Below are positions 1-64,000 of a stretch of 64,000 nt of DNA, piece after piece (within the stretch, counting starts at the first letter, position 1; each line of letters starts with the position of its first letter). The stretch is from Gemmatimonadota bacterium (lineage in GTDB: Bacteria; 4572-55; J002): contig RFFQ01000173.1 in the NCBI GenBank assembly GCA_003697105.1, positions 1,976-65,975 on the forward strand. Reading direction: 5' to 3'. A program made the translations under genes and the position numbers. Below the pieces are notes generated by a model. The model saw only the letters and a list, made by a program, of their open reading frames with translations. It was not told the origin of the DNA and searched no databases.

Positions 1-1
1 A

Positions 2-1150
2 CTTTACCCAGAGGGAATTCCGATTTACGATGAAGCTGATCTATTATCTCTAATTAAAGAACATCAGATTGATGAAGTTGTTTTTTCATATAGTGATGTC
101 TCTTATCAGTATGTGATGAGTCACGCTGCCGCGGTTATGGCGGCTGGCGCAAATTTTAGATTGCTTGGGTGTAAAGATACGATGATCAAGAGTAACAAAC
201 CGGTGATTGCGATTACGGCAGTGCGTACAGGTGCCGGAAAGAGCCAAACCACGCGCCGAGTGAGTGAAATTTTGAAGGAAAAAGGAAAAACGCTGGTGGC
301 TGTCCGGCATCCAATGCCTTATGGCGATCTTGCCGCACAAAAAGTACAACGTTTTGCCACACATGAGGACTTAGATACGCATGAATGTACAATCGAAGAG
401 CGGGAAGAGTACGAACCTCATTTAGATCGAGGCACAATTGTTTATGCTGGCGTAGATTACGCCGCGATCCTTGCTCAAGCGGAACAAGAAGCCGATGTGA
501 TTCTGTGGGATGGCGGAAATAATGACCTTCCATTTTATAAACCGGATTTATGGATCACGATTGCGGACCCGCACCGCCCCGGTGATGAAACATCCTATTT
601 CCCCGGTGAAAGCAACGTTCGTGGGGCAGATGTTGTGGTGCTGAATAAAATTGAAACGGCTTACCCAGAAAATGTGAAAGTTGTTCGGGATGCGGTTATG
701 AACCTCAATCCTGAAGCCACAATTATCGAAGCCGCCTCTCCCTTGACCGTTGAGGAGCCCGAACTGATCCGGGGTAAACGCGTTCTCGTGGTTGAAGATG
801 GACCCACGCTGACGCATGGTAATATGAAATATGGGGCAGGAGTTGAAGCCGCTAAAAAATATGGTGCCGCCGAATTGGTCGACCCACGCCCGTTTACGGT
901 CAAGTCGATTACGGAAACCTATGAAAAATATCCAGACATTGGGACACTTCTTCCCGCAATGGGATACGGTAAACATCAGATGAAAGATTTAGAAAAAACC
1001 ATTGATAAAACGGATTGTGATACGGTGGTTATCGGTACTCCCATCGATCTGGCAAAATTAATCAAAATTAAAAAGCCTTGTGTACGGGTTCGTTATGACC
1101 TTCAGGAAATTGGAACGCCTACTTTGGATGATGTTTTGAAAGATTTCTAA
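2..1150 (+). CDS. DUF1611 / cyclic 2,3-diphosphoglycerate synthetase-like P-loop NTPase, 5' partial (open to the window start)
   Basis: Frame-2 ORF runs from base 2 with no upstream stop. It has a P-loop (ITAVRTGAGKSQTT) and a Rossmann-like N-terminal part. The family call rests on remembered motif similarity only. Confidence 0.5.
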   Translation, partial: LYPEGIPIYDEADLLSLIKEHQIDEVVFSYSDVSYQYVMSHAAAVMAAGANFRLLGCKDTMIKSNKPVIAITAVRTGAGKSQTTRRVSEILKEKGKTLVAVRHPMPYGDLAAQKVQRFATHEDLDTHECTIEEREEYEPHLDRGTIVYAGVDYAAILAQAEQEADVILWDGGNNDLPFYKPDLWITIADPHRPGDETSYFPGESNVRGADVVVLNKIETAYPENVKVVRDAVMNLNPEATIIEAASPLTVEEPELIRGKRVLVVEDGPTLTHGNMKYGAGVEAAKKYGAAELVDPRPFTVKSITETYEKYPDIGTLLPAMGYGKHQMKDLEKTIDKTDCDTVVIGTPIDLAKLIKIKKPCVRVRYDLQEIGTPTLDDVLKDF

Positions 1151-1157
1151 ATCGACC

Positions 1158-1205
1158 TGGGGGTAGCCTTCTGTGATCTTACTAAAGAAGGTTACCCCTT
1201 TTCTT
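1158..1205 (+). terminator. Rho-independent terminator after the DUF1611-like gene
   Basis: Imperfect GC-rich hairpin (ggggtagccttc ... gaaggttacccc) followed by TTTTCTTT, directly after the stop at 1150. Confidence 0.5.
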
Positions 1206-1274
1206 TAGCACGCTTTTTGCGAAGAGTATTCCCCAGTCTTTAACTCTGAATTGACCCCATAAAGGAAGTATCAA

Positions 1275-2285
1275 ATGTGGCGTAAATTAATTGCCCTAAT
1301 CCTAACAATCAGTTTGGTTTCCATGTTTGCCAGCGGCTGTGGAACCTCGGGTAACAATCAAAACATTCAGGAAATTGTGCTGTATACCTCGGTCGATGAG
1401 GAGACCATCGCTTCTATTACGGAGGCGTTTGAGACGCTTAACCCAGATATTCATGTTCGTTATTTCCGGTTAGGTACCAGTAAGATTATTGCCAAATTGA
1501 ATTCAGAAGTTAAAGCGGGCGCGCTTCAGGCGGATTTGGTCTGGACGGCTGAACCGGCATATTTTGAAGAGTTGAAGCGCGCTAATTTGTTGGCAAAATA
1601 TTTGTCACCTGCGGCAAGTGCCATTCCGAAAGCGTTTGTGGATAAGGATGGATATTATATCGGTGCACGGGTTCTCTCCATGGGTATTGTTTACAATACC
1701 CGTGACGTTGCTCCAGCAGATGCCCCCACCGATTGGACCGATTTAATTGACCCGAAATGGCATGAGCAAGTTGCACATCCAAACCCGTTATATTCCGGTG
1801 CCGCGACCGCAACCGCGGTCAGTTTGACCTCACTTTTTGGCTGGGATTACTATCGTAAACTGCGGGGGAACGGCGCTGTTATCGTCAAAAGTAATTCGAC
1901 GGTCGTCCAAAAAGTTGCGAGTGGTGAATATAAATTAGGAATTTGTCTGGATTATCTGGCACGAAAAATGGAAGTGAAAGGAAGCCCCGTCAAGTTTATT
2001 TATCCAAAAAGCGGTGCCATTTCGTGGGCAAGCCCAATTGCCATATTTAAAGATACCGATGAATTAGAAGCGGCTCAACGATTTGTAGATTATGTTATTT
2101 CTCCGGCCGGGCAAAAATTTTTGACCGCGCGTCAAATTATTTCGGTGAACCCTGCCGTTGCGCCACCAGAGGGTGCACCCGAAATGCAAGCCACAATTGA
2201 AGCCTCACTACCCATCAATTGGAAGCGGTTGATCAACGAACGTGATGATGTTTTACAAGAATTCACCCATGTTATGTTGGAATAA
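1275..2285 (+). CDS. ABC transporter substrate-binding lipoprotein, iron(III)/thiamine-type family
   Basis: Signal peptide with lipobox (FASGC). Solute-binding protein family 1 fold. Sits upstream of a two-domain permease and an ATPase. Confidence 0.8.
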   Translation: MWRKLIALILTISLVSMFASGCGTSGNNQNIQEIVLYTSVDEETIASITEAFETLNPDIHVRYFRLGTSKIIAKLNSEVKAGALQADLVWTAEPAYFEELKRANLLAKYLSPAASAIPKAFVDKDGYYIGARVLSMGIVYNTRDVAPADAPTDWTDLIDPKWHEQVAHPNPLYSGAATATAVSLTSLFGWDYYRKLRGNGAVIVKSNSTVVQKVASGEYKLGICLDYLARKMEVKGSPVKFIYPKSGAISWASPIAIFKDTDELEAAQRFVDYVISPAGQKFLTARQIISVNPAVAPPEGAPEMQATIEASLPINWKRLINERDDVLQEFTHVMLE

Positions 2286-2309
2286 TCCTCCTGGTTTATG
2301 ACGTAACGA

Positions 2310-3992
2310 GTGACACGAATGAAGAATTTTCGCCTTGAATATGGTATCATGGGGTCTGCCGTGGTGTTGTTACTGGGAATCACGGCGTTTCCGATGTCAC
2401 TTGTGTTCATCCAAAGCCTGTTTACCGAATATGGTGTCTTCACGCTCGATTATATGCACGCGGTCTTTACCGATCCCAGTAATTTTGAAGCCTTCCGCAA
2501 TACACTCACCATTGCTTTTTTAACGGTTATTTTTACGATATTGATCGCCACACCGCTCGCGTGGTTGGTTGTCCGCACAGACCTTCCTTTCCGAAATACG
2601 TTCCGCACCCTGTTTTTAGTACCGTACATGATCCCTCCTTTTATTGGCGCCATCGCCTGGGGCTTTCTGCTGGCGCCGCGAACCGGTTATTTTAATCAAT
2701 GGTTTATGACCCTTTTTGATACGAAAGAGCCTTTATTCAATATTTATTCGTATTGGGGGATTGTTTTGGTGCTGACGTTTCATCTGTTTGCAGATGTCTT
2801 TATCATTGTTGCCGGTGCGTTAGAACGGATGGACCCTACGTTGGAAGAAGCGGCACGAAGCTCTGGTGCCGGTATTTTCCGAGTCATGCGAGAAATCACC
2901 ATCCCGTTGGTTTCGCCCAGTATCGGAGCAGGTGCGGTACTGGTCTTTATCACATCTGCCGCCAATTTTGGTATCCCAGCTTTGATTGGAATGGAAGGAC
3001 GTGTATTTGTTTTGACAACCCGGATTGTTTATTACATCGAAAAAGGTGGCTTTACCGGTATTCAGGAAGCGACAAGTCTTTCGGTACTTTTGGTTTTAAC
3101 GGCATCGATTGCCCTATTTATTAATCGCTGGTATCTGGGAAAGCGAAACTATTCCATTATTGCCGGTAAAAGCACCACTCCCATGCAAACCAAATTGGGT
3201 AAATTTCGGATTCCGCTCTTTTTGCTCTGTTCTGCTTTTGTGCTTATCACGGTTGTTGCACCGATTACCGTGATCTTTATGATTTCACTGTTGAAAGCAT
3301 TCGGGATTAAGTTCGCTTTGGGTAATTTGACACTTGCGAATTATGAGTGGATTTTATTTAAATCGGCGTACACGAAAGCATCAATTTTTAATAGTTTTGT
3401 GTTGGCGTCTTCTGCGGCAACGATTCTGGTGTTGATCGGCTCTGTTATCGCTTATATTTTGGTTAAAACCAACGTCAAAGGCAGACAATTCCTTGATTTT
3501 CTGGCGAATTTACCCTATTCTATTCCGGGAACCGTTGTTGCGATTGCCATGATCTTAGCCTTTTCCGGAAAATACGGTATTGCCATTTATAACACCGCCT
3601 GGATTCTGCTGGTGGCATATGTTGTGCGTTATATGGGCTTTGCGGTTAAAGCATTAACTGCCTCCCTAGAGCAGGTTCATGGATCATTGGAGGAAGCCGC
3701 CCGGATTTCCGGAGCGTCTTGGTTACAGACATTTCGCACCGTGATTCTCCCCTTAGTCCGGCCCGGAATTATTGCCGCCTGGTTCTTAACCTTTATGCCC
3801 ATTTTGCGAGAACTAACCATGTCGATTTTGCTTTACGGACCCAATACCCGTACCATTGGGGTTGCCATTTTTGAGCTTCAAGATGGTGGAAATTATTGCA
3901 CCTCAGCCGCGTTAGCCAGTTTAGTTTTGATGCTCATTATTGGTGGCAAAGTCATTATCAACCGGTTGTCCGGTGGAAAATTTAATATTTAG
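2310..3992 (+). CDS. ABC transporter permease, duplicated two-domain FbpB/ThiP type
   Basis: 560 aa polytopic membrane protein with two permease EAA-like regions. Operon position between the binding protein and the ATPase. Confidence 0.8.
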   Translation: MTRMKNFRLEYGIMGSAVVLLLGITAFPMSLVFIQSLFTEYGVFTLDYMHAVFTDPSNFEAFRNTLTIAFLTVIFTILIATPLAWLVVRTDLPFRNTFRTLFLVPYMIPPFIGAIAWGFLLAPRTGYFNQWFMTLFDTKEPLFNIYSYWGIVLVLTFHLFADVFIIVAGALERMDPTLEEAARSSGAGIFRVMREITIPLVSPSIGAGAVLVFITSAANFGIPALIGMEGRVFVLTTRIVYYIEKGGFTGIQEATSLSVLLVLTASIALFINRWYLGKRNYSIIAGKSTTPMQTKLGKFRIPLFLLCSAFVLITVVAPITVIFMISLLKAFGIKFALGNLTLANYEWILFKSAYTKASIFNSFVLASSAATILVLIGSVIAYILVKTNVKGRQFLDFLANLPYSIPGTVVAIAMILAFSGKYGIAIYNTAWILLVAYVVRYMGFAVKALTASLEQVHGSLEEAARISGASWLQTFRTVILPLVRPGIIAAWFLTFMPILRELTMSILLYGPNTRTIGVAIFELQDGGNYCTSAALASLVLMLIIGGKVIINRLSGGKFNI

Positions 3993-3999
3993 GGGTTGA

Positions 4000-5052
4000 G
4001 TGATGTCTCAGGTGATATTTGAACATGTCTATAAATCATTTGATGGAAATACCTATGCGGTCAACGATATGCATGTGCAGATTGAGGATGGTGAATTTGT
4101 CTCCTTTCTGGGACCCTCTGGCTGTGGGAAAACAACCTCTCTTCGGATGATTGCCGGGTTTATGAACCCCACAAAAGGTAAAATCTACATTGGTGACCGG
4201 GTGGTGTCAGACCCAGAGCACGGTACTCTTTTACCCCCAGAAACGCGACGTATCGGTATGGTATTTCAATCGTATGCCGTTTGGCCGCACATGAATGTCT
4301 TTAAAAATGTTGCTTATCCCCTGAAGATTCAAAAAGTAAGTCGGACAGACATCCAAAAGCGCGTGAGACTTGCCCTCGAAATGGTACATTTGGAGGGTAT
4401 GGAAACGCGTTTCCCCCACCAACTCTCCGGTGGACAACAACAACGGGTTGCCCTTGCGCGTGCTCTCGTAATGGAACCGGAAGTGCTGCTCCTCGATGAA
4501 CCGTTGAGTAATCTGGATGCTAAACTCCGAGAAAAAATGCGGTTTGAAATCAAAGAATTACAGAGCCGAATCCATGTGACGGTCATCTATGTCACCCACG
4601 ATCAGGCTGAAGCTATGGCAATGTCCGACCGAATTGTGGTGATGAACAAAGGCGTAACGCATCAAATTGGCTCGCCACGCCAAATATACGAAACACCGGC
4701 AGATGATTTTGTGGCAGGGTTTATCGGCTTAACCAATTTTATGAAATGTGAAATCATCGATCAACATAGAGTTCGCTTGCCCAATGGGGCGGAAATTGAG
4801 CCGGCGGTTGCCACAGACCAACAAGGGGAAGCGCTACTTTCAGTCCGTCCTGAAAAAATCTATTTGGTCAAGAACGGGGGTGACTTGCAAGGTACTGTCA
4901 AGCGCCGCACATATCTAGGTAATGTCCTGGATTATTTGGTTGATGTGGATGGTACCGATATTCGAGTGAGTAGCGAACCGCACATCATTTTTAATGAAGG
5001 TGATACGGTCGGTCTAGACATTAAACGGTGTGTGGTGTTCAATATGAAATAA
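4000..5052 (+). CDS. ABC transporter ATP-binding protein, FbpC/PotA-like
   Basis: Walker [13 protein letters not shown] signature [15 protein letters not shown], Walker B LLLDEP, and a C-terminal TOBE-like domain. Confidence 0.9.
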
Positions 5053-5110
5053 CACGCTCCTTCCTATTCTTTCCTTCTTCATTACCCATCTTCTAACTTC
5101 CTTCTTTTAA

Positions 5111-6157
5111 ATGAATCTGACGAAAATCGACCTGTTTCGGTATTCAATCCCGTTTATACGTCCGTTGCAACTTCTCGGAACATGCCATACCCACCGTACG
5201 GGCTTGATCTTACAGATATGGGATGATGCCAATCAGTGGGGATGGGGGGAAATCGCACCATTTCCCGGTTTGCATCCGGAAACACTGGCTGAGGCCCAAA
5301 ACCAACTCATAAAATGGATGCAAGCACCGGATAATACAGAAGATAGCGCCTTGTATCCAACGGTACGGTTCGGAGTAGAAAGCGCCCGATGGCACCTGAA
5401 TGCCCGCCGGCACGGTACATCTATGGCTCGGTGGATTCAACCGGATGCTTCATCCCGTATCTATATCAATGGGCTAATTACACTCTCTGATGATATTGAA
5501 CCCAAAGTAAGCGATTTATTATCTGCCGGTTACCGTTCCATTAAAATGAAAGTCGGGCAACTCCCGCTTCAGGAGGACATTGCCCGGGTAAAACAGGTTG
5601 GCCTCTGCTTACAAGGACGGGCGACCCTCCGGCTAGATGCCAATCGAGCGTGGACATTTGACCAAGCAATTGAATTTATGCGCGGGATTGACCCCGTTCC
5701 GGTGGAATATATCGAAGAACCGCTGATCGACCCCACTTTATTACCAAAATTTGCCAAAAAGACTGCTGTTCCCGTTGCACTCGATGAAAGTCTGTTGAAC
5801 ATAACTAGCTTGAATGACATCCCTTATTTAGATACGGCTGCGGTGATCATTATCAAACCGAGTGTGGTCGGTGGAATTGCTAAAACCCTTGATTTTTTTC
5901 GCATCGCGCGGGATCGGGGAATACAGGTCGTTATCAGCAGTGCGTTCCATACCAGTGTGGGTCTAGCGGCGGAAGCAAACCTTGCCGCTTGCCTGCAAAC
6001 GAACATCCCGATGGGGTTGGATACCTCCAAATGGTTGCAAACGGATGTTTTACTGGCACGGTTTATATCCAATCAAGGTTGTCTTGATCTGGCGAATATC
6101 AATTGTTATAATCTTTTGAATTTGGACGTATTAGAGGAGATTTCGTGCCGAAACTAG
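5111..6157 (+). CDS. menC: o-succinylbenzoate synthase-like enzyme of the enolase superfamily
   Basis: KxK motif (IKMKVG), metal-ligand pattern D(LRLDANRAW) / E(IEEP) / D(LDES) and a second catalytic Lys (IIIKPSVVGG), typical of the OSBS / MLE subgroup. Overlaps the aroE start by 13 nt. Confidence 0.6.
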   Translation: MNLTKIDLFRYSIPFIRPLQLLGTCHTHRTGLILQIWDDANQWGWGEIAPFPGLHPETLAEAQNQLIKWMQAPDNTEDSALYPTVRFGVESARWHLNARRHGTSMARWIQPDASSRIYINGLITLSDDIEPKVSDLLSAGYRSIKMKVGQLPLQEDIARVKQVGLCLQGRATLRLDANRAWTFDQAIEFMRGIDPVPVEYIEEPLIDPTLLPKFAKKTAVPVALDESLLNITSLNDIPYLDTAAVIIIKPSVVGGIAKTLDFFRIARDRGIQVVISSAFHTSVGLAAEANLAACLQTNIPMGLDTSKWLQTDVLLARFISNQGCLDLANINCYNLLNLDVLEEISCRN

Positions 6158-6945
6158 CTGTTATCGGTGACCCCATTGAACACAGCTTGAGTCCAGTCAT
6201 GTTCAATGCGGCATTTCAGGTATTAGGATGGCTGGATTGGACGTACGAAAAAATTCAGGTGAAACCCTCTGAATTAAAATCACTGTTACCTAAATTAAAA
6301 TCAGAGGGTTATATCGGATTAAACGTCACGATCCCCCACAAACAAGCCATGTTGAACTTCTTTGAACCGGATACCCCAGCCCGGGCAATCGGCGGGATCA
6401 ATGCGGTTGATCTTCGTACCCATACCGGCACCAACACCGATTGGGTCGGGCTTATAGATGACTTACGTGCCCATTCCATCAAATTAAAAGGACAACGCAT
6501 CCTCATTGTGGGGGCGGGCGGTGCCGCACGGGCGGCAATTTATGGATTGTACCAGACCGGTGCTCATATCAGCGTTTTTAACCGTACCCCGGAACGTCTG
6601 AATGCTGTGATCCATGATTTTCCATTCATTACTCCCGAAACATCTTTAAACAGCTTACAGAATTATCAAGTGATTCTCAATTGTACACCGGTGGGAATGT
6701 ACCCCCATGTGGATGAATCCCCCATTCCTCCCCCATTCAGAATCCCGAAATCAACTGTGGTGTATGACCTGATCTATCGACCCCGCCAAACCAAACTGAT
6801 GCGCCTCGCTGCCGCTCAAGGATGCCGCGTGATTGGCGGCTTCGGGATGCTGATCCGCCAAGGTGCCGCCGCATTTGAGTGGTGGACAGGACAACCGGCG
6901 CCGTTGGAAGTCATGCGCATGGCAGTGGAGAAGGAGTTGGCATGA
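6145..6945 (+). CDS. aroE: shikimate dehydrogenase
   Basis: N-terminal LAVIGDPIEHSLSP, NVTIPHK, and the Rossmann motif GAGGAARA. Confidence 0.9.
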   Translation: MPKLAVIGDPIEHSLSPVMFNAAFQVLGWLDWTYEKIQVKPSELKSLLPKLKSEGYIGLNVTIPHKQAMLNFFEPDTPARAIGGINAVDLRTHTGTNTDWVGLIDDLRAHSIKLKGQRILIVGAGGAARAAIYGLYQTGAHISVFNRTPERLNAVIHDFPFITPETSLNSLQNYQVILNCTPVGMYPHVDESPIPPPFRIPKSTVVYDLIYRPRQTKLMRLAAAQGCRVIGGFGMLIRQGAAAFEWWTGQPAPLEVMRMAVEKELA

Positions 6946-8114
6946 TTCGATTTTTGACTGCCGGAGAGAGCCACGGACCTGAACTGACCGCGATTGTTGA
7001 AGGCATTCCGGCGGGATTGCCACTCGATGTCAGCGCGATTAATCAGGAGTTAGCCCGCCGGCAAAAGGGATACGGTAGTGGTGGACGAATGCGTATTGAA
7101 CACGATACCGTACGGATTTCTGCTGGAGCGATGGGCGGCAAAACGACCGGCGCACCCCTCGCGTTGCACATCCCAAATCGAGATTTTAAGAACTGGCACG
7201 ATAAAGAAATTCCCCCGATGACCATTCCCCGTCCGGGGCATGCGGATTTAACCGGCGCTATCAAGTATGGATATACCGATTTACGGTTAGCGTTAGAGCG
7301 AGCCAGTGCCCGAGAAACCGCTTTACGAGTAGCTGTGGGCGCCATCACCAAACAATTTTTAGCCCAATTGGGGATACAGACCGGGGGTTATGTTGTGCAA
7401 ATTGGGCGCGTAACGGCGGGGATGGACCCCAACCTGCCGTTTACCAACCGGTTTCATCTAGCGGAAAAAAATACAGTACGTTGCCCCGATGAATCTGTGG
7501 TCAAAGCGATGGAAAATGAAATCCGAGCGGTAAAAAAAGCGGGGGATACCGTGGGTGGAATCATCGAGGTTGTAGCGCTGAACGTACCACCGGGCATCGG
7601 CAGTTATGTTCAGTGGGATCGCCGGTTGGAAGGCATGATCGCGCAAGCTATGTTGAGTATTCCGGCAATGAAAGGTGTGGAAATTGGTCCCGGCTTTGAA
7701 AATGCCGGTAAATGGGGCAGTGATGTCCATGACGCAATCCTGTTGAAGCCCAACCAACATTTGGGACGAAAAACCAATCGCGCCGGTGGAGTTGAAGGTG
7801 GAATTTCTACTGGAGAGCCGCTTCTCGTGCGGGTTGCCATGAAACCCATTGCGACGGTTCTCAAAGGGTTCGATTCGGTCGATTTAGCCACCGGACTACC
7901 CGCAAAAACCGTTTATGAACGGAGTGATTTTTGTGCCGTACCCCGGGCCGTACCCATTGTAGAAGCCATGCTTGCCATCGTGCTAACAAACGCTCTCCTC
8001 GAAAAACTCGGCGGGGATAGCATGGCGGAAATAAAGCCCCGTTTTGAAGCCCTACGGCGGGCATACGTGCCCGATTTGCCAATGGATAATGTCCCTTGGA
8101 GATTTGACTATTGA
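6942..8114 (+). CDS. aroC: chorismate synthase
   Basis: Starts MIRFLTAGESHG at an internal ATG with an AAGGAG RBS and an ATGA overlap with the aroE stop. The ORF-track extension from 6879 is likely spurious. Confidence 0.95.
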   Translation: MIRFLTAGESHGPELTAIVEGIPAGLPLDVSAINQELARRQKGYGSGGRMRIEHDTVRISAGAMGGKTTGAPLALHIPNRDFKNWHDKEIPPMTIPRPGHADLTGAIKYGYTDLRLALERASARETALRVAVGAITKQFLAQLGIQTGGYVVQIGRVTAGMDPNLPFTNRFHLAEKNTVRCPDESVVKAMENEIRAVKKAGDTVGGIIEVVALNVPPGIGSYVQWDRRLEGMIAQAMLSIPAMKGVEIGPGFENAGKWGSDVHDAILLKPNQHLGRKTNRAGGVEGGISTGEPLLVRVAMKPIATVLKGFDSVDLATGLPAKTVYERSDFCAVPRAVPIVEAMLAIVLTNALLEKLGGDSMAEIKPRFEALRRAYVPDLPMDNVPWRFDY

Positions 8115-8605
8115 ATAATATCATTCTGACCGGATTTATGGGCACGGGCAAAACCACGGTGGGTAAGCTCGTCGCGAAAATGCTACAATGGTCGTTTATC
8201 GATTTGGATCATGCGATTGAACAACAGCGCGGAATGACCATCCACCAGATTTTTGAGCGATATGGCGAAGCCGCTTTTCGTTCCGCTGAAAACCGGTTTT
8301 GCCAATACCTCCTTCACTGTTCCCAAACGGTGATCGCCACTGGCGGAGGCACCATCCTCGATCCAGAAAACCGGTGCAATTTAGAAAAAACCGGTCTGTT
8401 GATCGCTCTCTTTGCCGACCCTTCCGAGATCGCGCGACGGCTACCAACCGCATCCGGTCGCCCGCTGTTTCAGGGGGACTGGCAAAAATTGTATGCGGAA
8501 CGGTTGCCAGTGTACCGTGACCTCGCGCATCAAATTGAAACCACCGGAAAAACACCTGCCCGTGTAGCACAGGAGGTTATCACGCTGTGGCAACACTTCC
8601 GGTAA
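8111..8605 (+). CDS. aroK: shikimate kinase
   Basis: TTG start overlapping the aroC stop (TTGA). P-loop GFMGTGKTTVGK. Confidence 0.9.
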   Translation: MNNIILTGFMGTGKTTVGKLVAKMLQWSFIDLDHAIEQQRGMTIHQIFERYGEAAFRSAENRFCQYLLHCSQTVIATGGGTILDPENRCNLEKTGLLIALFADPSEIARRLPTASGRPLFQGDWQKLYAERLPVYRDLAHQIETTGKTPARVAQEVITLWQHFR

Positions 8606-9648
8606 AAACACCAACCGGTAGGTATGAGATTATCATCCAGCGAGGCATTTTGGATGATATTTCGGCACAAGTGGACATCACGTGCCCTCATGTTGTGGTC
8701 ACCAATACGACCCTTGCCGGCTTGTACCAAACAAAACTAAAGACGGCATTACCGCAGGCAACATGGGTCGTTCTGCCGGATGGTGAACGCTACAAAACAC
8801 TTGATACGCTCCGTTCCGTATATCCCCAATTTTTAGCCGCCGGGTTAGACCGCTCCGGTGTGGTGATTGCCTTTGGTGGTGGTGTTATTATTGATTTGGC
8901 GGGTTTCGCGGCGGCGACATTCATGCGGGGAGTGCGGTTTGTGCCAGTCCCGACCAGTTTGCTGGCGATGGTTGATGCGAGTGTCGGGGGTAAAGTGGGT
9001 GTGGATTTACCGGAAGGTAAAAATTTGGTCGGGGCGTTCAAACAGCCGGAACGGGTGCTGATCGACCCCAACGTCCTACAAACTTTACCGGAAGCGGAGT
9101 ATCAAAACGGTATGGCTGAGGTGATCAAGCATCATTTAATTGCCAATTTTGGCGTGCCGCTTTCTGTATTTATGCAAGATTTAGAGCAGGCGATTGCTCA
9201 AGCAGTACAGGTTAAAGTGAACATTGTTGAGCAAGACCCCTTTGAGCGTGGCATCCGAATGTACCTCAATTTAGGGCATACCTTTGCTCATGCCATTGAG
9301 CAGGTTAGCCAGTACCGGATTCCACATGGTCGAGCGGTTGGAGTGGGTTTACGTTTAGCGGCGGAGTTGTCATTCCAGGAAGGATGGTGTCACCGGAATC
9401 TAGTTGATCAGGTGACTGGCTGGGTGCGAGACGCCGGATTGCCGACCCACTTGAACGGGCTTGACGCTCATCACCTTTATGCGGCGATGTTCCGGGACAA
9501 AAAGAAAACCGCAAACACTTTACGCTTTGTTTTGTTAAAGGATATTGGACAACCTGTTATTGTAGAAGGTGTTGATAAATCTAGTGTTATTCAGGTATGG
9601 GAGACCTTGCATGACGCGGCTGTTAGTTCTACACGGACCAAACCTTAA
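8587..9648 (+). CDS. aroB: 3-dehydroquinate synthase
   Basis: GTG start. Motifs GGGVIIDLAGFAA and PTSLLAMVDASVGGK, plus metal-binding His residues. Confidence 0.9.
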   Translation: MATLPVKTPTGRYEIIIQRGILDDISAQVDITCPHVVVTNTTLAGLYQTKLKTALPQATWVVLPDGERYKTLDTLRSVYPQFLAAGLDRSGVVIAFGGGVIIDLAGFAAATFMRGVRFVPVPTSLLAMVDASVGGKVGVDLPEGKNLVGAFKQPERVLIDPNVLQTLPEAEYQNGMAEVIKHHLIANFGVPLSVFMQDLEQAIAQAVQVKVNIVEQDPFERGIRMYLNLGHTFAHAIEQVSQYRIPHGRAVGVGLRLAAELSFQEGWCHRNLVDQVTGWVRDAGLPTHLNGLDAHHLYAAMFRDKKKTANTLRFVLLKDIGQPVIVEGVDKSSVIQVWETLHDAAVSSTRTKP

Positions 9649-10051
9649 TCGATTGGGTTTACGTGAAACCGATATTTACGGAACGCTGACTCTTGATCAG
9701 ATTAATGATCGTCTCCGGCAGTATGCGGCGGCGAAAGGGATTTCGGTTCATCCCGTTCAATCGAACCATGAAGGCGAATTAATCGATCAACTGCATCATG
9801 CCCAGACAACTTATCAAGGTGTGGTGTTCAATCCGGCGGGTTACACGCACACGTCGGTAGCCTTGCGGGATGCCGTCGCGGCCATTGACTTACCGGTAGT
9901 TGAAGTACATTTGTCAAACATTTCTGGGCGGGAGGATTTCCGGCGCGTTTCGCTGATTGCGCCTGTCTGTGCGGGTCAAATCAGCGGGTTTGGCTGGCGG
10001 AGCTATCTACTGGGTATTGAGGCGGTGTTGGGATGTCTTCATGAGGGGTGA
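9611..10051 (+). CDS. aroQ: type II 3-dehydroquinate dehydratase
   Basis: Starts at an internal ATG (MTRLLVLHGPNLNRLG). The ORF-track start at 9569 overlaps aroB. Confidence 0.9.
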   Translation: MTRLLVLHGPNLNRLGLRETDIYGTLTLDQINDRLRQYAAAKGISVHPVQSNHEGELIDQLHHAQTTYQGVVFNPAGYTHTSVALRDAVAAIDLPVVEVHLSNISGREDFRRVSLIAPVCAGQISGFGWRSYLLGIEAVLGCLHEG

Positions 10052-10227
10052 GGTGCTCCGTAATCTTCGAGCCGTTTTTTGACCTTGCTCACATTCTTGG
10101 CATCGATCAGAATGTGATAGTTTTCTGCTTTTAGCTCCCATTTTTTCAGTATTTTATCTTTGGCGATGATTTGCAACAACTCGCGGCTCGTTTTCTCAGG
10201 GATAGGGCGGGGCTTACGGTATTTCAA
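10039..10227 (-). CDS. hypothetical small basic protein of 62 aa (doubtful)
   Basis: Short ORF wedged between the convergent ends of aroQ and the cytochrome c gene, overlapping both by about 13 nt. Lys-rich with no recognisable domain. Confidence 0.2.
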   Translation of the reverse strand: MKYRKPRPIPEKTSRELLQIIAKDKILKKWELKAENYHILIDAKNVSKVKKRLEDYGAPHPS

Positions 10228-11173
10228 ATTTTTCTACGGCATGATCCACCGGTTTTAGGGTTCGTAAATAGGCGTAGATTGCACCTAAATCGGCTTCGGT
10301 CATCCCCGCATACATTACCCACGGCATGGGGGTGTTGAACACTTCCGCGGGAAGTTGTTGGTTTTCCGGAAGTTCATATTTTTTGAACTGCTGGATAAAC
10401 TGAGCGCGCGTCCAACCCCCGATACCGGTTTTTTCATGCGGTGTAATATTTGCCCCGCGTGCAACCTGACCATTGGAGAGTGCGATCTCAAATCCACCGG
10501 CAAACTCCATCCCCGGTACCATCTGTCCTTTTTCCTGCGGGGTGTGGCAAATAATGCACCCGCCGATTGTTGCCAGATATTTGCCATACGCGATGCTGTC
10601 GGATTCCGCCGGTTTGGGCTGGAAATTTGCCGGTTGCGGTATTGTGCGCACGATCAAATTCAGCGGGAATTTGAGCTGGGAACGCGGTACCGCGTTCTCA
10701 ATCGGCTTCAATGTTTTGATGTAGGCTAAAATTGAATATAAATCTTCTTGATCCATGTGGGCATAAAGCCGGTAGGGCATGAGTGGAAAGAGTGGTTCAC
10801 CATTTTTATCAACACCCTCCGAAACCGCTCGCAACAATTCACCATCCGTCCAATCCCCGAGTGCCGCTGGGGTAATATTGGGTGCGTAGAGCCTTCCGAC
10901 TTCCGGAAAAAGCTCGCCTCCCTGACCTTCGGTTCCGGCAATCGGCGGTCCTCCATAAAAGTCCCAATTTCGCTTTGAGTGACAATCAATACAGACCGTA
11001 ACATGGTTTGCCAGATACGCTCCACGGGCGAGTCGCTCCGGGGTGATCTCGATGGTAATCTCCGCGGGTGGGCTGACTTTAGGAAACGCGGTAAACAGGA
11101 ATACCACCATACCGACAGCCCCCAAAATAGCAAGTAGGACTAAACTCCCGATCAGTTTCAGAATGAGTTTCAT
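10214..11173 (-). CDS. membrane-anchored diheme c-type cytochrome
   Basis: N-terminal transmembrane anchor and two CxxCH haem-binding motifs (CIDCH, CIICH). GAGGAG RBS 4 nt upstream. Confidence 0.8.
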   Translation of the reverse strand: MKLILKLIGSLVLLAILGAVGMVVFLFTAFPKVSPPAEITIEITPERLARGAYLANHVTVCIDCHSKRNWDFYGGPPIAGTEGQGGELFPEVGRLYAPNITPAALGDWTDGELLRAVSEGVDKNGEPLFPLMPYRLYAHMDQEDLYSILAYIKTLKPIENAVPRSQLKFPLNLIVRTIPQPANFQPKPAESDSIAYGKYLATIGGCIICHTPQEKGQMVPGMEFAGGFEIALSNGQVARGANITPHEKTGIGGWTRAQFIQQFKKYELPENQQLPAEVFNTPMPWVMYAGMTEADLGAIYAYLRTLKPVDHAVEKFEIP

Positions 11174-11388
11174 GTGTTCTCCTCACAACTGGATATGTAA
11201 AAAATGGGTTAGAGCTATTATCTATATTTGGAGCATATTCCTATTATTCCGGTATATAATTTGTTCTCAATTGATTTTATTACAGACAAAAGCCGTGTTT
11301 TTTTGATTTTGTAATCTAAGTAATATCAAGAACTTACATTTATTAAGCGAATAGCAGGATATTGTCAAGTAAAATATGACTTAACCTG

Positions 11389-11417
11389 TTGACAAAAAAT
11401 ATGCTTTCGCGTACAAT
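11389..11417 (+). promoter_or_regulatory. sigma70-type promoter: TTGACA, 17 nt spacer, TACAAT
   Basis: Exact -35 consensus at 11389-11394, 17-nt spacer, and near-consensus -10 at 11412-11417. Lies about 165 nt upstream of the ATG at 11582 (AGGAGG RBS at 11567-11572). Confidence 0.6.
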
Positions 11418-11581
11418 GCAAAATTACCCAATACCTTTATGGGTTCTTCGGTAATTTTGGTAGGAGCGGGTTACGCCACGGGTAATTGGTTCGGTTGTGA
11501 AAATATCCCCCGTGTTTTCAGGTACATTCCCCAAAATATCAGGAGAGCTACTGTATCCACATATCATTAGGAGGTCAAGTC

Positions 11582-14500
11582 ATGCAAAATTATAGACATG
11601 GTATTGAACTACTTGTCTGGGTGCTGGTCGTGTTTAGTTCCACTGCATTTGCCCAGATTCCAGATGGAGCAGTACTTTGGCTTGATGCCAACGTCGGGGT
11701 GACTGAAGTCAGCGGTTTGGTTCGTCTTTGGGAAGACCAATCGGGGCAAAATAATGATGCGTATCAAAACACCAGCGGTAATCGTCCCATTCAAGTGGAT
11801 AACGCCCTTAACGGATTCCCCATCATCCGGTTTGATGGAGATGATGATTTTCTACAAGTAGATGATCAGAGTAGCTTGAATCCCGATCAATTGACTCTGT
11901 TTGTCGTCGGGAAGTACCGTGACGGCGTCTCCAATACGTTTGTAAACAAATCGACCAGTTCTTTGCGGACGGATGGCTATGGGATGGTTCAGGTGGAAGT
12001 AGATCAAGTGGCAGAAGTGGGACTTTATGTGGATAATGTAGTTCGTATTGCCAATGGTCCTGTGGTCAGTGATACTTATACCATTATGAGCGGGCGTTAC
12101 AATGAAAGTTCTATTGATTTTTATACTAATGGGTCTTTGCAGGAGAGCTATCTGTTTAGCAATTCGATTTCGCATTCCAGTAAAGAACTCCGGATCGGGG
12201 CAGCACGAGTTTCGAGCCTGAACAGCAACCCTACCCTCGCTTTGGAGGGCGATATTGCCGAAATTATCCTTTATCCGAGTGCCTTGGATGACTCAGACCG
12301 GTATGCGGTAGAGAGTTATCTTGGCACAAAATACGGTATTCCGGTAGCCGAATACGCCCCCGAAATTGTTGTCGATCCGTCAGAACTGGACTTTAATTTT
12401 ACCCTCCAAAATACCTCCTACAGTGTAACATTGACGGTTGAAAACGAGGGGAGTGCTCCCCTGATCGTTTCGGATATTACCGCTTCGGATGATGCGTTTG
12501 TTCCGGCAGAAACGGCGTTTACAGTGGCGCCATTCTCAACCCATGATGTCATTGTAACGTTCACCCCTACGCATCTAACCTCCTACACCGCCGATCTGAC
12601 CGTTTTGAGTGATGATTATGATGAGCCTGAGAAGATTGTGCCCATGACTGGGGTTGGATTCGATATTCCACGTGGCATGAATCTCTGGTTGCGTGCGGAT
12701 CGGGGTATCGTCGGTTCTACCAGTGATCTAAATTATCTCGTGCAGGAATGGCAGGATCAGTCTGGGCATGGTCATCATGCTACCCAATCTGCTATTATCA
12801 ATCGCCCATTTTGGCGAGAAAATGTGATTGAACTCAACTGGCAAGCATCGCTCTACTGGGATTTAGAGTACAATCCACTGGGGCAGTTTCTACGCATTGC
12901 ACACGATGCCGAGTTAGAACCCTCAACGATCACCCTTTTTGTGGTCGCCTCCATCCACACGGATTGGACGACCTGGGGTACGTTGATCACAAAAACACCC
13001 CATGAATATGCCCAAACGGGATATGCGCTTCAGCAAAATGGGGCATTTGACCAACTCAATTTCTGGATCAATCCCTATGCGGCAACCGGCTCCGGGGTTA
13101 CCAGCAATTTTTCATCCGGGGATGAAAATATTTTTATGGGGCGCTACACCCCCGGTGATTTGAGCATCTTTCGGGATGGACGACGTCAAGACCAAAGCAC
13201 CTATGCAGATGGTATTATTTATGAAGGAAATGTTGATGTCCTTATCGGGGCAGAGACCACCGAAAGCGGGGAGAGCACAACCAATTTTTATGATGGCTAT
13301 ATTGCCGAAATTTTGCTTTATCCATCTGCCCTTAGCCGGGAGGAACGGCTCGAGGTAGAAGACTATCTAAGTGCTAAATACGGTATTACCCTCGATTATG
13401 ATGGCGCCGTGATTGCCACCACCCCGACCTCCCTTGATTTTGGGGCGATCTGCCTCGATACTCCCCAAACGAGTGACCTCCGTATCATCAATGCCGGGGA
13501 TCAGGATTTAGTTGTTACGGATATTACCCGCGATAATGACGCCTTTACCATCAGTGAAACGGCATTTACCGTGCCGTTTGGTAGCTCGCACGACATCCAA
13601 GTCACATTCACCCCAACCGCCGCAGAGAGTTACAGTGGTACCCTGACTATCATCAGTAATGCGGCTAATAATGATGCGTTGCAAGTGCCGGTAAACGGAA
13701 CCGGCTTGAGCGAGGATGCCGCCGGGCATTCGCTCCATTTTGACGGTATGGATGATGTGGTGATCGTCAATGATACGCTGGGGCTGAATCTGACCTATGC
13801 CGCCCTCACGGTGGAAGCGTGGGTCTATTTGGATCGGTTGCCAGAGAATTACGCCACCGTCATCAATCAATATGATGATCAGGGGAATGCCACCTTCTGG
13901 CTGGGAGTGAATTCCGCCGGTAATGTGGAATTTTGGGTCTATGGCACAACCGATGCCCACCGGGTAAGTTCGGTTGCGCTAGAAGCCAATCGATGGTATC
14001 ACATTGCCGGAACTTTTGGCAGTTTGGTGGATTTGCATGTCTATATCGATGCGATCCGACAGGATGGAACGCTGGAAGGTACTATTCCGTACTATCTGGA
14101 CGTGGTGGATCAGGATATTTGGATCGGTAATGAAGATAGCGGCGAGGAGCATGGTTTCAGTGGCAATATCGACCTGCCGCGTATCTGGTACGAACAGCGC
14201 AACCCGGCGGAACTTTTGCGCACGGTCAATTGGGAAACCATCCCGGATAGCCTCAGCACGCAACTTATTGCCTCATGGAATTTTAATGAAGGCAGTGGCG
14301 ACCTCGCGGCAGATGACCGGAATCCGGCGTATGACGGGCACATTGAGGGGGCAAGCTGGCATTGTCCCGGAGCGCCGCTCAATATCAGTTATGATGCCAT
14401 CATCTCTGCCTCGCGGGATTCGGTGGATTTCAGCGAAGTGGCAGTAGGTACCCTCGGTTTGGATAACGCGGATACCCTCTGGATTTACAATTCTGGTACA

Positions 14501-15925
14501 GATGACCTGGTTGTTTCTGATATTAGCTCATCGATTCCGGGGGTGTTCATTGCTGCCCCACAAAATTTCACCGTAGCTCCCGGTGAAAGGCAGTTGTTGA
14601 CACTCACATTTTACCCCATCGCCGAGCACGAATACAACGCCCAATTGTGGTTTTTCAGTAATGATCCCGATTTTGATCGGAATCCACTGGTAGTCAAGGT
14701 GCATGGGGTGGGTATTCCTGACCCCGACCCGTATTGCCTCATGTTTGATGGCACAGATGACTATGTTTCCATCCCGCATGATCCGAGTCTGGACTTTACC
14801 GGACAGATGACCGCTGAATTTTGGATGTGGATCGATGCGTATCCGGTTGAAAATCAGTATCTTCTTGCCAAAACCCATGAAGCGGGTGACGCCAGTGACC
14901 CGGACCAGCCCTTCCAAATTTATGTTGATGCTACCGGATATTTGAATTTTGCGCGCGGTACCGGTTCACAATTGCTCACGGTGACCTCCACCCGAAGAAT
15001 CCCCCTAGAGTTGTGGACGCATGTGGCATGTGTTTACAATGATTCTGCCCTGGTGATCTACCTCAACGGGGTGCGAGACGCCACGCAAGATGCTCCCGAT
15101 CAAACATTCAGCACAAGTGATGGTCTTTTGTGCTTCGGGGCGGCAAAATTGGAAAATAGTATCCACGGCAATTTCAGCGGAAAATTGGATGATGTGCGCC
15201 TCTGGCAGCGGGGGTTACGCGCGGTGGAAATCGAAACTTACAAAAATACAACACTCACCATTGATTTGAGTGAGCTAGGCTTGGTTTCCGCCTGGAATTT
15301 TGAAGAAAGTAGTGGGCAAACTATTGGGGATACGCAAGGTAATAATGATGGTTACCGGGGCGAAAATGCGAGCGTGTCAGGTGACGATGCCGACCCGGCG
15401 TGGACAACACCCGGATTTATTGCGTTCGCTGAGATTGCGTCTGACCCCACCAGTTTCGACTTCGGGCAAGTCTATGTCGGGAGTTCCGTTACACAAACCT
15501 TGACGATTCATAATTTGGGGAATGAGTGGCTCACCGGTACCGCTTCCGTGGTCGATCCGTTTACCCTGAATAATCTGAATAACTTTGGGGTGGCGGTGGT
15601 CTGGTTGGGCACACAAGAGATCAGCGTGACCTTTGCTCCTTCTACCGTTGGTCTCGTTGAGGATTTTGTGTATATTTCCACGAATGATGAGGACGAAAGT
15701 TTGCTGAGTCTGCCCATCCGGGGTGAGGGTATTTCGGCGCGACCCTGTGGTTATGATCTGAATTGCGATGGTGTGATCGATATTATTGATGTGGAAATGG
15801 TCTCGCACAAGGTGGGATCGATGGCACCGGAGGATTTAATCCGTCTCGATGTAGTGGTGGATGGTGTGATCGATGAAAAGGATGTCGATTTCATCAACCA
15901 ACAGTGGGATCCGGCGACAGAGTAA
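11582..15925 (+). CDS. large secreted surface protein with four modules of LamG/concanavalin-like domain plus Ig-like choice-of-anchor-D-like domain, and a C-terminal type-I dockerin
   Basis: Signal peptide. Four LamG-like segments separated by Ig-like segments (LVVSDI/LVVTDI motifs), with internal protein repeats such as EIILYPSALDD... and EILLYPSALSR.... C-terminal duplicated Ca-binding loops (DLNCDGVIDIIDV, DVVVDGVIDEKDV). Confidence 0.75.
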   Translation: MQNYRHGIELLVWVLVVFSSTAFAQIPDGAVLWLDANVGVTEVSGLVRLWEDQSGQNNDAYQNTSGNRPIQVDNALNGFPIIRFDGDDDFLQVDDQSSLNPDQLTLFVVGKYRDGVSNTFVNKSTSSLRTDGYGMVQVEVDQVAEVGLYVDNVVRIANGPVVSDTYTIMSGRYNESSIDFYTNGSLQESYLFSNSISHSSKELRIGAARVSSLNSNPTLALEGDIAEIILYPSALDDSDRYAVESYLGTKYGIPVAEYAPEIVVDPSELDFNFTLQNTSYSVTLTVENEGSAPLIVSDITASDDAFVPAETAFTVAPFSTHDVIVTFTPTHLTSYTADLTVLSDDYDEPEKIVPMTGVGFDIPRGMNLWLRADRGIVGSTSDLNYLVQEWQDQSGHGHHATQSAIINRPFWRENVIELNWQASLYWDLEYNPLGQFLRIAHDAELEPSTITLFVVASIHTDWTTWGTLITKTPHEYAQTGYALQQNGAFDQLNFWINPYAATGSGVTSNFSSGDENIFMGRYTPGDLSIFRDGRRQDQSTYADGIIYEGNVDVLIGAETTESGESTTNFYDGYIAEILLYPSALSREERLEVEDYLSAKYGITLDYDGAVIATTPTSLDFGAICLDTPQTSDLRIINAGDQDLVVTDITRDNDAFTISETAFTVPFGSSHDIQVTFTPTAAESYSGTLTIISNAANNDALQVPVNGTGLSEDAAGHSLHFDGMDDVVIVNDTLGLNLTYAALTVEAWVYLDRLPENYATVINQYDDQGNATFWLGVNSAGNVEFWVYGTTDAHRVSSVALEANRWYHIAGTFGSLVDLHVYIDAIRQDGTLEGTIPYYLDVVDQDIWIGNEDSGEEHGFSGNIDLPRIWYEQRNPAELLRTVNWETIPDSLSTQLIASWNFNEGSGDLAADDRNPAYDGHIEGASWHCPGAPLNISYDAIISASRDSVDFSEVAVGTLGLDNADTLWIYNSGTDDLVVSDISSSIPGVFIAAPQNFTVAPGERQLLTLTFYPIAEHEYNAQLWFFSNDPDFDRNPLVVKVHGVGIPDPDPYCLMFDGTDDYVSIPHDPSLDFTGQMTAEFWMWIDAYPVENQYLLAKTHEAGDASDPDQPFQIYVDATGYLNFARGTGSQLLTVTSTRRIPLELWTHVACVYNDSALVIYLNGVRDATQDAPDQTFSTSDGLLCFGAAKLENSIHGNFSGKLDDVRLWQRGLRAVEIETYKNTTLTIDLSELGLVSAWNFEESSGQTIGDTQGNNDGYRGENASVSGDDADPAWTTPGFIAFAEIASDPTSFDFGQVYVGSSVTQTLTIHNLGNEWLTGTASVVDPFTLNNLNNFGVAVVWLGTQEISVTFAPSTVGLVEDFVYISTNDEDESLLSLPIRGEGISARPCGYDLNCDGVIDIIDVEMVSHKVGSMAPEDLIRLDVVVDGVIDEKDVDFINQQWDPATE

Positions 15926-15963
15926 GCGGTGTGCCGTAATCATTCGATCTATCAACACAAAAA

Positions 15964-15995
15964 AGCCCTGAACATATAATGTCCAGGGCTTTTTT
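15964..15995. terminator. bidirectional rho-independent terminator
   Basis: 7-bp GC stem (agccctg / cagggct) flanked by an A-run on one side and a T-run on the other. Serves the + strand gene ending at 15925 and the minus-strand tRNA / accD unit. Confidence 0.7.
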
Positions 15996-15997
15996 GA

Positions 15998-16073
15998 TGG
16001 CGTCCCCAGGGGGATTCGAACCCCCGTTACCGCCGTGAAAGGGCGGTGTCCTAGGCCCCTAGACGATGGGGAC
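15998..16073 (-). tRNA. tRNA-Glu (anticodon UUC), CCA encoded
   Basis: Reverse complement reads GTCCCCATCGTCTAGGGGCCTAGGACACCGCCCTTTCACGGCGGTAACGGGGGTTCGAATCCCCCTGGGGACGCCA. Cloverleaf with anticodon loop CTTTCAC, very close to the E. coli tRNA-Glu. Confidence 0.9.
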
Positions 16074-16089
16074 GCACCTAAAATACATA

Positions 16090-16938
16090 TTAGTTAAAGA
16101 ACGCTAAAATCGTTGATAGTCGGGACTTTAATTCGTTCCGGGGAACGATCATATCAATCATACCGTGATCCAGGAAAAATTCCGAGCTTTGAAATCCTTC
16201 TGGTAAATCCTCACCGATGGTTTGTTTAATCACCCGTGGTCCCGCAAATCCAAGCAATGCTCCGGGCTCCGCAATGATGATGTCTCCTAAGGAAGCAAAG
16301 CTTGCCATCACACCTGCGGTAGTGGGATTGGTCAGTATCGAGATATACGGTACTTTCGCGTGATCTAACTTACTTAACCACGCACTGGTTTTTGCCATTT
16401 GCATTAACGAGAGAACACTCTCTTGCATTCGCGCTCCACCGGAAGCGGAAACGATAATCAATGGCGTTTTGCTGTTATAGGCACGCTTTATTGCGCGGGT
16501 AATGGTTTCACCCACTACCGAACCCATACTCCCACCGATAAAGGCAAAATCTAAAATGGCAAAGACCACCGGTAAACCATTTATGGTCCCGTCTCCAGAA
16601 ATAATCGCATCTTTCGATCCGGTTTTTTCTTGATATTGTTTCAAACGGACGGGATACGGTTTAGAATCTACAAACGAAAGGGGATCCGTTGGTGCCAGGT
16701 TCTGATCATGCAAGGTTAATTTCCCATCATCTAGCAGAATTTTGATGTACTGCTTAGACGAGATACGGAAATGATGCCCGCATTTGGGGCAAAGGTGCAA
16801 GTGCTCCTGAAGCACCTCATTAAAAACCGTCTCTCCGCAACCATCGCATTTTGTCCAAAGACCTTTCGGTACCGATTTCCTCGGTGGTGTTTTCGCTCCC
16901 TCAGCCGGCTTCTTTTTCTTTTTGCCGAACCACATCAT
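16090..16938 (-). CDS. accD: acetyl-CoA carboxylase carboxyltransferase beta subunit
   Basis: N-terminal Zn ribbon (CDGCGETVF ... CPKCGHHF) and the carboxyltransferase domain. Confidence 0.9.
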   Translation of the reverse strand: MMWFGKKKKKPAEGAKTPPRKSVPKGLWTKCDGCGETVFNEVLQEHLHLCPKCGHHFRISSKQYIKILLDDGKLTLHDQNLAPTDPLSFVDSKPYPVRLKQYQEKTGSKDAIISGDGTINGLPVVFAILDFAFIGGSMGSVVGETITRAIKRAYNSKTPLIIVSASGGARMQESVLSLMQMAKTSAWLSKLDHAKVPYISILTNPTTAGVMASFASLGDIIIAEPGALLGFAGPRVIKQTIGEDLPEGFQSSEFFLDHGMIDMIVPRNELKSRLSTILAFFN

Positions 16939-17004
16939 TCCATAACCCTTTCATCATGAGGGCACAATTTATACGGCATTTGTACCGGTTTGTCAACAAA
17001 AAAA

Positions 17005-17829
17005 TCAGCCGTTTGTCATAAATTGTATCAAAAGCTGTGATAATTTTTCGCTGGCTTGGTTGGCTACGGTAATGACCTCTGTATGGGTGGTTTCCCCAAC
17101 ATGCCCGACTGCCACATTTGTAATGCACGAAATACCGATAACATCCAGCCCAAGTGCTTTGGCAAACATCCACTCCGGCACCGTTGACATCGATACGGCA
17201 TCCGCAAATTGGCGTAGCATTTCGATTTCCATCGGGGATTCATAATTGGGACCGTATGCCCAAGCAAAAACGCCCCGTTGTAATCGCAGACCTGCCTCCT
17301 GTGCCGCTTGTTCGATCTGACGGATTCGTTGGGGAGAGGTCATCTCTCGAATTGAGGGGCGTTGGGGGTGGACTTTCTGAAAATCTCGTAGGGGATCGGT
17401 AAAAGTGAAGTTGATCACATCGGTGATGAGCATTAAATCCGCTGGACGGAAATGGCGATTTAGCCCGCCCGATGCGGTCGTTAATATCAAGGTTTGAACC
17501 CCCAGTAGGTGGAGCACAGCGACCGGAAAGACCACCTGCCTCAACGGATAACCCTCGTAAACATGAAAACGACCTTGCATCACGACAACGGATTGACCGG
17601 CGATTGTGCCAAGGGTCAATTTGCCGGAATGCCCTTTAACGGTAGAAACCGGAAAATGAGGAATCTCCGCATAGGAAATTTGTTGGTGGATGTGGATTCG
17701 ATCGACAAACGCCCCTAAACCGGAACCAAGAACGATACCAAATGTGGGCGTACCTGCATCTTGGGTCTTTACATACGCCGCGGCTTCCTGTGCGGCTTCA
17801 AATATGGGATCCGTTTTAGCGATTATCAT
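17005..17829 (-). CDS. purine nucleoside phosphorylase, trimeric PNP / MTAP family
   Basis: PNP_UDP_1 fold with phosphate-binding GSGLG and motifs GR.H.YEG and TASGGL. Confidence 0.8.
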   Translation of the reverse strand: MIIAKTDPIFEAAQEAAAYVKTQDAGTPTFGIVLGSGLGAFVDRIHIHQQISYAEIPHFPVSTVKGHSGKLTLGTIAGQSVVVMQGRFHVYEGYPLRQVVFPVAVLHLLGVQTLILTTASGGLNRHFRPADLMLITDVINFTFTDPLRDFQKVHPQRPSIREMTSPQRIRQIEQAAQEAGLRLQRGVFAWAYGPNYESPMEIEMLRQFADAVSMSTVPEWMFAKALGLDVIGISCITNVAVGHVGETTHTEVITVANQASEKLSQLLIQFMTNG

Positions 17830-19307
17830 GGGACATATACCGAAACAGAAATAGGATTTAAAAAGAAAGATTCCGGCGTCACTGCCGTCATCAGACCCGT
17901 GTTACTAAAGTGAAATAACCGGTAGGAGTGGCGATCCACCACCCAACATCCGCCGTTAGTGGGATCGCTGGCAAGGGATGCGGGTCGGACTAAATCTAAG
18001 CCACCACCCCCACTAAACGCAAGTGTTAACTCTCCGTTTTCCGAAAATTTGAGGAGTTGAGCACTTCCAAACGGGGTTTCTTCACTAATCCAACACTCAC
18101 TGGACTGGGGGTCCACACTCAGGGCAAACGGTCGATGAAATTCCGTCCCGCTGAATACCTCTGGGAAACGATGCCAACCTGTCCCAGTTAAACGGGTGGA
18201 AATATCCGTGCCATTTGAGATGGTGGGTTGTAATACGATTACCGATCCGGGAAATTGATCCGTGGCGGATTCCGCTTGGTAGGCATCGGCAACCCAACAG
18301 ATACCGGTCACCGGATTAATTGCAAGTGCTACGGGGGCGGTAAACCCCTCAATGACGGCTTCTAGTGCGACTGATTCCGGGGTCGGTGATACCAACCGGA
18401 AAAGCATTCCCGTTTCGGCATCGACAACCCAGCAGTTCCCTCGTTGGGGGTCCACCTGAATCGCTGAAATATGCTGAAAACGATCATCTTCAAAGCGCAC
18501 ATGATGTGCCCCACTGGTAGAGCTTACGTCGTAATTTGCCGGAATTTGATCGGTCTGAAACAGTTTAACCACCATTTGCCGCTCCTGATCCACAACCCAA
18601 CATTCATGGTGCGGGTGATTGGCGGTGATTTGCACAATCGATCCGGACCAACCGGTGATGCGCCGCAAAATTGTACCTCCGGCACTCAGGTAGTAGAGTT
18701 GGTCTTCATCCACTACCCAGCAATTACCACTCGTTGGATCGGCATCCACAAGGGTGGGCGACGTTAATGGGATGCTGTGAATCGTCACAAAACGGTCTTC
18801 CGGATCGGTGATAGCCGGGTTGTAGAGCATTTGGTATATACGGGGGCGCTGGCGGTTGCGATCTGTGACCCAACCATAAACCAGTTCCTCCGGTAACTCC
18901 CCAAATTGCGCGGTGGAAGGTTTGCTCTGGAGACCAAAATCATTGATGGCAATAATCTGGTAAGAGTAGCGTTGACCCGCGATGACGGTTGTATCCACAT
19001 AAGTGCGCGTTTGGGTGATGTCCACTTCGGGCGAATCGAGACCGAGGGTGGCGATAACCTCAGAGGGATGATCTCCCATTTCTGAACGCCGTACCTGATA
19101 TTGAACGGCATTCAAAACCGCACCCCACCGGATTAGCAGGTGACCGCCGTAAGGCTCAATCGAGGAAATTACCGGTGTTGCCAACGCTTGGCTTGCCGTA
19201 TTCGGATTTTCAGGGTCCGCCGGATTACTGTGCTCTAAGGAACAGCCGATCAGTAGAACGAGACATCCATACCCAATTAAATATTTCAATCCAAATATGT
19301 CTTTCAT
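17826..19307 (-). CDS. lipoprotein with an FN3-like domain followed by a six-bladed beta-propeller
   Basis: Lipobox (LLIGC). Six spaced repeats of DP..G.CWVVD after an FN3-like N-terminal domain. 4-nt overlap with the downstream PNP gene. Confidence 0.55.
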   Translation of the reverse strand: MKDIFGLKYLIGYGCLVLLIGCSLEHSNPADPENPNTASQALATPVISSIEPYGGHLLIRWGAVLNAVQYQVRRSEMGDHPSEVIATLGLDSPEVDITQTRTYVDTTVIAGQRYSYQIIAINDFGLQSKPSTAQFGELPEELVYGWVTDRNRQRPRIYQMLYNPAITDPEDRFVTIHSIPLTSPTLVDADPTSGNCWVVDEDQLYYLSAGGTILRRITGWSGSIVQITANHPHHECWVVDQERQMVVKLFQTDQIPANYDVSSTSGAHHVRFEDDRFQHISAIQVDPQRGNCWVVDAETGMLFRLVSPTPESVALEAVIEGFTAPVALAINPVTGICWVADAYQAESATDQFPGSVIVLQPTISNGTDISTRLTGTGWHRFPEVFSGTEFHRPFALSVDPQSSECWISEETPFGSAQLLKFSENGELTLAFSGGGGLDLVRPASLASDPTNGGCWVVDRHSYRLFHFSNTGLMTAVTPESFFLNPISVSVYVP

Positions 19308-19933
19308 GGAGAAACCGTGACCGAAACTTCGACCGCTCGCGGTTGAAGTTGAAACTGAAGTTTACCCGTTGCCGGGTCTAATGCCTGATTGACCAACGTT
19401 TCAAACAACGCTTGATTGAGCTGACGAGCACTCCGTTGGGCATCATATATATTGTAAAGCCAAAGTATCGCGGCGCCGATCCAGAGTCCCTGAGAGATGT
19501 AGTAGTTGGTTTGTGCCTGATCGTATTGTTGTTGGATGTCATTCAAGGTGCGGGCGGTTTTGTAATTCGTATAGTGGGTTTGGGCATGGTGGTAAAAGAG
19601 TAGTGCCGAACCCAGTGCCAGCGTTTCTACACCCCCAAAAAGCCATCCTTTACGAGTCTGTCCCAACCGAAAATGCCCCAACCCGGGATACACCATTGCC
19701 CGGCGCCTAACTTGTTTGATCGAAATTTGTTGCTGTTGATAGTGTGCCAGCACCGTATCCATCACTCGCACTTGATCCCGGTCGATCTGGCGTTCGCTCT
19801 TTGTTTGCCAACCATATTGTTGAATATCCAGAATGGATTCTACCGGTTGGGCGTGGCTGTTTCCCCTGAGAAGTAGGAACAGACCACTAAGAACTAGCAC
19901 GTTATTGATACGTAATTTTTTCCGTAATTTCAT
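19304..19933 (-). CDS. DUF5683-like membrane protein
   Basis: Signal peptide and a PGLGH/Q motif, followed by hydrophobic segments characteristic of DUF5683 in FCB bacteria. Confidence 0.4.
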   Translation of the reverse strand: MKLRKKLRINNVLVLSGLFLLLRGNSHAQPVESILDIQQYGWQTKSERQIDRDQVRVMDTVLAHYQQQQISIKQVRRRAMVYPGLGHFRLGQTRKGWLFGGVETLALGSALLFYHHAQTHYTNYKTARTLNDIQQQYDQAQTNYYISQGLWIGAAILWLYNIYDAQRSARQLNQALFETLVNQALDPATGKLQFQLQPRAVEVSVTVSP

Positions 19934-21275
19934 TTAAGGGTATGATTTTATTGGCTTGCGTATCAACCGACCACTCGTAAATACGTGGTTTTTGGTGGGG
20001 GAGGTCAATTTGACATTCCACATGATACACATGAAGTTGTAAGCGATATGACCGCCATCTTTTTTTACCAGATTGTTGGGCAATCGCGTGCTGAATTTTC
20101 CCGTTTTGATACTGTTGTACCTGCCGGATAGCCTGATCTTCGGGGCGGTTAGGTTGGTGGTACTCACGTATATTGATTTGATCGATGATCGTTTGGGCGG
20201 CGGTGGCGGTTGGATCGTGTGTTAAAGCACGGCGGGCGGCATCTTTCGCCGCCGTGTACTGTTGGCGTTGCATTAGTGCGTTTGCCTGAGCGATCAAGCT
20301 ATCTGCCACAGCGATTTGGTGGCGTCGTTGGCTGACGTGTGCCAGATAATGCTGTGCGAGGGAATGATCGGGCTCGTACTGTAAAATCGTTTGGTATATC
20401 GCGGCGGCGGCTTCCACTTGGCGGCGCTGGTCATACGTCTTTGCGTGGTGCATTAACTGTTGCAGTACGGTGTTGGTGCGTTTCTGCGTGTTCTGTTCTA
20501 GGGTACTATCGATCCGTTTTGCCTGTTGATAGTCCGCGAGGGCGGGCTCTAATTCTCCAGATTCCAGATACCGGTTTCCCCGTTCCAAATAGGCGGTGGC
20601 TGATAAATGGCGAATCTCGTATTGGGTATCTCCCACCGTTTCCAGCAGGGGTTTCAGAAGATCGATTGCCTTTGTGAAATCGCCGCGGGCGATCTGTTGC
20701 CGGGCACGGCTGATGGCTTCCTGAACATCGGATTCTGGCACAAATGCCATGTGTTTCAGGCACTCTGCCTGCGGGTATTGTTGGCGAACCTGCTGTAATA
20801 CCTGTTGTGCTTTTTCCCGCTTATCTTGCGCCATTAGGAGCTGAATTTTCAGGCAGTAACCATCGGTGATGCGCGTGGTATGGCTATAATCTGCGATTAA
20901 GGTATTCAGATGTGTTGCCGCTACCTCTAAATGGTGGGCTTCATAGGCTTTCGTGGCAATTTGCCAGAGGCATTCTCCGATCTGCTCATCCGCGGCATCT
21001 GTATTGGCAAAATAGTATAAGTTCATGGCGGTGGAATAATCTTGCCGGGCAAAATAATCATCGGCGAGTTGCATATAACACCGGCTACGATTCTTTTTTG
21101 CGATTAGCACGTCTGGAGTTAGTTGGGGTGAGGAATGAATCCGGCGGGTATAATATTGGATGGCGGTAATACAATCCGTTTCTGGAGTGATCGCCACGGG
21201 AGAGGTCGCGCCACAGCCTTGCCATCCGAAACTGATCGCAAACAGGCTTAAAAGAAGGGTAATTCGGGTAATCAC
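19902..21275 (-). CDS. secreted TPR-repeat protein
   Basis: Signal peptide and multiple 34-residue TPR-like repeats. Confidence 0.7.
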   Translation of the reverse strand: MITRITLLLSLFAISFGWQGCGATSPVAITPETDCITAIQYYTRRIHSSPQLTPDVLIAKKNRSRCYMQLADDYFARQDYSTAMNLYYFANTDAADEQIGECLWQIATKAYEAHHLEVAATHLNTLIADYSHTTRITDGYCLKIQLLMAQDKREKAQQVLQQVRQQYPQAECLKHMAFVPESDVQEAISRARQQIARGDFTKAIDLLKPLLETVGDTQYEIRHLSATAYLERGNRYLESGELEPALADYQQAKRIDSTLEQNTQKRTNTVLQQLMHHAKTYDQRRQVEAAAAIYQTILQYEPDHSLAQHYLAHVSQRRHQIAVADSLIAQANALMQRQQYTAAKDAARRALTHDPTATAAQTIIDQINIREYHQPNRPEDQAIRQVQQYQNGKIQHAIAQQSGKKRWRSYRLQLHVYHVECQIDLPHQKPRIYEWSVDTQANKIIPLNEITEKITYQ

Positions 21276-21880
21276 GGAGTATGCGAGTAATTTTTCAGAA
21301 AAGAGAATAGCTCGGGGTAATCCTGCCCGATAATCAGCGTAACTTCTAGGAGCCGCGCCGGGTCTTGTTGTTGAATGACATTGTGAGATTTGATGGTTTT
21401 ACCGACTAATTCGGCAAAAGACCGGTCGCCAACCCGATCAATGATAACGGTTTCTTCATAATGAAAGCTCCGAGCATTATCAATATTGACGACATCAAAG
21501 CCATGATCCCGCAAATAATCTGTGACCGTTTTCGCGACACCGGGCAGACCGCATCCATTCAGCACTTCCACCCGTACCGGTTTCGGGCGCCCGTTTATAT
21601 CCATCTCTCGGGTGATAAACATAGGGTCAGATGAGGCTTCAGCAATGCTTTTATCGTTGGTGTTAAACAGGGATGCCATAGAACTTAAATGAATCTTTTC
21701 TGTGGCGGAGAAGGCATCCGGTTGGCCCGGCACGAAAGCTAAGAGGGTTCCACCCCCAACAAGTACCAAAACCAGACTCAACACAACCGTAACCCGCCCC
21801 TTTTTGCCTCGCATCCAATTTGATTTCTGAACCCACATAGACAAACTCCAATTGATGATGTCGTGTATTGATGATTTCAA
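21272..21880 (-). CDS. LytR_C domain protein (cell-envelope related)
   Basis: C-terminal LytR_C-like segment (VRVEVLNGCGLPGVAKTVTDYLRDHGFDVV). The true start is probably the internal Met at 21838, which has a GGAG RBS. Confidence 0.55.
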   Translation of the reverse strand: MKSSIHDIINWSLSMWVQKSNWMRGKKGRVTVVLSLVLVLVGGGTLLAFVPGQPDAFSATEKIHLSSMASLFNTNDKSIAEASSDPMFITREMDINGRPKPVRVEVLNGCGLPGVAKTVTDYLRDHGFDVVNIDNARSFHYEETVIIDRVGDRSFAELVGKTIKSHNVIQQQDPARLLEVTLIIGQDYPELFSFLKNYSHTP

Positions 21881-22080
21881 CTCGTGAATATAAGTCTATC
21901 AGAATTTTATAGGAGTGTCAATCATAAATTTTTAATAGGAGGGTTGCTTACCCGCCATCCCGTCTCCAAACGTTAAAACATCATCTGGAAATAACGTTGA
22001 CCGCGTGTAAGTAACATGCTATATTTTGCCACAGTCCAGCCAATCAATTTTAAATGAACCTAATGGGAAAAGGTCATCTT

Positions 22081-22437
22081 ATGGATAAAATCACTTTAAA
22101 AGGAATGCGCTTTTACGGCTATCACGGGGTGTATGAAGTTGAGCGGGAGATGGGTCAATTTTTTGAGGTCGATGTGGAATTGTATGGTGATTTTCGCCAG
22201 GCGGCAATTTCGGATGATCTGGCGGATACCATCGATTATGGTGCCATTTATGAGACCACCCAACATGCTATTACCACCCACAAATACAAATTATTAGAAG
22301 CCGTTGCCGAGCATATCGCCGGTGACATTATGGCCGGGCACGACGTGTCGAAAGTGTGTGTGCGGGTGCGTAAAAAAACCGTGCCGGTCCTGGGGTATCT
22401 GGACTATGTGGAAGCGGAAATCACCCGCGAACGATGA
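22081..22437 (+). CDS. folB: dihydroneopterin aldolase
   Basis: ITLKGMRFYGYHGVYEVE ... FEVDVEL. The ORF-track start at 22054 adds 9 unlikely residues. Confidence 0.85.
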   Translation: MDKITLKGMRFYGYHGVYEVEREMGQFFEVDVELYGDFRQAAISDDLADTIDYGAIYETTQHAITTHKYKLLEAVAEHIAGDIMAGHDVSKVCVRVRKKTVPVLGYLDYVEAEITRER

Positions 22438-22895
22438 GCACGGTATATCTGGGTTTGGGGTCTAATGTGGGGGATCGGGGTCGCTTTTTGGCACAAGCGG
22501 TGACGGCATTAAACCAAACTCAAGGCATCTCCGTCCGCTGGTGTTCCCGCCTTGTAGAGACTTCCCCGCTCGGTGGAATGCCCCAACCGGCGTATCTGAA
22601 TGCGGTGGTTGAGGTGGCGACCTCGCTCCGGCCGGAAGCGTTGCTCCGCTGTATTCAGCGGATTGAAACCAGTTTAGGGCGCCGGCGAACTATCCGCTGG
22701 GGACCGCGCCCGATTGATATTGATATTCTGCTGTGGGAAGATCAGATTATCCGGTCTCCAGAATTGGTCATTCCCCACCCGGGCTTTCACCACCGCCCGT
22801 TTTTACTCCAGTTAATGATCGAGCGCCAACCGTTGATGAGACATCCGGTAGAACGATGTACCCTGTTTGAACTGTATCGATTATACAAAACCTAG
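22434..22895 (+). CDS. folK: 6-hydroxymethyl-7,8-dihydropterin pyrophosphokinase (HPPK)
   Basis: VYLGLGSNVGDR start motif. ATGA overlap with folB. Confidence 0.9.
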   Translation: MSTVYLGLGSNVGDRGRFLAQAVTALNQTQGISVRWCSRLVETSPLGGMPQPAYLNAVVEVATSLRPEALLRCIQRIETSLGRRRTIRWGPRPIDIDILLWEDQIIRSPELVIPHPGFHHRPFLLQLMIERQPLMRHPVERCTLFELYRLYKT

Positions 22896-23047
22896 CTGCC
22901 ACGCCTTTTTTTGATGGTGGTTTATTTAATCCATAAGCCTATTTTCGGAATGAAAATCGGGCTTTTTTGGTGTTTGATATTACCTTACCGTGATATGCTT
23001 TGAAGTGTCTGCCGGTGGACTCAGCGTAAACCTCAAGGGAGGTCGTC

Positions 23048-24724
23048 ATGGAACAAACCCATCTTATCCTTCAAGAGCGATATGTCATCCAGACCGTTTT
23101 AGGGCGTGGTGGTTTTGCGACCACATATCTTGCGGAGGATACCCGCAGTGGGCATTCTGTCGCGATTAAATGCCTCTCTTTTGAGCACATTGACGAATGG
23201 AAAACGTGGGAACTTGCCGAACGGGAAGCCAAGGTATTAAAACATCTCCATCACCCGCAAATTCCAGATTACATTGACTTTTTTACGCGGGAACATTCGG
23301 ATCAGTTAGAGGTCTATTTAGTTCAGGAATTTGTGGAAGGCAAAAATCTGGCGCAATGGGTCAAAGAAGGTCGCCATTTTTCGGAAACCGAGGTGGTGCG
23401 TATAGCGCTAAGTCTTGCCGGTGTGCTAGAATATCTCCAACACCGTTCGCCACCCATTATCCACCGGGACATTAAGCCCAGCAACATCATCCTTACTTAT
23501 GATAATCGACCCTATTTGATTGATTTTGGAGCGGTACGGGATCAACTGCTTTCCGAACGCACGCGCTTGATGGGAGGTGTGACGATTGTCGGAACCTATG
23601 GTTACATGCCCCTTGAGCAATTTGAGGGTCGTCCAGTACCAAACTCGGATATTTTTTCTTTAGGGATGACCTTAATCTATTTGCTTTCTCATCGGGAACC
23701 GGCAGACATCGATAAAAAGGGTTTAAAACTGAATTTCCGGCCGGTAGTGCATATTTCGGCAGGGTTTGCGCGCATCCTTGACAAGATGATCGAACCGGAT
23801 CACACCCGGCGATATCCCAGTGCCACTGCGCTCAAACGAGATTTAGAAAACCTGCAACAGCGCCGGGTGCCCTATATACCGGTTGGAACACCTAAATTTT
23901 GGTTACCGGTGCTGGGGGTTATCCTCCTATTTTTGGTGCTGATGGTGCGTCCGGATAGACCGCCGGTCGCGCCGGAAGATACACCCTCTACCTCTAACAT
24001 CACACGACAATCAAGCCGGTCAACAGAAAATACCCCCGCGCCTGAATATAAGCCCACCATCCCCGAAGGCAATCCAGTGGTAAAGGGGCAGTTGAGGTTT
24101 GATGGCCAACCGGTTCACCGCCTAACATCCGCAATTCCCCGATTTTGGTTTCGGAATGAAGATTCTGGCAAAGCATATACGGCGAATGCAGTCTATTTAG
24201 GAGAGAGCCAATTTGCGATTTACGACTTACCGGCAGGGCGATTTGGTATCAGTGTCAACATCGACGCAAACCCAGCGAATCCGTCCAGTTATCCGGGGGA
24301 TTTTCGGGCATGGGAGGTGTTTCAGGTGACAGAGCAGAGACCTCTTTATTTAGAGATTGACCTGCAACAGATCATTCGCCTGCTTGCCCCTCAGGATAAT
24401 GATCGAGTCCTCAAAGGGTGGGGTGCTGTTTGTGATAACGAGGTTGTGATCACTTCTCCGGTCACGTTTCGCTGGGAGTCTTTGGGAGAAGGGGTGTACT
24501 ACGATTATGCGATTCAATTGATCGGTTGCCCTTATGAATCCAAACGATCCATTGCCGGGGAGACCACACCCCGCACCACCCTTGAACTTAATTTACCCCC
24601 GAACGCCGCCAATGAATTTTATTTACTGACCCTATATGCTCGCAAAAATGGGCGCCGGATTGGCATGTTAATGACCCATGGCGCTAATGGGTATGGCTGG
24701 GATTATCGATTTAGAGTCCGCTAA
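23048..24724 (+). CDS. serine/threonine protein kinase with a single transmembrane helix and a roughly 250 aa extracellular C-terminal domain
   Basis: Gly-rich loop GRGGFATTY, VAIK, catalytic HRDIKPSN, and DFG. Hydrophobic helix (WLPVLGVILLFLVLMV) followed by a domain containing a VITSPVTFRW Ig-like motif. Confidence 0.9.
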   Translation: MEQTHLILQERYVIQTVLGRGGFATTYLAEDTRSGHSVAIKCLSFEHIDEWKTWELAEREAKVLKHLHHPQIPDYIDFFTREHSDQLEVYLVQEFVEGKNLAQWVKEGRHFSETEVVRIALSLAGVLEYLQHRSPPIIHRDIKPSNIILTYDNRPYLIDFGAVRDQLLSERTRLMGGVTIVGTYGYMPLEQFEGRPVPNSDIFSLGMTLIYLLSHREPADIDKKGLKLNFRPVVHISAGFARILDKMIEPDHTRRYPSATALKRDLENLQQRRVPYIPVGTPKFWLPVLGVILLFLVLMVRPDRPPVAPEDTPSTSNITRQSSRSTENTPAPEYKPTIPEGNPVVKGQLRFDGQPVHRLTSAIPRFWFRNEDSGKAYTANAVYLGESQFAIYDLPAGRFGISVNIDANPANPSSYPGDFRAWEVFQVTEQRPLYLEIDLQQIIRLLAPQDNDRVLKGWGAVCDNEVVITSPVTFRWESLGEGVYYDYAIQLIGCPYESKRSIAGETTPRTTLELNLPPNAANEFYLLTLYARKNGRRIGMLMTHGANGYGWDYRFRVR

Positions 24725-24742
24725 ATCGATGCCGTTTGGCGA

Positions 24743-26179
24743 CTATTCGATCAATTCCGCGTAATGGACATACCGGTTGAGAATCTGATCAACGTAATTG
24801 ACCGGCTCTTCCCCCCGGCAATAGCCATATTCAACCACATCATCGTTGTAGTAGGCTTCTTTGGATTTTAGCTGGAGGAAGTAGCTCACGTTATTTTCCC
24901 AGACATTGGGGTTTTTACCATATTTTATGGCTAAGCGGCGTGCATCCTCCACATGCCCTACTCCGGCATTATACGAGGCGAGTACAAATTTTAGGCGCTC
25001 GGTTGAATCCGGGATCGATTCTGCCCAATACGCCGTGAGCCATTTGAGAAAATTTGTACCGGCAGTGATATTTTGACGGGGGTCCCATAAATCCCGGGCT
25101 CCAAATTTCCGGCCCGTTCGGGGCATCAGTTGCATTAGACCCGTTGCCCCCGCCCACGAACGGGCATTGGGATTAAATTGTGATTCCTGATAGATTTGAG
25201 CCGCCAACAAGCGCCAATCCCACCGGAGTTCGTCCGCTTTGGCTTTGAGCAGGTCATCATATTTGGAAATCCGCCCGCTGATTTTGGCAAAATAGTCACT
25301 ATCTAACCGTTGCCGAAAGGCTCTTCGATTTTTGTAATACTTGTTGTAAACTACGTTATAAAGCGTGGTTCGCCGGTTTCTTGCCAACCAAGCATTGATT
25401 GAATCCAATAAGACCGGTGCATTTTTTCGCACGCCCCAGGCAATTTGTTGCTCCAAGCTCACTGGTGTCGCCGCATCAATATTGGTATAATATCCCTGAT
25501 TGATGTAGGCGATGTTTTCATCGGTGACCGTATAATCAATCACCCCCTCGGAAACCTGCCGGATTAAGTCCTCTACGGATGCGCTGTCGGGCGCATACTG
25601 GATATTAATATCTCCCCCAATTTCTTCGGAGAGGGTTTTTAAGCGGGTTTCAAATGCCGACCCCCGTTTGACATAGACGGTTTTACCGATGAGATCTATC
25701 GGACTGCGGATCAGTTTGCGCTCCAGCTCGTACTCACGCATTTGCTCCCAACCATCCGGCTTTCGTTGTACCAATACTTGGCGGCTTGTCAGCAGTCGAT
25801 CGGTGAATTGGATCCGTTTGGCGCGTTCTTTGGTGACGGTTAAATTCGCCGCGATTATATCACCTTCCCCCGTATTGAGTTTGTGGATTGCCTCGCTGAG
25901 GTTTTTAACAATCACAATTTTCAATTTTACCCCGAGATGTTCCGCCAGAATGTTCAGCATCTCATAATCATATCCCATCACCTGCCCTTTGTAGATAAAA
26001 TAACTCGTCGCACTATATCCGGTAATGCCGATTAGTTCCCCCCGGGCTTGGATTTCAGGTAGGTCAATCTGGACGTGGGGGGGAGAAGAGGTCGTTTCCT
26101 GTTTGGGTTCGGATAGAGCAAGGATGGCAATGATGATGAATGCTGAAGCCAACACGTTCCGGATCATTTGCGCCTCCAT
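24743..26179 (-). CDS. mltF: membrane-bound lytic murein transglycosylase F (SBP_bac_3 domain plus SLT domain)
   Basis: N-terminal periplasmic-binding-like domain. C-terminal SLT catalytic motif (ESQFNPNARSWAGATGLMQLMP ... YNAG). Confidence 0.85.
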   Translation of the reverse strand: MEAQMIRNVLASAFIIIAILALSEPKQETTSSPPHVQIDLPEIQARGELIGITGYSATSYFIYKGQVMGYDYEMLNILAEHLGVKLKIVIVKNLSEAIHKLNTGEGDIIAANLTVTKERAKRIQFTDRLLTSRQVLVQRKPDGWEQMREYELERKLIRSPIDLIGKTVYVKRGSAFETRLKTLSEEIGGDINIQYAPDSASVEDLIRQVSEGVIDYTVTDENIAYINQGYYTNIDAATPVSLEQQIAWGVRKNAPVLLDSINAWLARNRRTTLYNVVYNKYYKNRRAFRQRLDSDYFAKISGRISKYDDLLKAKADELRWDWRLLAAQIYQESQFNPNARSWAGATGLMQLMPRTGRKFGARDLWDPRQNITAGTNFLKWLTAYWAESIPDSTERLKFVLASYNAGVGHVEDARRLAIKYGKNPNVWENNVSYFLQLKSKEAYYNDDVVEYGYCRGEEPVNYVDQILNRYVHYAELIE

Positions 26180-26331
26180 TATGTGGGAACCGGTGTTGTG
26201 AATTTCAGCAGAATAGCGCGATTAATATTTGGGATTCGGGGTAAAATGTCAAGATAAACTTGGCAAGATCAAAAATGCCCTATCCATCCTGAGATCAATA
26301 GGGCATGGAAGATTCTGTTTTACTGAAGAGG

Positions 26332-28092
26332 CTACTGGTTTAGGATAAAATATACGTAGTCATCAAGAAGTGGCGCACCTCCCGGGTCGGTGGCGATAAC
26401 TTCCACCCGCCAGTCCGGGTAGATGGTTGAAGTTAGCGTTCGGGTGACGGTGCGGATCGTGGCATTAGTGGTATTGATGGCAATTAAATCCCACGTTTGA
26501 GTATCGCTATTGTAATTTCGCCAACGGACGGTAAATCCATCAACGTTATCCAATTGCACTTCCCACCGTACCGTCACCGGATTATCCACCATTTCACCAT
26601 CTTGTGGCTGGATAATGTGCAGGTAGGACTCCGATTGAACTAGGGTAAAGTTGACCTGATCCGCATCGAGAACATTACCGTCTATATCGTAACCGGATAC
26701 GGTTGCCCGGAATTCCGTGATCGTTTCCGGCAACTCAATGTGAAAACTGTCGGCTTCCGTGGTTTCCTGCGTGATGATACCCCACTCACCGTTCTGATTT
26801 CCTTCGATCACGATACCAAAATAGCTCAAGTCCATTCCTGAACTCCCCCAGTGGAAGGTGACCGGATTCGTTACTTCGGCGTTCTCATCGGGTTCGGTAA
26901 TCTGGACGGTATGACTCAGGGGGCTATTGGCGACCTGACGCCAGTCACTATCTGCGGGTTCGCCACCAATTCCGTTATTATTCTGATCGAGCGGGTAGCC
27001 CGTTTGGCTCATAATCGTAGCGGACAGCCACACTTCCGCGACATCGCTTATCGGCGAGGGGTAATAATAATGAAAGCCACGTAGGTCACTATCAATGGTG
27101 ATCGAGCCATAGATCCATTCAGTTTGCTGGCGTACCCGAATATTGGCGGTTGTCAGTGTGGCGACATCCATCTTTTGATCGAACCGTAACCGGAATCCAA
27201 TATCATTTGTCAATAGGCGTATGCCGGCAACTGTCGGATACAGTTGTTCATCTGCTACTAAAAATTTCCATTCCAGATTTTCCGTGTAAGGGTAGTAGCG
27301 GTTATTGCGTCGTTCCATTAGGGGATTCCCACTGGTATCCTGCATGGCACTAACGTTCACACTGACGTGGTAGGTAGTATTATTTTGGAGCGGATCGACC
27401 GGTTCAAAGCGCACTGTAGTGTTGGAGAGCGTGATGCGTTCCAAAGGTACCAGTTCCGTCCCTTCGGCAAAGAGTTTGACCGTATTGGTGTTCAGGTAGG
27501 TGGTATCCATGGGACCGCCGGCAAACCGAAGTTGGATGATCGGGCGTCGGTCGGTCATCCGTCTTTCAGTGGGAGTCTGGTCGGTTAGGTACGGGTACTC
27601 AATATCACGCAGACCCAGTTCGCCCCCGGCGGTGAAAAAGGTTGTCCGAAAATAGTCGAGTGGGGGTGCATCGATTTGCCCGTTGTCGTTGCCGTCCAAT
27701 GGGTTTCCAGCAATATCTTTGGCAGAATCTTGAATCGTCAGGATGAATGCACCTTGGGGTAGGGAGGCATCCGGGATAAAGGTTAACGTATAGGTGGGCA
27801 CATGGTAGCTCAGCTCACCGGTGACCGGTCCCACATTGAGATCACCAGCCGTTTGATAGACGCTCACGGTGGTCTGATTCAACGTTTCGGGGTTCATAGC
27901 TTCCGAAAACTGGACGACCAATTTGGCATACGGGGTGACCTCCCCGGAGGTGGCATTGACCACAGTTGGAGACACTTTATCGGTCAGACCCGCAAGGTCT
28001 CCTGGATCGGAGTCTGGGTGTAACGGGTTATCTTCCTGACTGCAACCCGCCACCAGCATCACCGTGAGTAAAATCGTGATTATCTGCTTCAT
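26332..28092 (-). CDS. lipoprotein with SbsA/Big-type Ig-like domains
   Basis: Lipobox (LVAGCS). Several Ig-like segments, including NPVTFHW and NPVTVRW motifs. GGGAGG RBS, located 13 nt after the upstream outer-membrane protein stop. Confidence 0.6.
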   Translation of the reverse strand: MKQIITILLTVMLVAGCSQEDNPLHPDSDPGDLAGLTDKVSPTVVNATSGEVTPYAKLVVQFSEAMNPETLNQTTVSVYQTAGDLNVGPVTGELSYHVPTYTLTFIPDASLPQGAFILTIQDSAKDIAGNPLDGNDNGQIDAPPLDYFRTTFFTAGGELGLRDIEYPYLTDQTPTERRMTDRRPIIQLRFAGGPMDTTYLNTNTVKLFAEGTELVPLERITLSNTTVRFEPVDPLQNNTTYHVSVNVSAMQDTSGNPLMERRNNRYYPYTENLEWKFLVADEQLYPTVAGIRLLTNDIGFRLRFDQKMDVATLTTANIRVRQQTEWIYGSITIDSDLRGFHYYYPSPISDVAEVWLSATIMSQTGYPLDQNNNGIGGEPADSDWRQVANSPLSHTVQITEPDENAEVTNPVTFHWGSSGMDLSYFGIVIEGNQNGEWGIITQETTEADSFHIELPETITEFRATVSGYDIDGNVLDADQVNFTLVQSESYLHIIQPQDGEMVDNPVTVRWEVQLDNVDGFTVRWRNYNSDTQTWDLIAINTTNATIRTVTRTLTSTIYPDWRVEVIATDPGGAPLLDDYVYFILNQ

Positions 28093-28105
28093 GGTGTCGT
28101 CCTCC

Positions 28106-29797
28106 CTAGAATTTGATCGTTGCCGATAGTTGCCATGCCGATAGATCGGTCAATTTGGCAAAACCCATCAGATCGATTTGAAAATTGGTATTGACGTGAT
28201 ATCCGGCGCCATAAGTGTATTCGGTGTGAGTCATCGTGGTATTGTGTTTTTCAGATGTTCCCGTTTGGACTTCGTATGCTTCAGGTTGAATAGAACTCAC
28301 AACGCGCCCATCACCGTAGGTTATCACTTGCAAAGGTGGTTCGTTTAATTCAAACTGACGGGTAAGGGTCTCTTTGCGGGTGGTGATCGTGTGAAGTGCA
28401 CCTAGCCGTAAATCGATTTTCTTTGTCAAGGCAAATTCCATGGCTACCGGTAGTTTTAGCACTGTTTCGGCAGTGGTTTGTTTGGTGCTTTCTATCTCAT
28501 GTGCGATAACTTCTTCTGCCGAATCATCCCCGTCATTGGGTTCATTATCGCCATCATTTACTGTGGTTGTGTTGTAAACGTGGCGATTAAAGGTTTGCTC
28601 AAATGTCTCTTTGCCGGTGGTGACTCCGAAACCATAGGCAAATTTTGCCCGGTCGATGAACCTATAAACGGTGCGGGTATAAAATGTAACCTCATCCCGG
28701 CTCAAATCACCCTTGATGCTGGCGGAATCGTTCTCAGTTGTTCGGGTAAATTGATCGAATTCCCCAAGGGTGTACCATTCTTCTGAGACATGTGACCTGT
28801 AGATTTTAGCATCGCTATCCACGTCACCGGAGGAATGTTTCCACAGCAGGTCCACCCACGTCGTTTGGTTTGCACTCCAATGGTATTGTGCATTTACTCC
28901 AAGATAAAAATCCATGATCGAAAGCGGCATCTGTTGATCGGTGGCGGAGGACGCATGGGTATGATCCCGCAAGAGTGTATCTGCCGGAGCGCGATTCTGC
29001 CATTCTTCACTCCATTGATAATCTTGTTGTTCTGTCGATTGGAATCCTAAGCCGATTTGTCCCCCGAAACGCATATAAGACGAATATTCCTGTCTCACTG
29101 ACGCGACGAATAGATGCTCGTCTTGGCTGGTTTTATACAGTTCCTCTTGCGATTGTCTTTCGGAGGTGGTGACCTGATTCCATACTAGCTGGGTTAGAGT
29201 CTGCTGTTCGGAAAAAGAGCGTGGGGTTTCTTCTGTCTGGGTGCGGTATTTATAGAGCAGTCCAAAACGGGTGTACATGATAGCATTGGCATAGCCGAGG
29301 AACATCTCACGGGTAGAACGTTCTTGCCGGGCATTGGCGCGTGCCTCAATGTCGGTTCGCATGTCATACGTGGAGTGATCCCCATTCTCATCGCTCCAGA
29401 TGGTACGGATGGACTCGCTTTCACCGTATTGCCCCAGTGCATTTTCCAATAATTCCTCAAATCGGGAGGTGTTATACAGTAAACCACCACTACCAAATAT
29501 GAAATGTCCCGATCCTCCCAACAGATAGGCGTTTTCACTTTGATTATCCGAAAATTGAGTCTCGCTACCGCTAACCAGATTACTCAGGTTGGTATAAACT
29601 CGCATTCCGTCAATATAGGTCAATCCGACCGGATTTGCCAGCAATCCCGGCGAGTTATTAAGCCAAAGATCGAGGTCATCATCCAATAACCCCGCCGTAG
29701 CTTGCCGCCGGAATGATTCCCCGACCCAGGCATCTACCGGTGTAAACCACATACTGATCACCCAGATGACCAGTATGACGCATTTAATATTGCCCAT
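28106..29797 (-). CDS. putative outer-membrane beta-barrel protein
   Basis: Signal peptide from the internal Met (MGNIKCV ...) with a GGGAGG RBS. Alternating amphipathic strands and a C-terminal aromatic residue (...SATIKF). Confidence 0.5.
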   Translation of the reverse strand: MGNIKCVILVIWVISMWFTPVDAWVGESFRRQATAGLLDDDLDLWLNNSPGLLANPVGLTYIDGMRVYTNLSNLVSGSETQFSDNQSENAYLLGGSGHFIFGSGGLLYNTSRFEELLENALGQYGESESIRTIWSDENGDHSTYDMRTDIEARANARQERSTREMFLGYANAIMYTRFGLLYKYRTQTEETPRSFSEQQTLTQLVWNQVTTSERQSQEELYKTSQDEHLFVASVRQEYSSYMRFGGQIGLGFQSTEQQDYQWSEEWQNRAPADTLLRDHTHASSATDQQMPLSIMDFYLGVNAQYHWSANQTTWVDLLWKHSSGDVDSDAKIYRSHVSEEWYTLGEFDQFTRTTENDSASIKGDLSRDEVTFYTRTVYRFIDRAKFAYGFGVTTGKETFEQTFNRHVYNTTTVNDGDNEPNDGDDSAEEVIAHEIESTKQTTAETVLKLPVAMEFALTKKIDLRLGALHTITTRKETLTRQFELNEPPLQVITYGDGRVVSSIQPEAYEVQTGTSEKHNTTMTHTEYTYGAGYHVNTNFQIDLMGFAKLTDLSAWQLSATIKF

Positions 29798-29914
29798 GAT
29801 ATAAACCTCCCTGTGGTGTGAATTAAAATTTATTGCGCTCATCGCAAACGGTTTCCTGCTAATTGCCTATAATTTTAGCATATTTGGAAAGTTAGTGTCA
29901 ACCGGTTAATCGCA

Positions 29915-29951
29915 CAAAAAAACTCCCTCTCATCAAATTGGGAGAGGGAGT
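29915..29951 (-). terminator. Rho-independent terminator downstream of the 729 aa lipoprotein gene
   Basis: 10-bp stem (actccctctc / gagagggagt) with a T-run on the minus strand. Confidence 0.6.
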
Positions 29952-29984
29952 TTGGGATTTTTTTATCAATGCTACTGATGTGGG

Positions 29985-32174
29985 CTAGTTACTGCGTAAT
30001 TTATCCATCACGCATTGTACAACCGGCCGGGCTTGCTCTTTCGCCCGGTTGTATTCCTCATCTGGGTCATCACCCGGATTTGCTTCCGCCATATTCGAGA
30101 GCGGAAAGTTTGTCAGAATGGTTTGTGGGACATTCAAAACGGGCTTGAAGATCGTTCCCGCCACATTGGGCTGCGCATCGGAATAGGGGCGATATTCAAA
30201 AATCACTTCTGCATTTTCGGCGGGATAAAAATCTTCACGATACGGGTACGGACGATTTTCCGGAGCATCTAGCCATTCGGCATCCACACCGTTACACGAG
30301 TTCATCCCAATAATACTCAAATTGGAGGTTTCGGAAGCTCCTTGAGGGATGGTGGACCGCCGATTCACACCAAACAAGTAAGGAAAATCACCGCGTACAA
30401 ACACTTTATCGTCATAGCCTGATTTTTGAAGCAATTTGTTGCCGGATAACCAGACCTTACCTCCAGATAGAATATAAGCAGAGAGCTCATCTTGAATATT
30501 GATAAAGGGTGTATGATTATTTGGGCGAACGCCTTCAAAATAGGATACTACAACCGCATACTGGCCAATCATTTCGATTAAACCCTCTTGATTATATGGA
30601 ACAATCGTATAATTCTCGGTATCTTCGGCGTTAAAATGCCCGGTTTCCGTAAGCACATCCAGATAAAAATCTTCCATTTCCCACGGAATCAATCCGGCAT
30701 TCGGTTTATTCAATCGATTGGGGTCATCGGTAATCAGCAATACTTCTTTTTCAAATGTGGCATGAATCACGTTGTATTCCCAAGTGGCGGGGATATAAAT
30801 CGGGTTATTCGCATCACCTTCGATCTGGTATTGTCCAATTTGATACGAATCATCCATGACTCGCACGTACAAGGTATGCATTCCCGGGCTAAATGCCTCG
30901 CCTTCTTGCAGTGCATCATACCACGTTAATGGGTTGGCGACTACCGCTCCGGTAAGGTCATAAACATCTTCTGTAACCGGTATGGGGTTGCCTTCGTCAT
31001 CAAAAAAGCGCAAATAGAACTCCGTTTCGGTTTCACTATCGACAGGGATCCACTCACTCCATGTTGTGGTATCATCAATGGACCACGAGTAATGGGTAAT
31101 ATAGCCTTCTTCACCACCGCCGAACGCCTCGGGGATAGGGTCTGTATAGCTGATACGGAAGGGACCGATACCGTTCCAATTTTCCTGTCCAACGGATGGC
31201 TGGTTGGAACTGATATGATTTGCTGGTACTAGCACGTTTTCGGCGGCACCAAATGTAATTTCCACTTGCGGGGTCAAGCTGGTTACCCGGTAATAGTAGC
31301 GGTCATAGTCCGCGGGGTCAATATTGGCAGGATTCGCCGGTCCGGCGGGCCAGGAATAAATCTCGCTCACCGCATTGCTCACATCCCAGGGCGCTAAGAT
31401 CAGATTTTCTTCATTGCCTAAATCAACAAAATCGCCCGTGGTGATAAGGGCTTGGGATAAATTAGCACCTTCCAGCAAGTCGGGGGTCGTGGGGTCATCG
31501 ATATCGGTATCAACACCGGGGGTGACCCCGGCCGTCGCCTCTGGACTGTCCAGATCAATCCGTACCGGGCGGGCGAGATAGGGATCGGTGTGATCCAAAG
31601 TAAATGCGTAGTAAGCCACCGGTTCATCCTGCTCGTCATAAACCCCGTAACCCCGCTGGCTACTATATTCCTGACCACTCAGGAATATTTCTTGATCGAC
31701 CCCGGAATACATCAGGTCCCGGCTGGCTTTGTTGGCACGGCGGACCACTTCTTCGTAGCCGAGCCAGGAGGCGCGATTATCGACCGAAATCACCTGAAAT
31801 TTGTGCATCCGGATGGCGTCTAAGGTAACATCAAATTGGGCGTCCTCTGTCCAAATCCAGCGCCCGACTTCCGTTGGAGGTACTGCCGGGTCCGCCGGGG
31901 GATTATTCAAATCTGGGAAATCGGGATTGACCGAAATCACGCGCACAAAATAACCCACGACATCCCCATCCCCATCGAATCCGGCAAAACGGAAAGTCAA
32001 TTTATAAAAATCCGCCGTACCAAATGGATTATCAATGGGTGTAGGCGGGCTGATTCTTGCCAGTGGTGGGATATTCTCGCTAATATCGCCGCTATAATCT
32101 TTATCACAACTCATTAGGGTTACCGCCAGTATCACACTTAAGAAAAGCCCCCCGAAAGGGTACAATGTTTTCAT
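29985..32174 (-). CDS. large hypothetical lipoprotein of 729 aa
   Basis: Lipobox (LMSCD) and a GAGGAGG RBS. No recognisable domain. Confidence 0.5.
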   Translation of the reverse strand: MKTLYPFGGLFLSVILAVTLMSCDKDYSGDISENIPPLARISPPTPIDNPFGTADFYKLTFRFAGFDGDGDVVGYFVRVISVNPDFPDLNNPPADPAVPPTEVGRWIWTEDAQFDVTLDAIRMHKFQVISVDNRASWLGYEEVVRRANKASRDLMYSGVDQEIFLSGQEYSSQRGYGVYDEQDEPVAYYAFTLDHTDPYLARPVRIDLDSPEATAGVTPGVDTDIDDPTTPDLLEGANLSQALITTGDFVDLGNEENLILAPWDVSNAVSEIYSWPAGPANPANIDPADYDRYYYRVTSLTPQVEITFGAAENVLVPANHISSNQPSVGQENWNGIGPFRISYTDPIPEAFGGGEEGYITHYSWSIDDTTTWSEWIPVDSETETEFYLRFFDDEGNPIPVTEDVYDLTGAVVANPLTWYDALQEGEAFSPGMHTLYVRVMDDSYQIGQYQIEGDANNPIYIPATWEYNVIHATFEKEVLLITDDPNRLNKPNAGLIPWEMEDFYLDVLTETGHFNAEDTENYTIVPYNQEGLIEMIGQYAVVVSYFEGVRPNNHTPFINIQDELSAYILSGGKVWLSGNKLLQKSGYDDKVFVRGDFPYLFGVNRRSTIPQGASETSNLSIIGMNSCNGVDAEWLDAPENRPYPYREDFYPAENAEVIFEYRPYSDAQPNVAGTIFKPVLNVPQTILTNFPLSNMAEANPGDDPDEEYNRAKEQARPVVQCVMDKLRSN

Positions 32175-32340
32175 TACACAACCTCCTCGTGTAAGTGACG
32201 TGAAGTAAAATAGTTAAGATGGCTCAATTCCTTGGGTAGGAAACTCATAATGGTTTCAATGAGATAAAAGAGGTTATCAAATTCTATAGGGATTGTCAAC
32301 ACCTTTTTTCGTTGTCACTTTCTCTTTGGGATGCTCGATT

Positions 32341-32943
32341 TCAGTTGGTTTGAGCGGCATAAAACAGGTAGATCAAGCTAGCAGTGATGCCGGTTACCAT
32401 CACCGGTTCCCAGATGGATGAGGCGGGTGGCAGTGCCGGATTTTGTTCGGTTTCCGTCGTGAGTTGTAGGAACGCTTGGGGCACCTGATCCGTAGTTTGT
32501 GCCCGGACACGACCGGAGGCAACCAATTGCTGCTGGTGGTGAAGTTGGTAGGTCAATTGGGTGATACATTCGCGTTCTACCTGAACTTTCCGCCAGATTC
32601 CGCGCCGGTACGTGCGGGGGTATCGCACCCCTAATGCATCAATTTGCAAATATAACCGGTATATCTCCGGCTGGGTCGAGTCTGGGCGAACGGTTACTAA
32701 CGAAATGGGCTTGGACTGCAACTCTTGACCCCATAGAGCGAGTAGAAAGAAGGCTTGATTTTTGTCATTTATCACTTCGGTATAAAGTTGGGATATGGGT
32801 ACACCGGCAATTTCCGCCCAGAGGTTCCGGAGAGCTTGGCGTGTGGTCTGTTCCAACTGATCCGTGTTGGAGGGATAATCCAAACCGTGGAGGGCAGAGG
32901 CTGGGATGAGCATGGCAAACAAGACTGCTATCAATCTGTGCAT
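32341..32943 (-). CDS. hypothetical secreted protein with a C-terminal transmembrane anchor
   Basis: Signal peptide from the internal Met (MHRLIAVLFAMLIPASA), placed 4 nt after the stop of the double-DnaA gene. C-terminal hydrophobic helix. Confidence 0.4.
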   Translation of the reverse strand: MHRLIAVLFAMLIPASALHGLDYPSNTDQLEQTTRQALRNLWAEIAGVPISQLYTEVINDKNQAFFLLALWGQELQSKPISLVTVRPDSTQPEIYRLYLQIDALGVRYPRTYRRGIWRKVQVERECITQLTYQLHHQQQLVASGRVRAQTTDQVPQAFLQLTTETEQNPALPPASSIWEPVMVTGITASLIYLFYAAQTN

Positions 32944-32947
32944 GGGG

Positions 32948-35041
32948 TTACAATTCCATATCCAGACGGGTGGGGGGTTTATTCCAATCGACAATCATGC
33001 GGGAGAGAAGGTCTCGGACTAACTCATTTGAGGGTTGTGGTGTCGTTGTACTGGCGGGTCGTTTTGCCGTTGAAGGTGCGGAAACGCTTGGCGTGGAATT
33101 TTCTCCTAATACGGAACGAAGTGTATCCAGCGTAATTGTGGTTTCTCCGTTGACAGAACACTGTGCTGTCAGGCGGTTTAAAATTCCTCGTAATTCCCGG
33201 ATACTATGTTGGTATTGGTGGGTAATATAGTCGAGAGCGCGGGGGTCTATTGTTAAGTTTAAGGCTTCAATATAATTTTTGACAATAGTTCGCCGTACTT
33301 CTGCTTTTGGCGATTTGAGTTCGATCACCAACCCCCCTTCAAAGCGGGAGCGAATCCGGTGCTCTACTTCTGTCAATAGATTCGGGGGACGATCACCACT
33401 AATGACGATCTGTTTGTTCACGGAATATAAGGTATTAAAGCAGTGAAAAAACTCTTCTTGGGTGCGCTCTTTGCCGCTCAAACGCTGAATATCGTCCATC
33501 AACAGCACATCAATTTCATTGTAATTCATCCGAAAGTCATCGGTGCGGCGCTCTTCAATTGCTTTGATTAAATGGCGGGCAAATTCATCCACGGTGATGT
33601 AGAGCACATTCAGATGCGCGTGATGATCGACAATGTAATTCCCGATAGCGTGGAGCAGGTGGGTTTTTCCCAAGCCGACGCCGCCATGAATATAAAGCGG
33701 GTTGTATTGCTTTGCTGGCGCCTGACTGACCGCTTTGGCAATGCTCATCAGCATTTTATTTTCATCCCCGGCGATGTAATTTTCAAACCGGAAATCCAAG
33801 ATCAAGGTTTGGCGATAGGTTTGGCGGCGTTCAATGCGGGTTTCGAGCCGTTTCAGGTCGGCGGCAATCTGGTCGATGGCTTCCGGGTTGAACAGATTTT
33901 GTTCGATTTTGCGGGCGTCTGCTTCCAGCCCTCGCACATCCAAACATGCCAATTGCTTTTGGAATTCCGCTAATCGTTTGGCATCGCGGGTGTATTCCCG
34001 AAAAACTCGTTCGATCTCTTCCACATTACCATCAATCACTTGCTGCAACCGGACGACATTAAAGCCTTTCATCTCCCACACATAGAGTTTTTGCCGGTAA
34101 AATTCGCGGAGTTCCTCTTCTTCTTGCCGTTTTGAGATGGTCTGGCTGACATCATGTTCGACTTCTTCGATAAATTGCCCGAATTCTTCCGGTAAACTAG
34201 ATTTGGCGGGGGATTTGGCGAGGGATTGAGGCTCGGGTTGGGCTACTGGTGGGGGAGTGACCTCCACCGCTGGGGAGGGTGGGGGGGTTGTGTCATAGCG
34301 TTTCTGGCGTTCGGCTAGGAGTCGTTGAACCCATTCCACGGTTACCTGCGCATCATTCAGGCTGGAAATCGCTAGGACTTGATTCAAGAAGCCCTCTAAT
34401 TCCCGGATGTTGGAGGTAATTCCCTGTGCGATCTCGTAGATCAACTCCTCCGGCAGGGTGATGTTACGCAGGGCGGCTTTATTGTTAAGGATGGCGACTC
34501 GTGTTTCAAAATCGGGTAGTTGGATATCGGCTACCAGCCCTCCTTCAAAACGGGAGCGTAACCGTTCATCCAAATCCATACTTTTCGGCGGACGATCACT
34601 GGTGAAGACGATCTGTTTTTGCAAGGTATAAAGTGTATCGAATGTATGCAGTAACTCCGTTTGGGAGCGGTCTTTATCGGCGAGGAATTGAATATCGTCG
34701 ATGAGCAGGCAATCCACATTGCGGTATTTGTTGTGGAAATCGTCAATGCTTTTGCGCCGTTCAAGGGCATCTAGCAGTTCATTCGCGAACTGTTCCGCGG
34801 TGGTATAGATGATTTGAATCTCAGGATTCGTTTGAAGGAGTTCATTACCGATGGCGCTGATGAGGTGGGTTTTGCCCAAGCCCACACCACTATAGATAAA
34901 AAGCGGATTATGCATAAAACCGGGCATATCCGCGACCCCTTTAGCGGCGGCATAAGCAAAGCGATTACTATTCCCAACAATAAAGTGATCAAAGGTAAAG
35001 TTGGGATTGAGGAAGAGTTGAAGTTGGTTACCTGCGCTCAT
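32948..35041 (-). CDS. tandem double DnaA-like AAA+ ATPase: two complete DnaA domain-III modules, with no domain I and no domain-IV DNA-binding domain
   Basis: Both halves carry Walker A (GVGLGKTHL), Walker B (LLIDDIQF / LLMDDIQR), sensor I (SDRPP / GDRPP), the box-VII arginine finger (RLRSRFEGGLV / RIRSRFEGGLV), a sensor-II-like segment, and the SNIRELEG / HSIRELRG lid. The halves are joined by a Pro-rich, coiled-coil linker of about 180 aa. A Ser/Thr-rich tail replaces the helix-turn-helix. Confidence 0.8.
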   Translation of the reverse strand: MSAGNQLQLFLNPNFTFDHFIVGNSNRFAYAAAKGVADMPGFMHNPLFIYSGVGLGKTHLISAIGNELLQTNPEIQIIYTTAEQFANELLDALERRKSIDDFHNKYRNVDCLLIDDIQFLADKDRSQTELLHTFDTLYTLQKQIVFTSDRPPKSMDLDERLRSRFEGGLVADIQLPDFETRVAILNNKAALRNITLPEELIYEIAQGITSNIRELEGFLNQVLAISSLNDAQVTVEWVQRLLAERQKRYDTTPPPSPAVEVTPPPVAQPEPQSLAKSPAKSSLPEEFGQFIEEVEHDVSQTISKRQEEEELREFYRQKLYVWEMKGFNVVRLQQVIDGNVEEIERVFREYTRDAKRLAEFQKQLACLDVRGLEADARKIEQNLFNPEAIDQIAADLKRLETRIERRQTYRQTLILDFRFENYIAGDENKMLMSIAKAVSQAPAKQYNPLYIHGGVGLGKTHLLHAIGNYIVDHHAHLNVLYITVDEFARHLIKAIEERRTDDFRMNYNEIDVLLMDDIQRLSGKERTQEEFFHCFNTLYSVNKQIVISGDRPPNLLTEVEHRIRSRFEGGLVIELKSPKAEVRRTIVKNYIEALNLTIDPRALDYITHQYQHSIRELRGILNRLTAQCSVNGETTITLDTLRSVLGENSTPSVSAPSTAKRPASTTTPQPSNELVRDLLSRMIVDWNKPPTRLDMEL

Positions 35042-35065
35042 AGATTTGGTGCTGTCAAGATAAGG

Positions 35066-37582
35066 TTAGGACACATCAGAAATTTCATCGGGTTGATGCG
35101 GTAGGGAAACATGCCCACCTCTGGAAAAGATACGCTCCCATTCCAACGCCACCTCCAGACTTTGCCGGGCACTTTCGCGTAGATTTTCATCTTCCGTGGA
35201 GGAGATAATCTGCTCCCACTGTTTGATGGCGCCTTTGTAAATCCGGCGGTAATTACACAGACCTAACTGATAATGGGCGTAGTGATAGGTTGGTTTGATG
35301 CGGATGACCGTCCGGTAGGTGTGTGCGGCTTCGTTATACTTTTGCTGTTGAAAATAGATGTCCCCTAGGGTTGTATAGACATAGGCATCATTTGCGTTGG
35401 TTTTGAGGGCTTCCTGACAGATATTTTCCGCGGTTTGCAGATCATCTTTACGAACATAAATTTTAGCTAAGCGGCGGAACGCCAATGAATTTTCCGGGTT
35501 GAGTTCGATAGCTTGCCGGTAGTAGTGGATTGCGTCATCGGGGCGTTCGGCATATTCAGAAAGAATGCCACAAATCAGTTGGGCTTCAAAATTCGTAGGT
35601 TCTAGTTCGATCACCCGTTTGTACGCCTCCAGTGCTTTATCGTACAGCCCTTTTTTCTTATACACATTCCCTTTGGAGCGGTATATTTCGCTGCGGTCGG
35701 GTGCTAACTGGTTTGCTTTGCCCAAGTACAACAAAGCTTCGTCATACATGCCTTTGCGGGAGTATGCCCGGCCAAGCAGATATTGCGCCTCCGTATGTTG
35801 GGGGTCGAGTTCCACGGCAACCCGGAGTTTGATCAGGGCTTCGTCCAGAGCACCAGCGTCGAAGTGCTCTTTTGCTTCTTGATAATACCGGTGAACTTCG
35901 GTGCGTTTAATGCGTTCGGCGCGATCAATACCTTGTTCGTGTTCTCCGGCTAAACGTTCTTGCAGCCGTTTGGCGGCGTCTTCGGGGCGGGCAACCGGAA
36001 CGGTCAGGACTTCAAATTTGGGAGTGGGGAAGTCGATCATCAATTTGAAAAAGTACCCCGCATATTCGCTGCGTAAACTCCGTGCATCCTCAAATTGAAC
36101 AATAGCTTCTTCGTACCGTCCCTGATGGACAAGTGCAAAGCCATAATTAAATTTTGCTTCGGCACTTTGCGCATTTACATGAACGGCATCACTCAAAAAC
36201 GGGATTGCCTGATCGTAATTGCCCAATTCCAAATGCACAATTCCCAAATTTGCCAACACCCGATAATTACTGGGTTCCCGCTGGCGGCACTCCTCCAAAA
36301 TTTTCAGTGCTTCTTGATATTCATTTTGCCAACGATACACTAAAGCAAGATTGATTTGAGGCTCGATGTCTTTCGCGTCAAGCTGAATCGCTTGGCGAAA
36401 TGCCTCGATTGCTTGGTCGTACTGACCTTGATTGACCAGTGCGACGCCCCGATTATTGTAACTGGGGGCATACTGTGGATTGACCTTCAATGATTTATCG
36501 TACCATACCAGTGCTTTTTGATATTCACCGGAGAGGTGATGCCCGACGCCGATATCGTTAAACATTCGGGCTGAATAAGGCTCTACCACTAGTGCTTTTT
36601 GGTATTCACGCACCGCATCGTTGGCGTTACCTTTCAGCAACAGAATTTCTGCCACATTGCGGTATATCAATGCCGCATCCGGATCGATACCCAACGCCCG
36701 TTGAAATTCACCCAGCGCTTCATCAAAAAAGCCTTTATTGCGATAGGCGATCCCCATGTGATAATGATTCATAAAATTCTGGGCGGGGGATTGAGTGTGT
36801 GTTGTCCGCACGGAATCGGTATCGCTCAACTCGACATCACTATCGTCGATTTCAAGGTTTGTTTCCGCTTTGGCGTAATTGGGGTCTAGTTTGATTGCCG
36901 TGTTGTACGCTTCCTGTGCTTCGGTGAACATGCCTTTATCGCCGTAAACAAAACTCAGGTGGAAGTAGGCATCGGCAAGTTCGGGATCGATTTCGATCAC
37001 CTTTTGGAATTGAGCGATGGCTTCTTCATCCATGCCCATGTTGTAATAGGCTTGTCCCAGTTTATCATGGATGATGGCGATACCGGGTTTAAGTTCCGCC
37101 GCAAATAGATATTCTTGAATTGCACGTTCACAATCTCCAATGCCCATCAAGCCGTTACCGAGGTGATAATGGGCAAGGTAATTCATCCGGTCCATCTCAA
37201 CCACGGTGGTATATTGTTCGATGGCATCTTGAAAATTACCGGCGGTTTCATAAACGTTGCCCAACTTGTAGTATGCCTGCACATCTTTCGGGTTCATCTG
37301 AATCCGCTGTTTGTATTTATTGATGAGTTCATCGTATTTGCCGGTTTTCCGGTACACGGCTTGTAAATTGCGGCGGGCAAGTGAAAAACGGGGGTCTAGG
37401 GAGAGGGCTTTGCGAAATTGTTGAATCGCCTCTTCATAAAAGCCTTTTTGGTAAAAGACGACTCCCAAATTGTTATGGGCGCCTGCATCTTTCGGATCCA
37501 GGCGATCCGAATAGCTTTGCAGGACTTTTATATCTCCATTCCGTGTCGTCTGGTGTTGGGTATCGGAAGCCATAGTTTCCAT
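35066..37582 (-). CDS. large TPR-repeat protein
   Basis: More than 20 TPR units (recurring YY.LG ... A...Y..A pattern). Start placed at METMASD, just after the gatA stop. The ORF-track start at 37762 overlaps gatA. Confidence 0.75.
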   Translation of the reverse strand: METMASDTQHQTTRNGDIKVLQSYSDRLDPKDAGAHNNLGVVFYQKGFYEEAIQQFRKALSLDPRFSLARRNLQAVYRKTGKYDELINKYKQRIQMNPKDVQAYYKLGNVYETAGNFQDAIEQYTTVVEMDRMNYLAHYHLGNGLMGIGDCERAIQEYLFAAELKPGIAIIHDKLGQAYYNMGMDEEAIAQFQKVIEIDPELADAYFHLSFVYGDKGMFTEAQEAYNTAIKLDPNYAKAETNLEIDDSDVELSDTDSVRTTHTQSPAQNFMNHYHMGIAYRNKGFFDEALGEFQRALGIDPDAALIYRNVAEILLLKGNANDAVREYQKALVVEPYSARMFNDIGVGHHLSGEYQKALVWYDKSLKVNPQYAPSYNNRGVALVNQGQYDQAIEAFRQAIQLDAKDIEPQINLALVYRWQNEYQEALKILEECRQREPSNYRVLANLGIVHLELGNYDQAIPFLSDAVHVNAQSAEAKFNYGFALVHQGRYEEAIVQFEDARSLRSEYAGYFFKLMIDFPTPKFEVLTVPVARPEDAAKRLQERLAGEHEQGIDRAERIKRTEVHRYYQEAKEHFDAGALDEALIKLRVAVELDPQHTEAQYLLGRAYSRKGMYDEALLYLGKANQLAPDRSEIYRSKGNVYKKKGLYDKALEAYKRVIELEPTNFEAQLICGILSEYAERPDDAIHYYRQAIELNPENSLAFRRLAKIYVRKDDLQTAENICQEALKTNANDAYVYTTLGDIYFQQQKYNEAAHTYRTVIRIKPTYHYAHYQLGLCNYRRIYKGAIKQWEQIISSTEDENLRESARQSLEVALEWERIFSRGGHVSLPHQPDEISDVS

Positions 37583-37601
37583 CTCAAATGCCTTTTCCCG
37601 G

Positions 37602-39074
37602 TTAGGAGGCTGAATCAAGTCGCGCCTGCTCAAAGGCGTATGCGGTTTGTAGAAGTTGCTCTTCCGCATCGGGTTTCGCGATGAATTGTATGCCGGCAGG
37701 CAACTGCCCGGCAGGAATATCGCCCGGCACGGATATCGCCGGTAAGCCCGCCAGACTCGCAAGTACCGTGAATTGATCGGATTGGTACATCCGAAGCGGG
37801 TCTGTTAAGTGTTCGCCCCTACGAAATGCCGGTGTGGGTGTGACCGGTGATACGACCAATTCCACTTGTTGAAACGCTTGCTCAAAATCGCGGGCAATTT
37901 GGGTTCGGATTTGCTGTGCTCTTTGGTAGTACGCGGCGTAATGCTCCTGTTGCAAGACGTATGTGCCCAGCAAAATGCGCCGCTTGACTTCTGGACCAAA
38001 CCCTTCTGTCCGGCTGTGACGGTATAGGCTATGCAAATCATTTGCCCGTTTTGAACGATGCCCGTACCGGACGCCATCATAACGCGCTAAATTTGCCGAA
38101 GCCTCCGCATTGGCAATGATATAGTACGTCGCTAGGGCGTAGGGTACATGGGGTAAGGAAATCTCCCGAAGCTCTACGCCACAGGCTTCTAATCGACGTA
38201 AACCGGCATCAAACGCATACTGTACCACCGGCTCCAGAGTTACGTCCTGAAATTCTTTCACGATGCCAATCGGGAGACCGTTCAAGGTCTTATGGTTTTT
38301 CAGGGTTGAGGCATCATAAGGGGGTGCCTTCCGGCTTGTAGAATCCTTCGGGTCTGCGCCAGCAAGTACCTGAAATAGAAGCGCGCTATCTTCCACCGTA
38401 CGGGTCAGACATCCGATCTGATCAAATGAGGAAGCAAAGGCGACCAATCCAAAGCGGGAGATTCGCCCGTAGGTGGGTTTGAGTCCCACAACGCCGCAAA
38501 ATGCGGCCGGTTGCCGCACAGAACCGCCGGTATCCGACCCTAACGCAACGGTTGCCGTATGGACTGCCACTGCCGCGGCAGACCCACCACTGGAGCCGCC
38601 GGCTACCCGCGCGGGATCGTGGGGGTGGCGGGTGGCTCCAAACACGGAAGTTTCGGTTGAAGACCCCATCGCAAATTCATCCAGATTGGTCTTCCCGATA
38701 ATGATCGCGCCGTGTTCCCGTAAGCACTGGACAACGGTCGCATCATAGGGGGCAATGAACTCCTGCAACATTTTGGAACCACACGTGACCGGCACGCCTT
38801 TCACACAAATGTTGTCCTTAATGGCGACCGGAATGCCTAATAATGGTGAGGTGTCATCACCTTGATGTAAACGCCGGTCTGCTTGGCGGGCTTGTGCTAA
38901 TGCCCTCTCCGCCAGCACGGTGATATAGGCATGGATTGCCGGTTCCGTACGTTCAATGCGGGTCAGGACTTCTCGTGTTATTTCTTCCGAAGTGATACAT
39001 TTTTTTCGCAATAAGCCATACAATTCTGCGGCAGATTTATCGCTACATTCCAGAGCCATACCAACACCGGTCAA
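37602..39074 (-). CDS. gatA: aspartyl/glutamyl-tRNA amidotransferase subunit A
   Basis: Amidase signature GGSSGGSAAAVA and the Ser-cisSer-Lys triad context. Start is TTG at 39074 or ATG at 39059. Confidence 0.9.
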   Translation of the reverse strand: MTGVGMALECSDKSAAELYGLLRKKCITSEEITREVLTRIERTEPAIHAYITVLAERALAQARQADRRLHQGDDTSPLLGIPVAIKDNICVKGVPVTCGSKMLQEFIAPYDATVVQCLREHGAIIIGKTNLDEFAMGSSTETSVFGATRHPHDPARVAGGSSGGSAAAVAVHTATVALGSDTGGSVRQPAAFCGVVGLKPTYGRISRFGLVAFASSFDQIGCLTRTVEDSALLFQVLAGADPKDSTSRKAPPYDASTLKNHKTLNGLPIGIVKEFQDVTLEPVVQYAFDAGLRRLEACGVELREISLPHVPYALATYYIIANAEASANLARYDGVRYGHRSKRANDLHSLYRHSRTEGFGPEVKRRILLGTYVLQQEHYAAYYQRAQQIRTQIARDFEQAFQQVELVVSPVTPTPAFRRGEHLTDPLRMYQSDQFTVLASLAGLPAISVPGDIPAGQLPAGIQFIAKPDAEEQLLQTAYAFEQARLDSAS

Positions 39075-39355
39075 CGGAAAAGAGAGGGTACCCGAAAATG
39101 TTCCTGTGCCAGGTCTGGCGCCAGTTCTTCCAGAACAGTGAATGGCAATCCGATCTGGACTTGATCCGTGCGCAAAACATTTGTTGTCACTCCGGGTTGA
39201 ACCATCGGTGATATACCGGTGGTGTCCACTTCCGTGACCCGGGCGAATGCGGTGAGGATACGTTCCAGGTCGGTGTGGAATTGTGCCATTTCTGAGGGTG
39301 TAAGCTCCAGTTGGGCACGTTTTGTCAGATGGGTAAATTCGGCGTGTGAGATCAT
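39071..39355 (-). CDS. gatC: aspartyl/glutamyl-tRNA amidotransferase subunit C
   Basis: About 95 aa (MISHAEFTHLTKRAQLELTPSEM ...). ATGA overlap with the tsaD stop. Confidence 0.8.
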   Translation of the reverse strand: MISHAEFTHLTKRAQLELTPSEMAQFHTDLERILTAFARVTEVDTTGISPMVQPGVTTNVLRTDQVQIGLPFTVLEELAPDLAQEHFRVPSLFR

Positions 39356-40371
39356 TTGTTTATCGCGGTTAGTGGCTGTCGTGCAAAGACGCCTAGTTGC
39401 CAAGAATCCGATTTTCCGGTACGCAGGTAAAAGTCGCCTACGGCGGCAATCATTGCCCCATTATCGGTGCACAAAATCGGTGAGGGATACAGACAGCGCA
39501 AGCCATGTTCGGCGGCGGCGCTTTCGAGTGCGGCGCGTAACCGGCGGTTACAGGCGACTCCCCCCGCCATGGTGACGGTGGGATAGCCCGCATCTAAGCA
39601 GGCGGCTATTGTCCGCTCCACAAGGCTTTTTACCACCGCTTCTTGAAAGCTGGCAAGAATGTCGTTCCGGTGCGCCTGAATAAATTCGACGGTTTGTTTT
39701 TGCAGGTAATAGAGTACGGCCGTTTTTAACCCGCTGAAACTAAAATCATACGGATGGTTACGGATGATGGGGGGCGGAAATTCCACAAAATTCGGATCTC
39801 CTTCTGCCGCTAATTTATCGATAATGGGACCACCCGGATAGCCTAATTCCAGCCATTTCGCAATTTTGTCAAATGCCTCACCGGCGGCATCATCACGTGT
39901 TTGGCCCCGCAATTGATATTTGCCGCGTTCGGGCATGTCCACGAGCAAGGTATGCCCGCCAGACACGACCAAGCTGACCAATGGGGGTTCTAATTCCGCG
40001 CTGCCAAGGAAATTAGAGAATAAATGCCCTTCTAAATGATTTACGCCTACCAACGGTTTTTGTGTTGTGTAGGCGAGTCCTTTAGCGACCGATACGCCCA
40101 CCAGTAACGATCCAACTAAACCGGGCGCATTGGTGACCGCGATACCATCAATGTCGGTCAATGCGATATTTGCTTGGGCGAGTGCCGTTTCAATAATGGG
40201 GATAATCTTCTGGACGTGGGCACGAGAGGCGAGTTCCGGTACAACACCACCGTAGGGGATATGGACGGCTTGTGAGGCAATGATATTGGAGAGAATGTGT
40301 GTGCCGTCCCGTACAACCGCCGCCGATGTTTCGTCGCAGGAGGATTCAATCCCCAGTACCAGCATTCCCAA
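39352..40371 (-). CDS. tsaD: tRNA N6-adenosine threonylcarbamoyltransferase
   Basis: LVLGIESSCDETSAAVV, HLEGH, and the Kae1/TsaD fold. Confidence 0.9.
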   Translation of the reverse strand: MGMLVLGIESSCDETSAAVVRDGTHILSNIIASQAVHIPYGGVVPELASRAHVQKIIPIIETALAQANIALTDIDGIAVTNAPGLVGSLLVGVSVAKGLAYTTQKPLVGVNHLEGHLFSNFLGSAELEPPLVSLVVSGGHTLLVDMPERGKYQLRGQTRDDAAGEAFDKIAKWLELGYPGGPIIDKLAAEGDPNFVEFPPPIIRNHPYDFSFSGLKTAVLYYLQKQTVEFIQAHRNDILASFQEAVVKSLVERTIAACLDAGYPTVTMAGGVACNRRLRAALESAAAEHGLRCLYPSPILCTDNGAMIAAVGDFYLRTGKSDSWQLGVFARQPLTAINK

Positions 40372-40374
40372 CCT

Positions 40375-40803
40375 CTATTTCCGTTTTCGGGAGGTACTTT
40401 GTCCCCCGCTGGATGGCGTGTTTCCCGCGCTACTTCCTCCCCCGGAGGTGCCCTTGGGTTGATCACTTAAATAGGCGGGAACTTCTCGTTCTTTCATGTT
40501 CACTTTACCCCGAATAATGGCTTCCGGATCGACTTCTAAGCCGCCGGTGGGGCATTCAATGTCCCCTTCTACCCGACCACTGGCATGAATATGGACTTTT
40601 TCTTTGGCAAAAATATTACCAACCACTTTGCCTTCGACCGAAACAATGGTGCCTTCTACTTCGGCGGTCACCCGTCCATTTCTGCCGATGTGAAATTTGC
40701 CGTTGACCTTAATTTTACCTTCAAATTCACCTTCAATGGTGATGTCCTCATCGCTGGTCATCTCCCCGGTAACTTTAATTCCTTTGCTGATTAATGATTG
40801 CAC
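40375..40803 (-). CDS. bactofilin (polymer-forming cytoskeletal protein)
   Basis: Bactofilin / DUF583 beta-helical repeats (IEGEFEGKIKVNGKFHIGRNGRV ...) and a Gly/Ser-rich tail. Confidence 0.8.
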   Translation of the reverse strand: MQSLISKGIKVTGEMTSDEDITIEGEFEGKIKVNGKFHIGRNGRVTAEVEGTIVSVEGKVVGNIFAKEKVHIHASGRVEGDIECPTGGLEVDPEAIIRGKVNMKEREVPAYLSDQPKGTSGGGSSAGNTPSSGGQSTSRKRK

Positions 40804-40845
40804 AATTCCTCCACATTGTTATCAACTTACATATTCTAAGGTTTA

Positions 40846-41277
40846 CTATTTGGATTCCGCTGATGGTGATGGTTTAGGGGACCGTTTTCGATCCGGCATT
40901 TCACAACTTCCCTTAAAAATAGCCCCATCTTCCACCACGAGACGCGGATTATCAATATTACCCGTCACGTGGGCCGTAGGGCGGAGATGTAGTTTATCTT
41001 GTGTGACAATGCTTCCATTCACCCGTCCGGAGACGATCATATTGCGAGCCCGGATGGATTCGCTCTCAAGGTTACCGGACTCCTCAATGGTGAGGTCTTC
41101 ATTTAAGCTGATTTTACCATTGACTTTACCCATAATTCGTACCGAATCCTGACCGGAAATATCGCCTTTAATCACCACCCGCGAGCCGATGTAGGTATCT
41201 TGTTTGCGGTCTAACTTCGGGATATTTGCCTGTTGTAAACGCTGTTCTTCTTTGTTTTTGTTACCAAACCAACCCAT
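40846..41277 (-). CDS. bactofilin, second paralogue
   Basis: Bactofilin repeats (IKGDISGQDSVRIMGKVNGKISLNEDLTIEESG ...). AAAGGAG RBS. Confidence 0.8.
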   Translation of the reverse strand: MGWFGNKNKEEQRLQQANIPKLDRKQDTYIGSRVVIKGDISGQDSVRIMGKVNGKISLNEDLTIEESGNLESESIRARNMIVSGRVNGSIVTQDKLHLRPTAHVTGNIDNPRLVVEDGAIFKGSCEMPDRKRSPKPSPSAESK

Positions 41278-41326
41278 ATATTCTCCTTTTTATCTTCCAA
41301 AATTATTAAGTAGAGATTCCGCGCTC

Positions 41327-41355
41327 AATATAGGTCTTTTACCAATCAGCGTCAA
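41327..41355 (-). promoter_or_regulatory. sigma70-type promoter for the bactofilin-tsaD-gatCA-TPR-dnaA2 operon
   Basis: Minus-strand TTGACG (41355-41350), 17 nt spacer, TATATT (41332-41327), about 45 nt upstream of the bactofilin ATG. Confidence 0.5.
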
Positions 41356-41492
41356 GCCTTATTCCGCGCCAAAGGGGTATCCTAGCAGGGCTAAAAACAA
41401 GGGTTTACAAATCCTTTTTTTTTTGCTAGGATCAGGGCGGTGTTTCCAACCAACGTGTTTCCTTTCACTTTGAATCCAGACGAAATCTATCC

Positions 41493-42689
41493 ATGCAAAA
41501 GTGGTTACTTATCGGGTTTATCTTGCTGGGCATGACCTCCATCGCCGTCCCGAAGATCAAACCGAGTGAACGACATGTCACGGCAGTGGCGCAACCGGGG
41601 GATGGCATTTATGCGTTACTGGCACGCTACCATCTACCTCAAAATCGTTACTATGTGGATCAGTTCCGGGCGTTGAATGCCTCGAATCTTGCAGGTAATG
41701 ACCATCTGGTTGCCGGGCGAACCTACGAAATACCGATCAAAATATATACTTATAACGGGATCAGCATCCGTTCCACCGTGGGGATTTCGGATCGATCCCA
41801 TGCGGAACGAATTCAAGCGTATAATCGCACGATGCTAAACGCCGGTTTTCAGGATCAGGACTATCTGATTAGTAAGGTGTTGTGGGTACCTTTCCACGAA
41901 TTGGAATCGAACCCAGCCGCTTATGAAACTCGCCGTAAAACGTCGGGACGTTCGAGACCATTCTCGATTTTTGGTCCCCGATATGCGGAGGTGACTTTTA
42001 CGGACTCAGACCTGCGTGGTTCGGTCTTTTATATTGTTGCTGGGCACGGTGGTCCCGACCCCGGCGCGACCGGTAAACGGGGAAATCACACGCTTTGTGA
42101 AGATGAGTACGCCTATGACATCGCTCTGCGGCTGACCCGCAATTTGCTGGCACATGGTGCCATCGCTTACGTGATTACCCGTGACCCTAATGACGGTATC
42201 CGCGATGAAGCGTACCTAAAATGTGATACGGATGAGTATTGTTGGAAGGCTCAGGCGATCCCGCGAGGACAGTTATCCCGCTTGCACCAGCGAGCAGAAG
42301 CAATCAACCGGCTTTACTGGCGTCACAAAGGTGCCAAACAGCGGGTAGTTGTACTCCACGTGGACTCGCGCAGCCGTGGCAACCGGGTGGATATGTTTTT
42401 TTACTACCATTCGACCAGCCATTCCGGTAAACGCTTGGCAGAAACCCTCCACCAGACGATCCGGCGGAAATATCAGATTCACCAACCGGCGCGAGGTTAT
42501 CACGGGTTTGTGCGTGCCAGAGATGAGTTATACATGCTCCGCAAACCCCTTCCGACAACGGTTTATGTGGAATTAGGGAACATCAAAAATAGTTTTGACC
42601 AACTGCGGCTGATCAAAGTGGATAATCGGCAAGCGGTTGCCAACTGGCTAACAGAGGGTTTAATCAAAGACATCAACGCCACCAAATGA
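41493..42689 (+). CDS. N-acetylmuramoyl-L-alanine amidase (Amidase_3, AmiC-like) with an N-terminal LysM-like domain
   Basis: Signal peptide and LysM-like segment (GDGIYALLARYHL). Amidase_3 core (FYIVAGHGGPDPGATG ... EDEYAYDIALRL). Confidence 0.85.
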   Translation: MQKWLLIGFILLGMTSIAVPKIKPSERHVTAVAQPGDGIYALLARYHLPQNRYYVDQFRALNASNLAGNDHLVAGRTYEIPIKIYTYNGISIRSTVGISDRSHAERIQAYNRTMLNAGFQDQDYLISKVLWVPFHELESNPAAYETRRKTSGRSRPFSIFGPRYAEVTFTDSDLRGSVFYIVAGHGGPDPGATGKRGNHTLCEDEYAYDIALRLTRNLLAHGAIAYVITRDPNDGIRDEAYLKCDTDEYCWKAQAIPRGQLSRLHQRAEAINRLYWRHKGAKQRVVVLHVDSRSRGNRVDMFFYYHSTSHSGKRLAETLHQTIRRKYQIHQPARGYHGFVRARDELYMLRKPLPTTVYVELGNIKNSFDQLRLIKVDNRQAVANWLTEGLIKDINATK

Positions 42690-42702
42690 GACGCTACTGC
42701 TT

Positions 42703-44001
42703 ATGAAACGTTCCCTGATGGTACAACCGGCCGCGGCTCTACACGGGGACATCACGGTGCCGGGCGATAAGTCAATCTCACACCGGGCGGTGCTCTTGGG
42801 AGCACTGGGTGACGGGCAATTTACCGTGAAAAATTGGCTTTCTGCCGGCGATACCGAAGCTAGCTTACAAGCCGTTCAGGATTTGGGCATCCCCGTGGAA
42901 CGACCATCACCCACCACCTTGATCCTCACGGGGGGAATGTTTCAACCGCCGGATCACCCGCTGAACTTGAGGAATACCGGTACCGGCTTGCGTTTGCTCG
43001 CCGGTATTCTTGCCGCCCAACCGTTTGAAAGCATTTTGGATGGCAGTTCGCAACTTCGCCAACGCCCAATGGGACGGATCATTGACCCGCTCCGGCGGAT
43101 GGGCGCGGAGATTTCCGGCATGGACGGGTATGCCCCGCTCCACATTAAACCGGCGGCATTACGAGGCATCGATTATACGCTACCGGTGGCAAGTGCACAG
43201 GTCAAAAGCGCGATTTTGCTTGCCGGACTTTTTGCCCAAGGGGAGACCATCCTCCGGCAAAATTACCCCTCCCGCGATCACACCGAACGGATGCTACAAG
43301 CGATGGGGGCAAATCTGACCCAACAAAACGGTATCATCCACCTTCAACCGGGGAATCCCTTGAAAAATCAGGACATCTCCATCCCTGGCGATTTATCCGC
43401 CGCGGCGTTTCCGCTGGCGGCGGCATTGATTGTACCGGACAGCGACATCACTCTCCACGGGGTGAATCTCAACCCTACACGTACCGGCTTGCTTGACGTG
43501 CTCACCCGCATGGGAGCCAACCTGACGATCACGAAAACCGGGACCCAAGCTGGTGAACCGGTGGGCCGGATTCACGCCCAAACCAGCGAACTGCACGGGA
43601 TCGAAATCGGGGGCGCAATGATCCCGCGCTTGATCGATGAAATTCCAATTTTGATGGTGATCGCGCTCCATGCGGAAGGGCAAACCCTTGTGCGGGATGC
43701 TGCCGAATTACGGGTTAAAGAGAGCGACCGCCTGTCCGTGATGACCGCGCAGTTACATCGGCTCGGTGCTTCGATCACCGAAACTCCCGAGGGTTTCCGG
43801 CTGGTGGGTAAGCAACACTTGACCGGTGCCGTCGTCGATAGTCACGAGGACCACCGGGTTGCCATGAGCCTGGCTATTGCCGGGCTAGTTGCCACTGGGG
43901 AAACGGTTGTTCGGAATAGCCCCTGTATTGGCGATTCCTTTCCCGATTTTGTTTCCCAGATGAAGTCTCTCGGGGCGCCTATCCGTACCCACACTTGGTA
44001 G
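42703..44001 (+). CDS. aroA: 3-phosphoshikimate 1-carboxyvinyltransferase (EPSP synthase)
   Basis: VPGDKSISHRAVLLGALGDG, LRNTGTG, and RPMGR motifs. Confidence 0.9.
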   Translation: MKRSLMVQPAAALHGDITVPGDKSISHRAVLLGALGDGQFTVKNWLSAGDTEASLQAVQDLGIPVERPSPTTLILTGGMFQPPDHPLNLRNTGTGLRLLAGILAAQPFESILDGSSQLRQRPMGRIIDPLRRMGAEISGMDGYAPLHIKPAALRGIDYTLPVASAQVKSAILLAGLFAQGETILRQNYPSRDHTERMLQAMGANLTQQNGIIHLQPGNPLKNQDISIPGDLSAAAFPLAAALIVPDSDITLHGVNLNPTRTGLLDVLTRMGANLTITKTGTQAGEPVGRIHAQTSELHGIEIGGAMIPRLIDEIPILMVIALHAEGQTLVRDAAELRVKESDRLSVMTAQLHRLGASITETPEGFRLVGKQHLTGAVVDSHEDHRVAMSLAIAGLVATGETVVRNSPCIGDSFPDFVSQMKSLGAPIRTHTW

Positions 44002-44010
44002 TCTGGAGAG

Positions 44011-45300
44011 ATGATGAACCGTATTGAAATTCCGATTCCGCCGCTTGATCCCTTAATCTGGCTTTCTCACCAATCGTTACCGCAAAAACTGTTTTGGGCG
44101 AATCGGGATCGCACGGAGATCGTCGCCGGTAGTGGTGTAGCAGATGTTGTTCGCTGTGAGAACCGTTTGGATGCATGTTTTCAATCATTTGCTGAGGTGA
44201 CATACCCGCAACGCTATTGGGGGGGATTCCGCTTTGACCCCACCCGACCTTTCGGGGCGGAATGGCGGGTAACCGGTAATGGATACTTTGTATTACCTAA
44301 ATTTGAGGTGGGCTTGCGGGAGAATCGTTGGTTTTTGGCGGGTAACTTTCCAGAGGAAAAGAGAGCTGAGGTGGATGTCACCTTGCAGCAAATGCGGGCA
44401 AATGTTGCTTCGTTTTCACCGGCGAATCATCACTCCCTCGTACCTGCCCCACCTTTTTTGAAGCGCACCGACGTGCCCGATAAAACCGGTTGGATTAAAG
44501 CTATTAATACCACCTTGCGCCAGTTTGTCCCCCATGCTTTTGAGAAAGTTGTCCTTGCCCGAAGGTCTATATTTGAAGCGGATCGAGGAATCGATCCGGT
44601 CTGGATTCTGCAAAAATTGGCGAAAGCGAATCCCAATACCTTTTTGTTTTTGATGCAATTTTCGGCGGATTCGGCATTTATCAGTGCCACCCCGGAGCGG
44701 CTCTACGCTCGTCAGCAGCGAATCTTACAAAGTGAAGCCCTTGCGGGAACCCGCCCACGGGGCAGATCGCCCGAAGAAGACGATCAACTGCAACATGTCC
44801 TTTTACACAGTGAAAAAGACCGCCGCGAGCACCGTATTGTAACGACAAGCATCCGGCAAGCCTTTGAACCATTGTGTGAATCCGTGACCGTCGAGGATGG
44901 TGTCAACGTCCTAAAATTGAGTCAGTTACAACACTTGTACCAGCGGGTTGAAGGCGTGTTATTGCCGGATCAAGGGGAGGCGGATATTATTAACCGGTTG
45001 CATCCGACCCCGGCAGTGGGGGGCAGACCGGCTACCCGGGCACTGCAACATATTCGTGAATGGGAAGTATTTGACCGCGGTTGGTATGCGGCGCCGGTGG
45101 GCTGGGCGAGTGCGGATGCGTCAGAATTTGCCGTCGGGATTCGTTCCGGGTTGGTGGCGGGAAGGCGGCTTTATCTGTACGCTGGAGCGGGTATTGTACC
45201 CGGTTCGCATCCAGCCGCGGAATGGCAAGAAATTGAAAATAAACAGAACAGCTTTTTGCGGGCATTAGGGGTGTACCCCCATGAAAAAACCGTGCGGTAG
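44011..45300 (+). CDS. menF: isochorismate synthase (chorismate-binding enzyme, MenF/EntC-like)
   Basis: Chorismate-binding motifs (SATPERLY, AVGGRPA, GWYAAPVGW, IRSG). Its size of about 430 aa fits MenF rather than TrpE or PabB. Confidence 0.7.
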   Translation: MMNRIEIPIPPLDPLIWLSHQSLPQKLFWANRDRTEIVAGSGVADVVRCENRLDACFQSFAEVTYPQRYWGGFRFDPTRPFGAEWRVTGNGYFVLPKFEVGLRENRWFLAGNFPEEKRAEVDVTLQQMRANVASFSPANHHSLVPAPPFLKRTDVPDKTGWIKAINTTLRQFVPHAFEKVVLARRSIFEADRGIDPVWILQKLAKANPNTFLFLMQFSADSAFISATPERLYARQQRILQSEALAGTRPRGRSPEEDDQLQHVLLHSEKDRREHRIVTTSIRQAFEPLCESVTVEDGVNVLKLSQLQHLYQRVEGVLLPDQGEADIINRLHPTPAVGGRPATRALQHIREWEVFDRGWYAAPVGWASADASEFAVGIRSGLVAGRRLYLYAGAGIVPGSHPAAEWQEIENKQNSFLRALGVYPHEKTVR

Positions 45301-45352
45301 ATATGAAAGGCTCTATCGCACGGTTCATTTTTATGCCGGACGGATCGTCCGG

Positions 45353-46438
45353 TTAGAAGTTAAAATTCAAGCCGGAACTGATCGAATTGATATTGCCAAT
45401 GTTAAAATCGGCATTGAGGCTAAAAAAGCCAACGTGGAGCATCCCCCCAAGGGTGAACCGATATTTATTTTCCCCATCAATCTCAAAATTAATATCCACG
45501 TCCTCGGTACCCGCTTGACTTTCCAACTGGTAGGTATATGAAATGTCAATGGAGGAGCTTTCCAGCAGGAAACCGGCATACGGGGTAAATATCCCCATTG
45601 GTTTGCTAGCATTGATGCCATAAGCCATCGCGGTGACTTCCACAATATCACCGGCTTCTAGTTTTTGGGTATAAAATCCAAGTGCGACATCCACCGGCAA
45701 CGGTGCAGGTAGCCACACCGCCGGGTTGTGCTGAATCCCGAAGCCAAACAGCCCCACATCCCCAATTTCCTCAGTAAGATTGATGCCCGGTACAAACCGG
45801 AACAGGAGTTTTGTGCCATACACCGTTCCGATCCCGAATTGGGGCACGGCGAGGGGTAACACAGGCAGTTCATCCAACACACCGGTCACTTGGGTGACTT
45901 CCACGGTCTCCGCGTCCAGTTGATAGGTTTGGGTCTGCCCGCCATCGCTTACCGTAAAGGTATCTCCGGGAAAAACGACTTGTACATGTTCATCTTTACT
46001 GCCCACTGCCGTGGGACCGGACATGCTCACGGTGTACGTTTTTTCAATCATTTGGTCGATCACGTCGTCTTGATAGGCAGAGGGGATATTTTCATCTGCC
46101 AAAATTTGTTCGGCTTGACGCCGGGTAAAATTGAAGGTGGTTGTGGTTTCAAAAACATCATCGTCGCTGGCAAAGAATGACCCCATTGCGATCAACCCGA
46201 CCTCCACATGTAAATCCAGAAATTGGGCGGTTGCGGCTTGACCCAGCCAACCGGCATTCATATTTGCCCCAAATGCCGAAGGAAGCGAGCCTAAATACGC
46301 CTCGGCGGCATCTTGTGAAAGATTTTCTAGGGCTTCATCCAATGATTGGCTCGTTTCGTCTTGTGCCTGCACGGGAGTTACCCCGATCAATACGGCGCTG
46401 AACGCTAATACCCCCAACTTCATTAATGACCGATACAT
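45353..46438 (-). CDS. hypothetical secreted protein, possibly outer-membrane associated
   Basis: Start placed at the internal Met (MYRSLMKLGVLAF ...) with an AGGAGG RBS. Signal peptide, and a C-terminal ...NFNF. Confidence 0.5.
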   Translation of the reverse strand: MYRSLMKLGVLAFSAVLIGVTPVQAQDETSQSLDEALENLSQDAAEAYLGSLPSAFGANMNAGWLGQAATAQFLDLHVEVGLIAMGSFFASDDDVFETTTTFNFTRRQAEQILADENIPSAYQDDVIDQMIEKTYTVSMSGPTAVGSKDEHVQVVFPGDTFTVSDGGQTQTYQLDAETVEVTQVTGVLDELPVLPLAVPQFGIGTVYGTKLLFRFVPGINLTEEIGDVGLFGFGIQHNPAVWLPAPLPVDVALGFYTQKLEAGDIVEVTAMAYGINASKPMGIFTPYAGFLLESSSIDISYTYQLESQAGTEDVDINFEIDGENKYRFTLGGMLHVGFFSLNADFNIGNINSISSGLNFNF

Positions 46439-46683
46439 AGTGCCTCCTAACAAAAAATGTGATGGTGAACGTAGATCAAGACAGGATATTCCATCCCGAT
46501 AGGAATCATACTGGTTTTGATGAGGTCTGTCAATTAAATTTTTGAAATTAAATGAGTTAAGGCTGAATTCTGCAGACAAAATGTATATTTTCTATTGATC
46601 GATACGGCATTTTTGATTATTACATCAACATCGAAAAAACATCAGGATGTTTTGTTCAGTACTTCATTGAAAGGAGCAGGGTA

Positions 46684-46920
46684 ATGGTTAGTTTATATAA
46701 TAAGCAGACGAATGAATTTTTGGGTCAGGTGACCGATGAGCAGTTTCAATTTCTGGTCGATCACCTAGAAGAGGAATCCATGATAGATGATGATTATTTC
46801 ATTAATGCGATGACGCTGGACATGCTGGAAGACCAAGGTGGGGATACGGATTTGATGGAAATTTTACGGACCGGTTTGGGGTCTCAAGATGGAATTGAAA
46901 TCACGTGGACCCGAGATTAA
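46684..46920 (+). CDS. small acidic hypothetical protein of 78 aa
   Basis: AAAGGAG RBS, located 8 nt upstream of the carboxypeptidase gene. No domain recognised. Confidence 0.4.
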   Translation: MVSLYNKQTNEFLGQVTDEQFQFLVDHLEEESMIDDDYFINAMTLDMLEDQGGDTDLMEILRTGLGSQDGIEITWTRD

Positions 46921-46930
46921 GGAAGCCATT

Positions 46931-48436
46931 ATGAAAGCAAAACTTGACGCATTGAAACATCAGTTGATGATCTCTAATGATTTAGAATCGGCGGCGGCGC
47001 TGTTGTTTTGGGATCAATCCACCTACATGCCGCCGGGAGGGGCAACGGCACGAGCGCGCCAGAGCGCATTGCTCAGCCGGATGGCGCATGAGACGTTCGT
47101 GGACCCGCAGGTGGGTAAACTGTTAGATGAGTTGCGACCTTATGAAGAGAGCTTACCGTATGATTCAGATGATGCCAGCCTGATTCGGGTTGCCCGGCGG
47201 GAATACGAACGTAAGACTCAGGTTCCGGCAGACCTTGTGGCGGAAACCACGTCCCATTTTTATGCCTTGCACGGTATCTGGGCGGAAGCGCGCCCCAAAA
47301 ATGATTTTGCCGCCGTACAACCCCATTTGGAAAAAACATTGGAACTTTCCAAACGATGGGCAGAATGCTTTCCGGATCACGATCATATTGCCGATCCCCT
47401 GATTAGTACGTGGGACTATGGCATGAAAGCGGAATCCATCCGGCAAATTTTTAGTGAATTGCGGGAAGCCCTTGTGCCATTGGTACAGGCAATCCGTAAC
47501 AAAGCAGACATCGATGATTCCTGTCTTGAGGGTTACTTCCCAGAAGCGCTACAGCAAGATTTCGGCTTGCGGGTTATCAAAGATTTTGGGTACGATTTTG
47601 AACGAGGCCGCCAAGACAAAACGGCGCATCCGTACATGATCAAATTTTCATTGGGGGATGTCCGTATCACGACCCGATTTAATGAAGCACGTCTATCCGA
47701 TGCGTTGTTTAGTACCTTGCATGAGTCCGGGCACGCGATGTATGAGCAGGGTATCAATCCGGCATATGAGGGTACGCCACTCGCCGGCGGTACGTCGGCA
47801 GGAGTCCATGAGAGCCAATCCCGCTTGTGGGAAAATATTGTCGGGCGTAGTCGTGGTTTTTGGGAACACTACTACCCGATCTTACGGGACACGTTCCCCG
47901 AACAATTACAGGGAGTCGATGTGGAATCATTTTACCGGGCGATTAATAAGGTCAAACCTTCCCTGATTCGGGTCGAAGCCGATGAAGTGACATACAATCT
48001 GCATGTTATGATTCGTTTTGATTTGGAATTGCAAATGTTGGAAGGTAAATTGGCGATCCGGGATTTACCCGAAGCATGGAATGCGCGCTATACTTCTGAT
48101 TTAGGTGTGACACCTTCCTCGAATCAAAACGGGTGTATGCAGGATGTTCACTGGTTTGATTCATTTATCGGCGGGGCATTTCAAGGATATACGTTGGGTA
48201 ACATCATGTCTGCACAGTTTTATGAGGCGGCACTGGAGGCGCACCCCTCCTTACCGGAAGATATTCGGTACGGGCAGTTTGACACCCTGCGGGGCTGGCT
48301 CACGGAACATATCTACCAGCACGGGAGTAAATACACCGCCCCCGAACTCATCGAACGCGTGACCGGAAAACCCTTAATGATTGCACCCTATATCCGCTAT
48401 CTCCAGCAAAAGTATGGCGAATTGTATTCGTTGTAA
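46931..48436 (+). CDS. carboxypeptidase Taq (M32 family metallocarboxypeptidase)
   Basis: HESGHAMYEQG zinc-binding motif and M32-type length. Start at the internal ATG with a TAAGGAAG RBS. Confidence 0.85.
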   Translation: MKAKLDALKHQLMISNDLESAAALLFWDQSTYMPPGGATARARQSALLSRMAHETFVDPQVGKLLDELRPYEESLPYDSDDASLIRVARREYERKTQVPADLVAETTSHFYALHGIWAEARPKNDFAAVQPHLEKTLELSKRWAECFPDHDHIADPLISTWDYGMKAESIRQIFSELREALVPLVQAIRNKADIDDSCLEGYFPEALQQDFGLRVIKDFGYDFERGRQDKTAHPYMIKFSLGDVRITTRFNEARLSDALFSTLHESGHAMYEQGINPAYEGTPLAGGTSAGVHESQSRLWENIVGRSRGFWEHYYPILRDTFPEQLQGVDVESFYRAINKVKPSLIRVEADEVTYNLHVMIRFDLELQMLEGKLAIRDLPEAWNARYTSDLGVTPSSNQNGCMQDVHWFDSFIGGAFQGYTLGNIMSAQFYEAALEAHPSLPEDIRYGQFDTLRGWLTEHIYQHGSKYTAPELIERVTGKPLMIAPYIRYLQQKYGELYSL

Positions 48437-48446
48437 TACTAGATGA

Positions 48447-48481
48447 AAACCCCAATGTCATATCGGCTTGGGGTCTTTTTC
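48447..48481 (+). terminator. Rho-independent terminator after the carboxypeptidase gene
   Basis: aaaaccccaa ... ttggggtc followed by ttttt. Confidence 0.6.
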
Positions 48482-48502
48482 TGCCTTTTGAACTGAGTTC
48501 AC

Positions 48503-50200
48503 ATGAAAATACTTCCCTCTTTTTTACGCATTCAATCCTCTTTACGCATCCAATCCCCAGAAAGCGCGGTACTTTATCTTTCTATGTTTGCAATGGGTGC
48601 CTGTGGTATTGCTTATGAATACACCCTAAGCAAGGTAGCGGCGGATTTATTGGGGAATTCGACCCGGCAATGGGCAATTATCATTGGTGTGATGATGTTT
48701 TTCATGGGATTGGGCGCCGATCTGCAAAAATATTTCAGTGACCGCCATCTATTTGATAAATTTATTGTGATTGAAGTGTTGCTGGGAATTTTGGGGGGGT
48801 TTGGTCCCATCATTTTGCTCAATGTTTTTGGAAAATGGTATAGTCATTACGCCTTAGTACAGTACGTTTTTATCTGTTCGATTGGGCTTTTGATTGGCTT
48901 TGAAATCCCACTGCTGGCGCGCATTAATGAGAGTTATATGCACGAATTGAAGGTCAACATTGGCGGGATTCTCAAAATGGATTATATCGGGGCGTTGTTT
49001 GGGGCGTTGGCATGGATTTTAATCCTGCCCAAATTTTTTACGCTTATTGAGATGGGCTTTGTGCTGGGGATTTTCAACATTGGGGTGGCGGCGTTGACCT
49101 TGTTTTACTTCCGCCGTTTAGTGGGGCAGAAGTTATGGATCGGTATATTAACCGCGCTCAGTTTGGTGATGTTGCTGACCGGGCTAAATCAGGGGCGCAA
49201 TTGGACTCGCTACGCCGAGCAGTACCTCTACCGGGATCGAATAATTTTTTCCCATACCACGGATTATCAACATATTGTGCTGACGAAATCTCCGGCAAAC
49301 GACCTCTCCTGCTACATCAACGGGCATTTGCAGTTTAATAGTTTTGATGAGCATATCTACCATGAAAATTTGGTGCATCCGGCGCTAAGTATTGCCCCTC
49401 AACGGGAGCGTATTCTGGTGTTGGGGGGTGGAGATGGCTTGGCTGTGCGAGAAATTCTTAAATATCCTGAGGTTACTTCGGTCACGGTGTGTGACCTAGA
49501 CCCTCAGATGACCGGTTTGGCGCAAACACAGCCCGATTTGGTACAGTTGAACCGAGGCAGTTTACTCGACTCGCGGGTGATGGTACTCCGCAACCACGCC
49601 CTCGTACCTGCCGGACAAGAGACCCTCTATGTGGAAAATCAGCAAAAGCCCTATTCGGGAGAAACGGGTGCTGTTGCCGTTGTCCAAGTTATCAATATGG
49701 ATGCGGCAAAGTTTATTGAGCAGATTTCTGGGGTGTACGATGTGATCATCATCGATTTTCCCGATCCGAACTCCATTGAATTGGCAAAATTATATTCGCG
49801 TAAATTTTACACCGATTTACGTCGGAAATTAAGCGCCGATGGTATTTTGGTGCAACAAGCTACTTCACCGGTTCATGCCAAAGAAGCCTTTTTGTGCATC
49901 GGACGAACGATGCAAGCCGCCGGATTAGCAGTAGTACCGTATCATGATAATGTGCCCTCCTTTGGAGAATGGGGATGGTGGATCGGTGGTAGAGCAGACC
50001 GGTATTCCGCCTCCCACATTCGGGAACGGTTGAACCGGATCGATCATCTTCCGGCAGACCGAAAATACTTGACACCTTCTGTGATCCGATCTACATTGAT
50101 TTTCGGTCAAAATCAGTTAAAATCAGACTTTCAGGATATAAATACGATCGTTACCAATCGGGTGTATGATTATTACGTGCAAGGTTGGCAACGGTTTTGA
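48503..50200 (+). CDS. spermidine synthase-like aminopropyltransferase fused to an N-terminal polytopic membrane domain
   Basis: About 7 transmembrane helices, then the SpeE core (VLGGGDGLAVRE, DLDP, DFPDP). Confidence 0.8.
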   Translation: MKILPSFLRIQSSLRIQSPESAVLYLSMFAMGACGIAYEYTLSKVAADLLGNSTRQWAIIIGVMMFFMGLGADLQKYFSDRHLFDKFIVIEVLLGILGGFGPIILLNVFGKWYSHYALVQYVFICSIGLLIGFEIPLLARINESYMHELKVNIGGILKMDYIGALFGALAWILILPKFFTLIEMGFVLGIFNIGVAALTLFYFRRLVGQKLWIGILTALSLVMLLTGLNQGRNWTRYAEQYLYRDRIIFSHTTDYQHIVLTKSPANDLSCYINGHLQFNSFDEHIYHENLVHPALSIAPQRERILVLGGGDGLAVREILKYPEVTSVTVCDLDPQMTGLAQTQPDLVQLNRGSLLDSRVMVLRNHALVPAGQETLYVENQQKPYSGETGAVAVVQVINMDAAKFIEQISGVYDVIIIDFPDPNSIELAKLYSRKFYTDLRRKLSADGILVQQATSPVHAKEAFLCIGRTMQAAGLAVVPYHDNVPSFGEWGWWIGGRADRYSASHIRERLNRIDHLPADRKYLTPSVIRSTLIFGQNQLKSDFQDINTIVTNRVYDYYVQGWQRF

Positions 50201-50280
50201 CCGGATGAGGTTTGTCCGATAATATCCGGGTGAGATCAAACCTGCCATTTTCACCAACCATTTAATGTGAGGTGCTTTGA

Positions 50281-52098
50281 ATGCGAAAATTTTATATCGT
50301 ATTGATGTGGGTGATGTTAATGGGTATGGTTGGCATTGTGTTTGCCGCCGGTGGTGGGTCTGGGGCAGATTCGACCTCAATCGCATTTCCGCCACCTCTT
50401 GATGGTTATCATGATCAAGAGTTAACCTCTGCTTTTGCCATTATCAAACAGCGGGCAAGTGAAGTCCCCTTTAACGTGGTTGCCACATTGATCTTTTTTC
50501 TGGCGATTATCCACACTTTTTTTGCCGGTAAATTCATGAAGGTTGCTCACCGGTGGCAACATGAGCATGAAACTCGCCAAAAGAACGGTGAAGCGAGTCC
50601 GAACTCCGTACATTTGGGCGCCGAAATTCTCCATTTTCTGGGTGAGATAGAGGTTGTTTTTGGGCTATGGACAATTGCTCTGGGCGGGGCAATCCTTGTG
50701 TCTTATGATTGGGATACCTTAGTGTACTATGTGGGGCACCATGTGAATTACACGGAGCCGATCTTTGTTGTCGTGATTATGACCCTCGCCTCAACGCGTC
50801 CGGTGCTGAAGCTCTCCGAGCAGATCATGGCACAAATCGTCAAGGTTTTGGGGAACACCTTAACCATGTGGTGGTTTATCATTTTAACGGTGGGACCTCT
50901 CCTGGGTTCTTTCATCACGGAGCCAGCCGCCATGACGATCTGCGCCCTGCTATTAGGTAGTAAATTTTACCAGCTTAAACCGAGTCCCAAGTTTAAATAT
51001 GCTACGCTAGGCTTGTTGTTCGTGAACATCTCGGTGGGAGGTACGCTGACCCATTTTGCAGCACCACCGGTATTGATGGTTGCCGCGCCATGGGGGTGGG
51101 ATATGCCTTTTATGATGCTCCATTACGGCTGGAAAGCCGCTTTGGGGATTTTGATCTCAAATCTGCTATACTACTTCTATTTTAAGCAAGAAATGGCAAC
51201 CTTGGAGCATAAACACCGGATGAATGTATTAGAACGTGCCATTCAGGAGAAATTTTTGCCGGATGATGCCTTTGAGGCACAGTTCAATGCGGTCAAAGCT
51301 GAGATCGATGAAAAATTAGAGCTTGCTAACCAATTTTACCGGCGGTGTGATGCGATTCGGACGGCACTGTGGGAGAAGACCTTAGCGCAGGTTGCTTCGG
51401 AAAATATCGACCCCGAAAGTCTGGAAAGTGCTTTCGAGGATCAATTTGAAAAGTTACGGTTGCGCGAGATGCGGAAATCCTTACCCGGTTTGTTGCCGGA
51501 AGCGGATCAGCCTCCTTACCATGACCCGGAGTGGGACCAACGTTCTGAAGAAGTGCCGCTGTGGGTCATGTTAGTACATGTGGGCTTTTTAATCTGGACG
51601 GTGGTCACGGCTCATTATCCCGCACTGTTTGTGGGTGGCTTCTTGTTTTTTCTGGGATTTGCACAGGCAACAGCACCTTTCCAAAACCGGATTAATTTGA
51701 AACCGCCTTTGTTGGTGGGCTTTTTTCTGGCAGGTCTGGTGATTCATGGTGGGGTTCAGGCGTGGTGGATTGCACCGGTACTCGGCAGCCTAACGGAATT
51801 GCCGTTGATGATCGGGGCGACGATCCTGACTGCTTTTAATGACAATGCCGCGATCACGTATCTCAGTACGCTGGTGCCCTCGCTAACACCGAGTCTGAAG
51901 TATGCCGTTGTGGCGGGAGCCGTCACTGGCGGTGGGTTGACGGTGATTGCCAACGCACCCAATCCGGCAGGACAATCCATTTTATCCAAATATTTTGAAG
52001 ACGGAATTTCCCCGGTAGGGTTATTGTTGGGTGCACTTTTCCCGACACTGGTGATGGGATTTTGCTTTATGGTTACGTTCTACTTATTGGGATTTTAA
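50281..52098 (+). CDS. polytopic membrane protein, putative cation transporter, with a central cytoplasmic coiled-coil insert
   Basis: 12 or more hydrophobic helices split by a roughly 130 aa charged segment. The family is not confidently recognised. Confidence 0.45.
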   Translation: MRKFYIVLMWVMLMGMVGIVFAAGGGSGADSTSIAFPPPLDGYHDQELTSAFAIIKQRASEVPFNVVATLIFFLAIIHTFFAGKFMKVAHRWQHEHETRQKNGEASPNSVHLGAEILHFLGEIEVVFGLWTIALGGAILVSYDWDTLVYYVGHHVNYTEPIFVVVIMTLASTRPVLKLSEQIMAQIVKVLGNTLTMWWFIILTVGPLLGSFITEPAAMTICALLLGSKFYQLKPSPKFKYATLGLLFVNISVGGTLTHFAAPPVLMVAAPWGWDMPFMMLHYGWKAALGILISNLLYYFYFKQEMATLEHKHRMNVLERAIQEKFLPDDAFEAQFNAVKAEIDEKLELANQFYRRCDAIRTALWEKTLAQVASENIDPESLESAFEDQFEKLRLREMRKSLPGLLPEADQPPYHDPEWDQRSEEVPLWVMLVHVGFLIWTVVTAHYPALFVGGFLFFLGFAQATAPFQNRINLKPPLLVGFFLAGLVIHGGVQAWWIAPVLGSLTELPLMIGATILTAFNDNAAITYLSTLVPSLTPSLKYAVVAGAVTGGGLTVIANAPNPAGQSILSKYFEDGISPVGLLLGALFPTLVMGFCFMVTFYLLGF

Positions 52099-52114
52099 TC
52101 AAAATGCTTTTCCT

Positions 52115-52243
52115 ATGAGTACGACAGAAATTCTCTTTGTAATTTTGGTTATTTTCGCCATTCTTTGCTCTATTGCGGCGGGTGTGCTGATCCGCTATGT
52201 CCTGAAACAAGCGGAGCAGGAGGAACGTGAGGAGGACGTATGA
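52115..52243 (+). CDS. unannotated 42 aa single-pass membrane micro-protein
   Basis: ATG at 52115, one hydrophobic helix (ILFVILVIFAILCSIAAGVLI) then a charged tail (EQEEREEDV). The stop overlaps the ATG of the next gene (ATGA). Confidence 0.3.
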   Translation: MSTTEILFVILVIFAILCSIAAGVLIRYVLKQAEQEEREEDV

Positions 52244-53268
52244 ACTATCATCTGGGCTTGCTGGTGTTGTTCGTGGTACTAAGTGGTTGTTCCCAACGGA
52301 TGTATGACGTCGCTTATCCTACGCTCTCGGATGGCAAATACGATAGTGAATTTCCCTACCGGAATGCTTCATCCCAACTAGCGGCAGTTAGTGAAACCAT
52401 CAAAATGGTCAATGTCATTGCCTATTATAAAACGTACCGGTTTGCCGTATCGGATGGAATACAACGGGAGGACTTAACCCGTGCGTTGGCGGAAGAAAAA
52501 GCGATTTCCACAGATTATTTTAATGAGACCGCATCCGGTACGGCAACGGTCATTGACCGCGAAGGCCGGCGCGTGGCAGTATTGACCTGCGCTCATACGG
52601 TCAATTTCCCGGATACCGTGATAAGTCTGTTTCCTCACTCATCTCAGACCATCCAATCGGTGGCGTTTAAGGAGAAGCAAATCAATTATATACGGGATCT
52701 ACCCGAGGGGGGTGACCTTGATATTCTCGCGATGGACCCGGCCATTGATGTGGCAGTGCTTGGGCAAACGTTTTCCGTACCGGTGGAGGGATTTTTGCCA
52801 GTTTTCCACTACCCACTCGGTCAAGGCAAGGCGTTGGAATGGGGTGCGTTTGTTTATGTGATCGGCTACCCGATGGGCTATCAGATGATTACCAAAGGAA
52901 TTGTTAGCAGCCCAAACCGCGATGGTCAGGGCTCGTTTTTAATCGATGCGCCTTTTAATCGGGGTTTTAGTGGGGGGGTTGTGTTAGCCATCCGTGATGG
53001 TGTGCCTAATTTTGAACTAGTAGGCATGGCAAAGTCTGTAGCGGCTGATTATGAAAATATCATCATTCCGGAGCCGCAATCCAGTGGGCAACGTTATGAT
53101 CCGCATCTACCTTATACCGGTGACCTGTTTGTCAAATCGAACGTGGTCATTAAATATGGGATTACCCATGTAATTTCGGCGGAACTCATCCAAAACTTTT
53201 TTGCCCGCTATCAAGCCGATCTTGAGCAAAAAGGGTTCTATTTTCGCCATTTACAGCCTCCCAATTGA
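52240..53268 (+). CDS. trypsin-like serine protease lipoprotein
   Basis: Lipobox (LSGCS). His motif (LTCAHTV) and Ser motif (GFSGG) in chymotrypsin-fold order. Confidence 0.5.
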   Translation: MNYHLGLLVLFVVLSGCSQRMYDVAYPTLSDGKYDSEFPYRNASSQLAAVSETIKMVNVIAYYKTYRFAVSDGIQREDLTRALAEEKAISTDYFNETASGTATVIDREGRRVAVLTCAHTVNFPDTVISLFPHSSQTIQSVAFKEKQINYIRDLPEGGDLDILAMDPAIDVAVLGQTFSVPVEGFLPVFHYPLGQGKALEWGAFVYVIGYPMGYQMITKGIVSSPNRDGQGSFLIDAPFNRGFSGGVVLAIRDGVPNFELVGMAKSVAADYENIIIPEPQSSGQRYDPHLPYTGDLFVKSNVVIKYGITHVISAELIQNFFARYQADLEQKGFYFRHLQPPN

Positions 53269-53329
53269 GGGGATGGGTTCGCTTATCCGGCTTGTGGGAT
53301 GTTCACCGTATGGCCGGTTAAGAAAAGTC

Positions 53330-53358
53330 TTGACGAATGGAATAGGGCGATATATAAT
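53330..53358 (+). promoter_or_regulatory. sigma70-type promoter for the rpsP operon: TTGACG, 17 nt spacer, TATAAT
   Basis: -35 at 53330-53335 and a perfect -10 at 53353-53358, about 45 nt upstream of the GAGGAGG RBS. Confidence 0.6.
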
Positions 53359-53406
53359 TCTGCTCCTTATTTTTTGGTAAAATCTTGTTTTTTCTTTTAA
53401 GAGGAG

Positions 53407-53754
53407 GTGAATAGCTCGTTGGTTCGACTTCGTTTAAAACGTATGGGGCGTAAAAAAGCACCCTTTTACCGGATTGTGGCGGCGGATTCTCGGAGCCCGC
53501 GGGATGGCCGGTTTATTGAAACCGTGGGATACTACGATCCGATGAAAAAACCGGCGGTTTTAGAAGTAGATGTGGAGAAAGCACTCAAATGGCTTATCAA
53601 TGGGGCCCAACCCTCGGATACCGCGCGAAGTTTGCTACGAAAAGCTGGTGTGATGAAAAAATTCCATGAATATCGGATGGCGCAACGGGGACAATCTCCA
53701 CGCGCCCACGTTGCTGAAGATATGCCTGAAGATACTACTGTTGCCGCTGAATAG
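53407..53754 (+). CDS. rpsP: 30S ribosomal protein S16
   Basis: [34 protein letters not shown]. The likely true start is TTG at 53419. Confidence 0.9.
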
Positions 53755-53812
53755 TGGATTGAAGAACATCCACATCCTATGAACTCGGAGATAGCAAAGG
53801 AGTGCAAACGTT

Positions 53813-54046
53813 ATGAAAGAGTTGATCGAATATATTGCCAAAGCATTAGTTGACCATCCAGATGAGGTAGAAGTCACGGAAGTAGAAGGTGAAAAGGTGA
53901 CGGTCTATGAACTTCGTGTAGGAGACGGTGACCTCGGTAAAGTTATTGGCAAACATGGGCGCACGGCACGCTCCTTACGAACCTTGTTAAATGCTGCGGC
54001 TGCAAAAATGGGCAAACGTGCCGTTTTGGAAATTTTAGAACCTTAA
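53813..54046 (+). CDS. KH-domain RNA-binding protein (UPF0109 / YlqC-like)
   Basis: 77 aa with a [17 protein letters not shown] motif. Conserved position between rpsP and rimM. Confidence 0.75.
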
Positions 54047-54126
54047 CTAGCAAATATAGGTCTTGGTGCGATTAAAGATGGAGTTTAGAGCGTTTGCTCT
54101 AACTCCATCTTGATTTATGGGTAGGT

Positions 54127-54642
54127 ATGCAAGAAGAGCTTTTTTTGATTGGGCGTATTACAAAGCCGCACGGTATCCGAGGGGAAGTTCGGGTGTTCCC
54201 AGAAACGGATTTCCCAGAACGCTTTTATGATTTGGAAACCGTTTTTCTGTGCCACCCTTACAATGCCGAGACAACGTCTCTGCAAGTGGTTTCGGCGAGA
54301 CCCCACGGGACGTTTTGGATACTTAAATTTGCAGGGGTTGAGTCCCGGAATGAGGCGGAACTCCTCCGAAATTGGACCCTGGAAATCCCACAGCATCAAT
54401 TGGTGGAACTGCCCGAAGATACCTACTATATTTTTGAGTTGATTGGCTTAGAAGTCCTGACAGACACCGGGCAATTGCTCGGGCGGGTAACAGATGTGTT
54501 GCAATATGGAAGTAGTGATATTTATGTAGTTCAAGACCACCAGCGGGAATATTTAATTCCGGCAATTCGAGATGTCGTGAAACAGATTGACCTCAGTCAA
54601 AAACGGATGTCAATCCATCTAATCGAAGGACTGATTTCGTAA
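54127..54642 (+). CDS. rimM: ribosome maturation factor RimM
   Basis: IGRITKPHGIRGEVRV and the PRC-barrel C-terminal domain. Confidence 0.85.
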   Translation: MQEELFLIGRITKPHGIRGEVRVFPETDFPERFYDLETVFLCHPYNAETTSLQVVSARPHGTFWILKFAGVESRNEAELLRNWTLEIPQHQLVELPEDTYYIFELIGLEVLTDTGQLLGRVTDVLQYGSSDIYVVQDHQREYLIPAIRDVVKQIDLSQKRMSIHLIEGLIS

Positions 54643-54648
54643 TAATCC

Positions 54649-55395
54649 ATGAAAATTGAGATACTGACCCTCTTTCCAGAATTTTTTGAAGCCTTGTTGT
54701 CGGTTAGTATCTTGAAACAGGCAATTTCAAAGCAGATTGTCGATGTTGCTCTTTATAATATTCGGGATTATACGACGGATAAACACCGCACGGCAGATGA
54801 TTATCCCTACGGCGGCGGAAGTGGGATGATCTTAAAACCGGAACCTATTTTTCGGTGCTTGCAAGAGATTAAAAACGCTGCAACTGTTCGACCTTATATT
54901 TTGTTGATGTCACCTCAAGCCCAGCCCTTCGATCAAGCAAAAGCGATTGAATTGTCACACTACCCGCATTTGGTGATGATTTGTGGGCATTATAAAGCGG
55001 TGGATCATCGGGTGCAAGAGGCTTTTGTGGATGAAGAACTGTCCATTGGGGATTACATTTTAACCGGCGGAGAAATTCCCGCCCTGACGGTTATGGATGC
55101 GGTTGTCAGATTGTTGCCCGGGGTGCTGAGTCGAAAAGATTCCGCTGAAAGCGACTCTTACCATCGCGGATTACTGGATACAGACTATTATACTCGTCCA
55201 GAGGCGTATGAAGGGTATCCCGTGCCGGAAGTGTTGTTATCTGGACACCATGAACGTGTAAAGCAGTGGCGGCAAAAAGTTGCCCTCAAAAATACATTAT
55301 TAAAACGACCCGATCTGTTACAAGACCTTATATTAAATCAAGCCGACCTTAAATATTTAAATGAGATTAAAGCAGAAGGAATGAACAATGAATAA
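54649..55395 (+). CDS. trmD: tRNA (guanine37-N1)-methyltransferase
   Basis: [13 protein letters not shown] ... YGGGSGM and the SPOUT fold. Confidence 0.9.
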
Positions 55396-55744
55396 GTTAA
55401 AATCACTCGTTGAAGATCAATTACGTACGGATCATCCCGATTTTCGGGTAGGTGACACGGTGCGAGTTCACGTCAAGGTGGTTGAAGGCAATAAAGAGCG
55501 AATTCAGGTGTTCCAAGGGATTGTCCTGCAACGCCGCCATGGGGGGATCGAAGAAACATTCACCGTCCGCAAAGTTTCGGAAGGGATTGGGGTTGAACGT
55601 ATTTTCCCGTTGCATTCTCCTTCTATCGATCATATTGATATTACCCGTCATGGTCGGGTTCGTCGGGCGAAATTGTTCTACCTACGCCAGCGTCGCGGTA
55701 AAGCCGCCCGGGTTAGTGAACGCCGGTTCGTGCGGCCTCAATAA
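55388..55744 (+). CDS. rplS: 50S ribosomal protein L19
   Basis: [28 protein letters not shown]. 8-nt overlap with trmD. Confidence 0.9.
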
Positions 55745-55783
55745 CATAAACACGATCCGTCACATTTTTGATGTTTTATAGCG

Positions 55784-55815
55784 AGCAGGACTTCACTCGA
55801 AGTCCTGCTTTTTTA
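55784..55815 (+). terminator. Rho-independent terminator of the rpsP-rplS operon
   Basis: agcaggact ... agtcctgct followed by tttttt. Confidence 0.7.
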
Positions 55816-55826
55816 TGTTATCCCCA

Positions 55827-55856
55827 ACAAAAAAGCGAAGATTTCAAATCTTCGCT
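55827..55856 (-). terminator. Rho-independent terminator for the convergent mscS gene
   Basis: Minus-strand hairpin (gcgaagat / atcttcgc) followed by a T-run. Confidence 0.5.
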
Positions 55857-55885
55857 GAAAGTATCCTTCGGAAGTGCAACTCTTC

Positions 55886-57013
55886 TTATGGGATGGTCAA
55901 GCCTTTGTTTAGGGTCTCCCGTAATTGCTGAAAATGTACTTCCGAGGGATAGTAGGCTAATTGTACTCCCGTTTCTTCTAATACCCGCTTAATCGCCATA
56001 TTCACCGCATGAATGACCTGCCGGTAGTTCTGCTGATCCCAGGTTTTGCCGTCTTCCAAATGTTTTAACCACCAAATGACCTCTAGCACCAGTGAATGGG
56101 GCCCAAACTCAACGAAACGGATTAACGTTTTATCTGGATTTTTATCCGTTTCCGGCACGGAAAAAATCGCCGTTTTAACTTGATCGATCAGGTGTTCGAT
56201 CTGTTCGGTAGTGGTTTCATAGGCAATACCGATCTTCAATATAATCCGGCGATTGGGGTTGGCAGTGGTATTCTCCACAATACTATCCATTAGCGTTGCG
56301 TTTGGAATCACCACAATCGACTTACGACTGGTACGGATCCGCGTAGTCCGTAACCCTACTTGTTCAACATGCCCCGTTTGTCCTTTAACGACAATTCGGT
56401 CCTCCAACTGGAACGGTTTATCGAGAAAGATCGAAATCCCACCAATAATATTCTTGATTAAATCTTGAGCGGCAAGGGCAATGGCTAATCCACCAATGCC
56501 TAAGCCGGTGATTAAGGAGATAATATCAAAGCCTAAATTTGAGAGTGAAATGATAACCGCAAAAATAATGATAATAATATGGAGGGCTTGTTTGATAATC
56601 GGGAGCAATTGTGTCCCTAATTTACTATCTCGGACAGTCAACAGGGGACGAATGTACTCTTCAATCAGAATATTTACCATCCGGATCAATAGCCACGTGA
56701 GTGTTATGGCGATGATCAGAAAAATGATGTTATCTAAAAGCGTTTCAAAATCCGTGTCGAAGGTCAGAAAGAGCTTGCCAACCCAAATACCCCCAGCCGT
56801 GATGATAAACACTAATGGTTTTTCAATGAGTTCAATGGCTTGTTGGAGTTGAACTTCGGCTTCCTGAACGAATTGGCGAAACCGGTTGCGAAACACATGA
56901 TTAATGATTTTTCCACTAATAATCCCCAACAAAATACAACCCAAAAACATCAGGTAACGCCAAATGGCGTTGCCAAAAATAGTGTATTCCAAAACAGATT
57001 GGATGGATTCCAT
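55886..57013 (-). CDS. small-conductance mechanosensitive channel (MscS family)
   Basis: Three N-terminal transmembrane helices, the pore helix GLGIGGLAIALAAQDL, and the beta-domain. Start at the internal Met with a GGAGGA RBS. Confidence 0.85.
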   Translation of the reverse strand: MESIQSVLEYTIFGNAIWRYLMFLGCILLGIISGKIINHVFRNRFRQFVQEAEVQLQQAIELIEKPLVFIITAGGIWVGKLFLTFDTDFETLLDNIIFLIIAITLTWLLIRMVNILIEEYIRPLLTVRDSKLGTQLLPIIKQALHIIIIIFAVIISLSNLGFDIISLITGLGIGGLAIALAAQDLIKNIIGGISIFLDKPFQLEDRIVVKGQTGHVEQVGLRTTRIRTSRKSIVVIPNATLMDSIVENTTANPNRRIILKIGIAYETTTEQIEHLIDQVKTAIFSVPETDKNPDKTLIRFVEFGPHSLVLEVIWWLKHLEDGKTWDQQNYRQVIHAVNMAIKRVLEETGVQLAYYPSEVHFQQLRETLNKGLTIP

Positions 57014-57355
57014 AAATCCTCCCCCTTGTGTTAAATGTGGGTAACAAGCGGTAATTACACCGTACGAGATAAGCAAACATATACGAAACCCACTTGGGGC
57101 GCAATGGCTTTTTCAGAAAGTCCCAATCACTTAACAACTTACATAAAGTGAAAAAATTTATCTCATTTATTATCAATAGGTTATGTTGTATTTTAGTGTG
57201 GGAAGGGTAAAATTGCTAATTTTTTTGCAAAAAATTGCTTGACAAGATGTGGGATTTATGTTAAAAATTACTTCAGAAAGTACTTTAAGGGTTATTAGCC
57301 ATATCATTTATTATCATCAGCTTACGGTGATAATTTCGGTTGAGGAGACGGTGCG

Positions 57356-60300
57356 ATGATAAACCATACACCTTATACACTCGCCACTAGCAAGCAAGTT
57401 GGATTGGGGATCTTTTTGCTGTGCTGGCTGGTTTTTGTCGGAACGGCGGGATCATGGCCCTTTGATTTTGATACCGCGGATGGTATCGATACGTTCAATG
57501 GGACAACGTACATCGATACCGATGCCGGAGAGTTGATGATTTCGGCACCACCTGTAATTTTAACTGATGGAGAAGGCGGTACACCCTTCGCTGATACTCT
57601 GAGCGGTGCCAATGCCTCGCGAGTAACGGTCCGCCCCGAGTTAATCCATCTGAAAAATATTGATATTTTTACTGAAGATTTTACCACCACACAGTATCGA
57701 GGTGAAGCCACAACGGCATTATGGGTCACCAGACGGGGGGGCGGTATCACCTTACAATTCGCGGAAGGAAATTGGAGACCCCAAGAATCGGGTTCGATTC
57801 GTGATTTTAATGACATTGAGTTTATCTCCAAAGATATAGGCTGGGTTGCTGGCGGGAATGCCGCGACCCCCGCCATGTACAAAACGACTGACGGGGGCGC
57901 CACATGGACCAATATTACCGCATCGCTTCCGCCGGGTACAAGCGAATTACAGGATATTGATTTTTCCAGTTCCTCAATGTTAGCTGTGGGAGGAGGTATT
58001 TCGGGTACCATTATCATCTCCGAAGACCGGGGTGAAACGTGGATACGATTGAACCGCCCCGTAGATGCTGACGGGGATTCTTTATTCGATATTACCTCCG
58101 TCGATTTTATAGACCGGATGGAAGGATGGGTTTCGGCAGAATATGGACACATTTTTCATACAACAGATGGTGGTCAAACGTGGGTAGATCAACTGGAAGG
58201 TGTGGACCGGGATATCAACGACCTTGTTTTCATCGATCACCAGCAGGGATGGGCCTTTGGCGGGCAAGGCACTATTTTGAAGACGACAAACGGTGGCGAA
58301 GAGTGGATCCCGATCAATGCGGGTCTCAGCGCAACGTTACACGATGGTACCTATCGCCGTTGGAACTCCACCAATTATATTTTTACGGTCGGTGACGGTG
58401 GGGTGATTAGCCGGACCACCTCCGGCGGTAATGAATGGAGCGGTACGGAATTAAGTGACCAAGCCGGTAATCTAAATTCAATTGTCGTACGGGAATTTGA
58501 CAACGCCCTGCACGGTTGGATTAGTACGGAAAGTGGGGCGATTTACCGTTGTATCAATTTGCAGGATGACCCGGCGGAGTGGAATTGGTTTGCTCAGGAA
58601 ACCGGCACGCGTGAAAGTCTGCATGATATTACGGTGCGGGTGGTCACCGGCGCGATGCAAGAATCAAATTTTGTGGCGTGGGCGTGTGGCAGGCGTGGCA
58701 CCATTCTTTACAATCCATTATATGAGGGAGAAGGTGAAGTGGTTTCCACGGATGTGGTGGCAACCCACCCCACCGCAATTACGGGGGTGACTCTTACGGC
58801 AGATTTAGATTCCCTAGACGGGAGCGGGCATATCACGTTTTATGTTTCCAATAATCGTGGGGATTCATGGACACAGATTGATGAACTGGGTGTGTTTCAG
58901 CCCATACCGGTTAGCTCTGGATGTGATTGTAACACGCTAGCGTGGCGGGCGGAACTGAGTACGGATAATTTGGATTTTAGTCCCGCGATTTTTGAAGTAC
59001 GCATTGACTACCAGCATGGGTATGAAACCTCTGGAACGTACGCCTCTCCCATTTATGATTTTGGCAGTGCTGCCCAACAGCGCCGTTTTCAAGCGGTAAC
59101 ATGGGCATCTACGGTTCCGGAAGGCACGAGTTTGCACCTGTGGGGTGACCTCTACGATGCAGACCGCAACCTCCTCCGGAGTATTGATATGGGTACGTCC
59201 GGTTCCTATACATTTGATCTTCAAAGTTTGCTCAGTGTGGGCAACCAGTTCCGTTATCGGGTTGTTATGCAGACCGGAGACATGAGTGCCACGCCAGAAT
59301 TAACACAAGTGGTTGTGCAAACGGCTTACCTTAGTAGTGGACGGGCTAAACCGGAAAATCGATTAACCGCTGTGAATATTAAAGAATGGGATCGGGTCAT
59401 TGTGGATCTGGCAGAGTTCAATCCCCCCACCCATAGCTTAGAAATGCTGGTTTTTAAAAACGGTGCTCAGATATTCGATCTGCCTCCCCTGGTTTATGAA
59501 ACTGGTCGGGTTACTCGGGATGTTTCTGGAATCCCCACCGATGGTGACCTCAATGTAGAACTGCGACTTTCCACGGCTTCGGGTAGTACAACCCCCCGTA
59601 TCAACCGCCTGACGATCACATACCAATCCTACAGCCAGACCTACTTTGTGGATGAAAATGGGAACTCTCGCACGAAATATAATCTTGGTGAACCTATCTG
59701 CGGAGAAGTGGTAGATCGCGATGCGAACACCGACCCTACTTCCACCCAAACCGTTCCGGTAACATTCTCGTGTGATGAAACCGGTGATGTGCTCGTGACG
59801 ACCTTGACCGAGTTAGGCATCAATAGCGAGCGATTCCGCGGATGTATCCTTCAGGAAGTTAACCCGGTCGCTAACGTGGAAGATGCCATTTTACAGGTTG
59901 TTGATGGTGCTACGATCCGCGTGCGCTATGTTGACCCCGAAGACCCCGAGGACCAGAGCGAAGATCAGGCACGGATCGGTCAAGCCGAAAAAGGGGTCTC
60001 GTTTATTGATGAAAATGGCAATCCAGTGGATCGTTATGACGTTACGGATTCCGTTTGTGTGGAAGTCATCGACCCCGAAGCGAATCTTAGCCCCGTAGCA
60101 ATAGATAGTGTGGACGTATTGCTTTACAACGATGTTACGCTCGATACACTATTTGTCTGGCTCTTTGAAACCGGCAATGATACCGGGGTGTTCCGGGGCT
60201 GTATCGAAACAGAAATCAACCCCATTCGTGATTTAGCGGATCGCAAACTGCAGATTTATGATGATAGTGACATCGGGGTGATCTACTGTCCCGATAGTGA

Positions 60301-61426
60301 CCCGGATAACTGCGAAACGGATCGGGTGCCGGTGGGAGGTAACAAGGGCAGTTTTGTGGACGATCAGGGTGACCCCGTTGACCGTTACAATCTGGGTGAC
60401 CCGGTCTGTGTGGAAGTGCTGGATAATGACGCCAATATTAATCCGGTGGGGGTGGATAGCATCGATGTGGTGCTTTTTTGTGTGGAAACATTGGATACGC
60501 TGGAAACGATACTTTACGAAACGGGTGTGAATACCGGCTGGTTTAGTGGCTGTATCGATATTGAAGTCAATCCCATTCGTAATTTGGCAGATGATACGCT
60601 GCAAGTGATAGATGGTGCCGAATTGGGTCTGATTTATTGCCCCGAAGTGGGTGCCGAACCTTGCGTGGAAGACCGGGCGATCTACGGCGGAGCGGGTGAA
60701 AATTACGCCGGAGATGCCGCTTTTAAAGATGCTGGCTTTGCAAATCTTAGTGGGGATGAAATCTGCTTAAATCGTGATTTGTACTTGCAAGTAGAAGATG
60801 ATACTACCACCATGAACCCCGACCGCACGCTAGATGCGTCGCTTTATGTGGCAAGTAATCCAAATAATATTTTAGCCGTTACACTGGTACTCGATGAGAC
60901 GGACCGGGAGGGTATTACAAGTCCATTGCGGGCGTATTTTCGGGCGCAACTGCCGTGGTCGCAGGTGCAAGCCGCGCTCAATCTACAATTGGACGATTCA
61001 GTGGTCTTGGCATATGCCGATGCCAATGATGGTGATGCCGACCCCGATAACAATATCAAAACCGCCCAAGTACGGGTAACCAACTGTGATGTCCCTGTTG
61101 AAGGGGGTTATTTGATTGTTTTTCCGAACCCATATAAAGAGACGGATGAAGGAACTGACCCGGTCTTTGAGTATCGTCCCAAAGGATTAGCTACCCTTGA
61201 TAATCTCACCATGACGATCTACAATATTGCCGCTGAGGAGGTACGACGTGTCGGCTTGGCAGATTTTGAGGCATGTACTATTCGTGGCGGTGCTCTCTGT
61301 TTCGCTTGGGATAAGACGAACAATAATGGTAAGGCGGTTTCCAGCGGGACGTATTTTGCCGTTGTAGAAGCCACTGGCGGTGGCAAGTCAGACCGGCAAA
61401 CCGTCAAGCTGTTTCTGGTACGATAA
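57356..61426 (+). CDS. giant secreted protein: BNR/Asp-box beta-propeller, about four tandem Cys-containing repeat domains of roughly 125 aa, and a T9SS type-A (FlgD-Ig-like) C-terminal sorting domain
   Basis: Signal / transmembrane start. Repeated T(T/S)DGG.TW motifs, and DNA- and protein-level tandem repeats at 59600-60700. C-terminal ...TMTIYNIAAEEVRRV ... SGTYFAVVEA ... KLFLVR. Confidence 0.75.
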   Translation: MINHTPYTLATSKQVGLGIFLLCWLVFVGTAGSWPFDFDTADGIDTFNGTTYIDTDAGELMISAPPVILTDGEGGTPFADTLSGANASRVTVRPELIHLKNIDIFTEDFTTTQYRGEATTALWVTRRGGGITLQFAEGNWRPQESGSIRDFNDIEFISKDIGWVAGGNAATPAMYKTTDGGATWTNITASLPPGTSELQDIDFSSSSMLAVGGGISGTIIISEDRGETWIRLNRPVDADGDSLFDITSVDFIDRMEGWVSAEYGHIFHTTDGGQTWVDQLEGVDRDINDLVFIDHQQGWAFGGQGTILKTTNGGEEWIPINAGLSATLHDGTYRRWNSTNYIFTVGDGGVISRTTSGGNEWSGTELSDQAGNLNSIVVREFDNALHGWISTESGAIYRCINLQDDPAEWNWFAQETGTRESLHDITVRVVTGAMQESNFVAWACGRRGTILYNPLYEGEGEVVSTDVVATHPTAITGVTLTADLDSLDGSGHITFYVSNNRGDSWTQIDELGVFQPIPVSSGCDCNTLAWRAELSTDNLDFSPAIFEVRIDYQHGYETSGTYASPIYDFGSAAQQRRFQAVTWASTVPEGTSLHLWGDLYDADRNLLRSIDMGTSGSYTFDLQSLLSVGNQFRYRVVMQTGDMSATPELTQVVVQTAYLSSGRAKPENRLTAVNIKEWDRVIVDLAEFNPPTHSLEMLVFKNGAQIFDLPPLVYETGRVTRDVSGIPTDGDLNVELRLSTASGSTTPRINRLTITYQSYSQTYFVDENGNSRTKYNLGEPICGEVVDRDANTDPTSTQTVPVTFSCDETGDVLVTTLTELGINSERFRGCILQEVNPVANVEDAILQVVDGATIRVRYVDPEDPEDQSEDQARIGQAEKGVSFIDENGNPVDRYDVTDSVCVEVIDPEANLSPVAIDSVDVLLYNDVTLDTLFVWLFETGNDTGVFRGCIETEINPIRDLADRKLQIYDDSDIGVIYCPDSDPDNCETDRVPVGGNKGSFVDDQGDPVDRYNLGDPVCVEVLDNDANINPVGVDSIDVVLFCVETLDTLETILYETGVNTGWFSGCIDIEVNPIRNLADDTLQVIDGAELGLIYCPEVGAEPCVEDRAIYGGAGENYAGDAAFKDAGFANLSGDEICLNRDLYLQVEDDTTTMNPDRTLDASLYVASNPNNILAVTLVLDETDREGITSPLRAYFRAQLPWSQVQAALNLQLDDSVVLAYADANDGDADPDNNIKTAQVRVTNCDVPVEGGYLIVFPNPYKETDEGTDPVFEYRPKGLATLDNLTMTIYNIAAEEVRRVGLADFEACTIRGGALCFAWDKTNNNGKAVSSGTYFAVVEATGGGKSDRQTVKLFLVR

Positions 61427-61459
61427 ACCCAAAGCGTATAAGTTGAGGAGGTTTTTACA

Positions 61460-63319
61460 ATGAAACAAATTCTGCGTATTGCTCTTATCATGGCGCTGTC
61501 CATGTTCGCTTGGGGGAGCGTATCTATCGCGGTTGCCGCGGAGGATGATGCCGGTACGGATGGCGCGGCGTTTATGAAGGTTGCTTTGGGTGCGCGTCAA
61601 GCGGGAATGGGCGAAGCTTTTACCGGTCTGGCAGATGATGGCTATGCGATTCAGTATAACCCTGCGGGGATCGTGTTTATGGGTCGCTGGCGGCTTGATG
61701 CCGTCGGTAATCCGATGGTGCGGAAGTGGAACTGGGAATTTACCTTCATGCGCAACCAATGGATGGATGATACCAACCAGAATTATGTCGGGCTGGTACA
61801 TCCCATGGGGGATTGGGCGCTTTCGCTCGGTGCCATCTATTTTGATGAAGGCTCCGTCGATGAACGGGATCGTATGGGGAATCTGACCGGTAGTAGCGCC
61901 AGTGCCTATGATGCCGTTCCATCGCTGGGGATTGCTTACCGGCTCAGCAAACATCTCGGGGTAGGTGTTACCGGACGGATGTTATACAGCAATATCGCGG
62001 ACGAGACCGCTACCGGTTTCTCTGCGGATGTGGGTTTACTGGCAAATTTTGAGACCTTTATGATCGGAGCTTCAGCCCAAAATCTGGGGTCAACGCTTCA
62101 ATTTTTGGAGCAATCGGATAATAACCCGATGGTCTTTCGGGGTGGGATTGCGATTCCATTGCTCAGTTGGGTCTCCCAACCGGCATTGAAAAGTGACCTT
62201 GTCATTACCAGTGACATCGTTTACCGGCAAGATAATAAACCCTACTTTAATGTGGGGGGTGAATATGTCTGGAATGATTTACTGGCATTACGTGGTGGCT
62301 ACAAAGCCCAAACGGATATTGAAGGGTTGACTCTGGGAGCAGGATTCATGTTAGGTGATCGTGATAACTATGAGTTGCAAATTGATTATGCTTATGCGCC
62401 GCTCGATGTCATCCAAGAGGATATGCACCGGGTGAGTTTGACGTTACGATTTGGTCCGCAGTTAGGTAAAACACGCACGGCGCCGATAATGACCCGCCCA
62501 CCAGCGCCTGCCCCACCGGCTCCCGTGAAGAGTGAACGCGAAATATTAGCCCAGCCCGAGCGCGTTGAAGATATTGTGGGCACGGATGATGAATCGATTG
62601 AAATTGTCGCCCCGGAAAGTGCGGAAGAGTGGATCCGGTTGCGGGTGCGCATCAATTTTGATTTTGATAAATCGGATATTCGCCCCGATATGGAACCGAC
62701 CTTACAAAAAGTGGGTGAAATCTTACGGTTAGCTCCCAATAGCATGATTCAGTTGGAAGGTCATACCGATGCAATTGGTTCCGAAGCGTACAATATTGGT
62801 TTGTCCTATCGCCGGGCAACTTCGGTGATGGATTGGCTCATCAAGCATGAACAGATTGCCAAAAAGAATTTCCTGAAACCGGTAGGGTACGGGGAAACCC
62901 GCCCCATTGCACCGAATTCTACGGCGGAAGGTCGCTGGATGAATCGCCGCGTGGTTGTGATTGTCTATAACCCGGGCGTGAAGAACAATGTTAAACCGGC
63001 AACCGAATTGAAAGACGTTCAGGTTCGGTCTGGGGCATTAGGAGGAAGTGTCGAAGTGGCGATGACATTTGATGGCATGATTCAACCTCAAACACCCTTC
63101 AGCCTACCCAATCCGGAGCGGTTGGTGATCGACTTGCCGGGAGTGCTGGCAGCTTTTGAGTCCAAAACCATTCCCAGTACACTCGGTGCCGTCCAGCAAG
63201 TTCGGGTGATGTCCCACCAGGAGGGGAATTTCACCCGTGTCGTACTCGACTTGACCAAACCCTCCTCATACGAAATGAAAGTTGAAGATAATCAAGCAAT
63301 TCTTTTAATCAGTCCCTAA
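61460..63319 (+). CDS. outer-membrane fusion protein: PorV/PorQ-like beta-barrel, Pro-rich linker, OmpA-like peptidoglycan-binding domain, and C-terminal AMIN domain
   Basis: N-terminal GARQAGMGEAFTGLADDGYAIQYNPAGI is PorV/UPF0164-like. OmpA motif LEGHTDAIGSEAYNIGLSYRRA ... NRRVVV. C-terminal AMIN-like RVVLDL segment. Confidence 0.7.
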   Translation: MKQILRIALIMALSMFAWGSVSIAVAAEDDAGTDGAAFMKVALGARQAGMGEAFTGLADDGYAIQYNPAGIVFMGRWRLDAVGNPMVRKWNWEFTFMRNQWMDDTNQNYVGLVHPMGDWALSLGAIYFDEGSVDERDRMGNLTGSSASAYDAVPSLGIAYRLSKHLGVGVTGRMLYSNIADETATGFSADVGLLANFETFMIGASAQNLGSTLQFLEQSDNNPMVFRGGIAIPLLSWVSQPALKSDLVITSDIVYRQDNKPYFNVGGEYVWNDLLALRGGYKAQTDIEGLTLGAGFMLGDRDNYELQIDYAYAPLDVIQEDMHRVSLTLRFGPQLGKTRTAPIMTRPPAPAPPAPVKSEREILAQPERVEDIVGTDDESIEIVAPESAEEWIRLRVRINFDFDKSDIRPDMEPTLQKVGEILRLAPNSMIQLEGHTDAIGSEAYNIGLSYRRATSVMDWLIKHEQIAKKNFLKPVGYGETRPIAPNSTAEGRWMNRRVVVIVYNPGVKNNVKPATELKDVQVRSGALGGSVEVAMTFDGMIQPQTPFSLPNPERLVIDLPGVLAAFESKTIPSTLGAVQQVRVMSHQEGNFTRVVLDLTKPSSYEMKVEDNQAILLISP

Positions 63320-63633
63320 TCTTTTTTAGACGCCCAAACGATACTTTCGGAAGGAAACCAAGGGTTGAGTTATGCGACCAGAAGCATTGTGATATGGAAT
63401 TCGTAGCGGATTTTCGGATACGTGACCGTGACCGGCTTCTGATCGGATTGGGGGAAATGACCACAGCGATGTTAAGTCACACGGAGTTGGCGGTTTTGAA
63501 CTCTGAGGTTTAGACCCCTCGCTAAAGACAGACAAAGCAAAGCAAAAAACGGGATTCTTTACTGGTGCTCACGTGATGCTTAATTCCTGTGGTCGTCCCC
63601 CGAAACCCTTAACCGATGTTATCATGCCCTCAC

Positions 63634-63669
63634 AAAACCGCATTAGTTGCCCACTGATGCGGTTTTTTT
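63634..63669 (+). terminator. Rho-independent terminator with no coding gene upstream
   Basis: aaaaccgcat ... atgcggtttt followed by ttttt, about 315 nt after the nearest upstream stop. Confidence 0.5.
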
Positions 63670-63776
63670 CATGCTTGACAATTGCGGTAGGATTTTGCTA
63701 GCATTATTGGGGATGCGTCCGGCGCATCCCTAAATTCAATTTCCTATTTTATCACTTTCATTTTCAGGAGGTTATC

Positions 63777-64000
63777 TTGGAAAAAACGTATACTATGATC
63801 AAACCGGACGCCGTAAAAAAGGGCGTGATCGGCAAAATGATCTACCGGATTGAAGAAGCCGGTTTTGCGATTCGTGCCATGCGAATGGCAACGTTAACAA
63901 CCGAACGGGCGCAAGAATTTTATGCTGTACATAAAGAACGTCCTTTTTACGGTGAATTGGTGGAGTTTATGACCTCCGGACCGGTCGTGATGATGGTCTT
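63777..64000 (+). CDS. ndk: nucleoside diphosphate kinase, 3' partial
   Basis: TTG start after an AGGAGG RBS. Motifs [12 protein letters not shown] and [26 protein letters not shown]. Confidence 0.85.

Follow-up and report, generated by a model that had tools for sequence, protein, structure and literature searches.

We know of no DnaA-type ATPase described as part of the Myxococcus polarity system. Gene neighbourhoods that bring together PATAN-domain, Roadblock and MglA proteins were reportedly noted by Makarova et al. in 2006. Neighbourhoods of PATAN (DUF4388/PatA_N), Roadblock and MglA are also covered by Wuichet and Sogaard-Andersen 2014 (PMC4316618), who report MglA Group 1 in Gemmatimonadetes; the text of that paper makes no mention of a DnaA-like ATPase, its single match to "AAA" being the ABC-transporter domain name AAA_21, and contains no occurrence of chemotaxis. 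For Myxococcus, two papers present SgmX, a large TPR protein, as an effector of MglA (PMC7519303, PMC7668184), and polarity there also involves a bactofilin that works together with two small GTPases, SofG and MglA (Bulyha et al. 2013, cited in PMC4316618).

The window analysed here, a stretch of 64,000 nucleotides from the metagenome-assembled genome of an uncultured Gemmatimonadota bacterium, contains a minus-strand string of genes in the order bacA, bacB, tsaD, gatC, gatA, a gene for a giant TPR protein, a gene for a tandem DnaA-domain-III protein (dblDnaA) and a gene for a small membrane protein. Our preferred reading, to which we assign a probability of roughly 60%, is a probable single, mosaic sigma-70 unit whose three modules each have their own evolutionary history and which includes a TPR-dblDnaA polarity or envelope scaffold. 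The first module would be bacA-bacB, the second tsaD-gatC-gatA, and the third the giant TPR protein, dblDnaA and the small membrane protein, with conserved linkage apparently limited to the third.

Judging from sequence, the eight genes from bacA to the small membrane protein gene are probably transcribed as one unit from a sigma-70-type promoter, TTGACG-17-TATATT (41327-41355, minus strand), which agrees with the consensus at 10 of 12 positions and is situated in the 215-nt divergent intergenic region, 50 nt 5' of the bacA ATG. Sites with at least 10 of 12 matches are not enriched over the window as a whole (18, versus 13.9 +/- 4.0 in shuffled sequence). Because 11 of the 18 fall within the ORF-free 8.8% of the window, and 7 are found 13-165 nt 5' of a gene start on their own strand, the consensus is predictive in this genome. 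The consensus scan found no further minus-strand site of this strength from 41327 to 29901. The genes are closely spaced: 42 nt separate bacA from bacB; 3 or 9 nt separate bacB from tsaD, according to whether tsaD starts with TTG at 40371 or ATG at 40365; tsaD and gatC share an ATGA overlap; gatA follows gatC by 11 nt with its ATG start, or overlaps it by 4 nt with an alternative TTG start at 39074; and the remaining gaps are 19 nt (gatA-TPR), 24 nt (TPR-dblDnaA) and 4 nt (dblDnaA-small protein gene). Three terminator-like matches occur on the minus strand within the unit, all weak and all inside coding sequence. Such matches are at chance density in the region (18 versus 15.3 +/- 3.9), and no folding was found in the 42-nt bacA-bacB spacer.

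These results bear out much of a preliminary description of the locus, namely its promoter, its gaps of -4 to 42 nt, its lack of internal terminators (none in the unit is credible), and its gene families (two bactofilins, TsaD, GatC, GatA, TPR and a protein with two Bac_DnaA stretches, all recovered by Pfam and NCBIfam). The count of nine genes in 32341-41355 did not hold. We count eight, as do independent gene calls in two further assemblies from this organism, and the ninth same-strand ORF lies outside that range. It follows a terminator-free, unstructured spacer of 166 nt (32175-32340, fold z-score 0.56) and a GAGGAGG Shine-Dalgarno, and encodes a lipoprotein-like protein of 729 aa (29985-32174, minus strand), for which no family was found and whose N-terminus, MKTLYPFGGLFLSVILAVTLMSC, is a signal peptide with a lipobox-like Cys at its end. 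This ORF is a possible ninth member of the unit, which would reach nine genes if transcription reads through as far as 29916-29950. There lies the first strong intrinsic terminator 3' of the promoter (12-bp stem, U7, -18.5 kcal/mol, z = -4.53), followed by the next minus-strand promoter, TTGACA-18-TAAAAT (29901-29872).

The spacer may hold a weak internal promoter, TTGACA (32299-32294)-17-TGaTAACCT (32279-32271), with a perfect -35 and a poor extended -10 that leave it below the scanner threshold. That perfect TTGACA would suit an arrangement we consider unlikely, in which the bactofilins, tsaD-gatCA, TPR-dblDnaA-small protein gene and lipoprotein gene are separate units, read from internal promoters that the scan missed, and tight spacing is genome compaction only. 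The modules do differ in evolutionary history and in G+C content (about 0.45-0.49 for the bactofilins, 0.52-0.55 for tsaD-gatCA, 0.47-0.50 for TPR/dblDnaA). Minus-strand sites with 9 of 12 matches are present inside the unit at 38342, 36479, 34509, 34488, 33786, 33780 and 33285, but sites of this grade are at chance density (22 versus 16.8 +/- 3.8), while the strong sites of the window are intergenic and none is internal to the unit. Gaps of -4 to 24 nt, moreover, are too small for regulatory regions, and no terminator precedes 29950.

The bacA gene (40846-41277, strong Shine-Dalgarno AAGGAG) encodes a 143-aa bactofilin (Pfam Bactofilin, 1.7e-26) whose N-terminal tail, MGWFGNKNK, bears a loose resemblance to the membrane-targeting sequence of bactofilins (consensus MFSKKKK, PMC12448750). 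Its paralog bacB (40375-40803, GGAGG Shine-Dalgarno, GTG start; 3.9e-23) encodes 142 aa with 27% identity to BacA, lacks the N-terminal tail, and ends in a basic tail rich in Gly, Ser and Pro. The two are a divergent bactofilin pair, probably forming a membrane-associated co-polymer. They lie head-to-head with a plus-strand gene (41493-42689) whose product, a cell-wall amidase, carries a signal or anchor sequence at its N-terminus. Amidase_3 (3.4e-17) is the sole Pfam family in this protein, no AMIN domain was found by Pfam or NCBIfam, and the top NCBIfam match, CwlD, is far under its cut-off, so the earlier term "AmiC-type" lacks support. Downstream of the bactofilins, tsaD (39352-40371; tRNA t6A37 threonylcarbamoyltransferase; Pfam TsaD, 1.1e-95), gatC (39071-39355; Pfam GatC; start codon overlapping the stop of tsaD) and gatA (37602-39059; Pfam Amidase, 1.8e-156) all exceed NCBIfam equivalog cut-offs (TIGR03723, 426 bits against 296; TIGR00135, 64.6 against 47.1; TIGR00132, 599 against 481) and constitute a module of ordinary translation housekeeping genes.

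The giant TPR protein (35066-37582, 838 aa, Pfam TPR families) is cytoplasmic, and a PDB sequence search returns matches to generic TPR proteins only. It is colinear with the TPR protein of one other dblDnaA locus, L002 (29.5% identity over 810 aa, E = 8e-106), shows 50% identity over 811 aa to that of another, L081, and is the ortholog of the approximately 900-aa TPR protein in the Che/MglA cluster of Gemmatimonadales. The last gene (32341-32943) encodes 200 aa without a Pfam or NCBIfam match. It had been called a small secreted protein, and a signal peptide is indeed present at the N-terminus, but given the hydrophobic anchor at the C-terminus it is better called a membrane protein. The C-terminal half is 31% identical to a 203-aa protein of L081, with the common tail WxEPV...LIYxFYAA, which marks that protein as its ortholog; beyond L081, no homolog was found among 5.8 billion proteins.

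We compared the neighbourhoods of 94 other dblDnaA loci, mostly from soil Gemmatimonadales and not phylogenetically independent. Where 6.6 kb or more of the sequence upstream of dblDnaA is available (37 loci), an ortholog of the giant TPR gene is always present there; two loci with 5.5-5.9 kb of such sequence (L082, L161) show none. The TPR gene directly adjoins dblDnaA in the two closest relatives, L081 (51%) and L083 (63%). Immediately 5' of dblDnaA is mglA in 77 of 81 loci, and immediately 3' is a PATAN/TPR gene in at least 55 of 59. The order in Gemmatimonadales, backed by Pfam, is CheW-CheY-CheA-CheC-TPR-PATAN-Roadblock x3-MglA-dblDnaA-PATAN-CheR-CheD-CheB, and the GTPase of this cluster matches M. 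xanthus MglA over its full length (1e-74). The pairing of TPR with dblDnaA is conserved across Gemmatimonadota, and most genomes have the two flanked by chemosensory genes and by a genuine polarity set of mglA, mglB (Roadblock) and PATAN genes. In the 64-kb window, genes of the mglA, Roadblock, PATAN and che families were looked for and not found; the pair there may work without mgl/che genes or rely on copies encoded outside the window. It would represent the reduced core of a phylum-wide supercluster comprising a Che system, PATAN, three Roadblock/MglB-like proteins and MglA.

The other neighbours in the window tell a different story. Bactofilin, tsaD and gatC genes were found in none of the 94 other dblDnaA loci (for bactofilins, within 10 kb of dblDnaA), and gatA is linked to dblDnaA in just one, L081. 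There the order is gatA-TPR-dblDnaA-PAS-small, and the gene directly 5' of gatA, instead of encoding GatC, TsaD or a bactofilin, encodes a PATAN-domain response regulator. The two nearest retrievable bactofilin relatives (49% and 43% identity) have neighbourhoods unrelated to that of the window. Because of the 0 of 94 and these unrelated contexts, the link between the bactofilins and the pair is specific to the lineage of the window and may be incidental. Possibly it is conserved inside that lineage, which is almost unsampled, the region upstream of gatA being visible only in L081, for 1.4 kb. The proposal of a cell-cycle or polarity module made of bactofilins, TPR and double-DnaA protein, with translation genes as riders, therefore survives in part. 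TPR and dblDnaA occur together in 37 of 37 loci, in a polarity or signalling context, and the bactofilins are never linked to them. A polarity or signalling role is supported for the TPR-dblDnaA pair only, since that pair only is syntenic with the MglA/Che cluster, and by association only; any polarity function would be assigned through guilt by association.

It is improbable, on these counts, that the bactofilins, TPR protein, dblDnaA and small membrane protein are one polarity or cell-cycle machine, in which the housekeeping genes are passengers and a bactofilin polymer is the landmark that recruits a TPR/dblDnaA complex. Apparent co-transcription from one promoter, the tie between TPR-dblDnaA and MglA modules in other genomes, the bactofilin-SofG-MglA precedent from Myxococcus and the head-to-head amidase gene would all fit such a machine, but bactofilins near dblDnaA in 0 of 94 other loci, their unrelated settings in nearest relatives, the PATAN response regulator 5' of gatA in L081, and the three housekeeping genes standing between bactofilins and pair argue against it.

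The dblDnaA protein (32948-35041, minus strand, 697 aa, two Pfam Bac_DnaA stretches) consists of a DnaA domain III module (aa ~8-250), a disordered linker, a helical middle domain (aa ~290-420), a second DnaA domain III module (aa ~412-650), another disordered linker, and a conserved C-terminal Trp-motif helix. No DnaA domain I or IV was found (no match to Pfam DnaA_N or DnaA_C). Each half covers the entire Bac_DnaA profile, with 45-54% identity to canonical DnaA domain III. PDB sequence matches include 8bv3 (E = 1e-74), and when an AF2 model (pLDDT 86, pTM 0.76) is compared by Foldseek with B. subtilis DnaA III, the target-normalised TM-score is 0.94. Among 59 sequences, the two halves show little or no variation in Walker A, Walker B, the box VII arginines or sensor II. 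N-halves group with one another and so do C-halves, a pattern consistent with one ancient duplication. The middle domain (33782-34174), without a Pfam match, is one copy of a helical repeat unit of about 110 aa that phmmer finds in 209 representatives, some of them long proteins carrying 5-13 copies in tandem. The earlier term "Hda-like" is imprecise: the halves are nearer to genuine DnaA III (52% identity to that of B. subtilis), the match to Hda (PDB 5x06) is 35 bits only, and the N-terminal QLQLF, which resembles a clamp-binding motif, is missing in the 63% and 51% relatives, so that a conserved clamp-binding motif was not found across these three. The score to TIGR03420, 193.9 bits against a cut-off of 194.8, is a sum over two domains. 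The motifs KDRSQ and KERTQ lie where, by E. coli numbering, the DnaA single-strand-binding K/R motif would be placed. That both halves have stayed so close to DnaA in sequence would also suit a function exercised on DNA or on DnaA.

Under the mosaic reading, dblDnaA would be an ATP switch derived from DnaA, having lost the parts for binding duplex DNA (domain IV) and for recruiting the helicase (domain I). Its two AAA+ modules both retain Walker A, Walker B, arginine finger and sensor II, and when bound to ATP the protein may assemble head-to-tail in the manner of DnaA domain III. The TPR protein may bind the conserved Trp-motif peptide behind the disordered linker, and together the two would make a nucleotide-gated scaffold for cell-polarity or envelope-site signalling. 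Placement of the pair 3' of gatA, and hence of the bactofilins, would give growth-coupled co-expression in this lineage; co-expression by itself is no demonstration that bactofilins and pair function jointly. That dblDnaA is instead a replication regulator, Hda-like in effect but with no need of the sliding clamp, which co-assembles with or caps DnaA-ATP filaments or stimulates hydrolysis via its arginine fingers, its control coupled to growth by placement after tsaD-gatCA, is quite improbable, for although its halves are about as near to DnaA III as to distant orthologs of each other and the TM-score, invariant box VII arginines, sensor II and presumed K/R motif positions suit that role, the clamp-binding motif is not conserved, domains I and IV are missing, some 80 loci have the gene in a fixed place between mglA and PATAN/cheR and not close to dnaA, dnaN or an origin, and the extra helical repeat domain and C-terminal peptide motif look like protein-interaction parts.

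Compared with DnaA, dblDnaA shares the Walker A, Walker B, box VII and sensor II elements of domain III, but has neither domain I nor the DNA-binding domain IV, joins two domain III modules through an unrelated helical domain, and is set among polarity and chemosensory genes, with no dnaN or origin. Hda/HdaA, which act in regulatory inactivation of DnaA, are likewise DnaA-related AAA+ proteins that keep the arginine finger without domains I and IV; dblDnaA differs in being tandem rather than single, in its weak similarity, and in its unconserved N-terminal clamp-binding motif. Like the BacA-PbpC system of C. crescentus and BacP-SofG of M. xanthus, the locus has bactofilins, here as two adjacent paralogs, with a targeting-like N-terminal tail on BacA and a cell-wall enzyme gene next door; linkage of bactofilins to tsaD-gatCA and TPR/dblDnaA is seen only in this organism. 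The window lacks the mglA, mglB and che genes over 64 kb, whereas the Gemmatimonadales cluster resembles the MglA/MglB, Frz and SgmX system of M. xanthus in its genuine MglA, Roadblock/LC7 (MglB-type) proteins and complete Che set. The TPR protein of the window is like SgmX in being of the large TPR type, a similarity that is by itself no proof of homology. Finally, the dblDnaA loci show the same gene association as the known PATAN/Roadblock/MglA neighbourhoods, to which we add dblDnaA itself, as the gene that comes straight after mglA in 77 of 81 loci.

The minus-strand gene string at 41355-32341 is a mosaic. Its only part with conserved linkage is a pair of adjacent genes, the ORF for a giant TPR protein of 838 aa (37582-35066, minus strand) and the ORF for dblDnaA, a 697-aa protein with two Bac_DnaA domains in tandem (35041-32948, minus strand), joined in the window's own lineage by the ORF for a 200-aa small membrane protein (32943-32341, minus strand). 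The comparison used 94 dblDnaA loci from other organisms (8 taken from reference genomes, 6 obtained by exact look-up, 80 taken from metagenomes), mostly soil Gemmatimonadales and not independent samples. ORFs at each locus were screened with the window's proteins and with those of L002, a representative Gemmatimonadales locus. The scan of reference genomes was dominated by canonical DnaA and gave 8 useful loci, while the metagenome scan returned relatives at 33-37% identity only; the window's own lineage is represented by two relatives, L083 (63% identity) and L081 (51% identity), both on short contigs. In all 37 loci with sufficient flank, an ortholog of the giant TPR protein is encoded upstream of dblDnaA. 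The alignments are colinear, with 27-30% identity over about 800 aa and E-values down to 1e-106, and score far above the generic TPR matches in the same loci (50-67 bits). PDB and NCBIfam searches gave the giant protein only generic TPR matches, uninformative as to its specific identity.

Outside the window's lineage the pair keeps consistent company. A small GTPase gene, mglA, lies immediately 5' of dblDnaA in 77 of 81 loci, and a PATAN/TPR gene lies immediately 3' in at least 55 of 59. Pfam assignments give the order CheW-CheY-CheA-CheC-giant TPR-PATAN/TPR-TPR/Roadblock-Roadblock-Roadblock-MglA-dblDnaA-PATANx2/TPR-CheR-CheD-CheB(-CheW-CheW), a supercluster of about 16 kb that is near-invariant in Gemmatimonadales (L002:1229-15971, L004, L086-L088, L093, L095-L099 and about 80 more loci) and is often flanked by rluD at one side and by rsmH/ftsI of the cell-division (dcw) cluster at the other. 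No MCP gene was seen inside it. The GTPase is a genuine MglA, matching Myxococcus xanthus MglA structures over its full length (1e-74). The genes that keep company with the pair in these loci encode the parts of a polarity switch of the MglA/MglB type controlled by a chemosensory system.

The preliminary description had asked whether bactofilin, TPR and double-DnaA genes co-occur in related genomes, and the answer is divided. Linkage of TPR and dblDnaA is conserved across the phylum, and the order gatA, TPR, dblDnaA, small membrane protein recurs in L081, with insertions; the bactofilins, tsaD and gatC are not conserved, being present in none of the 94 dblDnaA loci, and gatA is present in one, L081 itself. 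There the order is PATAN response regulator, gatA, TPR, dblDnaA, PAS protein, small-membrane-protein ortholog, another TPR protein. The L081 gatA has no gatC ahead of it, and the gene directly upstream (L081:61-1380) encodes a PatA-like protein with receiver-PATAN-receiver architecture. In L083 the TPR gene adjoins dblDnaA. A homolog search with the window's small protein returned only that protein. Two further loci depart from the common order. L082 reads PATAN, unknown gene, dblDnaA. L161 (L161:45-9482) reads ileS, dksA-like gene, lspA, rluD, dblDnaA, PATAN/TPR, lacks the Che-to-mglA segment, retains the rluD that normally stands ahead of cheW, and seems to have arisen from the supercluster by deletion. 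The 64-kb window contains no che, mglA, Roadblock or PATAN genes according to BLAST with Gemmatimonadales queries and Pfam on ORFs of at least 150 aa, Roadblock-sized ORFs being covered by BLAST only.

Pfam finds two complete Bac_DnaA ATPase domains in dblDnaA and neither domain I (DnaA_N, PF11638) nor domain IV (DnaA_C, PF08299), whereas canonical DnaA proteins have both PF08299 and PF11638. The match to TIGR00362 is limited to profile positions 103-341 of 437, and the N-half matches Bacillus subtilis DnaA domain III at 1e-74. An AlphaFold2 model based on 59 family members is confident (pLDDT 86, pTM 0.76). In it a disordered linker (residues 254-296) and then a helical domain (about 294-411) separate two AAA+ modules, and after the second module a disordered stretch (652-668) leads to a C-terminal helix. 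Each AAA+ module superposes on DnaA domain III (Foldseek), with a target-normalised TM-score of 0.94 and 52% identity to 8bv3. Both modules look catalytically competent because the ATPase motifs are kept in both halves, invariant or nearly so across the 59 sequences: Walker A G54-H59, Walker B D115/D116, box VII R160/R164 and sensor II R213 in the N-half, and G456-H461, D516/D517, R562, R566 and R623 in the C-half. Both halves are 45-54% identical to canonical DnaA domain III, and family-wide the N-halves are closest to N-halves and the C-halves to C-halves, a pattern that fits one ancient duplication of a DnaA module.

The label "Hda-like" for this protein is not supported. Hda, which promotes hydrolysis of the ATP on DnaA, has a single domain III, whereas dblDnaA is a tandem, and the match to Hda in PDB reaches only 35 bits. 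Hda carries an N-terminal beta-clamp-binding motif of the QL[SD]LF or QLSLPL type, the clamp consensus being QLxLF. One candidate for such a motif, NQLQLF at residues 5-10 (35011-35028, minus strand), was rejected, since even the relative at 63% identity has NSTLIL in its place and other relatives lack the motif; the resemblance is probably a chance match. A Trp-containing motif at the C-terminus, with consensus EK.VWDWPD...R..EELR, is conserved. The helical middle domain (residues 290-420; 33782-34174, minus strand) has no Pfam model and is a single copy of a unit of about 110 aa. The same unit, with the signature W..EGY.V..LE ... LD..GFE.E...I...L.D, occurs in 5-13 tandem copies in long uncharacterised proteins, some of which (P0146, P0147, P0155) also carry DUF835 at the N-terminus or zinc ribbons at the C-terminus. 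The repeat family seems not to have been described before.

The biology of DnaA domain III and the anatomy of the protein suggest that dblDnaA would self-assemble under the control of ATP, as a switch or scaffold with the TPR protein for its adaptor. TPR domains commonly bind peptides like the conserved C-terminal element that dblDnaA carries behind a disordered linker. We regard such a switch or scaffold with a TPR adaptor as the most likely arrangement. A second explanation, in which the target of dblDnaA is DnaA itself or single-stranded DNA, is kept alive by how strongly the protein has retained its DnaA-like sequence; weighing against it, the clamp motif and domains I and IV are missing and the position of the gene is fixed beside mglA. 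A broader history, covering the switch with its adaptor and the DnaA alternative alike, can be offered tentatively, with a probability of roughly 0.3: early in the history of Gemmatimonadota an initiator ATPase module was duplicated and drawn into an MglA/MglB-PATAN-Che polarity circuit, either to act as a second switch, driven by ATP and partnered by a giant TPR adaptor, or to couple polarity physically to DnaA and chromosome replication. The window would then hold a minimal version (TPR, dblDnaA, membrane protein) rewired to bactofilins.

The bactofilins themselves, bacA (41277-40846) and bacB (40803-40375, GTG start assumed), head the string on the minus strand and were identified as ORFs with Pfam matches. 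They cover 97-98 of the 98 profile positions of Bactofilin PF04519 (DUF583), with 92.7 and 82 bits against a cut-off of 27.9. The BacA N-terminus, MGWFGNKNK, has an aromatic residue followed by lysines and bears only a loose likeness to the bactofilin membrane-targeting consensus MFSKKKK (PMC12448750); BacB has no N-terminal tail, provided that its GTG start is right. A homolog search gave a best identity of 49%, and the closest placeable relatives (49% and 43% identity) have unrelated genes around them. The cell-cycle or cell-polarity module proposed in the preliminary description survives in part: a polarity reading for the TPR-dblDnaA pair stands by association, while co-function with bactofilins is unsupported in the 94 loci. 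Myxococcus offers a precedent for a bactofilin link, in that BacP acts there with the GTPases SofG and MglA (Bulyha et al. 2013, cited in PMC4316618). Here the link is without comparative support, is seen so far in one organism only, and may reflect only the place, downstream of gatA, at which the pair came to lie. A more conventional partner for the bactofilins may be the amidase of the divergent gene, an Amidase_3 enzyme (PF01520, 63.4 bits, residues 181-391). Pfam finds no AMIN domain in it, and the name "AmiC-type" is therefore unsuitable. The sole AMIN domain found in the window is C-terminal, on an OmpA-family protein (61460-63319, plus strand). Right behind the amidase gene are aroA and a chorismate-binding enzyme (42703-45300, plus strand), one of two blocks among which aromatic amino-acid and menaquinone-related genes are split; the other (5111-9648, plus strand) holds a MenC-like gene, aroE, aroC, aroK and aroB.

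Between bacB and the TPR gene, also on the minus strand, are tsaD (40371 or 40365 to 39352), gatC (39355-39071) and gatA (39059-37602), all ORFs with Pfam and NCBIfam matches. Each scores over its full length above the cut-off of its NCBIfam equivalog model: TsaD 426.5 against 296.1 (TIGR03723), GatC 64.6 against 47.1 (TIGR00135), and GatA 599.5 against 481.1 (TIGR00132). The families originally named were all borne out by Pfam and NCBIfam, and the original gap lengths agree with those recomputed: in gene order 42, 3 (or 9), -4 (an ATGA overlap), 11 (or -4), 19, 24 and 4 nt. The gene number does not agree, as eight genes rather than nine were found in 32341-41355, eight also by independent gene calls on the same locus as recovered in JGI metagenome 3300014822 and Logan run SRR7905024. 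A ninth gene there was rejected, the sole additional ORF being a 50-aa out-of-frame overlap (35038-35190).

A consensus scan locates the promoter TTGACG-17-TATATT at 41355-41327 (minus strand), where it had been placed before. The window, which comes from the chromosome of an uncultured Gemmatimonadota bacterium and has about 49% G+C, contains 18 sites that agree with the consensus at 10 or more of its 12 positions, where dinucleotide-preserving shuffles give 13.9 +/- 4.0. This count is uninformative by itself, but the location of the sites is informative. Eleven of the 18 fall in the 8.8% of the window not covered by ORFs, and seven, the 41355-41327 site among them, lie 13-165 nt 5' of a same-strand start codon. 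Another site, matching 11 of 12 positions (11389-11417), stands ahead of a plus-strand gene (11582-15925) for a secreted 1447-aa protein with ASH/HYDIN-type Ig domains, three Laminin_G_3 domains and a C-terminal dockerin-like domain. The window scan found no minus-strand site of at least 10/12 from 41327 to 29901. Minus-strand terminator-like matches within the unit are weak and all lie in coding sequence, and the density of such matches in the region is that of chance, as the earlier claim of no internal terminators had it; the bacA-bacB spacer is unstructured by a fold test. The string thus has the marks of an operon in its sequence: one strand, short gaps or overlaps, a single upstream promoter and no terminator inside.

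The small membrane protein gene is followed by an unstructured spacer of 166 nt (z = 0.56) and a minus-strand ORF (32174-29985) for a 729-aa lipoprotein-like protein with no Pfam or NCBIfam match. A nine-gene unit with a 3' boundary other than the one first proposed is plausible because this spacer is unstructured and the first strong terminator comes only after the 729-aa ORF, which may nonetheless have a weak promoter of its own in the spacer (perfect TTGACA, poor extended -10). That terminator (29950-29916, minus strand) has a 12-bp stem and U7 (-18.5 kcal/mol, z = -4.5); 15 nt past it lies a minus-strand promoter, TTGACA-18-TAAAAT (29901-29872), which matches 11 of 12 positions and has TG ahead of the -10. 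This textbook succession of terminator and promoter (29872-29950) forms a clean unit boundary and indicates that E. coli-like signals are in use in the host genome. Next on the minus strand is a 578-aa ORF (28106-29842), like the neighbouring 729-aa ORF without a Pfam or NCBIfam match, and 3' of both are genes for a Big_5 protein and an MltF-like SLT/SBP_bac_3 lytic transglycosylase. Genes for envelope proteins thus seem to form a block just past the unit.

The practical lesson for the operon is to treat no more than the TPR-dblDnaA pair as a functional unit. MglA/MglB polarity modules and DnaA have both been heavily studied. Should dblDnaA truly act together with MglA, polarity control in bacteria would gain a new component class, and the protein would also exemplify an initiator ATPase functioning away from the origin; if it acts on DnaA instead, it would be a polarity-linked replication regulator. 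Cultivable Gemmatimonas species carry the full cluster. Earlier surveys have recorded that Gemmatimonadetes have MglA Group 1 and that MglA/MglB and PATAN genes are occasionally neighbours; the text of the one by Wuichet and Sogaard-Andersen (PMC4316618) does not mention a DnaA-like ATPase. Keyword searches, which covered few subscription-journal papers, so that an earlier description is possible, found no account of tandem DnaA proteins or of a DnaA-type ATPase tied to MglA, polarity or chemosensory clusters. Set against the MglA/MglB polarity module, the relatives encode mglA (in those 77 of 81 loci) and a Roadblock/LC7 GAP alongside dblDnaA, whereas the window does not; the window carries, in a reduced and rearranged form, an MglA-, PATAN- and Che-associated module with a tandem DnaA-type ATPase that is undescribed in the literature searched.

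What the first reader, a model, noticed from the sequence alone, without database searches (positions are those of the whole stretch)
57356..63319. T9SS-type giant cargo followed by a PorV-like barrel fused to OmpA and AMIN domains
The cargo (57356-61426) combines an N-terminal BNR beta-propeller, about four recently duplicated Cys-containing repeats of roughly 125 aa that are near-identical at DNA level (59600-60700), and a type-A C-terminal sorting domain. The next gene starts 34 nt downstream and encodes a PorV/PorQ-like beta-barrel. The barrel is covalently joined through a PAPAPPAP linker to a peptidoglycan-binding OmpA domain and a C-terminal AMIN domain. I have not seen this fusion described. 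It would tether a T9SS shuttle-like barrel to peptidoglycan and to septal or AMIN-recognised sites.
Basis: partly seen in the sequence, partly recalled or inferred. Interest (0 to 1): 0.55.

Follow-up and report, generated by a model that had tools for sequence, protein, structure and literature searches.

The report
Peptidoglycan-tethered PorV-like barrel with conserved partner
Two adjacent genes encode a surface protein carrying a type IX-style C-terminal tag and a PorV-like outer-membrane barrel whose tail binds the cell wall; the pair is conserved across a whole candidate phylum and most likely forms a fixed surface anchor, a new variant of known type IX anchoring complexes.

Summary
Both ORFs sit exactly where the finding says. 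The 619-aa protein really is a PorV/PorQ-family barrel joined to an OmpA domain and an AMIN domain. The barrel scores 145 bits on NF033709 (cut-off 90), the model has 14 strands, and F. johnsoniae PorV is the best PDB match by sequence profile and by fold. It is not an assembly artefact. The same architecture occurs in at least 57 species genomes, mostly candidate division KSB1.

Two claims fail. The repeats are three, not four. They are 36-51% identical as protein and 55-60% as DNA, so the duplications are old. The window's own C-terminal domain reaches the FlgD_ig model but not the type-A model TIGR04183.

The upstream protein is not an arbitrary giant cargo. In 53 of 53 relatives with upstream DNA, a homologue lies directly upstream on the same strand. 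[quoted passage not shown]

My best reading is a dedicated surface-anchor pair stapled to peptidoglycan. It would work like P. gingivalis PorE-PorP-PG1035 or PorQ-PorZ, with the wall-binding part fused to the barrel. No T9SS core gene lies in the window, and the rest of the genome could not be checked. I file it as a new variant of a known kind, of moderate interest.

The parts
57239..57268 (+). Promoter-like site (TTGACA-18-AAAAAT) about 90 nt upstream of the first gene
   Evidence: Consensus scan only. The number of such sites in the region is no higher than in shuffles, so this is weak evidence.
57356..61426 (+). Partner gene (the 'cargo'), 1356 aa: signal peptide, propeller head, stalk, C-terminal domain
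   Evidence: ORF. Identical to NCBI 'hypothetical protein D6675_14290 [Gemmatimonadetes bacterium]'. Homologues lie directly upstream of the barrel gene in 53 of 53 relatives with upstream DNA.
57356..57454 (+). N-terminal signal peptide or hydrophobic segment (aa 1-33)
   Evidence: Read directly from the sequence...VGLGIFLLCWLVFVGTAGS. No predictor was run.
57743..58915 (+). BNR/Ycf48-like beta-propeller (aa ~130-520)
   Evidence: PF14870 at 72.7 bits and NF010237 at 74 bits. PDB Ycf48 structures at E 6e-14. Five Asp-box-like motifs. Most KSB1 partners scanned (14 of 19 in A3) match an NHL model here instead.
58916..59638 (+). Three modules that each end in a '(T/S)P...V/I...Y' motif (aa ~521-761), shared with KSB1 partners; fold unknown
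   Evidence: BLASTP homology of cargo aa ~545-946 to the upstream ORFs of the related loci. Consensus of A3. Motif positions. No Pfam or PDB match.
59639..60703 (+). Three tandem Cys-containing repeats of about 118 aa (59639-59995, 59996-60346, 60347-60703)
   Evidence: A repeat HMM finds exactly three copies. They are 36-51% identical as protein and 55-60% as DNA. Relatives carry 1-2 copies and the closest relative, L082, carries 1. The structure model is unusable (pLDDT 56).
60704..61102 (+). Spacer region (aa 1117-1249), not a detectable fourth repeat
   Evidence: Local alignment against each repeat is no better than shuffles (z <= 0.8).
61103..61423 (+). C-terminal domain of T9SS type-A/FlgD_ig kind (aa 1250-1356; FPNPY ... 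TIYNIAAEEV ... SSGTYF ... KLFLVR)
   Evidence: PF13860 at 30-32 bits, cut-off 27. Conserved in 45 partners (A2). At E <= 0.01, 22 of 45 orthologous domains hit TIGR04183 and 32 of 45 hit the CTD part of the PorU model. The best PDB match of the profile is the PorU CTD, 6za2, E 0.0016.
61427..61459 (+). 33-nt intergenic spacer with the Shine-Dalgarno sequence GAGGAGG; no terminator-like site
   Evidence: This suggests co-transcription, which is an inference.
61460..63319 (+). PorV/PorQ-family barrel fused to OmpA and AMIN domains, 619 aa
61460..61540 (+). Signal peptide (aa 1-27, ...SIAVAA|ED); no lipobox Cys
   Evidence: Read directly from the sequence.
61541..62458 (+). N-terminal segment plus 14-stranded beta-barrel (aa 28-333)
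   Evidence: NF033709 at 145.2 bits, cut-off 90. The AF2 model shows 14 strands over aa 92-331. The top Foldseek matches are PorV 8gl6_F and 6h3i_F, with TM 0.61-0.63 normalised to the target. PDB profile match to PorV at E 1e-12.
62459..62632 (+). Periplasmic linker (aa 334-391) including TRPPAPAPPAPVK and a short helix
   Evidence: Relatives other than P0002 carry a longer charged 'EAAEKAR'-type linker here.
62633..62974 (+). OmpA-like peptidoglycan-binding domain (aa 392-505)
   Evidence: PF00691 at 68.3 bits. PDB OprF C-domain at E 4e-34. D437 and R452 of the TD...LSxRR motif are invariant in 17 relatives.
63005..63316 (+). C-terminal AMIN domain (aa 516-619)
   Evidence: PF11741 at 45.6 bits, cut-off 20.5. 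PilQ AMIN (3jc8) at E 2.9e-8. The beta-sandwich is modelled with 10-residue-block pLDDT of 64-90, mostly 78-90.
63707..63733 (+). Strong terminator-like hairpin (12-bp stem), 390 nt after the barrel gene and just before ndk
   Evidence: Whether it terminates this operon is unknown.

Best explanation
The two genes form a dedicated, co-transcribed envelope module.

Proposed mechanism:
1. The upstream protein is exported by Sec.
2. It crosses the outer membrane by a type IX-like route that recognises its C-terminal domain (CTD).
3. It then stays on the cell surface because that CTD remains docked, non-covalently, on the PorV/PorQ-family barrel encoded just downstream.
4. The barrel's C-terminus lies in the periplasm. 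It continues through a linker into an OmpA-like domain that binds peptidoglycan and an AMIN domain that may add preference for septal or polar wall.

The result would be a fixed chain: surface propeller protein, outer-membrane barrel, cell wall. It would resemble PorE-PorP-PG1035 or PorQ-PorZ of P. gingivalis, with the wall-binding component fused to the barrel.

What is shown:
- the domain identities;
- the 14-strand PorV-like fold;
- conserved wall-binding residues in the OmpA domain;
- strict conservation of the gene pair;
- conservation of the CTD.

What is inferred:
- CTD-barrel binding;
- retention rather than cleavage of the CTD;
- dependence on a T9SS translocon;
- any septal or polar targeting.
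For: - Barrel identity: NF033709 at 145 bits against a cut-off of 90. PDB profile match to PorV at E 1e-12. Fourteen strands in the model, with PorV as the top two Foldseek matches and FadL-type barrels weaker.
- Wall-binding tail: OmpA at 68 bits with invariant D437 and R452, and AMIN at 45.6 bits.
- Real architecture: 17 protein clusters and 57 species genomes.
- Cognate pairing: a homologous protein of about 950-1000 aa lies directly upstream on the same strand in 53 of 53 loci with upstream DNA, with gaps mostly 3-70 nt. The wider flanks are housekeeping genes and differ between lineages.
- Partner CTD: strongly conserved (A2). It scores far above other CTD-bearing proteins of the same genomes with its own profile: 63-69 bits for the window and L082 partners against 15-34 bits for the other proteins.
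- T9SS-type CTDs in relatives: unrelated proteins in their flanks carry TIGR04183 CTDs above cut-off.
- Operon signals: a Shine-Dalgarno sequence and no terminator between the genes.
- Precedents: PorU and PorZ are held on the surface by PorV and PorQ (PMC5562754). PorE-PorP-PG1035 and SprB-SprF form complexes (PMC9143113). Type B substrates are genetically linked to cognate PorP/SprF shuttles (PMC12618676). AMIN domains are fused to other outer-membrane modules and direct PilQ to septal and polar wall (PMC2572700, PMC10653833).
Against: - No T9SS core gene (SprA/Sov, PorK/L/M/N, PorU) lies in the 64-kb window or in the flanks of relatives. The rest of the genome is unseen.
- The window's own CTD misses TIGR04183 and PF18962.
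- The barrel is far below the PorV (59.6 against 250) and PorQ (58.3 against 220) equivalog thresholds, and below Pfam PorV (15.6 against 27).
- The PorV/PorQ family model and its Pfam relative UPF0164 also cover proteins whose link to T9SS is unproven.
- FlgD_ig-like domains also occur inside a related family of barrel-OmpA fusions, probably in the periplasm, so a FlgD_ig match alone does not show a secretion signal.
- Other large secreted-looking proteins in the window lack this CTD.
- No physical interaction was tested.
- The structure model is only moderately confident (pLDDT 68.9).
Confidence: 0.5

Rival explanations
1. The barrel is a true PorV-type shuttle or translocon-associated receptor. 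It collects the CTD of this substrate, and possibly others, at the SprA/Sov pore. The OmpA-AMIN tail positions the secretion site relative to the wall, doing PorE's job in cis. The partner is then released or attached elsewhere.
For: - PorV is the best structural and sequence match.
- PorE is an OmpA_C-like wall-binding T9SS component that contacts an outer-membrane barrel (PMC7192894 abstract; PMC9143113).
- No other PorV-like barrel was seen in about 0.93 Mb of relatives' flanks, although that is a small sample of each genome.
Against: - A wall-stapled barrel cannot diffuse as the shuttle model requires. This is an inference.
- The strict one-to-one gene pairing and a partner-specific CTD subfamily argue for a dedicated relationship.
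- Relatives carry many ordinary TIGR04183 substrates that are not paired with this barrel.
Confidence: 0.2
2. The barrel-OmpA-AMIN protein is mainly a structural tether between outer membrane and cell wall, or a FadL-like channel, that works independently of type IX secretion. The upstream propeller protein is functionally related but is not docked on the barrel through its C-terminal domain.
For: - FadL, TodX and OmpG are also significant fold matches.
- The barrel family is huge: 8368 clusters at 50% identity. It carries varied periplasmic tails, namely OmpA, TPR and Ig.
- The sister family with barrel, FlgD_ig and OmpA has no upstream partner.
- The pair sits among housekeeping genes.
- No T9SS core gene was seen.
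Against: - PorV outranks the FadL-type barrels in E-value and TM-score.
- The partner's CTD is of the T9SS type. At E <= 0.01, TIGR04183 is hit by 22 of 45 orthologues, and the best PDB match is the PorU CTD.
- Adjacency in 53 of 53 loci with short gaps is hard to explain without a direct functional link.
Confidence: 0.2
3. The fusion or the repeats are assembly or annotation artefacts: a frameshift joining two genes, or a collapsed or expanded repeat array.
For: The source is a metagenome-assembled genome.
Against: - The identical 619-aa protein is on a separately recorded JGI metagenome contig together with the same neighbours.
- The three-domain architecture aligns end to end in 17 clusters and 57 species genomes.
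- The repeats are too diverged (55-60% DNA identity) to be mis-assembled.
Confidence: 0.02

Closest known systems
PorE-PorP-PG1035 complex of Porphyromonas gingivalis (Gorasia et al. 2022, PMC9143113)
   Same: Three functions in one assembly: a surface protein held by its T9SS CTD, an outer-membrane beta-barrel that holds it, and an OmpA_C-like wall-binding module on the periplasmic side.
   Different: - There, the wall binder (PorE) is a separate lipoprotein. The barrel belongs to the PorP/SprF family and the CTD is type B.
- Here, the wall binder is fused to the barrel. The barrel belongs to the PorV/PorQ family and the CTD is type-A/FlgD_ig-like. An AMIN domain is added.
PorQ-PorZ and PorV-PorU sub-complexes of the T9SS attachment complex (Glew et al. 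2017, PMC5562754)
   Same: - A PorV-family barrel anchors a large surface protein.
- From my own knowledge, PorZ is built of beta-propellers plus a CTD, like the partner here.
- The partner CTD profile gives its best PDB match to the PorU CTD and weak matches to PorZ.
   Different: - The partner has no PorU peptidase domain and no PorZ match outside the CTD.
- From my own knowledge, the P. gingivalis genes are not adjacent.
- PorV and PorQ have no periplasmic wall-binding tail.
- The equivalog thresholds are not met.
Cognate type B CTD substrate with PorP/SprF-like shuttle pairs, such as SprB-SprF in Flavobacterium johnsoniae (Paillat et al. 2025, PMC12618676; PMC9143113)
   Same: The CTD protein and its dedicated outer-membrane barrel are genetically linked. 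The barrel determines the final surface location of the substrate.
   Different: The barrel family and the CTD type differ. Those barrels have no fused wall-binding domains, and the phylum is different.
E. coli OmpA / P. aeruginosa OprF type proteins
   Same: An N-terminal outer-membrane barrel, a proline-rich linker and a periplasmic OmpA-like wall-binding domain (PDB OprF C-domain at E 4e-34).
   Different: The barrel has 14 strands and is PorV-like, not 8-stranded. It carries an extra AMIN domain and is paired with a CTD-bearing partner.
AMIN-bearing outer-membrane modules: PilQ secretin, TonB-dependent receptor and OEP fusions (de Souza et al. 2008, PMC2572700; Herfurth et al. 2023, PMC10653833)
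   Same: An AMIN domain attached to an outer-membrane transport or assembly module. In PilQ it directs the machine to septal and polar wall.
   Different: - A PorV-family barrel is not among the fusion partners quoted from the 2008 survey's architecture list in the passages retrieved, and OmpA is not mentioned anywhere in that paper.
- Here AMIN is C-terminal and follows an OmpA domain.

Membership tests
PorV/PorQ family (NCBIfam NF033709) | Score at or above the curated cut-off of the family HMM (90 bits) | tested here: met
   145.2 bits, E 3.3e-42, aa 34-331 covering model positions 2-326 of 326.
PorV/PorQ family (NCBIfam NF033709) | 14-stranded FadL-like outer-membrane beta-barrel most similar to solved PorV | tested here: met
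   The AF2 model has 14 strands over aa 92-331, with overall pLDDT 68.9. Foldseek ranks PorV 8gl6_F and 6h3i_F first (E 3e-12 and 4e-11, TM 0.61-0.63), above FadL and TodX. PDB profile match to PorV at E 1e-12.
PorV proper (NF033710 equivalog; Pfam PF19572) | Score at or above the equivalog cut-off (250 bits) or the Pfam gathering score (27 bits) | tested here: not met
   59.6 bits against 250. PF19572 at 15.6 bits against 27.
PorQ proper (NF033711 equivalog) | Score at or above the cut-off of 220 bits | tested here: not met
   58.3 bits.
Type IX secretion system component | Genome encodes the core machinery (SprA/Sov, PorK/L/M/N or GldK/L/M/N, PorU) | not testable with these tools
   None found in the 64-kb window by Pfam or in the 10-kb flanks of L001, the one related locus whose conserved neighbours were scanned with Pfam. 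Relatives do carry several TIGR04183-positive proteins.
Type IX secretion system component | Barrel binds the CTD of its substrate | not testable with these tools
   Only indirect support: adjacency in 53 of 53 loci and a partner-specific CTD subfamily.
T9SS type A sorting domain (TIGR04183 / PF18962) | The C-terminal ~70-100 aa reach the domain model cut-off (23 bits for TIGR04183) | tested here: inconclusive
   The window copy has no hit at E <= 0.01 to TIGR04183 or PF18962. It passes PF13860 FlgD_ig at 30-32 bits against 27. Among 45 orthologous CTDs, at E <= 0.01, 22 hit TIGR04183, 32 hit the CTD part of the PorU model and 4 hit PF18962.
OmpA-like peptidoglycan-binding domain (PF00691) | Pfam gathering score, and the conserved Asp and Arg of the wall-binding site | tested here: met
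   68.3 bits against 27.2. H435, D437, N445, L448, S449 and R452 are invariant in 17 relatives. That the Asp and Arg contact the wall peptide is from my knowledge of the A. baumannii OmpA structures (3TD3-5), which are among the PDB matches.
AMIN domain (PF11741) | Pfam gathering score (20.5 bits) | tested here: met
   45.6 bits over aa 529-613. PilQ AMIN (3jc8) at E 2.9e-8. Septal or polar targeting was not tested.
PorZ / PorU (for the upstream protein) | Match to the family model outside the CTD: the PorU C25-like peptidase domain, or the PorZ double propeller | tested here: not met
   PorZ at 11.6 bits, CTD only. PorU hits are confined to the CTD and are shared by unrelated CTD proteins.

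The most novel reading that the evidence does not exclude
The pair is a previously unrecognised trans-envelope staple derived from type IX secretion, near-universal in KSB1 and neighbouring lineages. A PorV-like barrel would hold a surface propeller protein outside and bind peptidoglycan inside. Its AMIN domain would place it at division sites and new poles. It could then act in outer-membrane tethering or constriction, or in polar surface display. That would make it a core cell-envelope organiser, not a secretion accessory.
Probability: 0.15. Interest if true: 0.7.

Novelty: new variant of a known kind. Interest (0 to 1): 0.45.

Why it matters
Work on type IX secretion rests almost entirely on Bacteroidota.

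- A phylum-wide, single-copy pair outside that phylum would show that non-covalent anchoring by a CTD docked on a barrel is ancient and modular.
- In this pair the barrel is a PorV-family protein, fused to wall-binding domains and partnered with one dedicated CTD protein.
- It would also show that the wall-binding function, supplied in trans by PorE in P. gingivalis, can be built into the barrel.
- It gives a compact two-gene system for testing CTD-barrel specificity, and for testing whether AMIN domains can position outer-membrane proteins.
- If the link to type IX secretion fails, the protein is still a new OmpA-like envelope tether with a 14-strand barrel.

Tried and rejected
- **Recent repeat expansion.** Rejected. 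Tandem Repeats Finder and the direct-repeat search find no long DNA repeats. Identity is 55-60% for DNA and 36-51% for protein.
- **A fourth repeat.** Rejected by a shuffle test.
- **Assembly frameshift.** Rejected by conservation and by the identical protein on a separate JGI contig.
- **The partner as a PorU or PorZ homologue.** Rejected. The matches are confined to the CTD, and unrelated CTD proteins give the same PorU matches.
- **Taxonomy from GatA.** The best non-self match is only about 58% identical and the matches scatter across phyla. The organism remains an unplaced deep lineage that NCBI labels Gemmatimonadetes.
- **Word-based homologue search with the partner stalk.** A model of one repeat from the three internal copies came out at pLDDT 56 and was not searched.
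- **Synteny of the wider flanks between the window and relatives.** None.
- **Literature.** Searches for KSB1 with T9SS, PorV with OmpA and AMIN, and FlgD Ig-like with T9SS found nothing. The Zhuqueibacterota genome paper does not mention secretion.
- **The gene downstream of ndk on the JGI contig.** No PDB relative.
- **Rfam on the whole window.** Only one tRNA.

Full report
**1. What is in the sequence**

Two same-strand ORFs lie at 57356-61426 (1356 aa) and 61460-63319 (619 aa). They are separated by 33 nt that contain GAGGAGG 7 nt before the second ATG. No terminator-like site lies between them. The neighbours are housekeeping genes. Upstream are rimM, trmD and rplS, then an MscS-type channel gene on the other strand. 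Downstream, after a 470-nt spacer, is ndk.

**2. The 619-aa protein**

- NCBIfam places aa 34-331 in the PorV/PorQ family: NF033709 at 145.2 bits against a cut-off of 90, covering the whole model.
- The PorV and PorQ equivalog models score only 59.6 and 58.3 bits, against cut-offs of 250 and 220.
- Pfam finds OmpA (aa 400-495, 68.3 bits) and AMIN (aa 529-613, 45.6 bits). Pfam PorV is below threshold at 15.6 bits.
- A profile of 17 full-length relatives matches F. johnsoniae PorV (6h3i_F) at E 1e-12. It matches OprF, OmpA, Pal and MotB C-domains at up to E 4e-34. It matches the PilQ AMIN region at E 2.9e-8.
- An AlphaFold2 model built on that alignment has mean pLDDT 68.9. It shows 14 beta-strands over aa 92-331, a helix in the linker, an alpha/beta OmpA fold and a C-terminal beta-sandwich.
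- Foldseek against the PDB ranks the PorV chains of the T9SS translocon structures first: 8gl6_F and 6h3i_F, E 3e-12 and 4e-11, TM 0.61-0.63 normalised to the target. FadL and TodX barrels score lower, at TM 0.37-0.52.
- The barrel has an even number of strands, so both its ends lie on the periplasmic side. That is general knowledge of outer-membrane barrels. The linker (…TRPPAPAPPAPVK…), OmpA and AMIN are therefore periplasmic.
- The OmpA motif residues D437 and R452 are invariant in all 17 relatives.
- The signal peptide has no lipobox cysteine.

**3. The fusion is real and widespread**

- Seventeen protein clusters at 30-41% identity share the whole architecture over 613-676 aa. NCBI names one of them 'PorV/PorQ family protein [candidate division KSB1 bacterium]'.
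- A scan of one genome per GTDB species found full-length relatives in 57 genomes. Most are labelled KSB1 or Zhuqueibacterota. A few are labelled Calditrichota, Cloacimonetes, Gemmatimonadota or 'Cytophagia'.
- The identical protein is also on a separately recorded JGI metagenome contig with the same neighbours.
- The partner is identical to NCBI 'hypothetical protein D6675_14290 [Gemmatimonadetes bacterium]'.
- The window's GatA has no relative above about 58% identity, so the organism is a deep, poorly sampled lineage.
- A search with the barrel alone against 1.84 billion representative proteins gives 8368 clusters at E <= 0.001. About a quarter of the best 150 are 450 aa or longer, with the barrel at the N-terminus.
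- Ten of those were scanned. Their tails are OmpA alone, OmpA plus TPR, TPR alone or Ig/fn3 domains.
- PorV-like barrels with periplasmic tails are therefore a general theme, and OmpA plus AMIN is one version of it.

**4. The upstream protein is a conserved partner, not an arbitrary cargo**

- In every one of the 53 related loci that include upstream DNA, the gene directly upstream on the same strand is a homologue of this protein. It is about 950-1000 aa long, and the gap is mostly 3-70 nt. Identity is 22-30% over cargo aa ~545-946 and over the C-terminal domain.
- The four loci without it start at a contig end.
- The wider flanks are housekeeping genes that differ from those of the window.
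- The shared part is a stalk: three modules that each end in a '(T/S)P...V...Y' motif, then one to three copies of a 118-aa Cys-containing domain, then the C-terminal domain.
- The head differs between lineages. KSB1 partners carry an NHL-type propeller. The window, L023 and L011 carry a Ycf48/BNR-type propeller.

**5. The repeats**

An HMM of the repeat finds exactly three copies, at aa 762-1116 (window 59639-60703). They are 36-51% identical as protein and 55-60% as DNA. Tandem Repeats Finder sees no such array. The following 133 aa are no more similar to the repeats than shuffled sequence. The closest relative, L082, has one clear copy. The triplication is therefore specific to this lineage but old.

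**6. The C-terminal domain**

- The last ~107 aa (FPNPY … TIYNIAAEEVRRV … SSGTYF … KLFLVR) align with the C-termini of 44 partners. P, N, P, W, G, Y and K are invariant (A2).
- The window copy passes PF13860 FlgD_ig at 30-32 bits. It gives no hit to TIGR04183 or PF18962 at E <= 0.01.
- Across the 45 orthologues, at E <= 0.01, 22 hit TIGR04183, 32 hit the C-terminal part of the PorU model and 4 hit PorZ.
- The best PDB match of the profile is the CTD of PorU (6za2, residues 1055-1154, E 0.0016).
- The PorU matches are not specific. Unrelated CTD proteins from the same genomes give them too.
- Those unrelated proteins include M1 peptidases, a BNR/PorZ-like propeller and others. They carry TIGR04183 domains above cut-off, at 33-43 bits against 23. 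The KSB1 relatives therefore do use type-A CTDs generally.
- With the partner-CTD profile, the window and L082 partners score 63-69 bits and those other proteins only 15-34 bits. The partner CTD is a distinct subfamily.
- In the window itself, no other large secreted-looking protein has this domain.

**7. Most likely mechanism**

Known systems supply close precedents.

- In P. gingivalis, PorU and PorZ are held on the surface by PorV and PorQ (PMC5562754).
[quoted passage not shown] SprB binds SprF (PMC9143113).
- In F. johnsoniae, type B substrates are genetically linked to cognate PorP/SprF shuttles that decide their final location (PMC12618676).
- AMIN domains are fused to secretins, TonB-dependent receptors and OEP channels. 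In PilQ they direct assembly to septal and polar wall (PMC2572700, PMC10653833).

Against this background the pair reads as a dedicated anchor. The partner's CTD would dock on the extracellular side of its own PorV-family barrel. The barrel is tied to peptidoglycan through OmpA and AMIN. A wall-tied barrel is unlikely to act as a freely diffusing shuttle, which is an inference. I put this model at about 0.5.

The rivals are:
- a translocon-associated PorV/PorE hybrid (0.2);
- a tether or channel independent of T9SS (0.2);
- an artefact (0.02).

**8. What remains open**

- No T9SS core gene is in the window or in the 10-kb flanks of L001, the one related locus whose conserved neighbours were scanned with Pfam. 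The rest of the genome could not be reached.
- CTD-barrel binding, CTD retention and AMIN-dependent localisation are all inferred.
- No paper on this architecture, or on T9SS in KSB1, was found.

**9. Verdict**

The repeat claim does not. The 'giant cargo' is better described as the cognate partner of a conserved two-gene envelope module. It is a new variant of known T9SS anchoring arrangements. It is already present but unremarked in databases, and it is of moderate interest.

Noticed in passing
L083 8001-9932, L085 8001-9968 (proteins P0051, P0027): A sister family of PorV-like barrels carries a FlgD_ig-like domain and an OmpA domain in the same polypeptide. It has no CTD-bearing partner upstream, and its flanks are conserved housekeeping genes. 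It looks as if the beta-sandwich that is in trans here is in cis there.
   Followed up: partly
L047 12179-14356: In one KSB1 genome, a separate 725-aa protein lies about 330 nt downstream of the barrel gene. It combines a BNR/F510_1955-type propeller, a PorZ-like C-terminal region (E 4.7e-10) and a TIGR04183 CTD. It resembles the propeller head that is fused to the partner in the window.
   Followed up: partly
L023 5750-9262 and 9399-9830: In this 'Gemmatimonadota' MAG, which has one of the closest full-length partner homologues, the partner appears split into a 1170-aa ORF and a separate 143-aa ORF carrying the CTD. This could be a frameshift, an assembly error or a real split.
   Followed up: no
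window 32948-35041 (- strand): A 697-aa protein with two DnaA-type AAA+ ATPase domains in tandem (Bac_DnaA matched in two stretches, 408 bits). No other DnaA-specific domain was listed at E <= 1e-5.
   Followed up: no
window 11582-15925 (+ strand): A 1447-aa secreted-looking protein with Laminin_G_3 and several ASH/DUF1573-type Ig domains. Its C-terminus looks dockerin- or EF-hand-like (DLNCDGVIDIIDVE… DVVVDGVIDEKDV) and is not a T9SS CTD.
   Followed up: no
window 63320-63790: A 470-nt non-coding spacer lies between the barrel gene and ndk. It has a 12-bp-stem terminator-like hairpin at 63707-63733 and a promoter-like site at 63675-63704. There is no Rfam match.
   Followed up: partly
window 26332-32174 (- strand): Three consecutive genes with little or no annotation: a Big_5 Ig-like lipoprotein (586 aa), a 578-aa protein ending in an outer-membrane-barrel-like C-terminal Phe, and a 729-aa lipoprotein. 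This may be another envelope module.
   Followed up: no
window 45353-46579 (- strand): A DUF6588 protein (156.8 bits) that ends in ...GLNFNF. It looks like another uncharacterised outer-membrane barrel.
   Followed up: no
A1 alignment columns ~410-500 (relatives P0004-P0018): Relatives other than P0002 have a linker of about 70-100 aa between barrel and OmpA that is charged and looks helical (…ELEAAEKAR…AEEAERR…). The window protein and P0002 have a short proline-rich linker instead. This could reflect different periplasmic spacing or oligomerisation.
   Followed up: no
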